A DNA stretch of 64,000 bases from a virus: the IMG/VR virus record IMGVR_UViG_3300045988_090087; one strand, written 5' to 3'. The notes under the pieces were generated by a model, which was given only the letters and a program-made list of their open reading frames with translations, was not told where the DNA came from and did not search any database. This document shows, piece by piece, positions 1 through 64,000 of the stretch. Position 1 is the stretch's first letter, and every line of letters begins with the position of its first letter. Both the position numbers and the translations under genes were made by a program.

Positions 1-234
1 ATTGCTGAGCCTATGAGTAAGATTGGCAATATGACAGTTTATGGAACTAATGGTTCTGAGGCTTCTGGTATTTCTGGTAATGTGCCTGCTATTATTAAGC
101 AAACCCGTGACATTGTAAAAGATGCCACAGGTGTAGATATGGCAGACATTATGAAGGCTAACACCATTGATGCTAAGGTTAACAAGAATGTTAACGTTAA
201 TGGCGACGTAGAAAACACCAATGTAAATGTATAA
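1..234 (+). CDS. hypothetical protein, C-terminal part (frame open to window edge)
   Basis: Frame of ORF 13..234 has no stop back to nt 1; TAA at 232-234; terminator hairpin follows. Confidence 0.5.
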   Translation: MAEPMSKIGNMTVYGTNGSEASGISGNVPAIIKQTRDIVKDATGVDMADIMKANTIDAKVNKNVNVNGDVENTNVNV

Positions 235-248
235 ACATTAAGTATCAC

Positions 249-278
249 AGAGGAAGAGTTATTCTCTTCCTCTTTTTC
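249..278 (+). terminator. rho-independent terminator
   Basis: 10-bp stem agaggaagag/ctcttcctct (249-258/264-273) followed by T-run. Confidence 0.6.
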
Positions 279-295
279 TAACTTTTAAAAATTTT

Positions 296-2329
296 ATGGA
301 ATACTTAGATTTTAGAAATCTTGTTACAAAAGCATGTAATAAGATGATTAAAGAGAATAAACATCTCTTTATTCTTGACACTCAAAAAGAGTTTTTATGG
401 ATGGCTTATATGGAATCTTTCCCTGAAGGAGCCGTACGTCAAGAATTTAACTGTGTAAATTGTAAACATTTCATTACTCGCTATGGAGCATTAGTCTCTG
501 TAGATGAGAATTATAAAATACATTCTTACTGGGAGGATGTTCACGCTGAAGGAATGTTTGCTAAAGTTGTAGACAATATGTTACAAGTGCTTAAAAATAC
601 TAAAATTAGAAATGCATTTGTTACAGAAGAGACTACAATGGGTTGTAAATGTAATCAGCAGATACTACCTTCTAAAGAAATAATTACTTGGAACCATTTT
701 TATGCTACTCCTACAAGTAATTTAATTATGGATAAGTCTCAGACTCCAACATTCCGTGCAGGTGCTAAATCTTCACATGATGTATGGATAAGAACTTTAT
801 CTGAAATTAACTATAATTCTGTACAAACAGTATTAGACTTAATTGCAGATGATAACCTCTATAGAGGTGACACTTATCTACGTCAAGTGAATGCTTTAAA
901 GACTGCTCTTGATACAATAGAGAATAAGCACTTGGAAGGTTTTGAGTTAGATAATTATGCTTGGATATCTTCTTGTGTACTTCCTGATGCTGTAACACAT
1001 ATACTTAATAGTGCTATAGGTCAGCTTCTTAAAGACATAACTGATACTAACAATGTTGAAAGTTCAGTTAAGAAGTTTGAAGCTATGGTTGCTCCTTATA
1101 ATTATAAGAGACCTAAAGGTATTATCACTAAAACTCAGGTAGAAAATGCTTATAAAACTGTAGTAGAACTTGGCTATGAAGATTCTTTAGAGCGTCGTCA
1201 TGCTAAAGTAGAAGATATATCTATTGAAGATGTTATCTTTGTAAATAGAGAAACTCGTAAGAGAATGTTAGGAGGATTTGATTCTCTTATGAATGAAACT
1301 TCTAATACTAGCAAAACTGCTACAGACTTTGAGAAGACTGCGATTCCAACAACTATGGAAGAGTTCCTTAATAATATTGTTTCTAAGGCTAGTAAGCTTG
1401 AATTATTCTTTGACAATAAGTTAAATAATAATTTAGTAACTCTTACTGCCCCAGTTAATAAAGAAGCTCCTTCTATGTTTAAATGGAATAATGGGTTTGC
1501 TTGGGCATATAATGGTAATATCTCTGATGCTATTAAACAACGTGTTAAAGAAGTAGGAGGTAAGGTAGATGGCTATATGAGAATCTCTCTTCATTGGTAT
1601 AATTACGATGATTTGGATTTACATATGAATAGTCCTTATGGACACATTTATTATGGTAATAAAGTAGACCTTCTCGATGTAGATATGAATGCCTGTGGAG
1701 GTAGTGCTTTTGAAGAACGTAATAATCCTAAGAAATTCTCTCGCAATGCTGTAGAAAATATCATTTTCTCAGGAATTCCTAAAGCAGGTACTTATAAAGT
1801 ATTTGTTAACAACTTTGCTAAAGTTGAAAATATTGATTTAGGATTTGAAGTAGAAGTAGAACTTAATGGAGTTGTTCATACTTATGTGTATGATAAAGAC
1901 GTCCCTCATGAGAGCGATGTTCCAGTATTAGACTTTACTTCTAATGGATGTGAAGTTATCTTTACTAAAGAACATTTAAGTAGTACTACAGCATCTAAAG
2001 AAATTTGGGGAGTAAAGACTCAGAACTTCATTGAAGTATCTGCTATATGCTTATCTCCAAATTACTGGGGAAATAATAAGGTAGGTGCTAAGCACTATTT
2101 CTTTATGCTGAAGGATTGTAAGAATCCAGATGCTGTTCGTGGATATTTTAATGAGTATCTTAAAGACGAACTCACTAAAAATCATAAGAGAGTATTTGAA
2201 GTATTAGCATCTAAAGCTTTGACTCCTTATGATGATAATCAGATGAGTGGTTTAGGATTTATAGCTACTTCTCGTAATTCACTTATGGTTAGAGTAGATT
2301 CAGGTAAAATTTATAAAGTAAACATTTAA
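296..2329 (+). CDS. hypothetical protein (677 aa)
   Basis: Uninterrupted 2-kb ORF with ATG start and TAA stop; no motif I can assign by eye. Confidence 0.7.
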   Translation: MEYLDFRNLVTKACNKMIKENKHLFILDTQKEFLWMAYMESFPEGAVRQEFNCVNCKHFITRYGALVSVDENYKIHSYWEDVHAEGMFAKVVDNMLQVLKNTKIRNAFVTEETTMGCKCNQQILPSKEIITWNHFYATPTSNLIMDKSQTPTFRAGAKSSHDVWIRTLSEINYNSVQTVLDLIADDNLYRGDTYLRQVNALKTALDTIENKHLEGFELDNYAWISSCVLPDAVTHILNSAIGQLLKDITDTNNVESSVKKFEAMVAPYNYKRPKGIITKTQVENAYKTVVELGYEDSLERRHAKVEDISIEDVIFVNRETRKRMLGGFDSLMNETSNTSKTATDFEKTAIPTTMEEFLNNIVSKASKLELFFDNKLNNNLVTLTAPVNKEAPSMFKWNNGFAWAYNGNISDAIKQRVKEVGGKVDGYMRISLHWYNYDDLDLHMNSPYGHIYYGNKVDLLDVDMNACGGSAFEERNNPKKFSRNAVENIIFSGIPKAGTYKVFVNNFAKVENIDLGFEVEVELNGVVHTYVYDKDVPHESDVPVLDFTSNGCEVIFTKEHLSSTTASKEIWGVKTQNFIEVSAICLSPNYWGNNKVGAKHYFFMLKDCKNPDAVRGYFNEYLKDELTKNHKRVFEVLASKALTPYDDNQMSGLGFIATSRNSLMVRVDSGKIYKVNI

Positions 2330-2341
2330 TAATTAACAACA

Positions 2342-2710
2342 ATGTACAAAGAAGCATTACAAAAGAAATTACGTTTTAAGACAAACAAGGGTATGATTAC
2401 TACAGAAGATTTGTTCGACTTATCTCTGCAGAATCTTAACACTTTAGCTATTATGCTGGATAAGAAAATTAGTGAGGCTCCTAAGAAGTCTTTCATTGAA
2501 GAGCTTCCAGCTGAAGAAAATGATGATGAACTTCGTTTCAGCATCGTAAAAGATGTAATTAATATTAAATTAAAGGCTCGTAAAGACAATATTAATAGAG
2601 CACAGATTGATGCTCGTAACAAACGTATTGCTGAGCTTATCGCAAAGAAAGAGGACGAAGCTCTTGAGAATAAATCTATTGAAGAGCTTCGTGCTATGAT
2701 TCAGAATTAA
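2342..2710 (+). CDS. hypothetical Lys/Glu-rich protein (probable coiled coil)
   Basis: ORF 12 nt after previous stop; charged heptad-like sequence. Confidence 0.6.
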   Translation: MYKEALQKKLRFKTNKGMITTEDLFDLSLQNLNTLAIMLDKKISEAPKKSFIEELPAEENDDELRFSIVKDVINIKLKARKDNINRAQIDARNKRIAELIAKKEDEALENKSIEELRAMIQN

Positions 2711-2837
2711 AATTTTTAAGATTTTATTTTTAGAAAAAAAATTCACAACTATAATAGCATCAGTAATAAGGAATACTTATTGAACGTTGTGAAACGTGAA
2801 TTATAGTCGTGATAATTAAAAGGAAACTCAATCTTTT

Positions 2838-2868
2838 GAGGGGACTCTATTTAGAGTTCCCTCTTTTG
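2838..2868 (+). terminator. rho-independent terminator
   Basis: Stem gaggggactct/agagttccctc with 4-nt loop, then TTTT. Confidence 0.6.
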
Positions 2869-2875
2869 GTTTATT

Positions 2876-3097
2876 ATGACTAGCAAATTTAAATTGTATG
2901 AAAGTATTGTTTTAGACAATATCAAATTTACAGTTATTAATATTAGTGTAATTCCACAATGTGCTCAATATATAGATAATAAATTTGTCTATTTATTTGA
3001 TTTTAATTATTCTTTAAGTTATGGGGATTACAAGATAGAACTCACAGAGACAGAAATAAATAATTTAATTAAAAATAATAAAGTAAACAAAAATTAA
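2876..3097 (+). CDS. hypothetical protein (73 aa)
   Basis: ORF starting 8 nt after the terminator; no recognisable motif. Confidence 0.45.
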   Translation: MTSKFKLYESIVLDNIKFTVINISVIPQCAQYIDNKFVYLFDFNYSLSYGDYKIELTETEINNLIKNNKVNKN

Positions 3098-3268
3098 CTT
3101 TTATAATTTTTATAGTTAAATTATATTTATATCACAAACGGGTTAGGACTGTTATAGTTACGAATTTCACGATTAACCTGATTCCCAGATGTATATATCT
3201 ATAAATATACTGACTTTTTTGAAGATTTCAACATGAAATTGGAAGGGTCGTACTTACCTTAGTACACA

Positions 3269-3303
3269 GAACCGAGAATTGGGAAGTTCTCGGTTCATTT
3301 TTA
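3269..3303 (+). terminator. rho-independent terminator
   Basis: 10-bp stem gaaccgagaa/ttctcggttc, 8-nt loop, followed by ATTTTT. Confidence 0.6.
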
Positions 3304-3377
3304 AATTTTATTAAAATTATATTTTGAATAATAAAATTTAGATTTATAATAGTCAATACGATAAAAAAGAATAAAAA

Positions 3378-3533
3378 ATGAAGAAATTACTTGTATTTAG
3401 TGTGTTATTTACACTCTTGAGTTGTTCTACTGGTTCAAATAATTCAGTAAATTCAACTTCAAATGATTCTATTAATGTTGATACTACAGTAGTTGATACT
3501 ACTGCTATTGATTCAACTGTATGTCCTGATTAA
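3378..3533 (+). CDS. small putative lipoprotein (51 aa)
   Basis: Hand translation MKKLLVFSVLFTLLSCSTGS...: signal peptide plus lipobox Cys; below ORF-track size cutoff. Confidence 0.5.
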   Translation: MKKLLVFSVLFTLLSCSTGSNNSVNSTSNDSINVDTTVVDTTAIDSTVCPD

Positions 3534-3544
3534 TCAGGACTTTC

Positions 3545-3625
3545 GTCTAGATAGCCAAGTGGTCAACGGCAGCAAGCTGTTAACTTGCCCCGAAAGGTTC
3601 CTAGGTTCGAATCCTAGTCTAGGCG
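3545..3625 (+). tRNA. tRNA with anticodon GTT (Asn codons) on a class-II-like body with a 12-nt variable arm
   Basis: Hand fold: acceptor gtctaga/tctaggc (one G-U), anticodon stem gcaag/cttgc, loop ctGTTaa, T arm ctagg-ttcgaat-cctag, discriminator G, 81 nt. Confidence 0.65.
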
Positions 3626-3636
3626 CAAAGACACAT

Positions 3637-3713
3637 GGAGTATTAAGCCCTGTTGGTAAGGGAACTAGACTGTCACTCTAGTAAAACTAAGGGTTCGAGT
3701 CCCTTATATTCCG
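3637..3713 (+). tRNA. tRNA-Asp (GTC)
   Basis: Acceptor ggagtat/atattcc, anticodon stem ctaga/tctag, loop ctGTCac, T loop ttcgagt; loop and T arm match the canonical bacterial tRNA-Asp pattern. Confidence 0.85.
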
Positions 3714-3858
3714 CAAATAATGGAGAGGACCTAGCATTTAACTAGGCGGTTGTTAGAGGTAGCGGTGGCGATCCACGAGTATGCCTGATAGCTCAATGTA
3801 TTATTAGAATATGGTCACGATAGTTCGCCCGTCTAATGCCATATTCGCCTTTATTTAA

Positions 3859-3931
3859 GCTTCAATAGCACAATTGATAGTGCAGCACTCTTGTAAAGTG
3901 CAGGTTATTGGTTTGAGTCCAATTAGAAGCT
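3859..3931 (+). tRNA. tRNA-Thr (TGT)
   Basis: 73-nt cloverleaf: D stem gcac/gtgc, anticodon stem gcact/agtgc, loop ctTGTaa, T arm attgg-tttgagt-ccaat; one A-A mismatch in the acceptor. Confidence 0.8.
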
Positions 3932-3943
3932 CTTTATTTATAT

Positions 3944-4016
3944 TTGAGGTGAGTGAAACGGCTTACACGTCTGTCTCATAAGCAGAAAACAGTGGGTTCA
4001 ACTCCCACACCTCGAA
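3944..4016 (+). tRNA. tRNA with CAT anticodon (elongator Met or Ile2)
   Basis: Anticodon stem tctgt/gcaga, loop ctCATaa, T arm gtggg-ttcaact-cccac, acceptor ttgaggt/acctcga. G at position 8 is atypical. No GGG/CCC initiator signature. Confidence 0.6.
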
Positions 4017-4055
4017 CTAAACGGTTATTGGTCTGAGTCCAATACCTACAACTAA
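4017..4055 (+). pseudogene. tRNA 3'-half remnant (T arm copy of tRNA-Thr)
   Basis: ggttattggtctgagtccaat matches tRNA-Thr 3904-3924 at all but one position; I could not pair any matching 5' half. Confidence 0.4.
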
Positions 4056-4072
4056 TTAATAAAATAAATAAT

Positions 4073-4549
4073 ATGAAAAAAACTTTTAATTATCAATCTG
4101 ACGCAAACTTTTATGATAAAAAGGATTTTATTATAGCTGTTTTAAAAAGCAAAATAAATAGGTTTAAAGAGTATGATGCTGAAAGAAAAAAGCATTATGC
4201 TGGATTAGAACAAAAAATCGGAGAATTAGAATCCTATATAGATGAATTAGAAAATGGACTTGGTATAGAATCTTTAAATAATAAGATTCAGTCTTTAGAA
4301 AATGAGATTGAGAAACAGAATCTTAAAATTAGAGAGTTAAGAGCTAAAGTTAATATATCTTTATTTGATAATACTAAGTCTTTTAGAGAATTAGAATCTA
4401 TGGCAAATAATTTGAAAGACTTTAATAGCATGAAATTAGCTATTAAAGGTCTCAAAAAACAGCTTAGAGATAATAAAAAAACTATATCTGATTTAGTATA
4501 TGAATTAACACAAGCTAAACTTAAAATAAAACAATTAACTGGAGAGTAA
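4073..4549 (+). CDS. hypothetical coiled-coil protein (158 aa)
   Basis: ORF with repeated LE/IE heptads; lies between tRNA genes. Confidence 0.65.
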   Translation: MKKTFNYQSDANFYDKKDFIIAVLKSKINRFKEYDAERKKHYAGLEQKIGELESYIDELENGLGIESLNNKIQSLENEIEKQNLKIRELRAKVNISLFDNTKSFRELESMANNLKDFNSMKLAIKGLKKQLRDNKKTISDLVYELTQAKLKIKQLTGE

Positions 4550-4559
4550 TCTCCAATTT

Positions 4560-4633
4560 GGGGCGTCGGCTCAAGTGGTCAGCACCTGCTTTGCACGCAG
4601 ACATTCTTAGGAGTTCGAATCTCCTACGCTCCA
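4560..4633 (+). tRNA. tRNA-Ala (TGC)
   Basis: Acceptor ggggcgt/acgctcc with the G3-U70 Ala identity pair, loop ttTGCac, T arm aggag-ttcgaat-ctcct. Confidence 0.8.
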
Positions 4634-4648
4634 CTAAAAAATATAAGT

Positions 4649-5392
4649 ATGAACATTAAAGAACTTACAAATAAAGAATTAATAAAATTATATAAGGAGC
4701 ATAAATGTTCTTTATAGGCTATAGAAAAAGATTTAGGATTAACTAAAAATTAGGCAGGAAGATTATTCAGAGCAAGAAATATTGATTATAAAAGTTTGAA
4801 AAATCAATATTTAATAGATTTAGAAATGGATTATTATAACCATCCAAATGTTTGTAAATATTGTGGAAATCCTTTACCTTACAAATATAAGGGAAGTTTT
4901 TGTAATCAATCTTGTGCGGCTTCCTATAATAACATTTAGAGAAGGACTTCAGAACATAAAAATAAAGGACCCCAAAAAAATTATCATTGTTTAAACTGTG
5001 GTAAAGAACTCAAATATGTTTCTGGAAATTATATGAAATATTGTTCTGCAAAATGTCAGACTGAATATCAACATAAAGAGTATATTAAACGATGGAAAAA
5101 TGGTGAAGAGACAGGTGTTACTGGTAAAACTGATATATCTACCCATATACGTAAATATTTAAAAGAAAAATTTAATAATTCTTGCCAAAAATGTGGGTGG
5201 AATTAGATAAATTATTTCACAGGTTTAGTACCATTACAAATCCATCATATTGATGGAGATTGTTTAAATAATAAAGAAAAAAATCTTTAGTTACTATGTC
5301 CTAATTGTCACGCTTTAACCGAGAATTATGGCAGTAGAAACAAAAATTCAAAGAGAACTTCTAGAAGAATACATTATGAAAATAACTATTGA
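4649..5392 (+). CDS. HNH homing-type endonuclease, readable only with 5 in-frame TAG codons as sense
   Basis: ATG 4649 to TGA 5390-5392. TAGs at 4715, 4751, 4937, 5204, 5288; no other stops. Cys-rich zinc-ribbon pairs and PLQIHHIDGD...NL(TAG)LLCPNCHA HNH core. Confidence 0.8.
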
Positions 5393-5714
5393 TACAGACA
5401 ATTTAGAAACATTAAAGTATAAAACTGAAGATGTTCCTATTTTAATGAAGACTTTCCAACAATTAATAAATAAATTAATGTATGAAGTAATAGGGAATTA
5501 TTATTCTGTAGACAATGTTCCTGAAGATACTCCAAAATGGGTAAAAGAAGAACTACTTAATGTAGGAAAAATCTGTTATATGGATGGGCATATGAATAAA
5601 GAATATGTCTTTAAAGGTATTCAAGAAACATTTGAGGATTATTATTATATATTAGAAGATAATAATAAAAAAATTTCTTATTCTTCATGCGTTGGAAAGA
5701 TATCTTATAAATAA
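5376..5714 (+). CDS. hypothetical protein
   Basis: ORF-track 5328..5714; start moved to ATG 5376 (MKITID...) because upstream codons belong to the HNH gene in another frame. Confidence 0.6.
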   Translation: MKITIDTDNLETLKYKTEDVPILMKTFQQLINKLMYEVIGNYYSVDNVPEDTPKWVKEELLNVGKICYMDGHMNKEYVFKGIQETFEDYYYILEDNNKKISYSSCVGKISYK

Positions 5715-5716
5715 AT

Positions 5717-5794
5717 GCAAGATTAGTGTAGCTGAAGGCGCATATCTGGCTTCCAACCAGAAGGCTTGCGTGGGTTTGATTCCCACATCTTGCA
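5717..5794 (+). tRNA. tRNA-Gly (TCC)
   Basis: Perfect acceptor gcaagat/atcttgc, anticodon stem tctgg/ccaga, loop ctTCCaa, T arm gtggg-tttgatt-cccac; unusually long (8 nt) variable region in my fold. Confidence 0.7.
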
Positions 5795-6194
5795 CTATGA
5801 TAAAGCTCTAGAATACTAGTTACAGGAGCAACGTAACTTATAGGGTGCCTCTCAACGATGCATACTCGCCTATTAGGTGTCGTAGAACCTACGAACTGGA
5901 ATGATTCGATGGTTTTTTGCATTCCTATAGAATCCTAAATAATAAAAATAGAGACCATGTCTCTAACAGGGGTGATTTACCTGGGATTCTTAATTTTTTA
6001 AACTCTCCTCCTAGATATTTTATAAGTTAAACTTTAAATTTGATTTATTATGATGAAAATTTTAAAAAGAACTTTAAAAGCATTTAAGAAGGGTTGGACT
6101 TGGTATGCTAATCAGTATTGTAGATTATACATGCCTCCAATTATTTAATCTTATTATTTAATTTGTAAGTACCAAAGGGGTACTTACTGATGTT

Positions 6195-6223
6195 GAGTCG
6201 GGCAATAAGCTCGACTTTTTTTG
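6195..6223 (+). terminator. rho-independent terminator
   Basis: 8-bp stem 6196-6203/6209-6216 followed by seven T; a second 9-bp hairpin lies at 6165-6187. Confidence 0.7.
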
Positions 6224-6253
6224 TTTGTATACATTTTAAAAATTTTATATATT

Positions 6254-6622
6254 ATGGGAATAATTAACACAATTAAAACAACATTAAATGGTATTAATGG
6301 TGCTACTTGGATTAACAATGTTAAAATAGAAGGAGCACAATCTATTAGTATTAATAATGGCAAAGTTTATGTAAATGGAAATTTAAGAGAAGATCTTAAA
6401 AGTCCATCTATAGAAGTGAAAATAGAGGGTAATGTAACTAGTGTACGTACTGATAGTGGGAATGTCTCAATTACAGGGGATGTTTCAACTGTTAATACAG
6501 CTAGTGGTGATGTATCCTGTAAAGACGTTAAAGGTGGGGTATTAACAATGAGTGGCGATGTTACTTGTGGTAATGTTGGCGGAAATGTTAGTACTATGAG
6601 TGGTGATATATGCCATAACTAA
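6254..6622 (+). CDS. bactofilin-like (polymer-forming, beta-helical repeat) protein
   Basis: Start moved to ATG 6254 (MGIINT...); repeated G-[DN]-V-[ST] units typical of bactofilin/DUF583-type beta-helices (from memory of the family). Confidence 0.45.
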   Translation: MGIINTIKTTLNGINGATWINNVKIEGAQSISINNGKVYVNGNLREDLKSPSIEVKIEGNVTSVRTDSGNVSITGDVSTVNTASGDVSCKDVKGGVLTMSGDVTCGNVGGNVSTMSGDICHN

Positions 6623-6636
6623 AAAGATTATTTATA

Positions 6637-7020
6637 ATGAGAAGATTTAAATTTATATTAATATTATTATGTTTCTTATGCGCTAAAAGTGTTGCTCAAA
6701 CTGTAACTCATGTAACTCTTACTTGTTATCAACCAGTAAAGAGTCAGTGTGATAATAAACCATTAGTTACAGCTGATGGTTCTAAAATTAATTTACATCA
6801 TTTAAAACATAATAAAATCAAGTGGTGTGCTATATCTCGTGATTTACTTTATTTATTTCCAAAGAATAAACCTAAAAAAGTGTTTATAGAAGGATTTGGA
6901 ATATATGAAGTTAGGGATGTCATGAATAAAAGACATAAACATCGTATTGATATATTAATACACCCCAAAAATTCTAAACGAATCAGTATCAAACATGTAA
7001 AAGTTAAAATTCTTAAATAA
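6637..7020 (+). CDS. secreted protein, possible 3D-domain (MltA/RlpA-like) cell-wall enzyme
   Basis: N-terminal signal peptide; pattern TCY..P..Q.D..P..TADG...AIS.DL...I.G.G.YEV.D....R....IDI resembles 3D-domain proteins. Confidence 0.45.
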   Translation: MRRFKFILILLCFLCAKSVAQTVTHVTLTCYQPVKSQCDNKPLVTADGSKINLHHLKHNKIKWCAISRDLLYLFPKNKPKKVFIEGFGIYEVRDVMNKRHKHRIDILIHPKNSKRISIKHVKVKILK

Positions 7021-7448
7021 TGTGTTTATATTTGCGATATAAAGAAGAATGTGTAGCTACTTCTAACATATATGTATGGAAAGCTCTAATAAATTATGGT
7101 AGGTTAGGTTATTATTCACCAATATTTAATTATAGATATAATATAGGAGAAACTTATACATCATACTTAGACAGAAATAAGAATAGTGTATCTGTAGATA
7201 TAGGACTACATTCTTTTGGATATAATATAAAGATAGTAAGTCCTTATGCTGGAAGATATGAATGTCGTGGAGATACACATAATAGTTTTGATATTGATGA
7301 ATCTATTGATACTATAGGTTTATTTATAATTCCTGAAGGAAGTCACTATTATACTGATGGATATTTCTACGCAAGTGATACTTTAAAATTATTAAGAACT
7401 CTTCCAAAAAATAAATTTTTTAATTATATGATGAACAGACGACATTAA
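7020..7448 (+). CDS. hypothetical protein
   Basis: ATG overlaps the previous TAA (TAATG); 142-aa ORF. Confidence 0.6.
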   Translation: MCLYLRYKEECVATSNIYVWKALINYGRLGYYSPIFNYRYNIGETYTSYLDRNKNSVSVDIGLHSFGYNIKIVSPYAGRYECRGDTHNSFDIDESIDTIGLFIIPEGSHYYTDGYFYASDTLKLLRTLPKNKFFNYMMNRRH

Positions 7449-7483
7449 AAGAAATTGTAGAAGCCTTTGATGGCAAAAAGAAA

Positions 7484-7520
7484 GGGACTAGTAAGTTTAT
7501 CTTATTAGTCCCTATTTTTG
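7484..7520 (+). terminator. rho-independent terminator
   Basis: 12-bp stem gggactagtaag/cttattagtccc (one G-U), 5-nt loop, then TATTTTTG. Confidence 0.6.
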
Positions 7521-7550
7521 TATTAGCATTACTAATATTTATTAATTTAA

Positions 7551-7751
7551 ATGGTTAAGTATAAAAAGTGTGGGGCATTACGAATTAGAATAGATGGTAA
7601 TAAATGTATTGTAGTAAATCTTAGATTACCTTCTATTACTAGTCGTAGTACTTCATATTTAGGGTTTTTAAGAGAAACTATTTTAGATAGTAATAAGCAA
7701 GAGTTTAATAATGCTGTAGAAACGATCTGTACTAGGATTAAATCTTTATAG
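7551..7751 (+). CDS. hypothetical protein (ends in TAG)
   Basis: 66-aa ORF; one of the few plus-arm ORFs terminated by TAG. Confidence 0.4.
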   Translation: MVKYKKCGALRIRIDGNKCIVVNLRLPSITSRSTSYLGFLRETILDSNKQEFNNAVETICTRIKSL

Positions 7752-7817
7752 TATTATATTATTTTACTTATCATAACGCAGATGATTATTAGTAGAAAAT
7801 TATTAATATGATTAAAT

Positions 7818-8000
7818 GTGTTTATTGATTTAACATTAGACAGCAATAGTATTAATAGAAGATATTTAATAGCCGTAGATGATATTTCCGTAGTAGAAGA
7901 AGCTGGAGAAAGCTCTTATGTAATGTTAAAGAGTGGTGACTATCTTTCTGTGAAGGAATCTATTGATTATATAAAGTCTTTATTAAATGTTGTCAAATGA
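7818..8000 (+). CDS. hypothetical protein
   Basis: 60-aa ORF with non-ATG (GTG) start; overlaps next ORF. Confidence 0.35.
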   Translation: MFIDLTLDSNSINRRYLIAVDDISVVEEAGESSYVMLKSGDYLSVKESIDYIKSLLNVVK

Positions 8001-8214
8001 AAAAGTAAATGTAAATTTAGGATGTGGAGGATGGGTTATTCCAGTAACTTTTATTATTTTATTAGTTGCTAAAGTTATTCTACATTCAGATATTTCATGG
8101 TTAGTTGTTTTTAGCCCATTCTTAATAGGAATAGGACTCATAATTATACTCTGTATCATATTGCTAATTTTATATTGTATACCTGATGGAAGATCTAACA
8201 GACATTATAGATGA
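7987..8214 (+). CDS. small membrane protein
   Basis: Two long hydrophobic segments in 75 aa. Confidence 0.5.
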   Translation: MLSNEKVNVNLGCGGWVIPVTFIILLVAKVILHSDISWLVVFSPFLIGIGLIIILCIILLILYCIPDGRSNRHYR

Positions 8215-8250
8215 CCTAGATGATTATTGGAATGATCTAGAAGCAGACTA

Positions 8251-8436
8251 TTGGAATTCCTTAGAAAAAGAAGGATTATGAATTCAGATACTCTTGTAAT
8301 AAAAGTAAATAAAGCTTGGAAAACATTAATTGCAGAGTCTCCTATATATCTATTAATGTTTAATAGAGAGTTAGGAAAGTGTAAAGACTTTTTTATTCTA
8401 GGATATTATACAGCAATTAGGGATTCTCACTTATGA
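8251..8436 (+). CDS. hypothetical protein
   Basis: 61-aa ORF whose stop overlaps the next start (ATGA). Confidence 0.4.
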   Translation: MEFLRKRRIMNSDTLVIKVNKAWKTLIAESPIYLLMFNRELGKCKDFFILGYYTAIRDSHL

Positions 8437-8660
8437 ATTATCAAAAAGCTAGTCAAGTATCTCTATTAGTAGAATTAATTAAATCTTCTGAAATAATGTC
8501 TAAAGAATATTCTGAAGCACATATACCAGAAGATTTAATTTCTAATATAAAGATATTGTGTATGAAAGATAATAGTTTTAGAAGAAGTTTCTATAGTATA
8601 ATGCAGAAACTTGGAAAGAAATATTCAGATATTTATATAAATAAATTATCAGCATTATGA
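8433..8660 (+). CDS. hypothetical protein
   Basis: ATGA-type overlaps at both ends. Confidence 0.5.
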   Translation: MNYQKASQVSLLVELIKSSEIMSKEYSEAHIPEDLISNIKILCMKDNSFRRSFYSIMQKLGKKYSDIYINKLSAL

Positions 8661-9160
8661 ACTTAGTTTGGTTAAAGTTAATAAAACGAATTTTAACTCA
8701 TAAGTATTATGTTGCTAAATATTGCTTTCAAATAGGATTATATTGGCAAGGTATTACTCATGATTTATCTAAATTTAGTTTTATAGAATTTTCAAGAGCT
8801 ATTAAGTATTGGGATGATAAAATGAGCTCTTTAGCGAATGAGTGCAGAATATTAGGATATAGTCAAACATTCCTTCACCATAGAGGAAGAAATCCTCATC
8901 ATTATGAATATTGGATACATTCCTTAGATAATGGAGGAATTCCTGCTAAAATGCCTAAAAAATATGTTCTAGAACTTATATGTGATTATTTAGCAGCAGC
9001 TAAAACATATGGAGCTGACCCTAGAAGAGAATATACATGGTGGCTTAAACAACAACCTCATATGAAAATCCACAAAAAAACTAAGAGTTATATAACTGAA
9101 GTGTTTTATAAATATAGTATAGGTTTAACATTAAAAGAATCAATTAATGGAAATTATTAA
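8657..9160 (+). CDS. hypothetical His-rich protein
   Basis: 167-aa ORF with HDLSK and HHRGRNPHHYEYW motifs; directly upstream of the NAD module. Confidence 0.6.
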   Translation: MNLVWLKLIKRILTHKYYVAKYCFQIGLYWQGITHDLSKFSFIEFSRAIKYWDDKMSSLANECRILGYSQTFLHHRGRNPHHYEYWIHSLDNGGIPAKMPKKYVLELICDYLAAAKTYGADPRREYTWWLKQQPHMKIHKKTKSYITEVFYKYSIGLTLKESINGNY

Positions 9161-10700
9161 TGCAACTGATGGCTATAAGCTTGGTCATCATCGTATGTAC
9201 CCAGAGGGTACACAAATGGTCTATAGTAACTGGACTCCTAGAAGTAATCGTTACTTCCCAGAAGCTACAGAAGGTTCTGTAGTATTTGGTATTCAGTACT
9301 TTGTAAAGAAGTATTTGATAGAGGAATTTAACAAATGGTTTGCTCTTCCTAAGGAAGAAGCTATTAAGCAATTTGCTTATCGTGTAGGTAACTTTGTAGA
9401 CCTTAATCAGGTTGGGACAAAGCATATTGAAGAACTTTATGATTTAGGATATCTTCCTATTGAAATTAAAGCTCTTCCTGAAGGTTCTATCTGTCCTATA
9501 AGAGTACCTATGATGACTATTAAGAACACTCTTCCTGATTTCTTCTGGTTGACTAATTACTTGGAAACTTTAATTAGTTGTACTCTATGGCTTCCTTGTA
9601 CTTCTGCAACAAGTGCTCGTCTCTATAAAAAGAGACTTATGGAACATGCTAGAAAGACTGGATTCCCAGAAGATGTAAATCTAGGTTTCTCTTGTCACGA
9701 TTTCTCAATGAGAGGTATGGCAGGACTTGATGCTGCTATTATTTCAGGTATGGCTCATATGACTTCATTCTGTGGTAGTGAAACAATTCCTGCTATTGAA
9801 GCAGTAGAGCATTATTACGATGCAGATGTTACTGAAGAACTTGTAGCTGCAACTGTCCCGGCTTCGGAACATTCAGTAATGTGCGCAGGAGGTGAGGATG
9901 GTGAGATTGAAACATACCGCCGTCTTATTAATGACTTATATCCAACAGGTATTATCTCAATAGTATCTGATACTTGGGATTTTTGGCAGGTAGTTGAGAA
10001 ATTCTTGCCTAAGCTTAAGGCAGATATTATGAAACGTGTTGGTCGAGTAGTAATTCGTCCTGATAGTGGTGACCCAGTGGATATTATTTGTGGTCTTCGT
10101 ACAAATCCTCACTATCATACTGCTATGAAAGAGGGTAAGTACTACTGTGATTTCAATCCATTTATGGATGATGATGAGAGTCATTATGTAGAAGTATCTG
10201 AAGGTCAGTATTATGGAGCATATTATATGCTAGGTAAAATCTTTGGATGGAATACTACTGTAAATGATTATCGTTATCCAAGTACTAAAGTAGGTTTGCT
10301 CTATGGAGATTCTATCACTCTGGAGCGTCAGCGTGATATCTATGCTAGATTGGAAAACGCTCATATGGCAGCTTGTAATCTTGTTCTAGGTATTGGATCT
10401 TATACTTATCAGTTTAAGAGTAGAGATTCTTTGGGTTTCGCAGTTAAAGCGACCGCATGCACCATTAATGGTAAACTTATAGAAATCTATAAGCACCCAA
10501 AGACTGATGATGGAACAAAGAACTCTCTTAAAGGTCTTATAAGAGTTGAAAAAGAGGATGGTAAGTATGTTGCTTATGACCAGCAGACTAAGGATGCAGA
10601 ACTACAAGGTTGTCTTAAAACAGTCTTTGTAGATGGAGAATTAGTAAGAGAATATTCTCTTTCTGAAATTCGTGAACGTGTAAATTCAACATTAGTATGA
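9147..10700 (+). CDS. nicotinamide phosphoribosyltransferase family protein (NAMPT/NadV-like, or Namat-like)
   Basis: 517 aa; N-terminal TDGYKLGHHRMYP and overall type-II PRTase pattern typical of NAMPT. Confidence 0.85.
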   Translation: MEIINATDGYKLGHHRMYPEGTQMVYSNWTPRSNRYFPEATEGSVVFGIQYFVKKYLIEEFNKWFALPKEEAIKQFAYRVGNFVDLNQVGTKHIEELYDLGYLPIEIKALPEGSICPIRVPMMTIKNTLPDFFWLTNYLETLISCTLWLPCTSATSARLYKKRLMEHARKTGFPEDVNLGFSCHDFSMRGMAGLDAAIISGMAHMTSFCGSETIPAIEAVEHYYDADVTEELVAATVPASEHSVMCAGGEDGEIETYRRLINDLYPTGIISIVSDTWDFWQVVEKFLPKLKADIMKRVGRVVIRPDSGDPVDIICGLRTNPHYHTAMKEGKYYCDFNPFMDDDESHYVEVSEGQYYGAYYMLGKIFGWNTTVNDYRYPSTKVGLLYGDSITLERQRDIYARLENAHMAACNLVLGIGSYTYQFKSRDSLGFAVKATACTINGKLIEIYKHPKTDDGTKNSLKGLIRVEKEDGKYVAYDQQTKDAELQGCLKTVFVDGELVREYSLSEIRERVNSTLV

Positions 10701-11191
10701 TAAAAATTGTTAGTGGAGATTTACTCCAATCAAATTTACCTCTTATAGCCCATCAAACTAATTGTTTAGGAGTAATGGGGGCTGGTATAGCTAAAGCTAT
10801 TAAAAATAAATGGAATAGCGTATATACACAATATGCTAATTATTGTAAAAATTTTGAATACTCTAAAAATTTATTAGGGAAATGTCAAATATGTGTAACT
10901 GGAGAATTTCCTATTAAATTTGTAGCTAATTTATTTGGAGAATATTCTTTTACTGAATCAGTAGCTCCTTTTGAAAATAGACATACTGATTATAATGCTC
11001 TTAAAAAAGCTTTGTTAAATTTAAAAGCTTTTTGTGAAGACGAAGAAGTAACAGAAGTAGGTATTCCTTATAAATTAGGATGTGGATTAGCAGGAGGAGA
11101 TTGGGATGGAGTAGTTTATCCTATGCTTCAAGAACTTTTTGCTAATGATTCAACAATAACTCTTTATATTTATAAATTATGCAACAATTAA
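10697..11191 (+). CDS. macro domain protein (ADP-ribose binding/hydrolase)
   Basis: IVSGDLL...LIAHQTNCLGVMGAGIAKAI... matches the macro-domain N-terminal and glycine-rich loops. Confidence 0.8.
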   Translation: MIKIVSGDLLQSNLPLIAHQTNCLGVMGAGIAKAIKNKWNSVYTQYANYCKNFEYSKNLLGKCQICVTGEFPIKFVANLFGEYSFTESVAPFENRHTDYNALKKALLNLKAFCEDEEVTEVGIPYKLGCGLAGGDWDGVVYPMLQELFANDSTITLYIYKLCNN

Positions 11192-11988
11192 ATTTAGTAT
11201 ATCTAGAAGATAGTGATATTAAATATTCTATCTCTAGATTTCCTGATGGGGAAGTCCAAATTTCATTAGAAGAATTTAGTCATAAGGAACAAGTATTAGT
11301 AAAATGTAGAATTACTAATGCTGAAGACTTATTTATACTTATGCAAGTTTTAGATATCCTTGATAGACATGAAGTTCTATATAAAATAAATATCTATTAC
11401 TTAATGAGTATGAGAATGGATCGAGTAATGGTTTTCAATAGACCATTTACTTTAAAAATAGTCTTAAATGTATTAAAAAATTGTAATGCAGAGACTATTG
11501 AAATTTTAGAACCTCATTCTGATGTTTATTATGATCCTAGATTCGGAGTTAAATTCATGCCTCTTTACGCTGAAAAGAATCCATCTAATAATACTTGGAA
11601 AGAATTTCAATTAGTTTTCCCAGATGCTGGAGCTGAGAAGAGAAATGAATTCAGATATAATCGTAAAGCAATTACTTGTAGTAAAGTTCGAGATTTAACT
11701 ACTGGAAGAATCTTAGAGATTAAAATAGACAATCCTGAAATAATTAGTGATAAACCATTATTAATTCTTGATGATTTATGTGATGGTGGAGGCACTTTTT
11801 GTGGTATTGCTAAAGCATTTAATATTTTAGGTGTTCCTAAGGAACGTTTGAATATCGCAGTTACTCATATGGTAAATCCTAAGGGTATAAAGAATCTATC
11901 AGAAAACTTTAATCACGTATGGTTTACTAATTCTTATAAAGACTGGGACAATCTTCCTGAGAATGTTACAATGTTTAAGGTTATCTAA
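11179..11988 (+). CDS. ribose-phosphate pyrophosphokinase (Prs) family protein, possibly ADPR-pyrophosphate synthetase-like
   Basis: PRPP-binding loop LLILDDLCDGGGTF and Prs-like length and organisation. Confidence 0.8.
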   Translation: MQQLNLVYLEDSDIKYSISRFPDGEVQISLEEFSHKEQVLVKCRITNAEDLFILMQVLDILDRHEVLYKINIYYLMSMRMDRVMVFNRPFTLKIVLNVLKNCNAETIEILEPHSDVYYDPRFGVKFMPLYAEKNPSNNTWKEFQLVFPDAGAEKRNEFRYNRKAITCSKVRDLTTGRILEIKIDNPEIISDKPLLILDDLCDGGGTFCGIAKAFNILGVPKERLNIAVTHMVNPKGIKNLSENFNHVWFTNSYKDWDNLPENVTMFKVI

Positions 11989-12146
11989 TGTATATTTTGG
12001 GACTTATTATAACTATTATTTTGGTAATAATTATAATTGATCCAAGATTAGATATTACAGATAACCAATGTATATTGTGGTATTCAAATTTAGAAGGAGA
12101 ACGTTGTTATTTAATACTTTGGAATAAAAATGATCATTATAAATAA
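11988..12146 (+). CDS. small membrane protein (52 aa)
   Basis: Hand-translated MYILGLIITIILVIIIID...; TAATG overlap with the Prs-like gene; below track cutoff. Confidence 0.35.
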   Translation: MYILGLIITIILVIIIIDPRLDITDNQCILWYSNLEGERCYLILWNKNDHYK

Positions 12147-12456
12147 AAATGAATTAGACCCTGACTTAATTCATGACATTAATTTAGAGTTAGAAGCATT
12201 ATTTACAAATAATAGAACTTGGGAAATTAGTTCTAGTACTGGAGATTTAGATGATGCTTCAGATATACGAATTGTTATTAAAGGTGAGGGACATTGCTAT
12301 ATTTCCACAATAAGTGATACTGAAGAATACGTCAGAGATTTATTAAATGGTTATAGAAAAGCTCATAGTTTTGATACTTTTTGTATGTCTACAACGTATT
12401 TTGATCCTGAAAAGAACGGAATAGTATTTGAATATGCAGATTACATATCTTTATAA
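12130..12456 (+). CDS. hypothetical acidic protein
   Basis: 108-aa ORF in the operon. Confidence 0.55.
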   Translation: MIIINKNELDPDLIHDINLELEALFTNNRTWEISSSTGDLDDASDIRIVIKGEGHCYISTISDTEEYVRDLLNGYRKAHSFDTFCMSTTYFDPEKNGIVFEYADYISL

Positions 12457-12458
12457 CT

Positions 12459-12872
12459 ATGTTACAGATTTATACTGATGGTGCTTATAAATCTTCTATT
12501 GACCAGGGAGGTATTGGAATAGTATGGATGAAGGATGATGAAGTATTTAAAAAATACTCTAAAGGCTTTAAACATACTACTAATAATAAAATGGAATTAA
12601 TTGCTATGCTATGTGCTTTTAAGTCCATTAAAACTCCAATAGATGAAGTAGAATTTATAAGTGACAGTCAATATGTATTAGGATGTCTTACTAAAGGATG
12701 GAAGAAAAAAAAGAATGTAGAGCTCTGGAATATTTTAGATAAAGAATATGAAAGAGTTAAATCTTTAATAAAAAATATTAAATTTACCCATGTTAGGGGA
12801 CATCAAGATTGTTTTGGTAATAATCTAGCGGATGAATTAGCTAGTAATGCTAGTTTAGAATTATTAGAATAA
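12459..12872 (+). CDS. rnhA: ribonuclease HI
   Basis: IYTDGA..., NNKMEL, ISDSQYV, HVRGH...N..AD motifs (DEDD catalytic pattern of RNase H1). Confidence 0.85.
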   Translation: MLQIYTDGAYKSSIDQGGIGIVWMKDDEVFKKYSKGFKHTTNNKMELIAMLCAFKSIKTPIDEVEFISDSQYVLGCLTKGWKKKKNVELWNILDKEYERVKSLIKNIKFTHVRGHQDCFGNNLADELASNASLELLE

Positions 12873-13087
12873 TGTATTTAGTTATATTAATAATAATTGT
12901 TGCAGGTATAACTATTTATATTGGATCTGCATTTGCTGTTATAGACAGATGGACTGAAATTAATGTTCCTACTAATATAATAACAATATTAATATTAGTA
13001 TGTCCAATTATAAATACGTTATTAGCACTGTATTACCTGTATCCTGAATTAACAGAAACTTTAAGTAAAATTTTTAAAAATAATTAA
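12872..13087 (+). CDS. small membrane protein
   Basis: Two hydrophobic helices; TAATG overlap with rnhA. Confidence 0.5.
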   Translation: MYLVILIIIVAGITIYIGSAFAVIDRWTEINVPTNIITILILVCPIINTLLALYYLYPELTETLSKIFKNN

Positions 13088-13089
13088 TT

Positions 13090-13269
13090 ATGGCTAAAGA
13101 AATTGTAAAAGCAACAGTGGACACTATTACTATTTATCGTACTACTGGTGGTAAAATTGCGGTAAAACGTAGTGACCGATTAAAACCAAGTAGATATTTC
13201 GATGATATCAAAGATGCTCGTAAGTATGCTGATGAGCACTTTGAAGGTAATGTCTCAGAGTCTCTCTAA
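13090..13269 (+). CDS. hypothetical protein (59 aa)
   Basis: Hand-translated MAKEIVKATVDTITIYR...; below track cutoff. Confidence 0.4.
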   Translation: MAKEIVKATVDTITIYRTTGGKIAVKRSDRLKPSRYFDDIKDARKYADEHFEGNVSESL

Positions 13270-13546
13270 GACATTTTCATTTCTAGAGTGATAAATTGTT
13301 CATGATTCTAAATTTAGAAGTTTGTAGGCTATTCTAGATGTGTCTATGACTAAATTATGGTATTTTACCTAGATAATTTTAATATTACACAGATGATTAA
13401 TTTTCTTTTAATTTTCAATTCTAGTTAAAATGAAGTATAAGGCAAAGCTTGAAAGACTTCGTCAGAAGCAGGTATGGTGGGATAAGCTCCCTCAAACAGT
13501 AAAGAATGCAACAACAAGACCTGGTGGTATTGGATCAAAATAATCT

Positions 13547-13864
13547 ATGATAATTAAAGAGTCTGATTTTGAATTAAGATCTTCAACAAATGATGAAAGT
13601 TGTCCTCATTGGGATTTATATATTATGAAGACCATTAATGCCAAATCTAAAACTAGAGAGGCTAGAGAGGAACTTACTTTAGCAGGATATGGATTAACCT
13701 TATCTGGAGCTATGGCATCAATTGCTAGATATAGAGTAGCTAAAGCTAATTCTGAAAAGGCTTTTACTATGCAACAATATTTAGATTCCTATACAAAAGA
13801 ACTTCATAGATTATATGATATTGTGGGAGAAACTCCTAACAATACTACTTTGATGGAGGAATGA
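13547..13864 (+). CDS. hypothetical protein
   Basis: 105-aa ORF; ATGA overlap with the next gene. Confidence 0.55.
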   Translation: MIIKESDFELRSSTNDESCPHWDLYIMKTINAKSKTREAREELTLAGYGLTLSGAMASIARYRVAKANSEKAFTMQQYLDSYTKELHRLYDIVGETPNNTTLMEE

Positions 13865-14130
13865 TTAAGTCCATTCCTATAACTACTTGGAGAGACGAAC
13901 ATCATAGAGACATTACAGTTTCTAAGATGTTCGTCTATGAACTTACAGCATATGCTCATTATAAAGATAGAGAGGAATTGCTAGGTAGCAAGTTTATATC
14001 TTCAAGTAAACCTCTTAAAGAGAGGGTACAAGTTACTAAAAAAATTGGATACAGAATTATAAAATCCATTGACTTAGTATCAGCTCCTCTAGATTATATT
14101 ATTAATAATTCCAAATTTAAAAAATTATGA
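13861..14130 (+). CDS. hypothetical protein
   Basis: Coupled overlaps on both sides. Confidence 0.55.
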   Translation: MIKSIPITTWRDEHHRDITVSKMFVYELTAYAHYKDREELLGSKFISSSKPLKERVQVTKKIGYRIIKSIDLVSAPLDYIINNSKFKKL

Positions 14131-14561
14131 CAAACACTAAGCAGAAACTCGTAGATTACAGAGAAGGTAGTTTTGTAGACTTCGAAGGTAAAGATCATTA
14201 TTTTGTAGTATGTGCTGTTCTTAGAGAAAGTACTATATCTGAAAATCCTACTAGAATTCTTAGTTTTGGAGTATCTTTCTGTAATCCGGTAGATAAACAC
14301 AACAATGAACTTGGTAAGAAAATTGCTTATGGTAAAAGTATTAGTGATAGAAATATCAACGTACTATTAGGTAGAGCAGGACTTCTTAATATTGAGACTG
14401 TAAAATATATACTTGATAATGAAGTTAATCACGTAAAACAATATCCTGAGCAGTATAGTGTGGCATATGCTAAAGCTAAAGATAAATATGAAAAAGCTAA
14501 AGAAAAAACTAAAGCTTTAGCTCAAAAAGCAGCTTTATATAATAAGGCAGTAGCAGATTAA
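14127..14561 (+). CDS. hypothetical protein
   Basis: 144-aa ORF; stop overlaps next start. Confidence 0.6.
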   Translation: MTNTKQKLVDYREGSFVDFEGKDHYFVVCAVLRESTISENPTRILSFGVSFCNPVDKHNNELGKKIAYGKSISDRNINVLLGRAGLLNIETVKYILDNEVNHVKQYPEQYSVAYAKAKDKYEKAKEKTKALAQKAALYNKAVAD

Positions 14562-14893
14562 TGAAACTTTTAGATAGATTAATTTTAATATTAATTTTTA
14601 TTACTATTATAGGAGCTACTATCTTTTTATATAAAGGGTTTAAATCTACTACTGTAATGCCTACAGATACCTTAGAAAGAAAAATAGACTCATTAAATAG
14701 TAAGAAAAATTCTATTAAAGTTGATATCAATAAGTGTGATACTGCTATCTACTATAATAAAACTATCTATGTTAAAGAGAAGGACAATATTATTAAGCAG
14801 TCTCCTGATAGCGACATGCAGTTTTTCACAAACTACATTCAAGAAGTCGGGAGAAAACTTCTTATTGACACCGTATCAATTAAAAATAACTAA
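14561..14893 (+). CDS. N-terminally membrane-anchored protein (i-spanin-like topology)
   Basis: Single N-terminal TM (LILILIFITIIGATIFLY) followed by a polar domain. Confidence 0.55.
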   Translation: MKLLDRLILILIFITIIGATIFLYKGFKSTTVMPTDTLERKIDSLNSKKNSIKVDINKCDTAIYYNKTIYVKEKDNIIKQSPDSDMQFFTNYIQEVGRKLLIDTVSIKNN

Positions 14894-15134
14894 TCTTATT
14901 TTTAATGAGCATAAATATTTACTAGTAAATGATAGTCTACAAAAAATTCAAATAAATAACTACAAATCTTTAGTAAATACGCTGGATAGTACGCTAACAT
15001 ATAAAAATTATCAAATAAAGATTCAATCTGATAAAAATAATGAATTGTATATACAAAATAAAAAATTATCAAAATTGAATTATTTATTTGGAGGTATAAG
15101 TATATTATCTATAATATGTGCTCTAATACATTAG
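14769..15134 (+). CDS. putative lipoprotein in the +1 frame overlapping the previous gene (o-spanin-like arrangement)
   Basis: MLKRRTILLSSLLIATC: signal peptide plus Cys. There is no ATG in this frame downstream of the overlap, so the start must lie inside 14561..14893. Ends in TAG. Confidence 0.45.
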   Translation: MLKRRTILLSSLLIATCSFSQTTFKKSGENFLLTPYQLKITNLIFNEHKYLLVNDSLQKIQINNYKSLVNTLDSTLTYKNYQIKIQSDKNNELYIQNKKLSKLNYLFGGISILSIICALIH

Positions 15135-15283
15135 ATACTTACATAAAGGATACTGACGGTAAGAAATTTAAATTTCCAGATAGAGATTGTAAGAATTGTA
15201 AAAGATATAAATGCTTAGTAAATATGGACATGCTTAAATGTAATTTTGCTAAGTATGGATGCAGAAATTATAATCCTAGATAA
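15116..15283 (+). CDS. small Cys-rich (zinc-ribbon-like) protein, 55 aa
   Basis: Hand translation MCSNTLD...DRDCKNCKRYKCLV...KCNFAKYGCRNY. Confidence 0.4.
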   Translation: MCSNTLDTYIKDTDGKKFKFPDRDCKNCKRYKCLVNMDMLKCNFAKYGCRNYNPR

Positions 15284-15342
15284 CTAAAATTACTAAAAAT
15301 TGATAAATAATATTTACGCCTTGAAAAAGGATTACCATATTA

Positions 15343-15681
15343 TTGCGGAAATTTATTTATCAATTAATGGTTGTTTATAGTAAATTACTTGAGAAATTTA
15401 ATGATAGCTTAGGCTATGTGATATATGTATTCGAATTGTTAGATAATGAGGATAAGCTTAGAGAAAAGACTAAATACCTTATGTGTACCCAACCTCCTAA
15501 TTGGAGTGCTGCTACTATAAATTATGGTGATATTGGTTATCTCGAAGTGAAGCCTGTAATAGCAGGGATAGATGAATGGTACGATGGAGACACACAACAG
15601 AAATACAGATATAATAATGTCTGGTTTATTAAGTTTGTCCCTCAGAGACCTAAAAACGTAGATGATATAATAATACAATAA
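15343..15681 (+). CDS. hypothetical protein
   Basis: 112-aa ORF; the track start is non-ATG and the true start is uncertain. Confidence 0.5.
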   Translation: MRKFIYQLMVVYSKLLEKFNDSLGYVIYVFELLDNEDKLREKTKYLMCTQPPNWSAATINYGDIGYLEVKPVIAGIDEWYDGDTQQKYRYNNVWFIKFVPQRPKNVDDIIIQ

Positions 15682-15697
15682 ATAATCTTTAAGATTT

Positions 15698-16684
15698 ATG
15701 ACAACAGTTTTAGGTGATAAACTCAATCAAGCTTTTGAAGCTAAGAATAATGATGTAGAAACATTTCTCTGGAAAGGTTCCAGAAAAATTGTAGATGGTG
15801 AACGCATTCAGTCTTCCATGAAAATGGTAGATATGACTGAAGAAGAATTACGTAAAGCATATAAACATTGTGAATCAATGCTTTATAGTGACAACTATGA
15901 AAATCCTGGACGACGAGTTTTGTTGGAACAGATTGAAGATCAAAGAACTCGCTGTAATGCTGAGTTGTTCTTAATTTGGCTATTGTACCCAGGTGAAGGT
16001 AGTACTAGACAAGGTATTGTAAGAACTAGTTTCTTTAATATGCTCAATCAGCAGATTACTGCTCAGGCAGAACAGTTTGCTAAAGAGAATGCAGAAAGTG
16101 GTGAGGGCGAGACAAATGTTAGTGCTATTGCAGAGACTCTCTTTAAAGAGTGGACTCTTAATGATATTATGAATAGTGATGAAGATTCATTTACCATGTT
16201 TGCTTCATTACCATTGTATATCGTTAGAGAAGCTTGTTTATCTGCTTTAGGTAAATGTGTCCGTAAACACATTACTCTTACATTTATTACTGAGCTTGGA
16301 TTGTGGTTTACACGTTCTGAGTTATTAGAATTAAATAAAAAAGACGAGAATGGTCGTTTAGTAGATAGAATTAAGCAAGTTGCTGAACTTCTAAATATTA
16401 AATTGAGAGACCCTAAGAATCCTGAAGACAGAAAAGGTCTTGTTTTAAAAATTGATGATAGAAAAGGCTTAACTCTAAAAGAGTTTAGCGCAATGCTTAC
16501 CTTCCGTAAGGATAAATATGATAAGCGTTATAATGATCTGACTAAAGTACAATTGGAAACCTTAAGAGATAAAGTTTTACTGCATCTCGAAAATAAGGTT
16601 AGATGGCAAGCTTCAGAGTGGGAGAAGCGTATTAAACAAATCAAAGCAGTAGCTGATTATAATGGCTACAAACTCTCTGATTGA
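15698..16684 (+). CDS. hypothetical protein (328 aa)
   Basis: Long ORF upstream of, and overlapping, the helicase gene. Confidence 0.65.
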   Translation: MTTVLGDKLNQAFEAKNNDVETFLWKGSRKIVDGERIQSSMKMVDMTEEELRKAYKHCESMLYSDNYENPGRRVLLEQIEDQRTRCNAELFLIWLLYPGEGSTRQGIVRTSFFNMLNQQITAQAEQFAKENAESGEGETNVSAIAETLFKEWTLNDIMNSDEDSFTMFASLPLYIVREACLSALGKCVRKHITLTFITELGLWFTRSELLELNKKDENGRLVDRIKQVAELLNIKLRDPKNPEDRKGLVLKIDDRKGLTLKEFSAMLTFRKDKYDKRYNDLTKVQLETLRDKVLLHLENKVRWQASEWEKRIKQIKAVADYNGYKLSD

Positions 16685-16793
16685 AGGAGAACTATTTCAT
16701 AAAATCACTAGAGATGAACGACAAGAAGAGTGTCGTAAAAAATGGATAAAAAATCGTTGTGTGGGGACAATAGTTGCGTCTACTGGCTTTGGT
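16662..16793 (+). CDS. SF2 (DEAH-box/SNF2-like) helicase, exon 1
   Basis: Ends ...GTIVASTGFG, the first half of a Walker A loop; the frame then runs into unrelated sequence. Confidence 0.65.
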
Positions 16794-17115
16794 ACTGTAA
16801 AAGCGGGTCATATACCTGTTAATTACGATGCCGTTCCGATAGAGGAATCTTCGGAATTATCATCGAGCAAAATCGGTAGAAGCCCTATAGAGGGTAATAC
16901 CGAGGTAATAGAAGAAATTAAAGAATCTTCTACACCGTACAGCATAGAGAATGAAACTAATAAATAGTCTAGTTAATAGCTAGACTATTTTTATTAGAAT
17001 ATAATTTCTCCACGAGTGTTCGATACCCCAACTGAAATAAGTGGGTAAAAATTTATGCGGGACTTACTAGTAATAGTAAGAAGTATAGATAAAAAACTAT
17101 ACGATAACAAAATCG
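16794..17115 (+). mobile_element. intervening sequence in the helicase gene, putative group I intron (322 nt, no ORF)
   Basis: Upstream exon ends in T, the element ends in G, and joining restores GFG-KS Walker A. I did not recognise classic P7 motifs. Confidence 0.5.
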
Positions 17116-18273
17116 AAATCCAGAATAGGACTAAACTGTATTAAAACAGTGTTAAAACACTTTCCACAATATCGAGTACTAATAATTGTGCCAACAGAAA
17201 CTTTACAAAAACAATGGTGTGGTCATATAGATTCTAATGGGCTAGGATTAAGTTGTGATGTACAAATAATAAACACTGTAATAAAACATCCTGCCAAATA
17301 TGATCTTTTAGTACTGGATGAAGCGCATAGATATGCAGCTGAGACTTTTGTAAGATTATTTGAAGTAGTAAAATACCAATTTATCTTAGGTCTTACAGCT
17401 ACTTTCGAGCGTCTTGATGGTAGGGATAAAATATTAGCAAAATACTGCCCAGTAATTGATACTATTGATATTAATACTTGTCTTGCAAATGGTTGGGTTA
17501 GTCCATATAAAGAATATCTAGTCTTAGTAAATGTTGATGATTTAGAAGAATATGAAAAAATAAATAAAGAATTCATTTCTCATTTTGAATTCTTCGGATT
17601 CTCTTGGGAGTTAGTTAATAAATTAGCTGGTCCTATGGGTTGGCGAAATAAGCTACTCCTAAGAGATTCTATGTGTAGTGATCCTAATAAAAAGTCTGAA
17701 GTATTACAAAGTATAAATTATCATGCTATCAGATTTTGGTCTACTATGCATGAGAAAAAAGCTTTCATAAATAATCATCCAAAGAAAATTGAAATAGTAA
17801 AGAAAATTATAGAAGCTAGAAAGGATAAAAAAATAATAACTTTTGCTAATAATATTAAAATGGCAGAAAAAATTCCTAATGCTACTGTATATTCTAGTAG
17901 AACTTCTAAGAAAAGAAGTGCTACAGCTATTGAAGATTTTAACTCTGGAAAGGTAACTCTATTATCTACAGTAAAAAAAGCTGATGAAGGACTTGATGTA
18001 AAAGGTCTTTCTGTAGCTATTATATTTGGATTAGATAGTTCAACTACTAGAGCTTGTCAACGGAGAGGAAGATCAATCCGCTTTGAAAAAGGTAAGACAG
18101 CAGAAATATTCAATATAGTATTAAATAGAACTCAAGAAACTAAGTGGTTTTATGATTCTCATAAGGGAGATTCTTTTATAACTATAGACGAATCAGAATT
18201 GGATAAAGTATTACAAGGTAAAGACTTTACCCCAGGTGAAAAGATAGTTCCTAAATTTGATTTTAGATTCTGA
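17116..18273 (+). CDS. SF2 helicase, exon 2
   Basis: Begins KSRIGL..., then LVLDEAHR (motif II), TATFER (III), QRRGRSIR (VI). Confidence 0.8.
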   Translation, partial: KSRIGLNCIKTVLKHFPQYRVLIIVPTETLQKQWCGHIDSNGLGLSCDVQIINTVIKHPAKYDLLVLDEAHRYAAETFVRLFEVVKYQFILGLTATFERLDGRDKILAKYCPVIDTIDINTCLANGWVSPYKEYLVLVNVDDLEEYEKINKEFISHFEFFGFSWELVNKLAGPMGWRNKLLLRDSMCSDPNKKSEVLQSINYHAIRFWSTMHEKKAFINNHPKKIEIVKKIIEARKDKKIITFANNIKMAEKIPNATVYSSRTSKKRSATAIEDFNSGKVTLLSTVKKADEGLDVKGLSVAIIFGLDSSTTRACQRRGRSIRFEKGKTAEIFNIVLNRTQETKWFYDSHKGDSFITIDESELDKVLQGKDFTPGEKIVPKFDFRF

Positions 18274-18351
18274 ATCTATGTATTAATATCGCTCTGAGAA
18301 GAGATTAACTTAATTACAGTATGGAAGACTTTTAATTATCCGAATTACTGT

Positions 18352-18963
18352 ATGTTTGATTTAAACATTGATGAAGAAATAACAATTTTAGAAAAATATA
18401 ATATTACTCCTACTGAATTATTTGTTATTAAAGCTATTAATGCTTATATAGAAGATTATTCAGAAGATTATCTTCGTAGGTATTTGGCTATTGATAAAAA
18501 GTATGTAGGAAGTTTTATAGATATACTTAAATCTTTACAAGATAAAAGTCTTATCCTTAAAAGTTATAAAATTATTCCAGGAATGAAATTAGTTCCTGAA
18601 GAGATACCATTTAATAAAAACTTCCTAAAATGTTTAGCTAAGAGTTCCTTTGAAATGGGAAAAGAACTTAGAGAACATTATCCTAGATTTAGAAATATTA
18701 ATGGATGCTTAACTAGTATGCTAGGTGTTTCTAAAAAGTTTAATAGTCTTGAAGATGCTTATAGAACTTATGGAAAGAAAATCCATTGGAATGAAGAACT
18801 TCATAAAAAGATTATTGATTTACTAGATTGGGAAGCTAATACTGATAATGGTATTATTAATTATAGCTTAGCTACATTTATTGTAGATGAAAAATGGGAA
18901 GACCTTGAAGCTTTAAAGAATGGAGATTCAGGTATGAATTATAATTCAATCACCACTCTGTGA
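18352..18963 (+). CDS. hypothetical protein
   Basis: 203-aa ORF; stop overlaps next start. Confidence 0.6.
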   Translation: MFDLNIDEEITILEKYNITPTELFVIKAINAYIEDYSEDYLRRYLAIDKKYVGSFIDILKSLQDKSLILKSYKIIPGMKLVPEEIPFNKNFLKCLAKSSFEMGKELREHYPRFRNINGCLTSMLGVSKKFNSLEDAYRTYGKKIHWNEELHKKIIDLLDWEANTDNGIINYSLATFIVDEKWEDLEALKNGDSGMNYNSITTL

Positions 18964-20042
18964 GTTTAGAAAGTTTTAAACGTTCGATAGAGCTTGGTAG
19001 ACAAGGATTTAATCAAGGATTTAGTATGGGTCTTCCTAAATTGGAAGAATTAATAGGAGGTATTACTAAAAGTACCATGACTCTTTTATTTGCGAGTTCA
19101 GGACAAGGTAAAAGTTCATGTGTATTATATTCTTACATATATGCTCCTTTAAAAGAACATTTAGAAGATAATAAATTAAAAATTATTTTCTTTGCTCTTG
19201 AAATGAAAGAAGACTTTATTATAGCTAAATTATTAAGTACCTATTTATATGATACCTATCATATTGTTGTAACTGCTAAACAAATATTATCTATAGGTAA
19301 AGATTATATTTTACCTGATGATTTATATGAGTATGTACAACTAGGATATGATTGGCTAGAAAAAGTATATAAAGTACTAACTATATACGAAGGCTCTTTT
19401 AATTCTGATAAGCTCATAAAAGTTACAATGGAAGAGCTTAAAAAAGAAGGAGAATTTACAGAGAATAAATATATTCCGAAAGACCCTGAAAAAGTAATAC
19501 TTTCAGTAACTGACCATGTTGGATTGATCCAACCATCCAATGGAAGGAACAGAAAAGGAGAAATTGATGATTATACTAATAAATTAGTTATCATTAGAAA
19601 TAAAACAGGATTATCTCCAATTATTGTTATGCAATCCAATAGAGCAGTGGCTAACATGGAAAGAAAAAAGAATGAAGCTTTCATGGAGCCAATGGTGGAG
19701 GATATTAAGGAAACATCCACTGTTTCAGAGAATTCTGAAATTATTTTAGCTGTATATAATCCTCAAGTTGATAAAAGAACAACTTATAGAGGTTACCAAG
19801 TTAAAGAAATGGGTTATAGATTTCGAAGTATTCTTGTACTAAAGTCAAGATATGGAGAAAACCAAGTAGCTGATTGCTGTTTCTTTGACGGAGCAGTAAA
19901 TAAGTGGATGGAAATGCCTAAGCCAGAAGAAATCTTTGATTATTCTAGATATCGAGCTACAAATAACAGTTCAACAGATAATACAATAAAGAATGAAGAT
20001 AAAGATGAAAAAGTGAAAAGTAAATTAGACTATAGTTTATGA
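18960..20042 (+). CDS. DnaB-like replicative helicase (RecA-fold domain)
   Basis: Walker A SSGQGKSS, FFALEM, DHVGLI motifs typical of the DnaB C-terminal domain; GTG start. Confidence 0.75.
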   Translation: MSLESFKRSIELGRQGFNQGFSMGLPKLEELIGGITKSTMTLLFASSGQGKSSCVLYSYIYAPLKEHLEDNKLKIIFFALEMKEDFIIAKLLSTYLYDTYHIVVTAKQILSIGKDYILPDDLYEYVQLGYDWLEKVYKVLTIYEGSFNSDKLIKVTMEELKKEGEFTENKYIPKDPEKVILSVTDHVGLIQPSNGRNRKGEIDDYTNKLVIIRNKTGLSPIIVMQSNRAVANMERKKNEAFMEPMVEDIKETSTVSENSEIILAVYNPQVDKRTTYRGYQVKEMGYRFRSILVLKSRYGENQVADCCFFDGAVNKWMEMPKPEEIFDYSRYRATNNSSTDNTIKNEDKDEKVKSKLDYSL

Positions 20043-20794
20043 TTATTGGTTTAGCAGGTTTGAGTGGTACCGGAAAAAGCACTTCTTTGCGTTATTTAGA
20101 TTATAAATCAACATTTATCATTAGTTGTACTAACAAGCAACTTCAAATTCCTGGATTTAGACGTAAGTACAAGAAAGCTGAAGTTGTAAATAAGAAGCCA
20201 GTTGGAAATTGGCTTGTGTCTAATGATTATACTACTATTGGTAAGTGGTTAAAGATTATTGATAAATTACGTTCTGATATTAAGACAGTAGTCGTAGATG
20301 ATGCTAACTATTGTCTTTCAAATAATATAATGGATTCTGCCCTTGAAAAAGGTTGGGATAAGCACGTTGTGTTTGCTAAAAATTACTATGATTTAATCAT
20401 GGAAGCTAGTGAACTGCGTGAAGATCTTAATGTAGTATTCATTAGTCATATTATTAATGCTGGTACTGACCTCGATGAACATTGGCAGTTATATTCTAGT
20501 GGTAAAATGTTGGATAGAACTGTAAATATTGATGGTTTATTTTCTTATATTTTATATACTGAACGTCAGGTTGATGATGAGGGCAATATTAGTTATTTCT
20601 TTAGAACCAAAACCAATGGTAACGATACTTGTCGTAGTGTTGATGGATGTTTTAAAGATAAACTGATTGAACCTAATATGCAGAAGGTTTTAGATACTAT
20701 CCATAATTTTGAATATGGTGAGGAAGAAGAAGAAATCGCAGATGACCATAATGAAACCAATAATGATGACAATATTTTAAATGAAGCTAATTAA
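20039..20794 (+). CDS. AAA_24/Sak4-like ATPase
   Basis: N-terminal P-loop GLSGTGKST, VVVDD Walker B, acidic tail; position next to helicase and primase. Confidence 0.65.
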   Translation: MIIGLAGLSGTGKSTSLRYLDYKSTFIISCTNKQLQIPGFRRKYKKAEVVNKKPVGNWLVSNDYTTIGKWLKIIDKLRSDIKTVVVDDANYCLSNNIMDSALEKGWDKHVVFAKNYYDLIMEASELREDLNVVFISHIINAGTDLDEHWQLYSSGKMLDRTVNIDGLFSYILYTERQVDDEGNISYFFRTKTNGNDTCRSVDGCFKDKLIEPNMQKVLDTIHNFEYGEEEEEIADDHNETNNDDNILNEAN

Positions 20795-21386
20795 AATGAC
20801 AATTAAGTCCGAGTGGCTTAATGAAGAAACTGGAGAAATTTTTACTGATACACGTGAATTGAAGGATGATTCTGTAAAGAAGCCATCTACTCGTAAGTCT
20901 TCTTCTAAAAAGAAAGATTCAGAAGTAGATGATACAAATCCTAATCCACTATTAATTCTTGAGGAGAATAAGTATATTCTTAATAAGGCTGCTGTTGAGG
21001 CTCTTGGTGTAGAACCAGGAGATAAGGTAGATATTAAACAGCAGAAACTTAATAAGAAGGAGTGCTTAGTTATCGGAGCTGCTGAAACATTTGGTACGCA
21101 GTCAGGTAATAAATTAACTCAGAAGAATGCAGTCTCATATAGAGGAAAGAATAACCAGAACCTTGCTGAGCATGGTAATGAGTTTACTTTCACTCCACAT
21201 CCTAAAATTGATGGATTGTTTATATTAACAGGTAATCGAGAGCCTGAGATTAAAGAAGATGTAGTTCCTGAAGCAGAGGATATTGCATCAGAAGATGAAT
21301 TAGATGACGAAATGGCTAGTCTTATTGACGGCAACGCAGATGATACAGAAATCTCAGATAATGATTTTAATTTCGATAATCTTTAA
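20781..21386 (+). CDS. hypothetical acidic protein
   Basis: 201-aa ORF with a strongly acidic C-terminus. Confidence 0.55.
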   Translation: MKLIKMTIKSEWLNEETGEIFTDTRELKDDSVKKPSTRKSSSKKKDSEVDDTNPNPLLILEENKYILNKAAVEALGVEPGDKVDIKQQKLNKKECLVIGAAETFGTQSGNKLTQKNAVSYRGKNNQNLAEHGNEFTFTPHPKIDGLFILTGNREPEIKEDVVPEAEDIASEDELDDEMASLIDGNADDTEISDNDFNFDNL

Positions 21387-21398
21387 TAATATAGCAAT

Positions 21399-22169
21399 AT
21401 GAATTTAAATTTTGGTGGTCTTGGTGATATTAATCCTACAAGTAAGAAAGGTCTTCGTCCTTATGGAATTTATCTCGTTCAGTTAAAAAGTGTAGAAACT
21501 AAGGAAGGTCAAGGTAAACAAGACCCTAGTACAACTTGGAAATCTCTGGTACTTCATTTTGAAGGAGAACAAGGAACTTATCAAGAATCATTGTTTTATC
21601 CTAATGAAAGTTCTGCTAAAAGATATGAGGGTAAGAGAAAGGATTCTAAGGGTGTAGAATTCCCATATGTACTTCCTTCAGCATTTGAACAGCTTAAAGG
21701 TTTTATGCTGCATATTATAACAGTAGTAGGTGGTGATAAAGCTAAAGAATTGTTTGTAACTAAAGCTCCTACTTGTAAGAGTACTGACCAATTCATGCAG
21801 CTTTTCCAGGCAGTATTGACTAAGTATTGTATGAATAAAAACTTTTATTTAAAGCTTAGCGGTCGTAAGGAAAAGAAAAAGGATGAAAAGGGAATCTCAA
21901 AGGAAACTGGCAATGTATTTGCTAAGATTCCTGATATTGGAGCTATTAATAGTGATGGACAGTTCTATATCCGTGATAATTTTGCTAGCTTAGAGGAAGA
22001 TAAATTGTCATTCTCTAGTTATGAGATTAAGCAGAAAGAGGATATGGAGAAGCGTAAGCCTACTGCTCCCATGCCAGCAGCTGATTCAGAAGAGGCTAAA
22101 TCTATCGACTCTACTGAAGGCAAGGAGGCTCAAGATGAAGACTTCGATGCTATGCTGGCAGATATGTAG
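21399..22169 (+). CDS. hypothetical protein, possible ssDNA-binding protein
   Basis: Replication-module position and acidic C-terminal tail (DEDFDAMLADM); stop is TAG immediately followed by TAA. Confidence 0.4.
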   Translation: MNLNFGGLGDINPTSKKGLRPYGIYLVQLKSVETKEGQGKQDPSTTWKSLVLHFEGEQGTYQESLFYPNESSAKRYEGKRKDSKGVEFPYVLPSAFEQLKGFMLHIITVVGGDKAKELFVTKAPTCKSTDQFMQLFQAVLTKYCMNKNFYLKLSGRKEKKKDEKGISKETGNVFAKIPDIGAINSDGQFYIRDNFASLEEDKLSFSSYEIKQKEDMEKRKPTAPMPAADSEEAKSIDSTEGKEAQDEDFDAMLADM

Positions 22170-22192
22170 TAATTATAAAGTAAGTAGTTTTT

Positions 22193-23203
22193 ATGGAATT
22201 AGATTTTTCTTATAAACCAGATATTACTAAGGACTGCTTACTTAAATATAACACAGAGGAAGCCTATATGGAGTATTATCTTGGCGTAAAAGTTTCAAAA
22301 AAATTAATTTGTAATCCTTTACGTAAAGATAAAAATCCTACGGCTTCCTTTTTTCGTAACTCTAAAGGAGAACTTATATTCCATGATTTTAATGGGAGCT
22401 TTTATGGAAACTTTATATCAGTAGTTATGACTAAATATGCTTGTAAATACCATCAAGCATTAGACATTATAGCTAAAGATTTTGGCTTATTAAAAGGACA
22501 AAATAATTATCATTCTGTAATACAATCAAGCACTTCTTTTGTTAAAACAAATGAGCCAGCAGATATACGAGTAGAAATAAAAGATTTCTCAGAAGATGAA
22601 TTAAAATGGTGGGGTAAACAAGGAGTTTCTTTAGAATTACTAAATAAATATAAAGTATATTCTTGTCGTACTGTATTTTTAAATGGTAATATTCAAACTA
22701 TAAAGACCAAAGATAACTTTATCTTCGGATATTATGGAGGAACAATGCAAGGTAAAGAATTGTGGAGAATTTATTATCCTAAACGTAAGGAATATAGATT
22801 TCTAACAAATTGGCCCTCTAAAAAGGTTCAAGGTTATAGTCAGTTACCTAAAAAAGGTACTTTATTAGTTATAACTAAAAGTATGAAGGATACTATGTGT
22901 TTAAGAGGTTTAGGTGTAACAGCCTGTGCTCCAAATAGTGAAACACAATGGTTATCTGAAAATATGTTAAATGATCTAAAAGAAAGATTTACTTATATAG
23001 TAACTTTTTATGATAATGATAGACCTGGAATGTTTAATATGGCTAAGATAAGAAGGAATCATCCAGAATTACTTTATTTCTTTATACCTCATAAATTCAA
23101 AGTAAAAGATATAAGTGATTTTTATAAAAAATATGGTCGACAGAATACTTTAAAATTTATAAAGTATTATATAAAAAAAATAAGTAACTATGTCAAAAAG
23201 TAA
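22193..23203 (+). CDS. DnaG-like primase (TOPRIM)
   Basis: N-terminal CHC2-like region with degenerate Zn ligands (CNPLRKDKNPTASFF) and a TOPRIM-like YDNDRPG motif. Confidence 0.65.
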   Translation: MELDFSYKPDITKDCLLKYNTEEAYMEYYLGVKVSKKLICNPLRKDKNPTASFFRNSKGELIFHDFNGSFYGNFISVVMTKYACKYHQALDIIAKDFGLLKGQNNYHSVIQSSTSFVKTNEPADIRVEIKDFSEDELKWWGKQGVSLELLNKYKVYSCRTVFLNGNIQTIKTKDNFIFGYYGGTMQGKELWRIYYPKRKEYRFLTNWPSKKVQGYSQLPKKGTLLVITKSMKDTMCLRGLGVTACAPNSETQWLSENMLNDLKERFTYIVTFYDNDRPGMFNMAKIRRNHPELLYFFIPHKFKVKDISDFYKKYGRQNTLKFIKYYIKKISNYVKK

Positions 23204-23249
23204 TTAGAATCTGAATACTGCTATTAGAATAACATATAAAAACGGCGAT

Positions 23250-23759
23250 GTGCACGATTATACATCTATAGAGGAATGCTCTGAGAAAACTAAAATAAGT
23301 CAAGCAGCTCTTAAAATTAGATGTAATAAATCTGGAAAAATGGCTGATGGCACTTTATATGAATGGATAGATAGCCATACTAAGAAGAGTTATCAAGCTA
23401 AAAAATCTAGAAATAAAGGAAGTGCATGGGAAGCAGATATAATTCATCATCTTAGAGATATGGGGTATACTGAGTGTGTAAGTGCTAGAGGAGAGAGTAA
23501 GTTTACAGATAATAATAAAGTTGATATAATTGATAGGTCTGGAAAATTACCTATAAATATTCAAGCAAAACATACTGCTAATACTCCAGCATATTTTAAG
23601 ATAGAAAATTCTTGCCCTTATAAGGACAAGTCATTCGTACTATGCTGGAAGAAGGCTCCAACAGAAGGTAGTGTTAGTCCAGGAGCAATAGCAATGATTC
23701 CTATGGATTTCTTTTATACTTTATTAGAATGTTATTCTAAAAGTAATAATTTAATATGA
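23250..23759 (+). CDS. putative PD-(D/E)XK nuclease (Hjc-like resolvase candidate)
   Basis: GSAWE...VDIID...IQAKH spacing resembles E-D-xK nuclease cores; weak. Confidence 0.4.
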   Translation: MHDYTSIEECSEKTKISQAALKIRCNKSGKMADGTLYEWIDSHTKKSYQAKKSRNKGSAWEADIIHHLRDMGYTECVSARGESKFTDNNKVDIIDRSGKLPINIQAKHTANTPAYFKIENSCPYKDKSFVLCWKKAPTEGSVSPGAIAMIPMDFFYTLLECYSKSNNLI

Positions 23760-23944
23760 GAGAACTATTAGCCTTAGGAGTAATAGATTTTATAATAAGT
23801 ACAATATTAATTTTACTTAAGATTTTTGGAATATTGTTATGGAGTTGGATAACATTAGCAGTGGTAATATTTTTATCACTCCCAATTACCATAATGATAT
23901 TATTTATTTTTATAATGATAATTATATATAACAATACCAAATGA
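23756..23944 (+). CDS. small membrane protein
   Basis: Almost entirely hydrophobic 62 aa; coupled overlaps. Confidence 0.45.
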   Translation: MRELLALGVIDFIISTILILLKIFGILLWSWITLAVVIFLSLPITIMILFIFIMIIIYNNTK

Positions 23945-24186
23945 ATAATTATATTTTTGCAATTTGTCAGAGTAATAAAAATAAACTTCATAAGTTAACA
24001 GCATCTTCATATGAGGAAGCTGTTGAAAAGGCTAAAGAAGAAGTTGATAAGTACTTAAATTTAGACGATGATACATATGCTATTCTTGATAACAATGATA
24101 GCTGGATAAATATCAGAGCTGAATTGGCTAAGAAAGGTATTGGGGTAACATATATAAGAGATATTGAGGAATTATTTAATCTATGA
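23941..24186 (+). CDS. hypothetical protein
   Basis: 81-aa ORF with ATGA overlaps. Confidence 0.5.
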   Translation: MNNYIFAICQSNKNKLHKLTASSYEEAVEKAKEEVDKYLNLDDDTYAILDNNDSWINIRAELAKKGIGVTYIRDIEELFNL

Positions 24187-24719
24187 AATTAAGAATTGGT
24201 TTAGATTTAGATGATACATTAAATGAGTTTATGAATCCATATTTAAAAAGATTTGGATATCCTAAGTCTGATGGAGAAATAACAAAAAATGTACAACAAG
24301 TTTTAATAAAAGACAGAGAATGGTGGATAAATCTTCCAATAAAAAATAAAATAAACTTTATACCTGAATTATATTGTACTAAAAGAGTATGCAATAAAGA
24401 CTATAGTAAAACATGGCTAAAGAATAATGGTTATCCTAGTAAACCTGTTTATCAAGTCTTGTGCCAGCGTGCTAATAAAGCTCGGTATATAAAAGGTAGA
24501 GTTGATATTTTCATTGATGATTCTATTAGTAATTTTATTCAGATGAATCTAGCAGGATTGCCTTGCTTATTAATAGCTTCTGAATCTAATGAAAAATGGG
24601 GTCCTTATGGTAAGATTTATAGTTTAGATAAAGAAGAGATAGAATATGGGTATGAATGTATAAAAGAGTCGGAAGACTTTAACAATTACTTACGTGAAAT
24701 TAAGTCAAATTTCTATTAA
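24183..24719 (+). CDS. 5'(3')-deoxyribonucleotidase-like HAD phosphatase
   Basis: HAD motif I IGLDLDDTL at the N-terminus; FIDDS motif. Confidence 0.65.
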   Translation: MKLRIGLDLDDTLNEFMNPYLKRFGYPKSDGEITKNVQQVLIKDREWWINLPIKNKINFIPELYCTKRVCNKDYSKTWLKNNGYPSKPVYQVLCQRANKARYIKGRVDIFIDDSISNFIQMNLAGLPCLLIASESNEKWGPYGKIYSLDKEEIEYGYECIKESEDFNNYLREIKSNFY

Positions 24720-25740
24720 ACCTCTGATAGAGACTTTAAGAGTTGAAGATATTGATGATAATACTTATTTCTCAGAAAAGTATAATAATTATATCTCAAA
24801 CTCTAGATTATCTAAGATAAATCCAGATCAAGATGGTTCTCCAACAGAGTTCTTTGATAATTGGGGTAAGACTAAGTTAAATACAACTAGCTTGGAATTT
24901 GGTAGTTGGTTGCATACTTTAGTTTTACAACCTGATGACTTCTTTCTAACAGATGTTAACAGACCTACTGCTAAAATGGGAGCAATGGCAGATTATATTT
25001 ATAAGAAAACACAAGGTATCAATGTTACTAATGATATTATATTAGAAGCATCTGATAAGTGTGATTATTATAAAGATAAAATGTCAGATAAAAAAATAGA
25101 AAAAGTGTTAACAGACTGTGCTCAATACTGGTGTGATAGAAAAGCTTTTGAAAAAGAAAATAATGATGCTAGAACACCAATATTTACAGACCCTAAAAAT
25201 CATGCTAAACTGAAAGTCTGTCTAGAGTCTCTAGATAGTGATACACAAATTCAATCTTTACTAAACCCTGAAGGATTACTAGAACAACCAATTATTGGTA
25301 ATGAGATAGCTTTCCTTATAGATGTTTTAGTAGAGGCTCCAGAGCATAAACCTTTTATACTAAAAATTAAGTCTAAACTTGATAATTATAGTATAGATAA
25401 AGAAGAAGGAATAATCACTGTAAATGATTTAAAAACCACAGGAGATTTAATAAATAACTTTGCTAAAGGAGCTCTTATTAAATATCACTATTATAGAGAG
25501 ATGGCTTTATATAGTTGGTTATTAACTATGACTGCTAAGAAGAATTATAACATTGAGAATCCTAAAATTAGAAGTAATTTCTTAGTAGTAGAAACTATTC
25601 CAAATTTTAATACTAAAGTAGTTCCTATGACTAGAGAACTTTTTAATAAAGGATTTAAAGAGTTTACTCACCTTCTTAAATTAGTAGCATTCTATTGTAT
25701 GCATGGTTATGAGGGATTCGGAATTACTCAAGAGACCTGA
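24694..25740 (+). CDS. PD-(D/E)XK recombination exonuclease (RecE/exonuclease VIII-like)
   Basis: GSWLHTLVLQP and VNDLKTT motifs as in the PDDEXK exonuclease family. Confidence 0.55.
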   Translation: MKLSQISIKPLIETLRVEDIDDNTYFSEKYNNYISNSRLSKINPDQDGSPTEFFDNWGKTKLNTTSLEFGSWLHTLVLQPDDFFLTDVNRPTAKMGAMADYIYKKTQGINVTNDIILEASDKCDYYKDKMSDKKIEKVLTDCAQYWCDRKAFEKENNDARTPIFTDPKNHAKLKVCLESLDSDTQIQSLLNPEGLLEQPIIGNEIAFLIDVLVEAPEHKPFILKIKSKLDNYSIDKEEGIITVNDLKTTGDLINNFAKGALIKYHYYREMALYSWLLTMTAKKNYNIENPKIRSNFLVVETIPNFNTKVVPMTRELFNKGFKEFTHLLKLVAFYCMHGYEGFGITQET

Positions 25741-26062
25741 TTATACTAAACTTTCCGATTTATATCGTAAATACTTTAGTTTAGGGTCTTTAGGGGAAAG
25801 TATAAATTTAAAATTTGCACTTATATCGTTACTTGGATATATGGTAAATTCTATGAAGAAGAAAAAACCTGGAGTTACTTATTATGAAGTAACTGCTAAA
25901 TTAGCAGAAAAAACAGGTCTTGATGAAGATACAATACAAGCTATTGCTATCATCACTGAGGATTTTTCATATGGATGTACCGATTTTCCAACATTTGGCG
26001 TGCAACCAAAAGATATGCCAACAAAAATAAGAGAATTAATGGGAAAATTTCTTCCATTCTAA
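25703..26062 (+). CDS. hypothetical protein
   Basis: 119-aa ORF; start uncertain. Confidence 0.5.
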   Translation: MVMRDSELLKRPDYTKLSDLYRKYFSLGSLGESINLKFALISLLGYMVNSMKKKKPGVTYYEVTAKLAEKTGLDEDTIQAIAIITEDFSYGCTDFPTFGVQPKDMPTKIRELMGKFLPF

Positions 26063-26190
26063 AAAAATTAATTTTTTTATAATTTTCTTTTTGGAGGCAA
26101 AAAATATAGATTATATTAGCATTACAAAGATAAAGAAAAAACATCGCAGATGATTTGATAATAAGAATTAATGTTAATATATTTTTGAAA

Positions 26191-26835
26191 ATGAGTGAAA
26201 TTTTTAATTTTAAGAGTTTTGAAGTAAGTGCAGAAACAAAGGAAGCAGCAGTAGCACAGGTAGAGAAAGAGAATTTTCATATTAATGGTGATGCAACACA
26301 GGCATGGAAGAAGTTCCATGAGAAGAATGCTAAAGTAACTTCTAATGATGAGAAGGAATTTAAGCTGGAGTATTTGAAGAAAAAGACTAAGAATGCTCCT
26401 GGTAGTGGTTTCATTGTAACTCTTTCTAGTGCTGTTGTAAGTACACGTGAGCGTCCTTGGAAGGTTGTTGATATTAAGACTGAGGGTAAGCGTGATACTC
26501 AGAAGAAGTTTGATTTGGTAGACCACGATACAAAGGAAGTGCTGAAGACTTTGAAGTCTGAGCGTGTAAAGAACGAGAAGGCTGGCGAGCCAATTCTTGA
26601 TAAGGATGGTAACGATACTGGTCGTGTTGAACCAGATACAAAGGTTATTCGTCCTACTAAGACCGCAGCTAAGGAAATGGCTAAGGAACTTATTAAGAAG
26701 GGCTTTAAGGGTCAGATCGATATCGTTCAGGGTAAGGAGTCTATTGGCTCTGACCCAGTAGTAGCTACTGTAACTTATACTCCATCTAAGAGTACTAAGA
26801 ATGGTCGCTATATGTTCTTTGGTTTGGAATTTTAA
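26191..26835 (+). CDS. hypothetical Lys-rich protein
   Basis: Start moved to ATG 26191 (MSEIFNF...); own upstream intergenic region and strong terminator suggest a separately expressed gene. Confidence 0.65.
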   Translation: MSEIFNFKSFEVSAETKEAAVAQVEKENFHINGDATQAWKKFHEKNAKVTSNDEKEFKLEYLKKKTKNAPGSGFIVTLSSAVVSTRERPWKVVDIKTEGKRDTQKKFDLVDHDTKEVLKTLKSERVKNEKAGEPILDKDGNDTGRVEPDTKVIRPTKTAAKEMAKELIKKGFKGQIDIVQGKESIGSDPVVATVTYTPSKSTKNGRYMFFGLEF

Positions 26836-26857
26836 TTTTATTCATAATTTTTAAAGT

Positions 26858-26892
26858 AAGGCAGGTGCTCGCGAGAGTATCTGCCTTTTTTA
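26858..26892 (+). terminator. rho-independent terminator
   Basis: Long GC-containing stem aaggcag.../...ctgcctt followed by TTTTTT. Confidence 0.75.
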
Positions 26893-26965
26893 ATTTAGAT
26901 ACCTTTTATTTTACTAGATACTTTTATTTATAAAGGCGTAACAGCTATCTAATTTTTAAAAAAGT

Positions 26966-28492
26966 ATGAAACAAGCAACAAAATCTTCTTATATTAAGTT
27001 CTTTAATGATGCAATTAATAATAATCGTTCTTTAAAAGCTCAGTGTACTATATCAGGAAAAAATATAAATACTGTATATATTACAATGAGAAATCTTAGA
27101 AAGAAAGAAAATAAAGATGAAGATGATAAGAAGATATTGGAATTATATGATAGACTAAAGAATACTAAGAAAAAAGAAGTAAAGAAAGATACGGATGATG
27201 CTTCTAATACTTGGGAAATAAGAGACGAGGAGACTGGTAAAATTACTGGATATAAGTTTGAGATTTTCAGAAGAAATAAGCCCGCAATCACAGGAGTCTT
27301 TACTAGAAACGAAATGAATAGTGTATATAGAATGTATACTTATTACGGTTCTGGTTTAACCCAGCAGATTGTCAGCAGATATTTCCCAGATTATTCTCTT
27401 ATTGACTTTAAAAGAATTTTACGAGCTTTTAATATTACTAAAGCATCCTCTCCATTTGCCCCTCATATGTATGAAGAATATACTGAGGATGAATTAAAAG
27501 AAATGCATCTTAGGGAAAAAGAGAATGATTTCTTAAAAAGAATAGAGAAAGATGAGGTAAAGGATTTAAGAGCTTTAGTTACTAAGTTAACTAAGGAAAC
27601 CTCTAAGTCTTTAAATAGGGAACTTATAGAAGATACTATTAAAAATACAGTAAAGGATTATAAAGAACTTCCAGTAAATATTAATAATAAAGAAGCAAAA
27701 TATCCTGATTTAATTATATGGTTATCTGATTTACATATCGGAGCTTATAATGCTAAATATAGTAGTTTTGTACAGTTACCTTCTTATGATGTTCCAGAAA
27801 TTAAATCTAGATTATCTAGAATTGTGGAATCTTTTGTGGGACAAGAATATCATTCTGTATATGTAGTTAATCTTGGAGATTCTATTGATGGGTTCAATAA
27901 AGAAACTACTAGAGGGGGTCATGAGCTTCCTGAGATTCTTGATAATAAAGAAATTAGTGAAGCATTTATAGAGTGTATGATGGAGTTCTTTGCTACTCTT
28001 ACAGTAAAAGTAAAAAGTAAAGATTTTAATTATCTCTCTATAGGAGAATCTAATCATGGTGGTGATTTTGAATGGTTAAATCAGAAACTTTTAGCTGCAT
28101 ATTTAACTAAATATAATATTAAGAGTTATATTAGTAACTATCCTATTGATAACTTTATCATTGGAGATCATCAGTTCCTATATGCTCATGGTAAAGATAA
28201 TAATTCTCAGACTAGACAATTTCCTCTTACTTTAAATCCTCAGACTGAATTATTCTTTGCTAATTATATAGCAGAAAAAGGTATATGTAGTCCTCATATT
28301 TATGTAGTAAAAGGTGATTTACATAATTATGCTTATACTACTGGTAAACGATTTGATTATATATCAGTAGGTAGTATGTATGGTAGTAGTAATTATATTA
28401 CAGCTAATTTTGGACATACTAAATGGAGTATTAATTATACTATTGTAAAAGATAAAGATATTTTGATGGGAACTATTAAAGGAAATAATTAA
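26966..28492 (+). CDS. metallophosphoesterase-domain protein (508 aa)
   Basis: LSDLHIGA, NLGDSIDG, GESNHG calcineurin-like motifs in the C-terminal half. Confidence 0.65.
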   Translation: MKQATKSSYIKFFNDAINNNRSLKAQCTISGKNINTVYITMRNLRKKENKDEDDKKILELYDRLKNTKKKEVKKDTDDASNTWEIRDEETGKITGYKFEIFRRNKPAITGVFTRNEMNSVYRMYTYYGSGLTQQIVSRYFPDYSLIDFKRILRAFNITKASSPFAPHMYEEYTEDELKEMHLREKENDFLKRIEKDEVKDLRALVTKLTKETSKSLNRELIEDTIKNTVKDYKELPVNINNKEAKYPDLIIWLSDLHIGAYNAKYSSFVQLPSYDVPEIKSRLSRIVESFVGQEYHSVYVVNLGDSIDGFNKETTRGGHELPEILDNKEISEAFIECMMEFFATLTVKVKSKDFNYLSIGESNHGGDFEWLNQKLLAAYLTKYNIKSYISNYPIDNFIIGDHQFLYAHGKDNNSQTRQFPLTLNPQTELFFANYIAEKGICSPHIYVVKGDLHNYAYTTGKRFDYISVGSMYGSSNYITANFGHTKWSINYTIVKDKDILMGTIKGNN

Positions 28493-28758
28493 TGAAGGAC
28501 ATAAGACTTCCAGAAATATCCGATAAATTTATAGATATTTCTGATATAAATGAGAATACTTCGGGTATTATTTTAGCATACAAATGTAATAAACCAGTTG
28601 GATTCATTGGCTATAACAATGAAGATATTACATGGGAATATTTCGATGATATTACTATAGATTGTAGTTTTAAACGTAATGAAAATTTGCTAGCATTACT
28701 AAAAGCTATAATGTCAAATAATTACGCCGATAGTTTTAAATTAATTGATTTTAAATAA
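28492..28758 (+). CDS. hypothetical protein, paralog family member 1
   Basis: Shares the pattern I-D-[IL]-x(2)-I-x(2)-N-x(2)-G-I-I-[IL]-A-Y-K with 28758..29042. Confidence 0.55.
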   Translation: MKDIRLPEISDKFIDISDINENTSGIILAYKCNKPVGFIGYNNEDITWEYFDDITIDCSFKRNENLLALLKAIMSNNYADSFKLIDFK

Positions 28759-29042
28759 TGAAATATATTACTATTCCTAAAAGTAGTGATACTACTATAG
28801 ATTTAGCAGCTATTACTAATAATTATAAAGGTATAATTATCGCTTATAAAGAAGGTATGGCTGTAGGAAGCATTTCATATTGTTCAGATACCGATCTGTG
28901 GTATTTTTGTGACAATATAGATAATGGTCAATTTGATACATGTAAAGGTACATTATTAGAATTAGTCAATGACTTAATAGATACTAAACATATAGCAGAT
29001 AATTTTAGATTATTAGAATTTTATACTAACAACGATGATTAG
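28758..29042 (+). CDS. hypothetical protein, paralog family member 2
   Basis: Tandem paralog of 28492..28758 (TAATG junction). Confidence 0.55.
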   Translation: MKYITIPKSSDTTIDLAAITNNYKGIIIAYKEGMAVGSISYCSDTDLWYFCDNIDNGQFDTCKGTLLELVNDLIDTKHIADNFRLLEFYTNNDD

Positions 29043-29655
29043 CAGAGAAGACATTTTACAGGAAGCTTTACATAAGTGTTTTGTAGAAATGTATAGATGG
29101 GCTCAGCCTTCTATAGATTTGGATGAGCTTATTAAGAATGGATTTAAAGATAGTGAAAAAGATCCTTTATATGCTAGACATTATTTATCTCAAGATAATT
29201 TTAATTATATAAGAGATACTTATATGTATGCATATGGTATTAAGGATACTTGGGATGATACTTTTGAAATATTAATTAAACAACTCTTAGAAGGAGGTAT
29301 AGAAGATGATTATAAAGAAGCTACTCCTGATAAACCTGCTTATAGAGATTATAAAAAAGTTCTCCCACTAAAAGAAGTTATTACTTGCCCAGAAGAAGTT
29401 AATACTATTATTGACTATATAAAGAAATGTCAAAACTTTTATAAAGGACATTGCTATGAAACTAATAAATTTTCTTGTAGTATTGCATTAGGTCCTAGTC
29501 CCAATTGTAATGCAAAACATGTTACAGAATATTGGCATAGTCATGGCAAACCAGAGTTTAAAATAGTAGAATATAATATCTCAGATGTTATTTACGGAGA
29601 TGGAGATTTTGAAGAAGTATCTGATGAAGAATTCCTCGCTACATTAAAATGGTAA
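29035..29655 (+). CDS. hypothetical protein
   Basis: 206-aa ORF. Confidence 0.6.
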   Translation: MISREDILQEALHKCFVEMYRWAQPSIDLDELIKNGFKDSEKDPLYARHYLSQDNFNYIRDTYMYAYGIKDTWDDTFEILIKQLLEGGIEDDYKEATPDKPAYRDYKKVLPLKEVITCPEEVNTIIDYIKKCQNFYKGHCYETNKFSCSIALGPSPNCNAKHVTEYWHSHGKPEFKIVEYNISDVIYGDGDFEEVSDEEFLATLKW

Positions 29656-29885
29656 CTAATGAAATTACTAAAGATAACAAGACACTACTTATCTGCTATA
29701 AAAATTCATATCCCTATGGGCAAATATTATACAACGGGAGTAAGTGGATATATATTACTAGTGTAGATATAAATAAAGTTAATTATGCGGAAGATACTCC
29801 TCATAATTTAGTACAAAAATTATTAGATAAAGAAATTATTGATAACATAATGTTTTTCACATATAATGGAGAGAATGCCAACTGA
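29649..29885 (+). CDS. hypothetical protein, distant third member of the paralog family
   Basis: LLICYKNSYPYGQI... resembles the IILAYK...PVGFI core of 28492/28758. Confidence 0.5.
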   Translation: MVTNEITKDNKTLLICYKNSYPYGQILYNGSKWIYITSVDINKVNYAEDTPHNLVQKLLDKEIIDNIMFFTYNGENAN

Positions 29886-30660
29886 ATTTACTTTAGAAGA
29901 AGTATTAAAAGGAAAAGCTACTAGTATTAAGGGTAAAGATTATCTTCCTACTAGAGGATATATTGAGCCTTTTCTGGAAAGAGTTCAAAAATTAACTTCT
30001 GATATTAGAGTACATGTAAAATTACCTGATCAAATCACTTATAATAAAAATGGTGATATAGATACTGCTGATTTAACTTTTAATAGAGTATGGTTAGAAG
30101 CAGTATTACCAAATGAATATCAATATGCTAATCATCAGCAGGTAATTGGTATGGTATATGGTCTAGACACTAGAAAAGCTGTTGTAAAAATGTATTCAGG
30201 TGCTCTGAATTCTGCATGTACGAATCTTTGTGTATTTAATCCAGATAGTTTAGTAGTTAATGAAATAGAACCAGAGACTCCAATTAATTTTAAACCAATT
30301 ACAAGACTTGTAGAGCAAACTACAGAGATAGGAGTTACTCTCAGACGTTTTGCAGATACAGATTTTGACTATACTAATAAAAGTTTTGTAAATGAACATT
30401 TGGGTAGATGGATTCGTAACTGTATGTCTGAATCTGTTGATAATGGTTTTGGTAAAGTAAAATTAGCTACATCAACTCCTATTGATGCTTATAAATTATT
30501 ATTTGATAAAAAAGATAGTCCATATCTTATATCAGATGATAACGCAAATATGTTTACTGTATATAATGCATTCACTCAAATTATAACTGATTCTATGAAA
30601 AAGGATATTATGAATCAGGTTGAGAAAACTTTACTAGTAAACAGCATTTTAACTTTGTAA
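29866..30660 (+). CDS. hypothetical protein (264 aa)
   Basis: Long ORF before the nrd cluster. Confidence 0.6.
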   Translation: MERMPTEFTLEEVLKGKATSIKGKDYLPTRGYIEPFLERVQKLTSDIRVHVKLPDQITYNKNGDIDTADLTFNRVWLEAVLPNEYQYANHQQVIGMVYGLDTRKAVVKMYSGALNSACTNLCVFNPDSLVVNEIEPETPINFKPITRLVEQTTEIGVTLRRFADTDFDYTNKSFVNEHLGRWIRNCMSESVDNGFGKVKLATSTPIDAYKLLFDKKDSPYLISDDNANMFTVYNAFTQIITDSMKKDIMNQVEKTLLVNSILTL

Positions 30661-30681
30661 ATAATATTTTGAAATAACTAT

Positions 30682-30726
30682 ATAAGCACTATATTATTAG
30701 TTCAGTACTAGTATTATAGTGCTTAT
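30682..30726 (+). promoter_or_regulatory. 12-bp perfect inverted repeat upstream of nrdD (terminator-like hairpin or operator)
   Basis: ataagcactata (30682-30693) pairs with tatagtgcttat (30715-30726); no T-run follows. Confidence 0.3.
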
Positions 30727-30757
30727 TTCGTAGATGATTTAAAATGTTAATTTATAA

Positions 30758-31972
30758 ATGTTATTTATGGTAATAAAGAGAGACGGAATTAAAGAAGAGT
30801 TTAACAGAAACAAAATTAGAGATGCTGTACTAAAGGCTTTTGGAATTACCCAAAATTCTAGTAAGACAATGGACGAAGATATTTACAGAGCAGTTACTGA
30901 GATAACTAATTCTGTAGTAGAAACTGAAGATCAATCCATTGAGGATATTCAAGACCAAATTGAAGAACTCTTAATGGATTTAGGATATTACAACGTAGCT
31001 AAAAAATATATTCTATATCGTAAAGAACGTGAAGATATTAGAAATCATGCTACTAGGGATATTAAATTTATTCATAATTTTGTAAAGTCTGATAATACTG
31101 CTAATGCTACTATTGATGATAATAGTAATGTTGGAACTAAAGGTATTGGAGTATTAAACGCTGAAATACATAAAGTCGATAATAAACTTACTAATACAGA
31201 ATGGTGGGAAAGTTTTGTAAAGAAGAGAGACCCTAACTTTAATATAAAAGTTATGAGGAATGACTTTAAAACTATTTTGTATCCTCATGACTCATCTTCT
31301 CAAGTAGGAGAACCATATTGTATGGCAGCTTCTATGTATCCTTTCTTGTTGTTTGGATTAGAGAAATTAGGAGGTAAATCAGCTGTTCCAAAGAACCTTG
31401 ATTCATTCTGTGGTATTTATGTAAATTTAAACTTTGCATTAGCCTCTGAAATTAAAGGAGCAGTAGCTACTCCTGAGTTTCTGATGTATATGGATTATTT
31501 CTGTAGAAAAGAATGGGGAAATAATTATTATCTCAAACCAAGTGTAAAAATAACTACAGATTATTGTATAAAACAGAAAACTATTGGCAGTCAAATTGAT
31601 CAATATTTCCAACAGGTAACTTATTCCATTAATCAAATAGCAGGAGCTAGAGGAATGCAGTCCCCATTTACAAATTTTTCATTCTTCGATAAATATTTCT
31701 TTGAAGGTATGTTTGGAGAATTTGTATTTCCAGATGGAACAAAGCCAGAATGGAATTCTACTAATTGGTTACAAAGACGTTATTTACATTGGTTAAATCA
31801 AGAAAGATTAAAATGTATCTTAACATTTCCTGTGTGTAGTTATGCTTGCTTAACAGATAAGGAAGGTAATTTTAAAGATTTAGATACTTTCCATTTTATA
31901 TGCAATGAATATGCTCAAGGAAATTCTTTCTTTACTTATTTGTCTCGTAGTGTAGATAGTTTAAGTTCATGT
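30758..31972 (+). CDS. nrdD: anaerobic ribonucleoside-triphosphate reductase NrdD, N-extein
   Basis: ATP-cone VIKRDGIKEEF..KI at the N-terminus; ends ...LSSC immediately before the intein Cys. Confidence 0.85.
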
Positions 31973-33031
31973 TGCTTTTCTAAAGATACTAAGTTTTTAT
32001 GGAAATCTAGCACTTCTGGAGTACATCTAACTACCTTTGAAGAATTTAAAAATCTTCCATATAAAAATATGAAAGAGAATTTTAAAGTATTTCACAATGG
32101 CTCTTGGGTAGCTGGCAAAGTTATAGATTTACCTAATCGTCCTATGTATAAAGTTACCACTTATAATAATAAAGAGTTTATTATGACTGATAATCATATA
32201 AATGTAACTTTACAAGGAGAAAAATCAACAGAACAGTTAACTATTAATGATTACTTATTATTCAATACTTCTAAGTTAAGTGCTATTCCAGATAATAATG
32301 AACATTTAACTTACGCCCAAGGTTATGTAATTGGATCATTTTTAGGTGATGGCTCTTTTAGTTCTGAAATAAATGGAGTTATCTATGATATTAATTTATC
32401 CCAAAATGAACAAAAATATAAACGTTCTAAATTTTATTGGAATCTCGCATTAAAACAAATGGGATATGAACCTAATGTGGTTTTAAAAGAAGTAGTAAAT
32501 AATGTTTATCCATTAAGGGTATCTAATAAAAATTTAGTTGCTTTTATTCAAAAATGGACTAATTGGTATAGAGGAACTTATGCTCATAATAAGAAATTAA
32601 ACATGAATTGTCTTCTTCAATCTGTAAAATTTAGAGAAGGTATACTACAAGGATGGTATGATACTGATGGGGGAAATTCTAACAGATGCTACACGACTTC
32701 TCCTGAATTAGCAGAAAATATGGAAGCCTTAATAACTTCTTTAGGAATGCAAAGCATTATTAATATATCAGATAGAACAGATGAAGAAGTTATAATACGC
32801 GGGGAACATTATAAAAGAAATTACCCATTATATTGTGTAAGATGGTATGAAGATGCAAATCATAGAGCTAATAAAGACAAGACACATAGTTGGATAAAAT
32901 ATAATAATGGAATATACTTTAAAATAAAATCTATCGAACCATATGATTACAATGATAGAGTATATTGTATAGAATGTAAAAATGCTTCTGAACCATATTT
33001 TACATTACCAAGTGGATTAATTACTCATAAT
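31973..33031 (+). mobile_element. intein with LAGLIDADG homing endonuclease domain (353 aa) inside NrdD
   Basis: Starts CFSKDT, ends ...LITHN followed by Cys. Internal LAGLIDADG motifs VIGSFLGDGSF and ILQGWYDTDGG. Excision restores SSC-CRLQN. Confidence 0.75.
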
Positions 33032-34045
33032 TGTCGTCTTCAAAATGCCGTACAAGAAAATACATTTAATACTACTAATGGTCAAATAGGTATAATGACT
33101 GGTAGTAAAAATGTTATTACTCTTGATTTAAATAGAATTATTCAGGATTGGCAGCATACTTGGTCTGATTATAAAGACCATATTGATGTTAACACCAATA
33201 GATGTTGTTTCCCAGTAGATTGGATTACACATAAAGACTTCCAAGAAGGAATTAAGAAATATATAGAAAATATTCTTGAAAGAGTTTATTTGTATCAGTA
33301 TGCTTATAACGACTTAATGCACTGGTGCAAAGATCATCATTTATATGCTGCTTATGATGCTGGTTTTATTAATCTTGATAAACAATATTTAACTATTGGA
33401 ATTAATGGCTTAAATCAGGCTGCTGAATACTTAGGAATGGAATGTAATAATAATATTTATTATAAGACATTCTGTAGATTGATATTCAGTACTATAAAAG
33501 AACAGAATAAGAAACATAAAACTAAAACAGCTCAATTTAATACTGAACAAGTACCCGCAGAAAGTGCTTCAGTAAAACTTTATAATAGAGATAAAGCTGA
33601 TGGTTATTGGATTCCTACAGACACTAATCTGTATGCTAGTTATATATTTAAACCTAATGATACACATATAAGTATACTTGATAAAATTATACTTCATAGT
33701 TCTGAATTCGCTGCTGATGAATTAGATGGAGGTTCTGCTTGTCATCTTAATTTATCTGAACATTTGAGTCAGAAACAATATGAGTATTTACTTAAATTTA
33801 TGGCTAAAGTAGGTTGTAAATATGCTACTTTTAATATTCCTAATTGTGAATGTGAAGAGTGTCATTTTATAGCAAAACAACCGTTTAGTAAATGTCCTAA
33901 ATGTGGTAGTACGCATGTAAGTCTATGGGATAGAATTATCGGCTATCTTACAAAGATTTCTAACTGGAGTGCTGCTAGACAACTAGAAGGTAGTACTAGA
34001 AGTAGAAAGAATGAATTAGAAATTAATATAGAATTAGCACAATGA
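33032..34045 (+). CDS. nrdD: NrdD, C-extein
   Basis: C-terminal Zn ribbon CECEEC...CPKCGS and glycyl-radical motif RIIGYL. Confidence 0.85.
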   Translation, partial: CRLQNAVQENTFNTTNGQIGIMTGSKNVITLDLNRIIQDWQHTWSDYKDHIDVNTNRCCFPVDWITHKDFQEGIKKYIENILERVYLYQYAYNDLMHWCKDHHLYAAYDAGFINLDKQYLTIGINGLNQAAEYLGMECNNNIYYKTFCRLIFSTIKEQNKKHKTKTAQFNTEQVPAESASVKLYNRDKADGYWIPTDTNLYASYIFKPNDTHISILDKIILHSSEFAADELDGGSACHLNLSEHLSQKQYEYLLKFMAKVGCKYATFNIPNCECEECHFIAKQPFSKCPKCGSTHVSLWDRIIGYLTKISNWSAARQLEGSTRSRKNELEINIELAQ

Positions 34046-34305
34046 AAAGAATATTAAAATTTGAAGCAGAGTGGTGTGGACAATGTAAAGCTTTAGCACC
34101 TATTTTAAAAAGAGTATTAGAAAATCATACTGATATTACTTTAACTACAGTAGATATAGAGACAGAGGAAGAAACTACTCTTAAATATAATATTAGAAAT
34201 CTTCCAACTCTTGTATTTATAAAAGATAATATAGAAGTAGGAAGAACTTCTGGAGTTTTAACTGCTGATATGCTTGAGAATAAAATTAAAGAGCTCTATG
34301 CTTAA
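34042..34305 (+). CDS. thioredoxin-like protein
   Basis: WCGQC active-site motif; 87 aa. Confidence 0.8.
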   Translation: MKRILKFEAEWCGQCKALAPILKRVLENHTDITLTTVDIETEEETTLKYNIRNLPTLVFIKDNIEVGRTSGVLTADMLENKIKELYA

Positions 34306-34774
34306 ATATGTTGATACAGCTGTTACTTTTGCAGAATTTCCTAATGAAGTTTCTCTATGTATTAACATCAGTGGTTGCCCTTGTTTCTGCGATGGTTGCC
34401 ACTCACCTTATTTGTCAAAAGATATTGGAGAAGTACTATCATTGGAACGACTCCAAGGATTAATTGAATCTAATAAAGGAATTACATTAGTAGGATTTAT
34501 GGGAGGAGATTCTGATCCAAAAGAAATAAATAAATTAGCTAAATGGGTTAGAGAAAATTATCCCGAATTACATATTGGATGGTATAGTGGTAAACAAGAA
34601 TTAGCTGATAGTGTTATAGATATTGATAATTTTGATTATCTTAAACTTGGTCCTTATATGAAACAATTTGGACCATTAAATAATCCGAATACTAATCAAA
34701 AATTTTATAAGATAGATAGAAATGCCCATATAATGATATGGTGTACTGATATATTTTGGAAGGAGGCTGAATAA
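34298..34774 (+). CDS. nrdG: anaerobic RNR activating protein NrdG (radical SAM)
   Basis: Cys cluster GCPCFCDGCHSP; start moved to ATG 34298 (MLKYVD...). Confidence 0.8.
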   Translation: MLKYVDTAVTFAEFPNEVSLCINISGCPCFCDGCHSPYLSKDIGEVLSLERLQGLIESNKGITLVGFMGGDSDPKEINKLAKWVRENYPELHIGWYSGKQELADSVIDIDNFDYLKLGPYMKQFGPLNNPNTNQKFYKIDRNAHIMIWCTDIFWKEAE

Positions 34775-34787
34775 GCCTCCTTTTTTA
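34761..34787 (+). terminator. rho-independent terminator
   Basis: Stem aggaggc/gcctcct spanning the nrdG stop, followed by TTTTTT. Confidence 0.7.
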
Positions 34788-34792
34788 GTTTT

Positions 34793-34963
34793 ATGGAGTG
34801 TGCAATTTTAAATTACGGTGTAGGAAGTGTTGACTTAGCAACAGTTCCAGATGATATTAATGATGTAGAAGTTTATTTATGTGATGTTCTTGGTTACAGA
34901 GAAGATGAAATAGAATTTATGATTAAAGAAGGTAAAATTAATGTAGAAGATGATAGAGACTAA
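34793..34963 (+). CDS. hypothetical acidic protein (56 aa)
   Basis: Hand-translated MECAILNYGVGS...; below track cutoff. Confidence 0.4.
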   Translation: MECAILNYGVGSVDLATVPDDINDVEVYLCDVLGYREDEIEFMIKEGKINVEDDRD

Positions 34964-35345
34964 ACGAATAAATAATTTAGAATTTAAGGTCGCTACCTAT
35001 CTTTTAAAAAATCCTCCTGAAATTAAAGCCTACCATATAAATAGATATATGCCTAATTGTTATTATGGTCATGAGTCTGATTTTATAAAAATAGATAATG
35101 ATTGGTACAGAAGCCCAAACTTTTCCTGGCATAAAATACATAAAAGCTGCTTTAAAAATTCTGAAACTTGTTATGCTATAGCAAGTTTTGAGTATAATAA
35201 ACATGAAGGAGTTTATGAATTTATGTGGGTAGGTGAAAGACCTTTAGATTTAACAGAACAAGAAGAAAAAGATTTTAAAGAATTAATTATTTATGGTTTT
35301 AATAAGTTAAATCATGGAAGTGACGAAGGTGAGTCAGATTACTGA
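34950..35345 (+). CDS. hypothetical protein
   Basis: 131-aa ORF. Confidence 0.55.
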   Translation: MIETKRINNLEFKVATYLLKNPPEIKAYHINRYMPNCYYGHESDFIKIDNDWYRSPNFSWHKIHKSCFKNSETCYAIASFEYNKHEGVYEFMWVGERPLDLTEQEEKDFKELIIYGFNKLNHGSDEGESDY

Positions 35346-35529
35346 TGATCTTAAGAAATACACATATGGAGGCAAAGATTCCGACTATATAACTCTTACG
35401 GAATGGGCTAATGGAGAAGGATATGATATTGATATTAATGGTAAATTAATATCTTTATCTAATGATGAACTAGAAGCCATTAACTATTTAACACTAGTAA
35501 TGCGCTTCGAAAACAAAAATAATGGATGA
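35314..35529 (+). CDS. hypothetical protein
   Basis: 71-aa ORF. Confidence 0.5.
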   Translation: MEVTKVSQITDDLKKYTYGGKDSDYITLTEWANGEGYDIDINGKLISLSNDELEAINYLTLVMRFENKNNG

Positions 35530-35698
35530 CATAATTGTGTTAGATTATTTCAATGGTAAAGTTTATATTTATACCTTACCTAGATTACAAATGTATGATA
35601 GTGAGATAGAAGATTGGTTAGATTCTATGAGTTTTGATCTAAGCAATATAAACTGGATGGTTAATAAAAATATCACGATTAATGATGAAAGAAAATAA
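35522..35698 (+). CDS. hypothetical protein (58 aa)
   Basis: Hand-translated MDDIIVLDYFNGKVYIY...; fills the gap between track ORFs. Confidence 0.4.
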   Translation: MDDIIVLDYFNGKVYIYTLPRLQMYDSEIEDWLDSMSFDLSNINWMVNKNITINDERK

Positions 35699-36122
35699 GA
35701 CAGAATTAGAACAGAATATTGACGAGATTATTGAAAGCTCTAGAAAAATTTCTAATATTTTTACTTTGGAAACTGCTAGATTGATTAAGGCTGCACTAGT
35801 TAATAATAAGCACTCTGAAAAGCCTGTTTCCGAATTAGAAGTTCTTCAGAAAATGGCTAAAGAGCGTGAAAAGTCTATAGTTCTCTACACAAATGCAGGT
35901 CGTCAGGACTTAGCTCGTTTAGAGTCTAAAGAACTTGATTGTATTAAAGAGATGATGCCTAAAGAACCTTCAGAGAAGGAGATTGAAGAACTTATTGCTG
36001 AATTAATGGAAGCAACAACTCTTACTATTAAAGATACTAAAGGTGTTATTGCAGATGTTCAAAGTAGATTCCCTACTGCTCAGAAGAGTACTATTGTTAA
36101 AATATTTAAATCTTTACTGTAA
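35682..36122 (+). CDS. GatB/YqeY-domain protein
   Basis: Alignable by eye to bacterial YqeY along its length (..LKAAL.. / ..EREKSI..Y..AGR.DLA..E..EL..I...MP...SE.EIE.LI.E....). Confidence 0.65.
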   Translation: MMKENKTELEQNIDEIIESSRKISNIFTLETARLIKAALVNNKHSEKPVSELEVLQKMAKEREKSIVLYTNAGRQDLARLESKELDCIKEMMPKEPSEKEIEELIAELMEATTLTIKDTKGVIADVQSRFPTAQKSTIVKIFKSLL

Positions 36123-36436
36123 TGAAGTTATACGGAAAATTGGATGAAGAGGCTATTACTGACATATCTTGTAATTTGAAAGCTTTTGAAGAGTATGATG
36201 ATGTTTATTATACTACTAAAGAAGCTGTATCAATGTATGATGTTTACGTACCTTTTGAAGAAAACTTAGATGCAGATTGGCTTCCTTATAATTGTACTAT
36301 CGTAGAATATGATATATTTTTCAAAGATGGTGAATACTATTATGAAGGAGAGGAGCCTGATGATTCAGTAAGAGGCGAACGAACATTTGAATATAAAGAA
36401 GGTAAGTTAGTAAAACAGGGGTTTAAGCCATATTAA
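36122..36436 (+). CDS. hypothetical acidic protein
   Basis: TAATG junction; Asp/Glu/Tyr-rich. Confidence 0.5.
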   Translation: MKLYGKLDEEAITDISCNLKAFEEYDDVYYTTKEAVSMYDVYVPFEENLDADWLPYNCTIVEYDIFFKDGEYYYEGEEPDDSVRGERTFEYKEGKLVKQGFKPY

Positions 36437-36437
36437 T

Positions 36438-36767
36438 ATGTATTTTATATATAAGAAACAAATAAATGTAGCTAGTGAATATAGCTATAATGTAGACTCT
36501 ATAGTTGAATGGTTTAAAGATTATATCGATCAAGATGATATTATAGAGGCACATGGAGGAGTAGAAGAAGTTACTGCTAAAGATATAGTAGACGATATTT
36601 TCTGTGAATCCGATTTTTGGTATGATGATTTTATACAAAATTTTGATATAGAATCAGATGTTATAGAGAATATGTATCCTGAAGATATTGCTGAACAGCT
36701 AAAAGAAATAGTAGGAGATAAATTAATAGATTACTATACTAAGCGTTTAAAAGAACTTCAAAAATGA
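36438..36767 (+). CDS. hypothetical acidic protein
   Basis: 109-aa ORF; coupled to neighbours. Confidence 0.5.
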   Translation: MYFIYKKQINVASEYSYNVDSIVEWFKDYIDQDDIIEAHGGVEEVTAKDIVDDIFCESDFWYDDFIQNFDIESDVIENMYPEDIAEQLKEIVGDKLIDYYTKRLKELQK

Positions 36768-37051
36768 TAAATTTAATATGGAGTGAAATTCGACAAGTAT
36801 CTGTTGAAGAAGATACCCTTTACTCAGCTTTACTTTACATATATCGCACCTATATAGGAAGTGAAGACGATAGCATAAACGAGATTATTGAAGGCATTCA
36901 AGACAATATAGAAAATTATATAGAAGAATTAATTGAAGAAGCTTCCCCTTATGATTATTCTAATGGAGATATAGATTGCGAAGATATTACAGAATTAGTT
37001 ACTGGAGATAAGTTTTTAGAAAAATTTAAAGAATGGTATTTGAATGAGTGA
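36764..37051 (+). CDS. hypothetical acidic protein
   Basis: 95-aa ORF. Confidence 0.5.
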   Translation: MINLIWSEIRQVSVEEDTLYSALLYIYRTYIGSEDDSINEIIEGIQDNIENYIEELIEEASPYDYSNGDIDCEDITELVTGDKFLEKFKEWYLNE

Positions 37052-37751
37052 AATATTAATTTTAGGGGATATTCACGGTCGTAGTTTTTGGAAAGAACCA
37101 TGCAATAATTGGACAGGTAAAATTATATTCTTAGGGGATTATCACGACCCTTATGGAGAATATATAGTAGAAGAACCTGATAAAGTAGAATCTTTAACTA
37201 ATCTTAAAGAATTAGTTGCTTTTGTAGAGAATAGACGTAAGATTTCTGATGTTATATGCCTATTAGGTAATCATGAGCTTCCATATTTCAATGGAAATGG
37301 TAAATGCAGATTTGATTATTGGGAACAAAAAGAAGTAAAAGAGTTAATTAGCAGTTTAAATCCTCAATTATATTACATATATGAAGATTTAACTACTAAA
37401 GAGCCTCATAAATATTTATTCTCTCATGCAGGTATTACTAAAGATTGGATAGACTATAATAATCTAGAATTAAAAGACTTAAATAATATAGATATAACTA
37501 ATCTTAGTGCTCTTGATCATATCCCTTATTCTAGAGGAGGGTATAATAAATATGGCTCTTGTGTCTGGAATGATTTAGAAGATTTTCAACTGCAAACTCC
37601 ATATAAAGGTTATTATCAAATATTTGGGCACTCTTGGGGAGGAAGAATTGAACCTGTAATCACAGATAAATATGCAATGCTAGATTGTTGTAAACCATTT
37701 GTGTTAGATACTGAAAATAATGAATTAAAAGAATGGAAATTAAATTCATAG
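37044..37751 (+). CDS. PPP-family Ser/Thr or bis(5'-nucleosyl)-tetraphosphatase-like metallophosphatase
   Basis: ILGDIHGR, GDYHDP, GNHE, GH motifs. Confidence 0.75.
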   Translation: MSEILILGDIHGRSFWKEPCNNWTGKIIFLGDYHDPYGEYIVEEPDKVESLTNLKELVAFVENRRKISDVICLLGNHELPYFNGNGKCRFDYWEQKEVKELISSLNPQLYYIYEDLTTKEPHKYLFSHAGITKDWIDYNNLELKDLNNIDITNLSALDHIPYSRGGYNKYGSCVWNDLEDFQLQTPYKGYYQIFGHSWGGRIEPVITDKYAMLDCCKPFVLDTENNELKEWKLNS

Positions 37752-37981
37752 GAACTTTAAAGATAGATACTTCTGAATATTGGGATTGGATTAGAAGTTT
37801 ATTCCCTCCAACATTATCTAATGTAGAAGTATTTAATAAATGGATGCCAGAAGCTCGCATTTATACTTATAGATTTTTAAAATTACGGGGTTATAAAAAT
37901 AATAACCCCTCAGATTCTGGTCTAAGAGAAGTTATAGACTATATAGCACAATATATAACTAAATTATCTTTAGAATCATGA
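37733..37981 (+). CDS. hypothetical protein
   Basis: 82-aa ORF. Confidence 0.5.
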   Translation: MEIKFIGTLKIDTSEYWDWIRSLFPPTLSNVEVFNKWMPEARIYTYRFLKLRGYKNNNPSDSGLREVIDYIAQYITKLSLES

Positions 37982-38247
37982 AAATTTCATATCAATATCT
38001 CACAACAGATGAATTAGATGTAAGTATTAAAGATATATTTGATTATATAAAATTCTTACATACTGATTCTGATATGTCTATTAAGTCCACTTTATCTTAT
38101 GTGGAAGAGTGGCAATTAAATAAAGAAGAAATTATTCAAGCTTTATATGGGACTCTGGTATATAACGATGTTAGTCCGTCTTTTTATAGAACAATAGAAG
38201 AAAAGTTAATACCTTATTTAAGACGTGCTGATGGAGAACCCTCTTAG
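37978..38247 (+). CDS. hypothetical protein (ends in TAG)
   Basis: 89-aa ORF; TAG at 38245-38247. Confidence 0.5.
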   Translation: MKISYQYLTTDELDVSIKDIFDYIKFLHTDSDMSIKSTLSYVEEWQLNKEEIIQALYGTLVYNDVSPSFYRTIEEKLIPYLRRADGEPS

Positions 38248-38641
38248 AACATGGTGGAAGGTTAGGAAATGGTTTAGAATTCCTAAACCTTCCATTTATT
38301 TTGGACCCATAATATCAGGATTACCTTGTAGACTTCCTAATAAATGGATTGAGTTACATAGTTATGACGTTACTTGGAAAGATAAATATGGTAATCCTAA
38401 CTTTGAATTTGTTCCTCAAATAAATTTAGAATTATTTAAGAAATATCAATTATTATTAACTTTTCAAACTGATAATAATGATGTATATTGGGAGACAATC
38501 TTAGATATAATTTATTATAATAAGTCTCTTAAAGAAGCTATAAATAAAAATACTTGGGAGAATTGTAATAAAGAAAAAATAAACGCTTTTACTGAGGGAT
38601 TTCTTACTCCTAAAGGAGGAAGAGTATATTTATATGAGTAA
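38225..38641 (+). CDS. hypothetical protein
   Basis: 138-aa ORF. Confidence 0.5.
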   Translation: MLMENPLRTWWKVRKWFRIPKPSIYFGPIISGLPCRLPNKWIELHSYDVTWKDKYGNPNFEFVPQINLELFKKYQLLLTFQTDNNDVYWETILDIIYYNKSLKEAINKNTWENCNKEKINAFTEGFLTPKGGRVYLYE

Positions 38642-40103
38642 TGAATTAATTTATATAGATAATTTCGATGGGTCTCCAGAAAGACCTAGTATGATAGATA
38701 ATCCTTTTGTAAAAGGAAATAATTGGTTAAGATTTATCGAAGAAGAGAAACAGATAACATTAGGAGAAGAGCAATTACAAGTATTGCACGATATAATTGA
38801 TATTATATTAGATAATTTCAAACAAAAAGACTTTTTAAATCCTATCAATTTAGGAGGCGCTGCTGGTTGTGGCAAGTCGCTTTGCACTAGCTTCCTTTTA
38901 GAGTGGATAAACACTAAAGGATTCCCTGTAAAATTATGTGCTCCTACTCATAAAGCAGCTTTAGTACTTAAAAAGTATAATGATTATGATGCAACTACTC
39001 TTCATAGTATGTTAGCGTTATCTCCTAAAGTAGATATTCTTAAACTGGACATCAGAGAATTAAGATTCTTTGCTACTAATGATAAAAAAATGTCTATACC
39101 ATATGATGGAATTGTCATTTGCGATGAAGCATCTATGGTAAGTAGTGATTTATATGATTTATTAGTAGAAAAATGTAGCTTAATGGGCACTATGATTATC
39201 TTTTGTGATGATTATGCTCAGTTAAATCCAGTAAAAGAAGATGAACAATCAAAAGTCTTTAGATGTAAACATCAATTTAGATTGACTAAAATATACAGAC
39301 AATCTGAAAAAAGTGGTCTTAAAGGCATTTTACAGACACTTAGAGAGTCTCCAATACAACAGTGGGACAACTGTGAAGGTGAAGATGGAAGTCTCTTTAT
39401 AGAGTCTAAATTAGAAAATTTTTGCAGAAAAGCAGTTTCGGAATTTAAACACGAAATAGAAGCTAAGGATATATTACATACTAAAATTCTAGCTTATACT
39501 AATGCTCGTGTAAATAACTATAATAAAGCTATTCATAAACTTTTATGGAATGATAATAATTTTCTTCATAAAGGAGAAATTTTAATGGCTTATGAGAATT
39601 TCAAAAAAGATGGTTATGAAGTAACTAATTCTATGGATTACATAGTGGAAGAATTTACTTCTACTATTATTGATGTTCCATATTATACTAAGTGTAAAGG
39701 ATATATAGTTAAACTATATGACGAATATAACAATGCCTCTTTTGAAATTCCACTATTAGCTCCAGAAGAATGTAATGAAGATTTAGCTATAGTTATAGAA
39801 ACTATAAGAACTGAAGCAATAAATTCTCAAGGATACGATAGAAAAAAGAAGTGGGGAATATATTATGCTTTAATGGGAAGTTTTTGCACATCTAAAGATT
39901 TATTTACTGATGGCAGATGTATAAGAAAAGCTACTTTTAAATATGGGTATGCTATTACTACTCATCGTTCTCAAGGGTCTTCTTATGATAATGTATTTAT
40001 AGATATGAAAGATATCTTTAGAGCTAAAGATAAAGAGACTCTTAGACAATTACAATATGTAAGTATGTCTAGAACTAGAAGTGATATAACTATGCTATTA
40101 TGA
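38634..40103 (+). CDS. SF1 DNA helicase (RecD/Dda/Pif1-like)
   Basis: Walker A GGAAGCGKS, Walker B VICDEASM, C-terminal ITTHRSQGSSYDNVFI. Confidence 0.8.
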   Translation: MSNELIYIDNFDGSPERPSMIDNPFVKGNNWLRFIEEEKQITLGEEQLQVLHDIIDIILDNFKQKDFLNPINLGGAAGCGKSLCTSFLLEWINTKGFPVKLCAPTHKAALVLKKYNDYDATTLHSMLALSPKVDILKLDIRELRFFATNDKKMSIPYDGIVICDEASMVSSDLYDLLVEKCSLMGTMIIFCDDYAQLNPVKEDEQSKVFRCKHQFRLTKIYRQSEKSGLKGILQTLRESPIQQWDNCEGEDGSLFIESKLENFCRKAVSEFKHEIEAKDILHTKILAYTNARVNNYNKAIHKLLWNDNNFLHKGEILMAYENFKKDGYEVTNSMDYIVEEFTSTIIDVPYYTKCKGYIVKLYDEYNNASFEIPLLAPEECNEDLAIVIETIRTEAINSQGYDRKKKWGIYYALMGSFCTSKDLFTDGRCIRKATFKYGYAITTHRSQGSSYDNVFIDMKDIFRAKDKETLRQLQYVSMSRTRSDITMLL

Positions 40104-40369
40104 TTGATGTATTATTGATTCATAATAATCCGGCATTAGTAGAATTGTTTAAAAACTCCTATAATGGAGAAGCTTTTTTACAATTCTTAGATAGAGGTTC
40201 TAAAGTAGAGCGTAGTAAAGCTTATAAGATACAGCAAGAATGGGGTAGTAATCAAACCCCATTTGCATTAGTGAAAAAAGATGATAAGGTTATTAAAGCC
40301 TTTTATGCAGAAGATAAAGACAATGTAATTTCTAAATTAATATCTTATTTAAATGAGCACAACTATTAA
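40100..40369 (+). CDS. hypothetical protein
   Basis: 89-aa ORF. Confidence 0.5.
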   Translation: MIDVLLIHNNPALVELFKNSYNGEAFLQFLDRGSKVERSKAYKIQQEWGSNQTPFALVKKDDKVIKAFYAEDKDNVISKLISYLNEHNY

Positions 40370-40847
40370 TATTCCAGTAATTAATAAATCTAGTAATAAC
40401 CTTCCTGAGTATGCACATAAAGGTGATGCAGGTTTTGATCTCAGAGCTAATGTAGAAGAAATTGAAAATAGTAATTATTTGTTTAATGCTATTAAGCTTA
40501 ATGATACTACAATAATTCTTAATCCTGGAGGTAGAGTACTTATTCCAACAGGTTTATATATGGCAATTCCTGAAGGTTATGAACTTCAGATTCGTCCTCG
40601 TAGTGGTTTGGCTTTGAAGCATGGCATTACCGTATTGAATACTCCAGGAACAATTGATGCAATTTATAGAGGTAATATTGGAGTTATTCTTAAGAATGAT
40701 GGTACTGAACCTTTTATAATTGAACAAGGGGATAGAATTGCCCAGGGAGTGCTCAATAAAGTAGAAGAAGCTAATCTTATAGAGACAGATTCTTTGGATG
40801 AAACAGATAGATCTGATAGTGGTTATGGTAAATCCGGAGTAAAGTGA
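40353..40847 (+). CDS. dut: dUTP diphosphatase
   Basis: Motifs GDAGFDLRA, IRPRSGLALKHG, GTIDAIYRGNIGVIL, and C-terminal RSDSGYG. Confidence 0.9.
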   Translation: MSTTINIPVINKSSNNLPEYAHKGDAGFDLRANVEEIENSNYLFNAIKLNDTTIILNPGGRVLIPTGLYMAIPEGYELQIRPRSGLALKHGITVLNTPGTIDAIYRGNIGVILKNDGTEPFIIEQGDRIAQGVLNKVEEANLIETDSLDETDRSDSGYGKSGVK

Positions 40848-41302
40848 TAAGTAAAGAATCTTTTTTAAAGAAATTAAGAGTATTAGGCAAGCAATACGCT
40901 AGTAAAACAATACTAGATTCAGAAAATCATCAAGATGCTGTAGAAGCTGTAGTATCAGACTATTTACAAGGAGCAGAAGATTCTTATGATACTTTCAGAA
41001 CTTATGATAAGGAAAGATTTTGTGATTCTTTACGTAATATTTTAAATTATTATAAGAAATTAGAGGAGCTTGAGGATGTTTTAAATTGTGTATTAAGAGA
41101 ATCTCCTATAGGGGAATCTACAACATTTATTATAACTGATTTAGTAAGAGCTTTAGCTAATAATGATGTTGAAACTATAAATGATATAGAATGGTGGTTA
41201 TATGAAGATGTAGAAAAAGAGTGGATTATAGATAATGAAATTGTAAAAGTGGAAACACCAGAACAACTTTATGATGCTTTAAAGAAATTGAATCGTGTCT
41301 GA
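40844..41302 (+). CDS. hypothetical protein
   Basis: 152-aa ORF. Confidence 0.55.
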   Translation: MISKESFLKKLRVLGKQYASKTILDSENHQDAVEAVVSDYLQGAEDSYDTFRTYDKERFCDSLRNILNYYKKLEELEDVLNCVLRESPIGESTTFIITDLVRALANNDVETINDIEWWLYEDVEKEWIIDNEIVKVETPEQLYDALKKLNRV

Positions 41303-42548
41303 CTTATTTGAAAAAGAATTTCAAACAAATGCTTATTTAGTATCTAAGGATGCTAAAGGTAAAGTTAGATGTGTAAGACTATGGTATGAGTGGAGTGATT
41401 CCGCTCATGCCTATCTTATTAAAAGACAGTCTTGGCAATTAAATGGTAAAAGACTGGACCATCCAGATATTCCTATAAAGAAAGGATTAGTTAGTAGAAC
41501 TCTTAGGGAACAAACTCAACTTCAGTTTAACTCCAAACTTAAAGAATATAAGGATAAAGGTTATAAAGAAGTTGAAGAAGATCCTGATAATAAAGATGAG
41601 AAAATAATTTTAAACTTTCTTCCTGAGTATAATACTGATGGTAATGGTTTTCCTAAACATATGTTAGCTAAACAAGCTAGTAAAGTGGCTAGGAAAACTA
41701 TTGATAACACTCCTTACTATTATGCTAGTAGAAAAGTGGATGGACTTAGATGTTCTTTTTATTGGAATGGTAAAGAAATAAAATCTGCTTCTAGAGGAGG
41801 TGGAGATTATGATTTTGGCACTACTCACATAAGAAAACATCCACTATTAATTCAATTCTTTAAAGAGCATCCATCAATTAAACTTGATGGTGAGCTTTAT
41901 AAACATGGTTGGAGTCTGGCTAAAATAAATAGTGCTGCTAGAATGGAAAAGAATGCTGTAGATTGTGATGAACTACAGTATTTTATATATGATATAATGG
42001 TTCCGAACATACCTTTTAAAACTAGGTTAAAAATGTTAATTGGAATAGCTAAATATCTTAAACTTGGATTTAATCCTAATAAAGATTTTAGTGATTCTGA
42101 ATTACATTTGCAAATATTACCTCAAGTAAAAGTTACTGGATATGATAATATTATGAAATTACATGATAAATATGTAGCTGAAGGTTGGGAAGGAGTTGTT
42201 TGTAGAGATCCTGAAGGCATGTATGAGTTCGGGTCTAGGAAGAACATTATGCTCAAATTCAAAAATTACAAAGATGACTGCTTCAAGATTGTAGATTATG
42301 AGTTAGGACTAAGAGGTTCTGAAGATATGGTATTTATAATGGAATTACCTGATGGTAGAACTTTTAAAGCTAAGCCTTGGGGAGATAGAGCTTTAAAAGA
42401 ATATTATGTAGAAAATTTTGATACCGAATATAAAGGACATTTTGGAGAATGTAAATTTTTCTACTATTCTGAAGATGGTATTCCATTGCAACCTAGTTTC
42501 AAAGCTAGAAGAGATGATTTAGATGATTCTATTAAACAATTATATTAA
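41295..42548 (+). CDS. ATP-dependent DNA ligase
   Basis: Adenylation motif I SRKVDGLR (KxDG), motif DGELY, EGVVCRD, and LKFK near the C-terminus. Confidence 0.8.
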   Translation: MSDLFEKEFQTNAYLVSKDAKGKVRCVRLWYEWSDSAHAYLIKRQSWQLNGKRLDHPDIPIKKGLVSRTLREQTQLQFNSKLKEYKDKGYKEVEEDPDNKDEKIILNFLPEYNTDGNGFPKHMLAKQASKVARKTIDNTPYYYASRKVDGLRCSFYWNGKEIKSASRGGGDYDFGTTHIRKHPLLIQFFKEHPSIKLDGELYKHGWSLAKINSAARMEKNAVDCDELQYFIYDIMVPNIPFKTRLKMLIGIAKYLKLGFNPNKDFSDSELHLQILPQVKVTGYDNIMKLHDKYVAEGWEGVVCRDPEGMYEFGSRKNIMLKFKNYKDDCFKIVDYELGLRGSEDMVFIMELPDGRTFKAKPWGDRALKEYYVENFDTEYKGHFGECKFFYYSEDGIPLQPSFKARRDDLDDSIKQLY

Positions 42549-42862
42549 TGAGTTCTGCAGCTGACAGAAGTAATGGAATAATACTTAAGAATTATATATA
42601 TGCTAATATATCCTTACATAAATTAGCTAAAATTCTTATAGAAGATTGGCAAATAGCAGATAGACAAAGATTTCCCAGTATTTATAAATTATTTTCACTT
42701 AATTGCCCTCGATATGGAGCTCAAATAAATGCTTTTATAGATATTTTAGATATTAAATATTATTGGTATATCTTATATCCTATTATAAAAGAAATAAATT
42801 CAGAAGTATTAAGTGAATATGATAATTACCTATATAATAAAATAAAAAATTCTTTATTATAA
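42548..42862 (+). CDS. hypothetical protein
   Basis: 104-aa ORF, TAATG junctions. Confidence 0.5.
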   Translation: MSSAADRSNGIILKNYIYANISLHKLAKILIEDWQIADRQRFPSIYKLFSLNCPRYGAQINAFIDILDIKYYWYILYPIIKEINSEVLSEYDNYLYNKIKNSLL

Positions 42863-43551
42863 TGACGAAAATTTGCGTACTAAGTGACCTCCATGGTCAT
42901 TTACCAAGAATTGAGCCTTGTGAGTTAGTATTATTAGCAGGAGATATTGTTCCTTTAAATATTCAATTTGATAATGCTGAATCTACTTTATGGTTTTTAG
43001 ATGAATTTACAAAATGGATTGATTCTCTTCCTTGTGATGAAGTTATTATGGTTGCAGGCAATCACGATAAACTTATAGAAAGAGCTTCTTTTATAATTCA
43101 TGCAGTAGAATCTAAAACTGATTTTAAACTTACATATTTGTCAGGAACTACTTATGAATATATAGCTAGGAGTCTTAAACATTATAAAATATATGGCTCT
43201 CCTTTCTGCCATAAGTTCGGTAACTGGTCATTTATGCAAAGTGAAGAATGGTTAAAAGATTATTATGATAATATTCCAGAAGATACTGATATAATTTTAA
43301 CTCACGACACTCCAATGTTAGAGGATTTAGATTTATTACCTCCTAGTCAATGGAACCCAAAAGCTATTCACGCTGGAGGTAAATCTTTAGCAGATGCTAT
43401 TTGTAGAGTACAACCTAGATATGTATTTTGTGGGCATTTACATACTTGCAAAGACAAATATTTAAAATTAGATAATACTGAAATATATAACGTATCTATA
43501 TTAGATAATAACTATAAAAAGATTTACGAACCATTATATTTAAACATCTAA
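42862..43551 (+). CDS. metallophosphoesterase
   Basis: LSDLHGH, AGDI, AGNHD, THDTP, GHLH motifs. Confidence 0.7.
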   Translation: MTKICVLSDLHGHLPRIEPCELVLLAGDIVPLNIQFDNAESTLWFLDEFTKWIDSLPCDEVIMVAGNHDKLIERASFIIHAVESKTDFKLTYLSGTTYEYIARSLKHYKIYGSPFCHKFGNWSFMQSEEWLKDYYDNIPEDTDIILTHDTPMLEDLDLLPPSQWNPKAIHAGGKSLADAICRVQPRYVFCGHLHTCKDKYLKLDNTEIYNVSILDNNYKKIYEPLYLNI

Positions 43552-43552
43552 A

Positions 43553-43915
43553 ATGAAAGACGTAATAGCTAATGAAAAATTACCATACATTCCGGAGACC
43601 TTTACTCTCGGATGTCACACCTTCAAAGTACAATTATACGAAGAATTATATGACGATAACGACCCATTATATGGACAATTTGATTATGATGAGCAGATCA
43701 TCAGAATCAAAATATTTAAACATAATGGTGAGCCTTTATCCAAAGAATGTATTCTTAACACATATTATCATGAGCTTTTCCACGCCTTTAACTATCTGTG
43801 GAATACTGGAGGCGATGAATCGCTTGCTAGTACTTTTGCAATGTTAATGTGTGAATATGAAACAACTAAGAAATATGCCAAGAAAGAAGGTATCAATTCC
43901 AGTGGTAGAGAGTAA
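43553..43915 (+). CDS. small HExxH protein (putative Zn-metallopeptidase fold)
   Basis: YYHELFHAF motif in a 120-aa ORF. Confidence 0.5.
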   Translation: MKDVIANEKLPYIPETFTLGCHTFKVQLYEELYDDNDPLYGQFDYDEQIIRIKIFKHNGEPLSKECILNTYYHELFHAFNYLWNTGGDESLASTFAMLMCEYETTKKYAKKEGINSSGRE

Positions 43916-44183
43916 ACCTAAAGTTAAATATGTTTCTCCTATTAAAGATTATTCAGTATCCTATGATGCAGTTATTAAAATTAGACAAACAAGTCTTCAA
44001 CCAATAATACCTGCTAAGATTAGGACTGATAAAAGAAACTTCGTTGGAAAACTTCCTGAAGAAGTTATTAATCAATTATCTAAGATTATATCAGAAACTA
44101 TTAAATCATCGTGCTCTTTCTGCACAGAAGTAGTTTCTGTAGATAATATAAAATTTGACCAAACTTTAATAAAAGAAGATTAA
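43851..44183 (+). CDS. hypothetical protein (start uncertain)
   Basis: 110-aa ORF overlapping the previous gene by 65 nt; a later ATG (43875) is possible. Confidence 0.45.
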   Translation: MNMKQLRNMPRKKVSIPVVESKPKVKYVSPIKDYSVSYDAVIKIRQTSLQPIIPAKIRTDKRNFVGKLPEEVINQLSKIISETIKSSCSFCTEVVSVDNIKFDQTLIKED

Positions 44184-44524
44184 TGATTTATTTTATTATA
44201 GAGGATTCTCATTTCGGCCCTCATGTAGAACAAATATCTACTGACTTTAATAAATTACGAGAAAATTTTCCGGATGAACTAATCTATGTTACAGATTACA
44301 TGAATGTAGATGATACTTTATATAATATAGTAGATTATTCTAATATGCCGTATAAACCTTATGATGGTACTGAAATAACTAATTGTTACTTATATCGTAA
44401 TAAATTTTATGAGTGTGATGAATTGCCGGAAGAATTAGATCCAGATGAATATATGTGTACTTTTTATAGGACTTACACAAAAGGTTATTTAACTGAAACA
44501 TGGCATAAAGATGGCTGGGTATAA
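44183..44524 (+). CDS. hypothetical protein
   Basis: 113-aa ORF. Confidence 0.55.
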   Translation: MIYFIIEDSHFGPHVEQISTDFNKLRENFPDELIYVTDYMNVDDTLYNIVDYSNMPYKPYDGTEITNCYLYRNKFYECDELPEELDPDEYMCTFYRTYTKGYLTETWHKDGWV

Positions 44525-45335
44525 TTTAATTACAGACGATAGTGAAGCACTACAAGCTTATCTAAATAACATTACTCATTCTACTCCATTATCTTTAGAG
44601 GAAGAGAAAGAATGTGCTGACACTGGAGATTGGGAGAAATTAGTAAATGCTAATTTAAAGTTTGTAGTAACTGTAGCTAAAAAGTTCCAGAATAAAGGAC
44701 TACCTTTATCGGATTTAATAGCTGAAGGAAATGTAGGTCTTATTCATGCTAGCCGCTTATATAAAAGTGAATATAATGTTAAATTTATAACTTATGCTGT
44801 ATGGCATATAAGTGAAGCTATTCGTAGAGCTATTCATTATAAAGCAGATACTGTTAGAGTTCCTGTAAGTCAAAAACTTACTTATAATAAGGCTGCTAAA
44901 GTTATAAATAAATATTGGCAAACTGAAGATAGACCTCCATCAGATGAAGAGTTGGAAGAAGCTACTGGTAAAACTATGAAACAAATTAATGGAGCTATAA
45001 ATGCTAAAAAAGTATGTATGTCTTTAGACACTCCATTAGGTAGTAATGATGATGACGGAGACTCTACTTTAGTAGACATTGTTAAAAACAATAATAGTCC
45101 TCTAGCAGATAATAATATAGAACAGTCTTATAAGACTAATGTTATTAACAAAGTTTTAAATGGACTTTCTAATAAAGAACATGACATAATAATTTTATGC
45201 TATGGATTTACTGGGCAAGAATATACTCCTGAACTTATATCTCCTTTATTTGGGTGTACACCAGAACGTATCAGACAAATTAGGAAAGAAGCAATCAAGA
45301 AACTTAGAAAAAGAAAAATTCTTAAAAACATTTAA
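44511..45335 (+). CDS. sigma-70 family RNA polymerase sigma factor
   Basis: Region 2 (NLKFVVTVAKKF...DLIAEGNVGLI...FITYAVWHI) and region 4.2 HTH (TPERIRQIRKEAIKKLR). Confidence 0.85.
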   Translation: MAGYNLITDDSEALQAYLNNITHSTPLSLEEEKECADTGDWEKLVNANLKFVVTVAKKFQNKGLPLSDLIAEGNVGLIHASRLYKSEYNVKFITYAVWHISEAIRRAIHYKADTVRVPVSQKLTYNKAAKVINKYWQTEDRPPSDEELEEATGKTMKQINGAINAKKVCMSLDTPLGSNDDDGDSTLVDIVKNNNSPLADNNIEQSYKTNVINKVLNGLSNKEHDIIILCYGFTGQEYTPELISPLFGCTPERIRQIRKEAIKKLRKRKILKNI

Positions 45336-46556
45336 ATGATTTATTTAGTTACCAAGGTTAAAGCTTTATTCAAATCTTCTAAATATGAATGTATTTCCAT
45401 AGAAAGAAGTAAGGAAATTATTAATTCTATGAAAAAAATTAGAGGATTAGATACTGAAACTATGGGACTAAATCCTCATACTAAAGCATTACTAACAGTT
45501 CAGATAGGTACTAAAGAAAATCAAGTAGTAATTGATTGTACTACTATAAACATTTGGGAATATAAAGATATATTAGAAGATTCTACTATTCTATATATTT
45601 TAGCTAATGCTAAATTTGATATTCAATTCTTCTTTAAACATAACATTATATTATCTAAAGTATGGGATGTAATGTTAGCTGAAAAGATTAGATATTTGGG
45701 ATATCCTAAAGGTAGTTTCCATGCTGACTTAAAGACTCTTGAATACAAGTATCTTAATAAATATATGGATAAAACTGTTCGAGGTAAAATTACTAAAGTT
45801 GGTCTAACTGAGGAAGTAATAGTTTATGCAGCTAATGATGTAGTAGATTTGGAAGATTTAATGAATGCCCAAATAAAAGCACTAGAAAAAGAAGATTTAG
45901 TAAAGGCAGTACAATTAGAGAATAGATTTGTCCTTCCATTGGCTTATATGGAATGGTGTGGAGTAAAATTAGACGTAGAAAAATGGAAAGCTAAAATGGT
46001 AAAAGATGCTAAACGTTTAAAGGTTGCCCTAACTAAATTAAATAATTGGGTAGTAAAACACTATGGAAATGATTCTAGATTTACTAAGGTAGATTTACAA
46101 GGGGATTTATTTTCAGGATTTAATACTGACCCACAGTGTACTATAAATTGGAATAGTGCAGCTCAAGTAATTCCATTATTTAAAGCTATTGGAATAAATA
46201 CTTCTACTGTAGATAGTAAAACAAAGAAATTAAAAGATTCTGTAGATGCTAAATTATTAGAGCCTCAAGCTAAGGATTTTGAAATTCTTCCTATTTATCT
46301 AGATTATAAGGAAGCTCAAAAAGTATGTTCTACTTATGGACAGAACTGGTTAGACCAAATAAATCCTGAAACTGGTAGAGTATATACTAAGTTTAATCAG
46401 CTAGGTACTAATACTGCTAGAATATCTAGTGGTGGAAAAGATAAGAATGCTAAAATAGAATATGTAAATTTTCTTAATCTTCCAGCAGATCCAGAAACTA
46501 GAAGTTGTTTTATTGCAGAAAAAGGTAACTCTTGGATTTCCATAGACTACTCGGGT
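45336..46556 (+). CDS. family A DNA polymerase with 3'-5' exonuclease, exon 1
   Basis: Exo motifs GLDTETMGL and YAANDV; ends in polymerase motif A ...SIDYSG. Confidence 0.85.
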
Positions 46557-46878
46557 AAAAAATAAACATATAAACTATAACATTTTATATATTATACTTT
46601 GGATAATTTATCTGTAAATAAATCAGAGGATGTGTTAAAAATGTTTTATAGTTTATATCATAATGCTCATTATTTTCTAAAAAGAAAATATGAAAAATTT
46701 GGCCCCCTTGTAAGGAAACTTACAGGTGAAAACCTCGTAAATTCAGTTAATGAACGGGCATTATCAAAGACTGAGCCAAGCCTTATAATAAAGGAAGGTG
46801 CAGAGACTAGAAACGAGGAGCCTAAAATAAATGATTAAATTTATCATGGCTGAGGTATAGTCCAGCGTGTTTACGTAG
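46557..46878 (+). mobile_element. group I intron 1 in polA (322 nt, no homing endonuclease)
   Basis: 5' exon ends in T and the intron ends in G. Conserved core elements cagagactagaaa and gaggtatagtcc (P7 strands). Splicing gives DYSG-QEKFIMA. Confidence 0.7.
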
Positions 46879-47544
46879 CAAGAAAGTTTCATTATGGCTT
46901 CCATTTCTAATGACAAAGCTTTAATACATGAATTAATGGAAGGAAGTGGGGATTTGCATTCTCTAACTGCTTATATGAGTTATCCTGATCAAATACCAAG
47001 AGATACAAAAATAACAGAAATTAAAGAAAAGTATCACCATCTTAGACAGCTAGCTAAGAAAATTGAGTTTGGATTCAATTATGGTGGAGACTTTAATACT
47101 ATACATAGGAATTTAGGTATCTCTATAGAAGAAGCTAAAAAAATATATGAAAATTATATGTCGGGTTTCTCAGGATTAGCTAAGTACCAAGAGTATTGTA
47201 GAAAGATAGTAATGGAAAAAGGCTATATACTTCTAAATCCTATAAGTAAATATAGAGCACATATATATGATTTTGAATCTCTACGTTCAATGCAAGAAAA
47301 AATGCAAGATAGGGAATTTTGGAAGTATTATAGAGAAATGAAACGAGAGTCTCCTAACTGTGATACAGTACAAGAAGTACGAGACTTCTTTAAGAAAAAG
47401 GGTGAGTGTGAAAGGAATAGTATAAATTATAGAATACAACATACTGGAGCTTTATGTTATAAAGTAAGTATGATTTATTTCTTTAAATGGATAATAGAAA
47501 ATAATCTTTTTAATAAGGTTTTAATTACTGTTACCCCCTACGAT
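46879..47544 (+). CDS. family A DNA polymerase, exon 2
   Basis: GDLHSLTA and motif B RQLAKKIEFGFNYGG; ends ...TPYD. Confidence 0.85.
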
Positions 47545-48409
47545 AAATAATCTTGTCGTAGTAAAACGATGTTAATTGCTTGGAACTCCTAAAGATTTAA
47601 TTACTAAATTATTGAAATAATAAACTAGTAAAAATATTAAATATGATTTTACCTCGGTTAAAAGAAATGGACAATAAGCAGCTTTATAATTTTACAAGAG
47701 AACAAACTCAAGTATTTTTAACAGGACTGTTAGGTGATGGATGTATATCCACTACAAATAGTGGTAGTTATATTTATACCACAAATTGTAAACATCTTGA
47801 ATATTTAGAATTTAAAAAGAAATTATTAGGTAAAGGGAATATTAAACTTCAAGAAAAAAATGGCTATAGTCAAACTCCTATATATACTATGTATGGAGGA
47901 GCTTACCCAGAATTATTTGAGTTTAAAAAATTTACTGTTCAAGATGTTATTGAAAATCTAGATTTACTTGGGTTAGCATTATGGTTTTATGATGATGGCA
48001 GCCTTCATAAAAGAGATTTATATTATAATTTAAATACTCAAAAGTTCCCAAAGTATATACAAGAAGGAATTTTTATTCCATGGTTTGATTCCTTGGGCAT
48101 TAAAGCTAATTTAAGGCACGATACAAAAAGGGAAAAAGAATTGTATTATTTAGGAATTAATAAATATGAAGGAGCTAATATTATTAGTGAAATACTATCA
48201 CGTTATCCATTAGATTGTTACTCTTATAAATTATGGAGTTCAGAGACTATCCTGAAATGGAGTAAGCTGCAAGAGCAGGTGAAAAGCATCGATGAAAATC
48301 TTACTAATAGGCAGTTAGCTTATAAGTGGAGATTTTTATAAGATATAGTCCGAACCTATATGAAAGTATAGGAGAATATATGGAATCGATATATTCGTAA
48401 CAATATATG
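47545..48409 (+). mobile_element. group I intron 2 in polA (865 nt) carrying a LAGLIDADG endonuclease ORF
   Basis: 5' exon ends in T and the intron ends in G. Core elements gttcagagactat and aagatatagtccgaacc. Splicing gives motif C ...YD-EINCE. Confidence 0.7.
47643..48341 (+). CDS. LAGLIDADG homing endonuclease (intron-encoded)
   Basis: Two LAGLIDADG motifs: FLTGLLGDGCIS and LALWFYDDGSL. Confidence 0.8.
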   Translation: MILPRLKEMDNKQLYNFTREQTQVFLTGLLGDGCISTTNSGSYIYTTNCKHLEYLEFKKKLLGKGNIKLQEKNGYSQTPIYTMYGGAYPELFEFKKFTVQDVIENLDLLGLALWFYDDGSLHKRDLYYNLNTQKFPKYIQEGIFIPWFDSLGIKANLRHDTKREKELYYLGINKYEGANIISEILSRYPLDCYSYKLWSSETILKWSKLQEQVKSIDENLTNRQLAYKWRFL

Positions 48410-48571
48410 GAGATTAATTGTGAAGCACCTATAGAAATAGCTGAAAAAGTAGCTATTAGACTTCATGCTATTATGGTTAGAGCAGGAGAAATATTTTGTA
48501 CTAGATGTAAGTTAGATGCAGATATCTCTAGATGTAAAGATGGGACATTACCTAATTACTGGATTCATTAA
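48410..48571 (+). CDS. family A DNA polymerase, exon 3
   Basis: EINCEAPIEIAEKVA... through TAA 48569-48571; completes motif C and the C-terminus. Confidence 0.7.
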   Translation, partial: EINCEAPIEIAEKVAIRLHAIMVRAGEIFCTRCKLDADISRCKDGTLPNYWIH

Positions 48572-48572
48572 A

Positions 48573-48806
48573 ATGGAAATAACTTACACTTGTAACGACT
48601 ATTCATTATATATCGACGGCAAAGAATTCGTTGATATAGATTACGACAAACAAAAAGAAATTTGTCATAAATTAGTAGATAAAGTTTCCGAAGGAGTTTT
48701 ACAAAGATTTATAGAAATTGCTTGTACCGGAATGGGCGAGTATGAACAATTAGATTATTGTGAAACTCATGGAGAATTTGTTGATAAATACGTAATAAAT
48801 ATATGA
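48573..48806 (+). CDS. hypothetical protein
   Basis: Track ORF 48516..48806 trimmed to ATG 48573 (MEITYTCNDY...), just after the polA stop. Confidence 0.5.
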   Translation: MEITYTCNDYSLYIDGKEFVDIDYDKQKEICHKLVDKVSEGVLQRFIEIACTGMGEYEQLDYCETHGEFVDKYVINI

Positions 48807-48946
48807 CATTTATTATAACTAATAAAGATGGTTCTAGAACTCAGTATTCTAACCATTATAACGAAGATAATGAAATTGAAGTAGATGCAGCATGGGATGA
48901 TGTATATGCAAAATTCCCTGAAGCTGATTATATTGAGCAATTTTAA
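48803..48946 (+). CDS. hypothetical protein (47 aa)
   Basis: Hand-translated MTFIITNKDGSRTQ...; ATGA overlap. Confidence 0.4.
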   Translation: MTFIITNKDGSRTQYSNHYNEDNEIEVDAAWDDVYAKFPEADYIEQF

Positions 48947-48948
48947 TT

Positions 48949-49164
48949 ATGGCTAGTAATTCACCAACGTTGATGCAATCTGAAGAGAGATTTTTAGATA
49001 ATCTTAATACAGATATTCCTTTAAAAGAAGAAGATTATACAATATGTTTTTGTATAAGTAAACAAATTTCTACAACTAATATTGAAGATATTAGTAAATC
49101 TTTGCAAAATCGCTTTTTAAGTGAAGGATGGAGTATTGATGATTTTGATTTAGAAAAAGAATGA
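48949..49164 (+). CDS. hypothetical protein
   Basis: 71-aa ORF. Confidence 0.5.
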   Translation: MASNSPTLMQSEERFLDNLNTDIPLKEEDYTICFCISKQISTTNIEDISKSLQNRFLSEGWSIDDFDLEKE

Positions 49165-49190
49165 GTAAATTAATTATATGTATCCTTTAA

Positions 49191-49808
49191 ATGGTAGATA
49201 ATTTTAATATATTTGCTCCTTGGTTTGATAATCTCTCAGACCAAGGAGATTTTTACTTTGTACAAGTAATACAAAGGAAAAAAGAATGCAATATAGGTAG
49301 TAATAATAATGTAATTAAAGATTATCATTTCTTTGATAAAAAATCTTTTTTAAATAAAAAAGAAGAAATAGTTACATTATGTAAAACTTTTAATGCTCGT
49401 GCCTATTTTTGGGTAAATCCTAGAAATTGTAAGCAAGTACAATATGAGATAATTAGAGAGACTCTAGAAGCTATAGAATGTAATTCTAAGAAGTTATTTA
49501 AATGTGTCTCTAAAGCAATAGGTCAAAGAAGAAATTCTGATTATAAATCTAAATGGATATTAGATTTTGATACTAAAGATTGGGGTCTTATAAATAAATA
49601 TTTAGATTTAGTTAGAGAATGTAGACCTTACACAAATATAATATTATATTATATTCCTACAGTAAATGGAATTCATGTAATTACTCTTGGATTTGACTTA
49701 GGACAATTTAAGCAAAAGGTAGCTATAGCTAAATTAGATAATATAGATATACACAAAGATAATCCATCAGTACTTTATCATGATGATGTTAGAGCTTCTA
49801 ATAATTGA
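49191..49808 (+). CDS. hypothetical protein
   Basis: 205-aa ORF. Confidence 0.6.
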   Translation: MVDNFNIFAPWFDNLSDQGDFYFVQVIQRKKECNIGSNNNVIKDYHFFDKKSFLNKKEEIVTLCKTFNARAYFWVNPRNCKQVQYEIIRETLEAIECNSKKLFKCVSKAIGQRRNSDYKSKWILDFDTKDWGLINKYLDLVRECRPYTNIILYYIPTVNGIHVITLGFDLGQFKQKVAIAKLDNIDIHKDNPSVLYHDDVRASNN

Positions 49809-49950
49809 TATAATTATTGTAATTATCTATGGTATAGCTTTAATAGTTATGTTAATTACAAAAGCTTCTTCCGATGAAATTATAACAGCTACTGCAATAT
49901 ATTGTATAGCAGCTACTATAGTAAATGGGATAGTATATCTATATCCTTAG
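49780..49950 (+). CDS. small two-helix membrane protein (56 aa, ends in TAG)
   Basis: Hand-translated MMMLELLIIDIIIVIIYGIALIVML...; TAG 49948-49950 with TAA five codons later. Confidence 0.35.
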   Translation: MMMLELLIIDIIIVIIYGIALIVMLITKASSDEIITATAIYCIAATIVNGIVYLYP

Positions 49951-49982
49951 ATAAATTGTTTATAATTTTAATAATATTTGTT

Positions 49983-50201
49983 ATGTTTTTTAATAAAACT
50001 TTTACTGACGAACTTTCTAGTATTAAATCTGCTTTTCAGTCTACTCACGATAAAACCGCTTCTCTTATAGAGCGAATGAATACTAAAATCACATCTAAAG
50101 AAAATTCTATTAAAGAGTTACAGTATGAAATTAAAGAAATTGAGGATATCAAAGCTCAGGCAGATAATTTTGTAACTAATCTTAAAAATATTCTTGATTA
50201 A
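49983..50201 (+). CDS. hypothetical coiled-coil protein (start uncertain)
   Basis: Track ORF 49902..50201 has a non-ATG start; first ATG at 49983. Confidence 0.45.
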   Translation: MFFNKTFTDELSSIKSAFQSTHDKTASLIERMNTKITSKENSIKELQYEIKEIEDIKAQADNFVTNLKNILD

Positions 50202-50566
50202 TGTATAAAGTAAAAGAAACTTTCGAGTATCTTGTAAACGATCCAAATAACTTTTGCTCAGTACATGATGCCTTAGAAATGGATACAAGTATGCCTTGTC
50301 CTTGTTGGGAGGGAAGTAAAGTTCCTGTAAATGAAAAAGGAGAAGAAGAATCTATCCCATGGGGTAATAGTGAAGTATCTATTACTGATATAGGTAATAT
50401 TGTAAAAATTGATAAGGATACTCTTTTAAAGTTAATTAAGAATTCTGAGAAATTATCAACATTAGAAGAGTGGGGAGTAGATAATTGGATAAATTATGGT
50501 GAAGCCATGCAATATTTGGATGATTCACCTGATGAAGTGTTACTTAAACAATATTTAGATGATTGA
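50201..50566 (+). CDS. hypothetical acidic protein
   Basis: 121-aa ORF, TAATG junction. Confidence 0.55.
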   Translation: MYKVKETFEYLVNDPNNFCSVHDALEMDTSMPCPCWEGSKVPVNEKGEEESIPWGNSEVSITDIGNIVKIDKDTLLKLIKNSEKLSTLEEWGVDNWINYGEAMQYLDDSPDEVLLKQYLDD

Positions 50567-51074
50567 TTTTGAAACTAAAAAAGTACTGTTCATTGATTTG
50601 GACAGTACTTTAATTAAGACTATTTCAGGTAAAACATTTCCTGAAGACATTACTGATTTTAGAGTACAACTTCCTGTATTAGATAAAATAATAGAAAAGA
50701 TGCCTAATCTTAGTATGTTTTTTATAGTAAGTAATCAAGGAGGTTTAAAGACTCTTACAGATAAACGTATTTTTAATTATAAGATATGGGCTGTAGAAGA
50801 TATATGTCATGGCTATTTTATTAATAAACTTAATAATTTTTCATATAGTGATAGCTTGTATTGTTGTTCTATGGATAAGAATAATACTTATCGAAAACCT
50901 AATACTGGAATGCTAGAACAATTATACTATCAATACAAAGTAGAGTCTAAAGATGAATGTATTATGATAGGAGATGCTTCTGGTAAATCAGGAGATTTTT
51001 CAGATTCTGATAAGAGATGTGCTTCAAGATTTTTTATAGATTATATTGACGTTAGAGACTTTTTAGAATTATGA
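50559..51074 (+). CDS. HAD-IIIA phosphatase (polynucleotide 3'-phosphatase-like)
   Basis: Motif I FIDLDSTLI, YRKPNTGML, IGDASG. Confidence 0.7.
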   Translation: MIDFETKKVLFIDLDSTLIKTISGKTFPEDITDFRVQLPVLDKIIEKMPNLSMFFIVSNQGGLKTLTDKRIFNYKIWAVEDICHGYFINKLNNFSYSDSLYCCSMDKNNTYRKPNTGMLEQLYYQYKVESKDECIMIGDASGKSGDFSDSDKRCASRFFIDYIDVRDFLEL

Positions 51075-51445
51075 AATTAAGACTGGACGAATATTATTAC
51101 ATACTTAACATAAATTATGGATGGGAAGAAATAGAAGACTATATGCCTGATGATATTGCAGACAAATATCTAGAATTTTGTGAATCCCATAACTCAGATG
51201 AAGTATATGATTATTTAAAAAGATTATATTCATATATACAGGTAATAAACCTCGAATATACTATTCTTGATATTGATTCAGAGAAAGGTTATGTTGAATA
51301 CAAGGCAATTATAAAAGTCAATAATAAGTATTATTCTTTTGATTATTATCAAAGTCCATATTGGAATTTTAAAGACACAGTAGATGAAGACACAGATTTA
51401 ACAGAAGTATTTCCAAAAGAAGTAACTACAGTTATATATGTATAA
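51071..51445 (+). CDS. hypothetical protein
   Basis: 124-aa ORF. Confidence 0.55.
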   Translation: MKLRLDEYYYILNINYGWEEIEDYMPDDIADKYLEFCESHNSDEVYDYLKRLYSYIQVINLEYTILDIDSEKGYVEYKAIIKVNNKYYSFDYYQSPYWNFKDTVDEDTDLTEVFPKEVTTVIYV

Positions 51446-51466
51446 TCAATCAATAACTATATTAAT

Positions 51467-51776
51467 ATGAATGAATCTTTAAAAAAAATATTCTAATATA
51501 TTTAAACAAATAAAAGATTGCAAATATCCTGACATTACTGTAGAAATTGAAGACTATCCAAGATATAATCCATTTAATATTCATTTAATTATAAGAAATA
51601 AAGATAATCCTTGGTATATAAAATTTGTAACCTCTTCCCAATACCCTTATTATGAGGCATTATGTGGAGAAGAATTACAAAGATATATAAAAAATGCTAG
51701 ACAATTTTTTAAAACAACAAAGAATGAAAAAAATTTTTATTTTTCTAGTAGCTATGGCGTGCTTAACGTCTTGTAA
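51467..51776 (+). pseudogene. ORF split by a frame change at an A8 run (frameshift, slippage site or sequencing error)
   Basis: ATG 51467 frame closes after 9 codons. A protein-like frame (..DYPRYNPFNIHLIIRNKDNPWYIKF..) with no ATG opens at 51483. The two frames would join if the run of eight A at 51481-51488 were one base shorter. Confidence 0.4.
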
Positions 51777-52170
51777 AGAACAGTTTTCTAATGGAGAACG
51801 TGTTGGTACTGTAACTAAATTTAGTAAAGCAGGAGTTTTCTGGGATTCATGGGATGGATTACTTAATGTTACCCAGACTGGTATGAATTCTAGTGGAGAA
51901 CCATTTGCTTTTTCAATGGATAATGATCGTAATGATCAGCAAAAACTTATTGATACATTAGTTAAAGCCCAAGTAGAGGGTTGGAAAATTAAAATTAAAT
52001 ATCACCAAGTTTGGGGATGTAAAAATGTATTTAAAAATAGAGGAGAAAGTGATTATTTTGTAGATGATGTAATTATTCTTGATAAGAACTTCTCAAAAAT
52101 TGGAGATATTGTAAAGGGAACTAATAAAACAGTTCCTCATGATACATTATATGTAAAAATAGTTAAGTAA
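51724..52170 (+). CDS. putative lipoprotein
   Basis: Start moved to MKKIFIFLVAMACLTSC (signal peptide plus lipobox). Confidence 0.6.
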   Translation: MKKIFIFLVAMACLTSCKEQFSNGERVGTVTKFSKAGVFWDSWDGLLNVTQTGMNSSGEPFAFSMDNDRNDQQKLIDTLVKAQVEGWKIKIKYHQVWGCKNVFKNRGESDYFVDDVIILDKNFSKIGDIVKGTNKTVPHDTLYVKIVK

Positions 52171-52171
52171 C

Positions 52172-53059
52172 ATGAAGTTAATTAAACAGTCATTTGAATT
52201 TATCAATCAAACAGATTTCTCTTTAGTGGGAATTAAAAAGCATATTGAAAGATGTGCACGAGTTAGTTATAAAAGCGAAGATAAGATTACAGATACCTCT
52301 TATGAGAAGTTTGTAAATATGCTAGAGTCTAGAGGGCATGATAGACCTCTTGAGTTTGGCACTGTGTATTTATCTAGAACTTCTCAAAAAGAGGATAATA
52401 TGGAATGGCTTGACAAATATGCTTATAATCCTTGGAGTAAATTTAGTTTTGGAAATGGTAGTACTAGAATAAATGGAGAACTTAGAAATACTGTTTATGT
52501 GACTACTAATTACAGAGTGATTAAAGAGCATCATTGGGAGGATGACTTACAATATCTTTGTGAGCCTACTGAATATCATTATAAAAGATATACAATTCAC
52601 ATGATTCTCGATCGCGGAGTTATGGATGAGTTTAGAACTCATGTAGGATTGTCTCATTTGGCTGAAAGTACTCGTTATTGTAATTACTCCAAGGATAAAT
52701 TTGGCAATGAGATTACCTTTATTAAACCATGCTGGTGTAATATTCCTGAAGGAGACTATGATACGCCAGATTATACTCCTGATAGGCTACCTCGTATAGG
52801 AGCAGCAGAATCAGGACTTATTGACGCTCTTCAATATGCAGAATATTACTATTTCTTTCTTTTATCTGAAGGATGGACACCTCAGCAAGCTCGTTCTGTA
52901 CTTCCTCTAAGTATTAAGTCAGAACTTATCTCTTGTGGATTTGAAGATGTTTGGACTAATTTCTTTTACCGTAGAGATGCTCCTGATGCGCACCCAATGG
53001 CTCAAGAAATAGCTAAACCAATGCACAAAAAATTCATTGAATTAACTGAAATGAAATGA
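52172..53059 (+). CDS. thyX: flavin-dependent thymidylate synthase ThyX
   Basis: ThyX signature variant EFRTHVGLSHLAESTRY (consensus RHRxxSxxxxSxR; the first Arg is replaced by Thr here); length typical. Confidence 0.85.
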   Translation: MKLIKQSFEFINQTDFSLVGIKKHIERCARVSYKSEDKITDTSYEKFVNMLESRGHDRPLEFGTVYLSRTSQKEDNMEWLDKYAYNPWSKFSFGNGSTRINGELRNTVYVTTNYRVIKEHHWEDDLQYLCEPTEYHYKRYTIHMILDRGVMDEFRTHVGLSHLAESTRYCNYSKDKFGNEITFIKPCWCNIPEGDYDTPDYTPDRLPRIGAAESGLIDALQYAEYYYFFLLSEGWTPQQARSVLPLSIKSELISCGFEDVWTNFFYRRDAPDAHPMAQEIAKPMHKKFIELTEMK

Positions 53060-53295
53060 TTACTTTAATTATAATATACATAGCATCAATTATAGGAGCT
53101 ATATTAAGTATTAGATACGATGATGACTTTTTCGACGAAAAGCCTTGGACATTATTTTTAGTATTTTGTCCAGTAGTTAATACAGGTCTATCTATACTAG
53201 AATTAATCATACAACTATCATTATTATTGGATATAGTTATACATCTGAATTTAGATAAAAAATTTTATAAATTAATTAGGTTAGGACGAAAATAA
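53056..53295 (+). CDS. small membrane protein
   Basis: Two hydrophobic helices. Confidence 0.5.
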   Translation: MITLIIIYIASIIGAILSIRYDDDFFDEKPWTLFLVFCPVVNTGLSILELIIQLSLLLDIVIHLNLDKKFYKLIRLGRK

Positions 53296-53507
53296 TGAAT
53301 CAATCAATTCCTATTAGTTTATCATATAAAAGAAAACCTTTTGATGCTATGGATGGATTATCCTCAAGTGCATCCTATAATACTATGCCAGAATTCAATG
53401 GAGTTACTGAGGTATACTCTAATAGAAAGACTAATATAGATATTTTAGGAGCTAATAAAAATAGCTTCGATAAATCTTTAACAATATTTTATATTAATGT
53501 ACAGTAA
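53295..53507 (+). CDS. hypothetical protein
   Basis: 70-aa ORF. Confidence 0.4.
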   Translation: MNQSIPISLSYKRKPFDAMDGLSSSASYNTMPEFNGVTEVYSNRKTNIDILGANKNSFDKSLTIFYINVQ

Positions 53508-54579
53508 TACAATACAAGCTAGAATAGAGGCAACATTAAAAGAATTATATAAAGTACATGATACTGTATTTAAACCAGCAGTGATGTATACTATGTATAG
53601 TAACATTCGTGCTTATTTTATAATATTAGATAAAGATAATAAAGCACAACTTTTAAATGCTTTTAATCCTAGAGTAGTAGAACATGAGGATAAATTAGAA
53701 TTAGATAGTGTAACTGATAGTCCTCGTATTTATCAAGAGTACTTCATAAAGGAATTTTCTGATAATGTAGATTATGGAATTTATATTGATGAAGATGAAA
53801 TAGGTCATTATTTTACAGCATATGGAGAAGTTCAAATATTTAGTACTTATATTCAAGTAAATTATAACGATTATAAGCAAGCTGAAAAACTTTTAGAATT
53901 TGTAAAACCACTACCTGAGGATACTGATAAAATTGTAACTTATGATTTAGTAGTATCTACTAATACAGGATTCAGTACTACGGAATGTACAAGTTCTAAA
54001 AATATTGATATTGATGTAAAAAAGAACTACAATGATGATTTACCTTATGATAAATATAAGGAGTTTTGTGAAAAAGACGGTTCTGGTTTAGCGCTAATGT
54101 TCGGAATTCCTGGAAGTGGAAAGACGAGCCTCATAAAAAAGCTTATTTATGATTGTTCTGATACTAATTTTTATATAATGGATTTTTCTATGTTACAAAA
54201 TATAATTTCAGGACAATTTTTATCTTTTCTCTTAGGATTAAAGAATGCTGTAATTATAATGGAAGATTGTGAATATGTATTAAAACGTAGAGATACTCAT
54301 GAAAATCCGCTGATTAATTCTCTTCTAAATATTACAGATGGATTAGTTGGGGATGCTTTAAACATACGATTTTTATGTACTTTTAATGCAGCATTAACAG
54401 ATATAGATGAAGCTTTATTAAGACCTGGAAGACTCAAAGTAAAATATGAGTTTAAAGCTCTAAATAAAGATAAAACTAAAGCTATATGTGGGGATGATAA
54501 AGCTGAAACTTTAGCAGAAATTTATAATAGAGATAAAATAGATTTTAATAAAAAGGAACAAAGAAAGATTGGTTTTTAA
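53497..54579 (+). CDS. AAA+ ATPase
   Basis: Walker A GIPGSGKTS, Walker B IIMEDCE, arginine-finger region LRPGRL. Confidence 0.75.
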   Translation: MYSNTIQARIEATLKELYKVHDTVFKPAVMYTMYSNIRAYFIILDKDNKAQLLNAFNPRVVEHEDKLELDSVTDSPRIYQEYFIKEFSDNVDYGIYIDEDEIGHYFTAYGEVQIFSTYIQVNYNDYKQAEKLLEFVKPLPEDTDKIVTYDLVVSTNTGFSTTECTSSKNIDIDVKKNYNDDLPYDKYKEFCEKDGSGLALMFGIPGSGKTSLIKKLIYDCSDTNFYIMDFSMLQNIISGQFLSFLLGLKNAVIIMEDCEYVLKRRDTHENPLINSLLNITDGLVGDALNIRFLCTFNAALTDIDEALLRPGRLKVKYEFKALNKDKTKAICGDDKAETLAEIYNRDKIDFNKKEQRKIGF

Positions 54580-54778
54580 ATTATCAGATAAGGAGTGTCA
54601 AGCAGCTAAAGAGTTTATAAAAGAACATAATAAGCAGTGCGACACTCCTTATTCAGGAGCTAATGGTTGTCCAAAATTTAGTTATATATTCTCACCTTTT
54701 GGACTAGGTACTTTTGTAGGAATAAGATGTAATGTTTGTAAGAATGAAAAGGATATAACTGATATTAATACATGGTAA
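54569..54778 (+). CDS. small Cys-rich protein (start uncertain)
   Basis: Cys pairs C..C / CNVC; non-ATG track start. Confidence 0.4.
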   Translation: MVFKLSDKECQAAKEFIKEHNKQCDTPYSGANGCPKFSYIFSPFGLGTFVGIRCNVCKNEKDITDINTW

Positions 54779-55314
54779 TAATAGGAATTTCTGGAAAAGC
54801 TACTTCAGGTAAAGACACTGTAGCTAATTATTATAGTAGATTTAGTAAAGCACATTGTACTACTTTACATTTTGCAGATTCTTTAAAAGATTGCTGTCAA
54901 GGATTACTTATACCATTTGGTACTTATGATATGTCTCTACAAGAGACTAAGAAGTTAACTATTCCTTGGATGGGTAAAGGTTATACCGTTAGAAATTTAC
55001 TGCAAGATGTTGGCAATGCTTTTAGACAAAGTATTACTGAAGATTTTTGGGTAAATATTATGATTGGTAAGATTGCAGCTATTAAAAAGAATGGTTCTAT
55101 AGATACTATATTAATTCCAGATGTTCGCTATCCTAACGAATTTAAAATGATAAAAGATTTAGGAGGAGAAGTATGGAGAGTAGAAAGACCTAATATTACA
55201 TTAATGGACCACATTAGTGAGACAGCATTAGATGATTATACTTTTGATAAGATTATTCAAAATAATGGAACTATAACTGATTTACAAAATAAAATTAAAT
55301 GTCTAAGTATTTAG
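54772..55314 (+). CDS. deoxynucleoside monophosphate kinase-like protein
   Basis: N-terminal P-loop IGISGKATSGKDTVA as in phage dNMP kinases; stop is TAG followed directly by TAA. Confidence 0.65.
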   Translation: MVIIGISGKATSGKDTVANYYSRFSKAHCTTLHFADSLKDCCQGLLIPFGTYDMSLQETKKLTIPWMGKGYTVRNLLQDVGNAFRQSITEDFWVNIMIGKIAAIKKNGSIDTILIPDVRYPNEFKMIKDLGGEVWRVERPNITLMDHISETALDDYTFDKIIQNNGTITDLQNKIKCLSI

Positions 55315-55475
55315 TAACTACTAGTAAAGATGTAATTAAATATATATCTTATATTGTAGAAGCCAACTCTCAAGAAGAAGCTGAAGAAAATTGGTGGAGA
55401 GGAGAAATGGCAGATGAATGGTATGAATCATCAGGAGATACTTATGTTGAAGAATCTGAAGAAGTAACAGACTAA
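55299..55475 (+). CDS. hypothetical acidic protein (58 aa)
   Basis: Hand-translated MSKYLVTTSKDVIKY...; below track cutoff. Confidence 0.4.
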   Translation: MSKYLVTTSKDVIKYISYIVEANSQEEAEENWWRGEMADEWYESSGDTYVEESEEVTD

Positions 55476-55687
55476 TGTTTAAAATAAATTTATTAGACGT
55501 AAATGTAGTAGAAGCACAAAAGTGCTGTGATTATTTTGATCAAGGATATGTTTATACAGAAGAAATATATCCGGAGTTGTTTAATAATCCACATGCTAAA
55601 ATTACTATGGTGGGAAAAATAGATATCAGTATATTACAAGATTTAGTAGAAGAAAATAATTTAATTAATACCTTATATTGGTATTAA
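55475..55687 (+). CDS. hypothetical protein
   Basis: Last plus-strand ORF; TAATG junction. Confidence 0.5.
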   Translation: MFKINLLDVNVVEAQKCCDYFDQGYVYTEEIYPELFNNPHAKITMVGKIDISILQDLVEENNLINTLYWY

Positions 55688-55696
55688 ACATTTAAA

Positions 55697-55740
55697 GGGG
55701 CGTAGCTCAGGAGAAATCCTGGGTTACGCCCCTTATTTTT
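55697..55740. terminator. bidirectional rho-independent terminator at the convergence of the two arms
   Basis: GC-rich stem ggggcgta(g)ctcagga / tcctggg(t)tacgcccc with T-run downstream and A/T-rich run upstream; flanked by the last plus-strand stop and the minus-strand TAA at 55742. Confidence 0.8.
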
Positions 55741-55741
55741 T

Positions 55742-64000: not shown

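Follow-up and report, generated by a model that had tools for sequence, protein, structure and literature searches.

We conclude with good confidence that positions 4649 to 5392 of the window, the 64,000-nucleotide stretch of viral DNA analyzed here, hold a free-standing HNH homing-endonuclease gene that lies in a tRNA island and is translated in full only when UAG is decoded as Gln. That TAG stands for Gln in this gene is well supported, and the decisive evidence is the DNA of eight homologs carried by other recoded phages. The layout of the locus is given in Table 1.

The Reading Frame and Its TAG Codons

The frame extends for 247 codons from the ATG at 4649 to the TGA at 5390–5392. The first-pass annotation had described it as interrupted by TAG only, at 4715, 4751, 4937, 5204, and 5288, and rechecking gave the same five positions (codons 23, 35, 97, 186, and 214) and no in-frame TAA or TGA. 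Each of the other five frames over the same interval contains 8–31 TAA or TGA codons. Given the trinucleotide frequencies of the window, the probability of 247 codons free of TAA and TGA is ~7e-8, and none of 20,000 shuffles was open; the probability that five random stops would all be TAG is ~1e-3. It was also correct that no standard-code ORF spans 4649–5327; the standard-code listing for this frame has fragments of 47 and 57 amino acids only.

Codon usage sets the gene apart from its surroundings. TAG, CAA, and CAG were counted by arm of the window in non-nested ORFs of at least 80 codons. The TAG:CAA/CAG ratio is 5:7 in the HNH gene versus 0:401 in the other plus-arm ORFs (Fisher 8e-9). 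Among ORFs of this length, the HNH gene is thus the sole plus-arm gene with internal TAGs, as had been claimed. The remaining plus-arm TAGs are true ORF ends or lie 5′ of true starts; 7 of the 72 standard-code ORFs end in TAG, each with a TAA 0–12 codons further on. In the late arm, the same count gave 102 TAG versus 50 CAA/CAG.

Table 1. Features of the HNH locus and its surroundings, in window coordinates. Loci cited in the text and table carry L numbers.
Feature	Position	Strand	Remarks
Upstream part of tRNA island	3545..4017	+	Asn, Asp, Thr, Met; content differs among relatives
tRNA-Ala(TGC)	4560..4634	+	Ends 14 nt 5′ of the HNH start; left edge of the variable cassette
Cassette	4563..5768	+	~1.2 kb: tRNA-Ala, HNH, ORF112, most of tRNA-Gly
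HNH endonuclease gene	4649..5392	+	247 codons plus TGA; five TAGs read as Gln
TAG codon 23	4715..4717	+	TAG also in L009 and L013; Q in 24/92 aligned close-subfamily sequences
TAG codon 35	4751..4753	+	CAA/CAG in L009 (80% identical); mostly S, T, or A in other homologs
TAG codon 97	4937..4939	+	In the linker that follows zinc ribbon 1; column varies among G, K, E, and Q, with K in L009
TAG codon 186	5204..5206	+	CGWN-TAG-INY; CAA/CAG in L009, L015, and L016; TAG in L011; K or E elsewhere
TAG codon 214	5288..5290	+	NL-TAG-LLCPNCH; CAA/CAG in 7/8 recoded homologs (DNA level), TAG in L014
ORF112	5376..5714	+	112 codons; 17-nt overlap with the HNH stop; TAG-free; part of the cassette
tRNA-Gly(TCC)	5717..5795	+	Right junction of the cassette inside the T arm, ~5768/5769
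Terminator-like hairpin and T-run	6195..6217	+	3′ of the island; consensus match only
Start of TAG-recoded late arm	55742..64000	-	Three ORFs with 49, 43, and at least 10 in-frame TAGs

The tRNA Island

The gene sits between two tRNA genes, tRNA-Ala(TGC) and tRNA-Gly(TCC), and its description as lying inside a tRNA island stands. The tRNA-Ala was called by ARAGORN at a relaxed threshold and scores 37.5 bits against the Rfam tRNA model in a local run; default ARAGORN and the Rfam run over the whole window gave no call at 4560–4634. ORF112, which overlaps the end of the HNH gene, has no match in Pfam or PHROG and is also called beside the HNH gene in L017–L020. A second terminator-like hairpin at ~3523–3540 forms, with the one at the 3′ end, a pair that brackets the whole island, both being consensus matches only; the consensus search found no such hairpin between the tRNA genes and the HNH gene.

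The plus arm, which extends to ~55.3 kb, carries genes for replication and nucleotide metabolism, including NAMPT, NrdD, helicase, ligase, and PolA. Searched against PHROG, the large late-arm proteins yielded a single weak match, to a major head protein.

The Encoded HNH Endonuclease

When TAG is read as Gln, the product of the gene is predicted to be a complete HNH endonuclease, as follows. A helix-turn-helix (~residues 8–42) is followed by two zinc ribbons, C69–C89 and C114–C136, and by a C-terminal ββα-metal HNH domain, C179–H221. The cysteines are arranged as C69xxC72...C85xxxC89, C114xxC117...C132xxxC136, and C179xxC182...C217xxC220. Both the paired CxxC motifs and the HNH core reported earlier, PLQIHHIDGD..NN..NL-TAG-LLCPNCH, were located in the translation.

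Profile searches agree with the claim of a complete nuclease. Once TAG is translated as Q, two Pfam families pass their cut-offs, HNH (PF01844) with 23.6 bits (cut-off 21.4) and the treble-clef family DUF2116 with 29.3 bits (cut-off 26.8). With TAG=X, the Pfam matches are DUF2116 and, slightly below threshold at 20.6 bits, HNH. A match to PHROG 1271, “HNH endonuclease” (4e-27), extends from residue 17 to residue 236 and takes in all five TAG sites. There are 12,612 representative homologs at E≤1e-3. A sequence search of the PDB gave marginal matches to McrA only (E 0.16).

The AlphaFold (AF2) model, built from 53 homologs, has a mean pLDDT of 88.4; the query was the database protein P0151, which differs from the window sequence by H18Y. 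Three short N-terminal helices have a helix-turn-helix-like arrangement, and each of the two zinc-ribbon units is followed by a helix. The ββα-metal unit is modeled at 197–222, with strands at 197–200 and 213–216 and a helix at 218–222. The best local Foldseek matches are the HNH domains of CBASS Cap5, PacI, and Cas9, although with the whole elongated model as query none reaches E≤0.001. Little or no variation is seen across the 53 homologs at H199, H200, N207, N208, N212, H221, and the cysteine pairs C179/C182 and C217/C220. Within the subfamily, all twelve zinc-ligand cysteines are also invariant, as are Q197 and Q214.

TAG Encodes Gln

The first-pass annotation had given Gln as frequent between NL and LLC in this HNH family and had proposed that homologs be tabulated at the five TAG columns. 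For the wide family, Gln does not dominate at four of the five columns, an outcome that under the criterion set in that annotation would have counted as a refutation. In query-anchored phmmer alignments to 150 distant representatives, column 23 has 9 aligned sequences and column 35 has 15, with no Q at either; column 97 has G36, K20, and Q6; column 186 has E75, K36, and Q8; and column 214 has Q44, E39, T18, I14, and R13. Taken over all five columns together, a simple log-odds score favors Glu (7.6 bits) over Gln (1.4 bits). A MAFFT alignment of 150 distant homologs was set aside, as its N-terminus was misaligned and placed a “C” at column 23. In light of the DNA of recoded homologs, we do not take the wide-family result as refuting Gln.

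In the close subfamily, whose members are 45–81% identical, the NLQLLC pattern is correct, with Q at column 214 in 117 of 119 sequences. Column 186 has K51, Q32, and E24, and Q ranks first at column 23. This table is partly circular because the database proteins of the close subfamily were translated with TAG=Q. Indeed, two of them, P0151 and P0270, are the window HNH gene itself, with Q at all five sites. Since TAG had already been rendered as Q in these proteins, the DNA of eight homologs was taken from contigs of 87–222 kb.

At the DNA level, TAG interchanges with CAA and CAG. The homolog in L009, 80% identical to that of the window, has CAA/CAG at window TAG codons 35, 186, and 214, and its own TAGs align with window CAA/CAG codons 53, 109, 137, and 180. 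The nine recoded genes, that is, the window gene and the eight homologs, were aligned blind to TAG, with TAG coded as X. The alignment has 22 TAG columns, in which the partner pair counts are 74 for Gln (CAA/CAG), 39 for K, and 19 for E. At the invariant-Gln columns of CQKCGW, PLQIHH, and NLQLLC, TAG is present in 3, 3, and 2 of the nine genes, respectively. When the spectrum of TAG partners is compared with each amino acid's own spectrum, Gln is best by ~170 nats.

The late arm provides independent evidence. When the window is compared with MT835492, the public phage record closest to it, 110 late-arm TAGs are kept and seven differ: three are exchanges, in either direction, with CAA, each a two-base change, and one each is with CAG, AAG, GAG, and TCT. 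Metaproteomics has demonstrated TAG=Gln in crAss-like phages, as described in PMC9523058. The claim that TAG encodes Gln is thus upheld, by swaps with CAA/CAG at invariant Gln columns in the eight homologs. It might still be argued that TAG codes here for another residue, such as Glu, Lys, or pyrrolysine, given the lead of Glu in the wide-family log-odds and the label “Pyl” that ARAGORN gives by default to the tRNA(CUA) of relatives (see below). In view of the interchange at invariant Gln columns and its ~170-nat preference, the double changes from TAG to CAA, and the metaproteomic precedent, we regard this as barely credible.

Homologs in Other TAG-Recoded Phages

All eight homolog genes contain in-frame TAGs, from 2 to 8 of them, and no in-frame TAA or TGA, and all eight lie inside a tRNA cluster. 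In L010, L012, and L013, tRNA-Ala(TGC) is directly 5′ of the HNH gene, and in L014 one small ORF intervenes; tRNA-Gly(TCC) is directly 3′ in L011 and L015.

The neighbors of the homolog genes are mostly without in-frame TAG. At three loci, one or two neighbors have several: a GIY-YIG gene in L016 (three TAGs), a 255-residue ORF in L015 (five), and a 401-residue ORF in L013 (eight). The tRNA island of MT835492 likewise has a GIY-YIG gene, with four TAGs, one of which is at the same codon as in L016. Three other nuclease ORFs are TAG-free, namely the LAGLIDADG ORF at 47616–48341, which lies in the split PolA, the NrdD intein, and the HNH gene found inside the suppressor-tRNA gene of relatives. 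Because of these three, recoding is not general for selfish nucleases; it typifies free-standing nucleases that lie in tRNA islands.

Mobility, Decay, and Selection

In MT835492, blastn shows the cassette replaced by ~45 nt of a single, different tRNA-Ala gene, in a region at about 13,780–13,900 of that record, and the flanks are 93–98% identical to those of the window. In L006 and L007, the cassette is present and diverges from that of the window by 0.5–0.8%, versus ~3–6% in the flanks. These close copies are damaged. The L006 copy keeps all five TAGs and has an 11-nt deletion at codons 3–6; the L007 copy carries a nonsense codon and four frameshifting indels (−13, −47, −23, and +5 nt); and the L005 copy has a 23-nt deletion in common with L007. 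Breakage of near-identical copies marks the gene as clearly dispensable, and the window copy might itself have become inactive recently. The description of the gene as a selfish nuclease, mobile and dispensable, is borne out by its absence from MT835492 and by the frameshifts in near-identical copies.

Between lineages, the protein has been conserved. By the Nei–Gojobori method, dN/dS for the window gene versus that of L009 is 0.11 overall, 0.10 for codons 24–247, and 0.05 for codons 187–247. With a ratio of 0.10 past the first TAG, the sequence 3′ of the TAGs therefore evolved as protein, and by this measure purifying selection acts on the part of the protein beyond the TAGs. An identical HNH protein (P0270) is found on at least 24 contigs. 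The 90% protein cluster contains forms of 247 residues, forms of 188 residues that start at M60, and forms of 222 and 114 residues.

The damaged copies in L005, L006, and L007, the shorter forms of 188, 222, and 114 residues, and the missing cassette in MT835492 might suggest that the window copy is a pseudogene, the decaying remnant of a homing endonuclease in which the TAGs are premature stops. We judge this quite improbable. The window copy has no frameshift, TAA, or TGA at 29% G+C, a chance of ~7e-8 as given above; its interruptions are all TAG, yet the main Gln codon, CAA, would mutate to TAA; the TAGs fall at conserved Gln columns; dN/dS stays at 0.10 past the first of them; and the protein on the 24 or more contigs is full-length as well as identical.

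The purifying selection between lineages is strong, and the association with tRNA-Ala(TGC) and tRNA-Gly(TCC) is kept across divergent phages. Both could also be expected of a domesticated HNH nuclease that serves the phage, not homing, whether in packaging or in maintenance or amplification of the tRNA locus against anti-tRNA defenses. A recent report (PMC13096335) has SegB of T4-like phages amplifying anti-defense loci. We consider domestication unlikely, however, as close relatives, apparently intact in other respects, lack the gene or have a broken copy, and the cassette is less diverged than its flanks, as expected of recent lateral spread. Together, presence and absence, decay, and the low divergence of the cassette match the invasion and decay predicted for a homing endonuclease; homing itself is what we infer from these sequence comparisons.

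Probable Source of UAG Decoding

No tRNA(CUA) gene was found in the 64-kb window or in the 121.6 kb of MT835492, and no ORF of either encodes a release-factor-like GGQ motif. A “tRNA-Pyl(cta)” called in MT835492 by ARAGORN at a relaxed threshold (L003 38679–38765) was dropped as it had no Rfam support. Contigs that encode the identical HNH protein are 170–180 kb long, which shows MT835492 to be incomplete.

One related contig, IMGVR_UViG_3300045988_070932 (176,108 bp), has matches that are 88% and 99% identical to two query proteins of MT835492. It carries a tRNA(CUA) gene on the late-gene strand (L185 3062–3133; 63.6 bits against the Rfam tRNA model). The gene is also present in L186 and L188, likewise close relatives of ~176 kb. 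An insertion of ~220 nt after nucleotide 35, within the anticodon, interrupts it in L187 and L191; in L192 and L193, the interruption measures 1003 nt and encodes a TAG-free HNH protein. A search with Rfam found no group I intron in these insertions. By similarity to phage tRNAs, the tRNA(CUA) is ambiguous among tRNA-Glu, tRNA-Tyr, and tRNA-Gln, and its assignment as Gln-type on that basis was given up. On the evidence of these genomes, the lineage of close relatives carries a predicted amber-suppressor tRNA(CUA), located outside the window.

Proposed Timing of Expression

We suggest that the gene works as follows. Under the standard code of the host, the ribosome would halt at codon 23 and release a 22-residue peptide. 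Once suppressor activity became available, the nuclease would be made concurrently with the recoded late proteins. The enzyme would then cut cassette-free alleles in co-infecting relatives, probably at or near a tRNA gene, and recombinational repair would copy in the cassette and the flanking tRNA genes. The first-pass annotation had proposed that one suppressor activity gates both this gene and the late arm. Full-length translation does require TAG to be decoded; late, suppressor-gated expression is a reasonable inference.

Whether the TAGs are themselves selected is less certain. In all nine homologs the first TAG falls within codons 9–24, and this regularity spans at least 4 separate alignment columns. 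Up to codon 24, 10 of 12 Gln sites are TAG, versus 25 of 79 in the rest of the gene (Fisher 0.001, uncorrected for shared descent). We regard the early-TAG regularity as a hint of possible selection for an early block. It is tempting to go further and propose that selection has made amber recoding a timing switch for the free-standing homing endonucleases of code-switching phages, that a TAG in the first ~24 codons is maintained to hold back the nuclease until the suppressor tRNA is expressed, and that the HNH and GIY-YIG genes of tRNA islands have converged on it. We put this forward tentatively and as somewhat unlikely. If it is true, the insertion with a TAG-free HNH gene that some relatives have in the anticodon of the suppressor tRNA would join mobile elements and the code switch in one circuit.

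There is a real possibility, although not one we would bet on, that the gene works and that its TAGs are a neutral by-product, with CAG and CAA drifting to TAG in a gene not needed early. The gene is dispensable and often decays, TAG positions turn over fast between homologs, and other nuclease ORFs of the same genome are unrecoded. Moreover, the TAG share of Gln codons, 5/12, is statistically no different from the 102/152 of the late arm (Fisher 0.11). Neutral drift accounts less well for a TAG within the first 24 codons in every one of the nine genes, for the excess of TAG at N-terminal Gln sites, and for the recurrence of the pattern in two unrelated nuclease families in tRNA islands. The nine homologs, which share a tRNA island, recoding, and mostly TAG-free neighbors, make a tractable test case for the temporal-control hypothesis.

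The gene also has a practical side for annotation. Under the standard code it is split into the 47- and 57-residue fragments, and, being a TAG=Gln gene within a standard-code arm, it also escapes gene callers that apply a single code to each genome block.

Comparison with Known Systems

Reassignment of TAG or TGA in late genes, together with suppressor tRNAs, is established in gut phages, and the HNH gene leaves existing views of these recoded phages unchanged. The nearest precedent for its expression is the TGA-recoded group I intron endonuclease that Borges et al. (10.1101/2021.08.26.457843) described in an early gene of “Agate” phages, with the proposal that in-frame stops delay production of the endonuclease to late infection. 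Like the HNH gene, it is a selfish, preferentially recoded endonuclease ORF in the early region of a phage with stop-codon recoding. The Agate endonuclease differs in being intron-encoded inside an early gene with TGA=Trp, whereas the window gene belongs to the HNH family, is free-standing between tRNAs, and has TAG=Gln, as in genetic code 15.

The Zeta group of crAss-like phages (Yutin et al. 2021, PMC7886860) has genomes of 145–192 kb with two opposed gene blocks, late-gene stop reassignment, suppressor tRNAs, and many introns and inteins, among them intron ORFs with reassigned stops. The genome to which the window belongs, ~176–180 kb with a split PolA and an NrdD intein, resembles this group in size and architecture. 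The Zeta-group example is TGA in ORFs of PolB introns, in contrast to TAG in a free-standing HNH gene here. We found no statement in Yutin et al. (PMC7886860) on free-standing nucleases in tRNA islands.

Two T4 enzymes are pertinent to the location and family of the gene. MobE, described in PMC2790892, is a free-standing mobile HNH homing endonuclease that is intergenic. It occupies a different genomic niche in a standard-code phage, and the zinc-ribbon pair and helix-turn-helix seen here are not features established for MobE by comparison. SegB, described in PMC2330249, is a free-standing homing endonuclease in the T4 tRNA cluster; in mixed infections, it causes the tRNA region to be inherited preferentially. 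It is the best functional analog for the location and presumed behavior of the window gene. SegB is a GIY-YIG enzyme of a standard-code phage for which cleavage and homing have been demonstrated, whereas the window HNH gene is recoded and known from sequence.

Recoded endonuclease ORFs in recoded phages have thus been described already, and the window gene is a further clear example, and a clean one, of a selfish nuclease that needs the code switch of its own phage in order to be made. To this picture it adds, in a modest way, a free-standing HNH gene tied to tRNA-Ala and tRNA-Gly, its recurrence in divergent recoded phages, and the early-TAG regularity.

Suppressor tRNA Genes in Related Phages

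Amber suppressor tRNA(CUA) loci are present in close relatives, on stretches of DNA outside the window (L185, L187, and L192 in the table). The gene is uninterrupted in some of these phages and split within the anticodon in others, the insert being either about 220 nt or 1003 nt long, with the longer form encoding a TAG-free HNH endonuclease. Rfam recognised no group I intron in the inserts that split tRNA(CUA) in the close relatives. Among more distant relatives (L195-L198; L089, L091, L150), some have tRNA(UCA) and tRNA(CUA) genes side by side and others have tRNA(UUA), a content that suggests that members of this phage group have reassigned different stop codons, or more than one. A further tRNA island, located upstream of where the window begins on the left, holds two tRNA-like genes whose anticodon loop has six bases and includes GUA.

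Coordinates of features in the window and in related phages
Feature	Source	Position	Remarks
tRNA(CUA) locus	L185	3062-3133	
tRNA(CUA) locus	L187	2292-2586	
tRNA(CUA) locus	L192	728-1802	
tRNA-like gene	L090	1864-1936	
tRNA-like gene	L093	3708-3780	
GIY-YIG gene	L001 (MT835492)	about 3958-4565	tRNA island; 4 in-frame TAGs
GIY-YIG gene	L016	2120-2752	tRNA island; 3 in-frame TAGs
NrdD with intein	window	30758-34045	
PolA, first piece	window	45336-46565	ends "...IDYSG"
PolA, second piece	window	46831-47550	restarts "QESFIMAS..."
LAGLIDADG_2 ORF	window	47616-48341	downstream of PolA pieces; 0 TAG
Plus-arm genes ending in TAG	window	14769-15134, 16662-16967, 21399-22169, 28758-29042, 37044-37751, 37978-38247, 54772-55314	

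Endonuclease Genes, Intein, and Insertions

The recoded GIY-YIG endonuclease genes of MT835492, the nearest public phage record, and of the recoded relative L016 share one TAG at the identical codon of the GIY-YIG motif, and the ATG start of the L016 gene is ACG in the MT835492 copy. The family A DNA polymerase gene of the window is interrupted (45336-48806). The 333 bp separating its two pieces (46555-46888) are missing from MT835492, the pattern expected of a mobile intron; the exon with the last polymerase motif was not found. The anaerobic ribonucleotide reductase NrdD contains an intein with a LAGLIDADG_3 domain at about residues 440-758, and its ORF, intein included, has 1095 codons and no TAG. 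MT835492 also lacks the nicotinamide phosphoribosyltransferase (NAMPT) gene region (window 8752-10605) and carries several insertions of its own, of 0.3-0.9 kb, at window positions ~16.8, 19.1, 33.9, and 54.1 kb.

The Late Arm and Terminal TAG Codons

Very large ORFs, of up to 3401 codons in MT835492, make up most of the late arm (window 55742-64000 (-); MT835492 63,721-121,526). Their sole PHROG match is a weak one to a major head protein, and the virion module is thus poorly characterised. Within window 55742-63998 (-), one in-frame CAA of a late-arm ORF aligns to TAA in MT835492; this may reflect either a genuine nonsense mutation or an artefact at the edge of an alignment.

In the plus arm, seven genes use TAG as the terminal stop, and in all seven a TAA follows 0-12 codons beyond, so that reading TAG as Gln would add only a short tail. 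The same TAG-then-TAA arrangement has been described in the Lera phage (PMC12386605).

Follow-up and report, generated by a model that had tools for sequence, protein, structure and literature searches.

A cassette of four genes was found on the forward strand of a 64-kb stretch of phage DNA, called the window here. The cassette lies in a dense string of genes from 7551 to 13269. A hairpin located by a pattern scan, which is weak evidence, is a possible upstream boundary of this string. The features are as follows.

7483..7513, forward strand: terminator-like hairpin with a 13-bp stem and a T run
8657..9160, forward strand: gene for a DUF5662 protein of 167 aa (Pfam PF18907, 2.4e-31), overlapping the start of the Namat gene
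9147..10700, forward strand: gene for a NAMPT-like protein of 517 aa, predicted Namat (Pfam NAPRTase 1.6e-34, NAMPT_N 3.8e-09)
10697..11191, forward strand: gene for an Adpp-like macro-domain protein of 164 aa (Pfam Macro PF01661, 9e-11)
11179..11988, forward strand: gene for a Prs-like protein of 269 aa, predicted Adps (phrog_619, 3.1e-60)

All junctions overlap, by 14 nt (DUF5662/Namat), 4 nt (Namat/macro, ATGA) and 13 nt (macro/Adps), which fits translational coupling of the four genes. A sequence-only reading of this DNA had described three translationally coupled genes at 9147-11988, encoding a 517-aa NAMPT family protein, a macro-domain protein and a Prs family protein with the motif DDLCDGGGT. 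Coordinates and lengths proved exact, the families were recovered in Pfam and PHROG with E-values far beyond chance, and the motif was located at residues 198-206 of the 269-aa protein.

The cassette is carried by a human-gut phage of ~175-180 kb with TAG-recoded late genes. The MAG bins of phage-like contigs gave conflicting names (Bacteroides, Intestinibacter and Clostridium), and two TAG-recoded ORFs had no match in PHROG. A promoter scan stayed at chance level and was uninformative. The cassette was present on contigs of more than 100 assembly blocks, and dN/dS indicates purifying selection on each of the four genes.

By its sequence, the 517-aa protein is a Namat, a predicted nicotinamide ADP-ribose transferase. 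It matched phrog_448 (3.7e-178) and aligned with 469 bits (E 1.8e-139) to the crystal structures 9W5X/9W5W, which represent the Namat of SpβL1 (PMC12774641), whereas human, rat and Xanthomonas NAMPT scored 201-208 bits, less than half of that value. The second-best Namat-like match in the PDB was 9KE8/9KEO, for which a literature search gave no identity. The published signature of the Namat adenine clamp (SCH) is GS-X-Φ-X-Φ-X-Φ-TRD, with X an aromatic residue. In the 517-aa protein this reads GSYTYQFKSRD (G417-S-Y419-T-Y-Q-F423-K-S-R-D427), with aromatics at positions 3, 5 and 7, a Lys as the third Φ and the Thr replaced by Ser. NadV-type phage NAMPTs lack the aromatic clamp motif, and one of them has GGGLLQQSDRD at the same position. 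In the selectivity-clamp loop (SCL), R40 of SpβL1 aligned with R35, which directly precedes Y36 and F37; the Arg/Lys/Tyr stacking residue is a weaker criterion for a Namat, because this loop is variable. The catalytic core is kept, with His242 (PASEHSV) and Arg304 (IRPDSGDP), the counterpart of Arg306 in the SpβL1 Namat.

Identity was 41% to the Namat of Vibrio phage Gary (E 6e-118) and 44-47% to those of ICP1 and of Bacillus and Staphylococcus phages, compared to just 24-31% for NadV-type phage NAMPTs. [quoted passage not shown] The window Namat has an insertion of ~40 aa (residues 317-356) that also occurs in the Namats of Thalassavirus and Pakpunavirus and is absent from those of ICP1 and SpβL1. 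Some sister phages carry a split Namat gene, and a group I intron search in these split genes gave no Rfam match.

The 269-aa protein is an Adps, a predicted ADP-ribose pyrophosphokinase, and not a Prs. It fell below every curated NCBIfam cut-off for Prs, with all Prs equivalogs far below (for TIGR01251, 62 bits with a cut-off of 113). In ICP1 Adps, the catalytic and acceptor residues are Lys185 in a beta-hairpin, R87, H121, D161, D212, D213 and D216, and a remodelled PP loop, C215-S220 plus F221, is conserved among Adps homologues (PMC13586617). R87, H121, D161 and K185 correspond to R79, H113, D149 and K169 in the window protein, and the three further Asp residues to D198, D199 and D202. These residues are necessary and not discriminating, since Prs has them too. 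The PP loop of the window protein, DDLCDGGGTF with C201, G203 and F207, resembles that of the Adps of ICP1 (DDICDGAASF), Pakpunavirus (DDICDGGATF) and Gary, and is unlike that of E. coli Prs (DDMIDTGGTL). The C-terminal alpha11-alpha12 of Prs is missing: like the other Adps proteins, this one stops ~22 residues short of the C-terminus of E. coli Prs. Neither F92 nor F223, which contact adenine in ICP1 Adps, is kept (M84 and G209), but these positions seem not to define the family, because they also vary in Pakpunavirus Adps (C93 and S225). The identity to Gary Adps was 28% (E 1e-18).

The same pair of families could in principle serve ordinary NAD+ salvage, in which the Prs-like protein makes PRPP, the NAMPT-like protein makes NMN, and an NMNAT of the host or from a distant part of the phage genome finishes the synthesis in the manner of NARP2/NadV. 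NARP2 of KVP40, composed of the NAMPT NadV and the NMNAT/Nudix protein NatV, is alike in that a NAMPT-fold enzyme and nicotinamide restore NAD+, but it needs PRPP and an NMNAT. That the window shows no NMNAT had been noted from the sequence, and the Pfam search agreed: none of the standard-code ORFs of at least 90 aa matched an NMNAT (CTP_transf_like), Nudix, NadR or NAD synthetase domain at E ≤ 1e-3. The search covered 64 kb of a genome of ~175-180 kb, which is a point in favour of salvage, while the absence from these 64 kb counts against it. So do the Prs scores and the Adps-type PP loop of the 269-aa protein, the clamp motif of the 517-aa protein, its score to Namat of more than twice that to NAMPTs, and the NARP1-encoding phages as closest annotated relatives. 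Salvage is considered very improbable. A canonical NadV plus Prs was rejected on the strength of the curated cut-offs, the signature residues and the scores compared between families.

The proposal that the NAMPT-like/Prs-like pair fits the route of ADPR pyrophosphorylation, NARP1, was thus borne out, with Namat and Adps signatures present and canonical membership failing or scoring much lower.

The slot between Namat and Adps is occupied by the macro gene. Its product matched Pfam Macro PF01661 with 42 bits (cut-off 22) and phrog_335, annotated as 'phosphatase' (1.3e-37), and is 37% identical (E 1e-27) to KNV71_gp137, the Adpp that was tested from Vibrio phage Gary. NARP1-AP was described in January 2026 by Osterman et al. 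(bioRxiv 10.64898/2026.01.28.702374). In that system Adpp, a macro enzyme, dephosphorylates ADPR-1''-phosphate, the product of the aRES defence, and so yields ADPR; the paper defines Adpp operationally as a macro-domain Pfam match at most two genes away from a NARP1 pair. The window protein, encoded between Namat and Adps, falls within this definition. By analogy it most likely acts as an Adpp, a putative ADPR-1''-phosphate phosphatase. In most sister phages the slot holds instead a non-homologous gene for a HAD-like putative phosphatase, which speaks for a phosphatase function of the slot. This alternation of macro and HAD-like genes in one slot of a NARP1 cassette appears to be new.

The macro fold and the ADPR-binding loops (HQxNC...GxGIA...GCGLAGG) are shared with Poa1p, the yeast ADPR-1''P phosphatase, and with the TARG1/DarG/SCO6735 clade. 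Poa1p is distant (E ~4e-6 with a single sequence, 2.6e-10 with a profile), and in a profile search of the macro family it reached 44 bits versus 60-69 bits for SCO6735, BT1257, TARG1 and DarG. The macro protein could accordingly be viewed as an ADP-ribosyl hydrolase independent of NAD+ rebuilding, which would clean phage DNA, RNA or proteins after the action of DarT-like host defences. The best relatives with a solved structure (the DarG macrodomain 5m3i at 1.2e-9, SCO6735, BT1257 and TARG1) and the 62.6 bits to NCBIfam DarG are in line with this, as is the evolution of the gene, which is faster than that of its cassette neighbours (omega 0.3-0.5), as might be expected for a direct counter-defence protein. 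The DarG score is far under the cut-off of 250, however, and the catalytic Lys of DarG (K80) and TARG1 (K84) had no counterpart in the alignment: FPTKKHW of DarG aligned to LFGEYS and the KK of TARG1 to a Lys-free stretch, and there is no Lys at residues 75-101. The tested Gary protein, of the same family and in the same position, is an ADPR-1''P phosphatase, and what takes its place in the sister phages is a HAD-like putative phosphatase rather than an enzyme that hydrolyses ADP-ribose off macromolecules. An independent hydrolase is held to be improbable. An identity as DarG-like antitoxin or anti-DarT protein was rejected by the absence of the catalytic Lys and the score far under the cut-off. 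Of the two roles that the sequence-only reading had offered for the macro protein, the feeding of an ADPR-derived substrate matches the published NARP1-AP, while the reversal of ADP-ribosylation has become less likely, because the DarG/TARG1 catalytic Lys is absent.

The enzyme in the middle slot, whether macro or HAD-like, may also be a phosphatase for another phosphorylated form of ADPR, such as the ADPR-2'-phosphate released when NADP+ is cleaved, or ADP-ribose 1'',2''-cyclic phosphate, and be directed against a non-aRES defence of gut bacteria. Two unrelated phosphatase folds alternating in one slot would suit such a role, and so would an identity of only 37% to the tested Adpp. The macro fold and the homology to Poa1p nevertheless point to the 1''-phosphate, the known substrate of the clade, and nothing was found that points to a different one, so that another substrate seems unlikely.

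The suggestion that the upstream His-rich ORF may belong to the same unit was confirmed: of 80 viral loci with DUF5662 relatives, 67 have the gene inside a NARP1 cassette. In this phage lineage DUF5662 and the cassette are inherited together and probably also translated together. The dN/dS of DUF5662 is 0.02-0.04 and the residues H15, H35-D36, H74-H75, H81-H82, H88, D91, E106 and D110 are invariant. The AF2 model is all-alpha (pLDDT 79) and gave no significant match with Foldseek against PDB and BFVD, nor did the protein in a PDB sequence search. Several of the Foldseek matches, all of them non-significant (best E 0.8 for PDB, 0.18 for BFVD), are HD-domain hydrolases; the criterion tried for this superfamily was an HD fold with H...HD...H...D metal ligands. 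Distant DUF5662 genes adjoin a C5 methylase, a glucosyltransferase, an IMPDH-like gene and PcfJ, a set that does not point to any one function, and a literature search found no paper mentioning DUF5662. This conserved and strongly constrained fourth cassette gene appears to be new. As a guess, it is possibly a metal-dependent (HD-like) hydrolase of another nucleotide or ADPR derivative.

Based on sequence-signature family membership, operon structure, conservation and purifying selection, from which we infer the enzyme activities and the anti-defence phenotype, the module is probably NARP1-AP, NARP1 with an associated phosphatase. The mechanism as a whole is borrowed from characterised homologues. 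A host NADase defence would split NAD+ into nicotinamide and ADP-ribose. Adps would move the beta,gamma-pyrophosphate from ATP onto ADPR at its 1'' hydroxyl, yielding ADPR-PP, and Namat would join ADPR-PP and nicotinamide to NAD+, with NMNAT unnecessary. The macro protein as Adpp would strip the 1''-phosphate off ADPR-1''-phosphate, the product of RES-type NAD+ phosphorylases (aRES), which Adps would be unable to use; with Adpp, the pathway would also defeat aRES.

Compared to the NARP1-AP of Gary, a Vibrio phage of the Demerecviridae, the window has the same three families, encoded contiguously in a single operon whose central gene is the macro gene. The gene order is Namat-Adpp-Adps in the window and Adps-Adpp-Namat in Gary, and unlike in Gary the window genes overlap and have a DUF5662 gene attached upstream, in a large human-gut phage. 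Core NARP1 systems (Adps and Namat of SpβL1, Bas63 and ICP1) share with the window the clamp motif and catalytic core of Namat and the PP loop and catalytic Lys of Adps, but lack the two further genes, macro and DUF5662. The RyDEP-extended NARP1 of mycobacteriophage DyoEdafos is alike in having an inserted accessory enzyme that makes ADPR for Adps and Namat out of a modified ADPR species; there the role falls to a RyR-domain glycosidase whose substrate is 2'/3'cADPR (PMC13232231), whereas the enzyme in the window is a macro putative phosphatase, and no RyR-domain match was found in the window ORFs covered by the Pfam scan. Counted against the NARP1-AP reading were the only moderate similarity to proteins of validated activity (identities of 28% in Adps, 37% in Adpp and 41-47% in Namat), the gene order opposite to that of Gary, the lack of conservation of the ICP1 Adps residues F92/F223 and the position of the macro protein nearer to the TARG1/DarG group than to Poa1p. 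Since the three-gene arrangement had already been described and tested, its novelty is below what had been implied from the sequence.

A wider and more tentative reading, doubtful as a whole, is that NARP1 in this large gut phage clade has become a four-gene cassette of DUF5662, Namat, an exchangeable phosphatase and Adps, in which DUF5662 would be a new metal-dependent accessory enzyme and the HAD-like protein a second, non-homologous analogue of Adpp, each making ADPR from a different substrate, be it a modified ADPR or a breakdown product of NAD+. If true, this would imply gut-bacterial defences targeting NAD+ with products not yet known. Biochemical tests of both leads, DUF5662 and the macro/HAD-like swap, are cheap, and these leads could add to the accessory enzymes known to channel modified ADPR into the rebuilding of NAD+. 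The predicted NARP1-AP, shown before in a Vibrio phage, is now placed in abundant, uncultured large phages of the human gut with TAG-recoded late genes. Selection in the gut by defences that deplete NAD+, with RES-type NAD+ phosphorylases probably among them, is therefore likely to be real.

The sequence-only reading had proposed an NAD+ module of NAMPT-like, macro-domain and Prs-like genes. Its interpretation is essentially right and the three-gene finding is real, with the ORFs placed exactly. Together with the ORF upstream, they are assigned by Pfam and PHROG to families without ambiguity:

8657..9160, + strand: upstream ORF; Pfam DUF5662, 2.4e-31
9147..10700, + strand: NAMPT-like ORF (Namat), 517 aa; Pfam NAPRTase and NAMPT_N
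10697..11191, + strand: macro-domain ORF, 164 aa; Pfam Macro, 42 bits against a cut-off of 22
11179..11988, + strand: Prs-like ORF (Adps), 269 aa; phrog_619 at 3.1e-60

Successive genes overlap: the first two by 14 nt, the second and third by 4 nt (ATGA), the last two by 13 nt. The window corresponds to the region for replication and nucleotide metabolism in the genome of a large phage, and also codes for helicases, DnaB, NrdD/NrdG, dUTPase, ligase, a sigma factor, PolA, ThyX and a dNMP kinase. That no NMNAT is visible in it held in a Pfam scan of every standard-code window ORF of at least 90 aa, covering 64 kb of a genome of about 175–180 kb; nor were Nudix, NadR or NAD synthetase found there.

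In NARP1, Adps converts ADPR and ATP to ADPR-PP, which Namat joins to nicotinamide to give NAD+. The 517-aa protein was found on the Namat side rather than that of NAMPT, by score and by the presence of the clamp motif. Searched against all PDB sequences, it scored 469 bits (E 1.8e-139) with 9W5X/9W5W, which are crystal structures of SpβL1 phage Namat, an enzyme validated biochemically (PMC12774641), and only 201–208 bits with human, rat and Xanthomonas NAMPT. The Namat-specific selectivity clamp has a helix motif GS-X-Φ-X-Φ-X-Φ-TRD, in which aromatic side chains stack against the ADPR-PP adenine, and a loop contributing Arg, Lys or Tyr (PMC12774641). In the window Namat the helix reads GSYTYQFKSRD (residues 417–427) and R35 is aligned to R40 of the SpβL1 clamp loop. 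The motif is common to the Namats of ICP1, Thalassavirus and Pakpunavirus, whereas a NadV-type phage NAMPT carries GGGLLQQSDRD instead. Catalytic His242 and Arg304 are kept. The best relatives in the phage collection (36–47% identity) belong to groups known for NARP1 (ICP1, Felixounavirus, Pakpunavirus, Thalassavirus and Bacillus/Staphylococcus/Listeria myoviruses), against 24–31% at most for NadV-type enzymes. An insertion of about 40 aa (residues 317–356, window 10095–10214) was present relative to the SpβL1 and ICP1 Namats; those of Thalassavirus and Pakpunavirus, groups which likewise have a macro gene, have an insertion at the same site with a shared K-Y-[YF] motif.

The 269-aa protein stayed under every curated Prs threshold (e.g. 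TIGR01251, 62 bits against 113), and its top PDB matches were canonical Prs at only 37 bits. It was aligned with Adps of ICP1, Thalassavirus, Pakpunavirus and one sister phage and with E. coli Prs, and compared at the functional residues listed for ICP1 Adps in a structural study (PMC13586617). Catalytic Lys185 corresponds to K169, and R87, H121, D161, D212, D213 and D216 are all kept. Two adenine contacts of ICP1 Adps, F92 and F223, are not kept; further Adps proteins vary at these positions too. In its remodelled PP loop the protein follows Adps: it reads DDLCDGGGTF, where ICP1 has DDICDGAASF and E. coli Prs DDMIDTGGTL. It has neither the N-terminal insertion of Prs nor its C-terminal alpha11-alpha12 helices. 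The failed Prs cut-offs and the PP loop place the protein on the side of ADPR-PP synthetase.

The three-gene architecture has already been described and tested elsewhere as NARP1-AP, in a preprint that the Sorek laboratory posted in January 2026 (bioRxiv 10.64898/2026.01.28.702374), where a macro-domain gene occurs in 15% of NARP1 operons. According to the same preprint, the RES-domain defence aRES cleaves NAD+ to nicotinamide and ADPR-1''-phosphate, which is unusable by Adps; in Vibrio phage Gary the macro protein, Adpp, strips ADPR-1''P of its phosphate to yield ADPR, and the three-gene operon overrides aRES. All three protein families of the window cassette have Gary homologues, at 41% identity for Namat (E 6e-118), 37% for the macro protein (E 1e-27) and 28% for Adps (E 1e-18). 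The window macro protein also falls within the preprint's definition of Adpp (Pfam PF01661, at most two genes from NARP1). Sequence comparison places the Adpp family of phages in the macrodomain clade of SCO6735, BT1257, TARG1, DarG and Poa1p. A DarG/TARG1-type glycohydrolase is nevertheless disfavoured, since no counterpart of the catalytic Lys was found in the alignment of the window protein. Of the two roles suggested earlier for the macro protein, feeding of ADPR substrates is thus favoured by the likeness to Gary Adpp, while reversal of ADP-ribosylation is not.

In most sister phages the slot between Namat and Adps is occupied by another gene (L028 5607–6038; also L029, L031–L033). Among 80 viral loci (L035–L114), 47 cassettes carry there a Pfam-less protein of 135–156 aa instead of the macro protein. 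This family of more than 600 members matches phrog_1238 at 1e-18 and has four invariant HAD-superfamily motifs (DxDxT, Thr, Lys, DD). Its model (pLDDT 83) gave HAD nucleotidases/phosphatases and BT_0820 as top structural matches, at TM 0.58–0.68 with weak E-values. The alternation of two unrelated, predicted phosphatase-type folds in one slot gives independent support for the macro protein as a phosphatase. Neither 'HAD' nor 'haloacid' was found mentioned in the NARP1-AP preprint (bioRxiv 10.64898/2026.01.28.702374). In one compared locus, L006 (MT836666.1, 5380–7365), an AAA-ATPase-like stretch (about 205 aa) is fused in frame and stop-free to a Namat with an internal C-terminal deletion, and the middle gene is a truncated HAD-like ORF.

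The upstream ORF had been thought possibly to belong to the unit. Relatives of DUF5662 at 46–99% identity were surveyed in the 80 viral loci.

Gene arrangements at viral DUF5662 loci
DUF5662-Namat-HAD-Adps: 47 loci
DUF5662-Namat-Macro-Adps: 14 loci
DUF5662-Namat-Adps: 3 loci
DUF5662-Namat (truncated or partial): 2 loci
Namat-HAD-DUF5662-Adps (L053): 1 locus
DUF5662 alone: 13 loci

The gene lies within a NARP1 cassette in 67 of 80 loci; since many of the loci are related and share one IMG/VR source, the counts do not represent independent events. In L053 it is relocated between the HAD-like gene and Adps, and most of the 13 loci without linkage hold the remotest relatives. Bacterial DUF5662 is common in gut Clostridia (Oscillibacter, Dysosmobacter, Lachnospiraceae; 38–52% identity). 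No NARP1 genes were found within 5 kb in 77 (L118–L194) of 80 bacterial loci, the other three being phage-like contigs binned into MAGs. Invariant residues are H15, H35-D36, H74-H75, H81-H82, H88, D91, E106 and D110. Given this linkage and conservation, DUF5662 is taken to be a true fourth gene of the cassette, specific to this lineage. Its AlphaFold2 model is all-alpha (pLDDT 79) and had no significant Foldseek match, the weak ones including several HD-domain hydrolases; purely as a hypothesis, it could be an HD-like hydrolase.

The exact macro protein was present in 113 assembly-collection blocks, with human-gut metagenome contigs of up to 179 kb. The window is collinear with GenBank MT835492 at about 97% identity, except for the absence there of window 8753–10604, most of DUF5662 and Namat. 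The deletion junction is at a 6-bp direct repeat, CAAGGT (window 8747–8752 and 10605–10610; MT835492.1, 16836–16841). Two further independent deletions (loci L023 and L030) each remove other cassette parts. In six loci (L015 3241–5522; L014, L016, L018, L019, L022) Namat is split into two ORFs directly 3' of the catalytic His (PASEHSV) by an insert of about 170–1200 bp, with an HNH-endonuclease remnant in L015; no Rfam intron was detected in these split Namat genes of sister phages. All four cassette genes are under purifying selection, with dN/dS of 0.02–0.04 for DUF5662, 0.03–0.10 for Namat, 0.08–0.19 for Adps and 0.29–0.49 for the macro gene. The latter (window 10697–11191) shows 90–93% nucleotide identity against 96–98% in its flanks when compared with five loci (L011, L012, L017, L020, L025). 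This divergence and the dN/dS of 0.3–0.5, against 0.02–0.19 for its neighbours, suggest either an exchange of alleles or selection that is relaxed or diversifying. A ketoacyl-synthase gene lies 1–2 kb downstream of the cassette in three sister phages (L031 8880–10270, L032 8982–10387, L033 9772–10522), followed in L031 and L032 by an acyl-carrier-protein gene.

Three large minus-strand ORFs (1558, 775 and at least 427 aa; window 55742–63998) are open only with TAG as a sense codon, with 49, 43 and 22 in-frame TAG codons; early genes on the plus strand use standard stops (TAA 40, TGA 20, TAG 6). The two recoded ORFs searched had no PHROG match. None of the five window tRNAs, clustered at 3545–5795 (Asn, Asp, Thr, Met, Gly), is a suppressor. 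The anaerobic ribonucleotide reductase NrdD (30758–34045) is interrupted by a LAGLIDADG-bearing intein. Two ORFs, 45336–46565 and 46894–47550, share the family A DNA polymerase between them, and a LAGLIDADG_2 endonuclease ORF (47643–48341) follows. A 121-aa ORF (50201–50566) with a T7 gp5.9-like RecBCD-inhibitor domain (PF25708, 1.4e-8) may be another counter-defence gene.

The bearer is a gut phage of about 175–180 kb with TAG-recoded minus-strand late genes. Every enzymatic step of its cassette is predicted from homologues. The cassette differs from the described NARP1-AP in gene order, phage lineage and the attached DUF5662 gene; as NARP1-AP has been described and tested, it is another instance of that known architecture.
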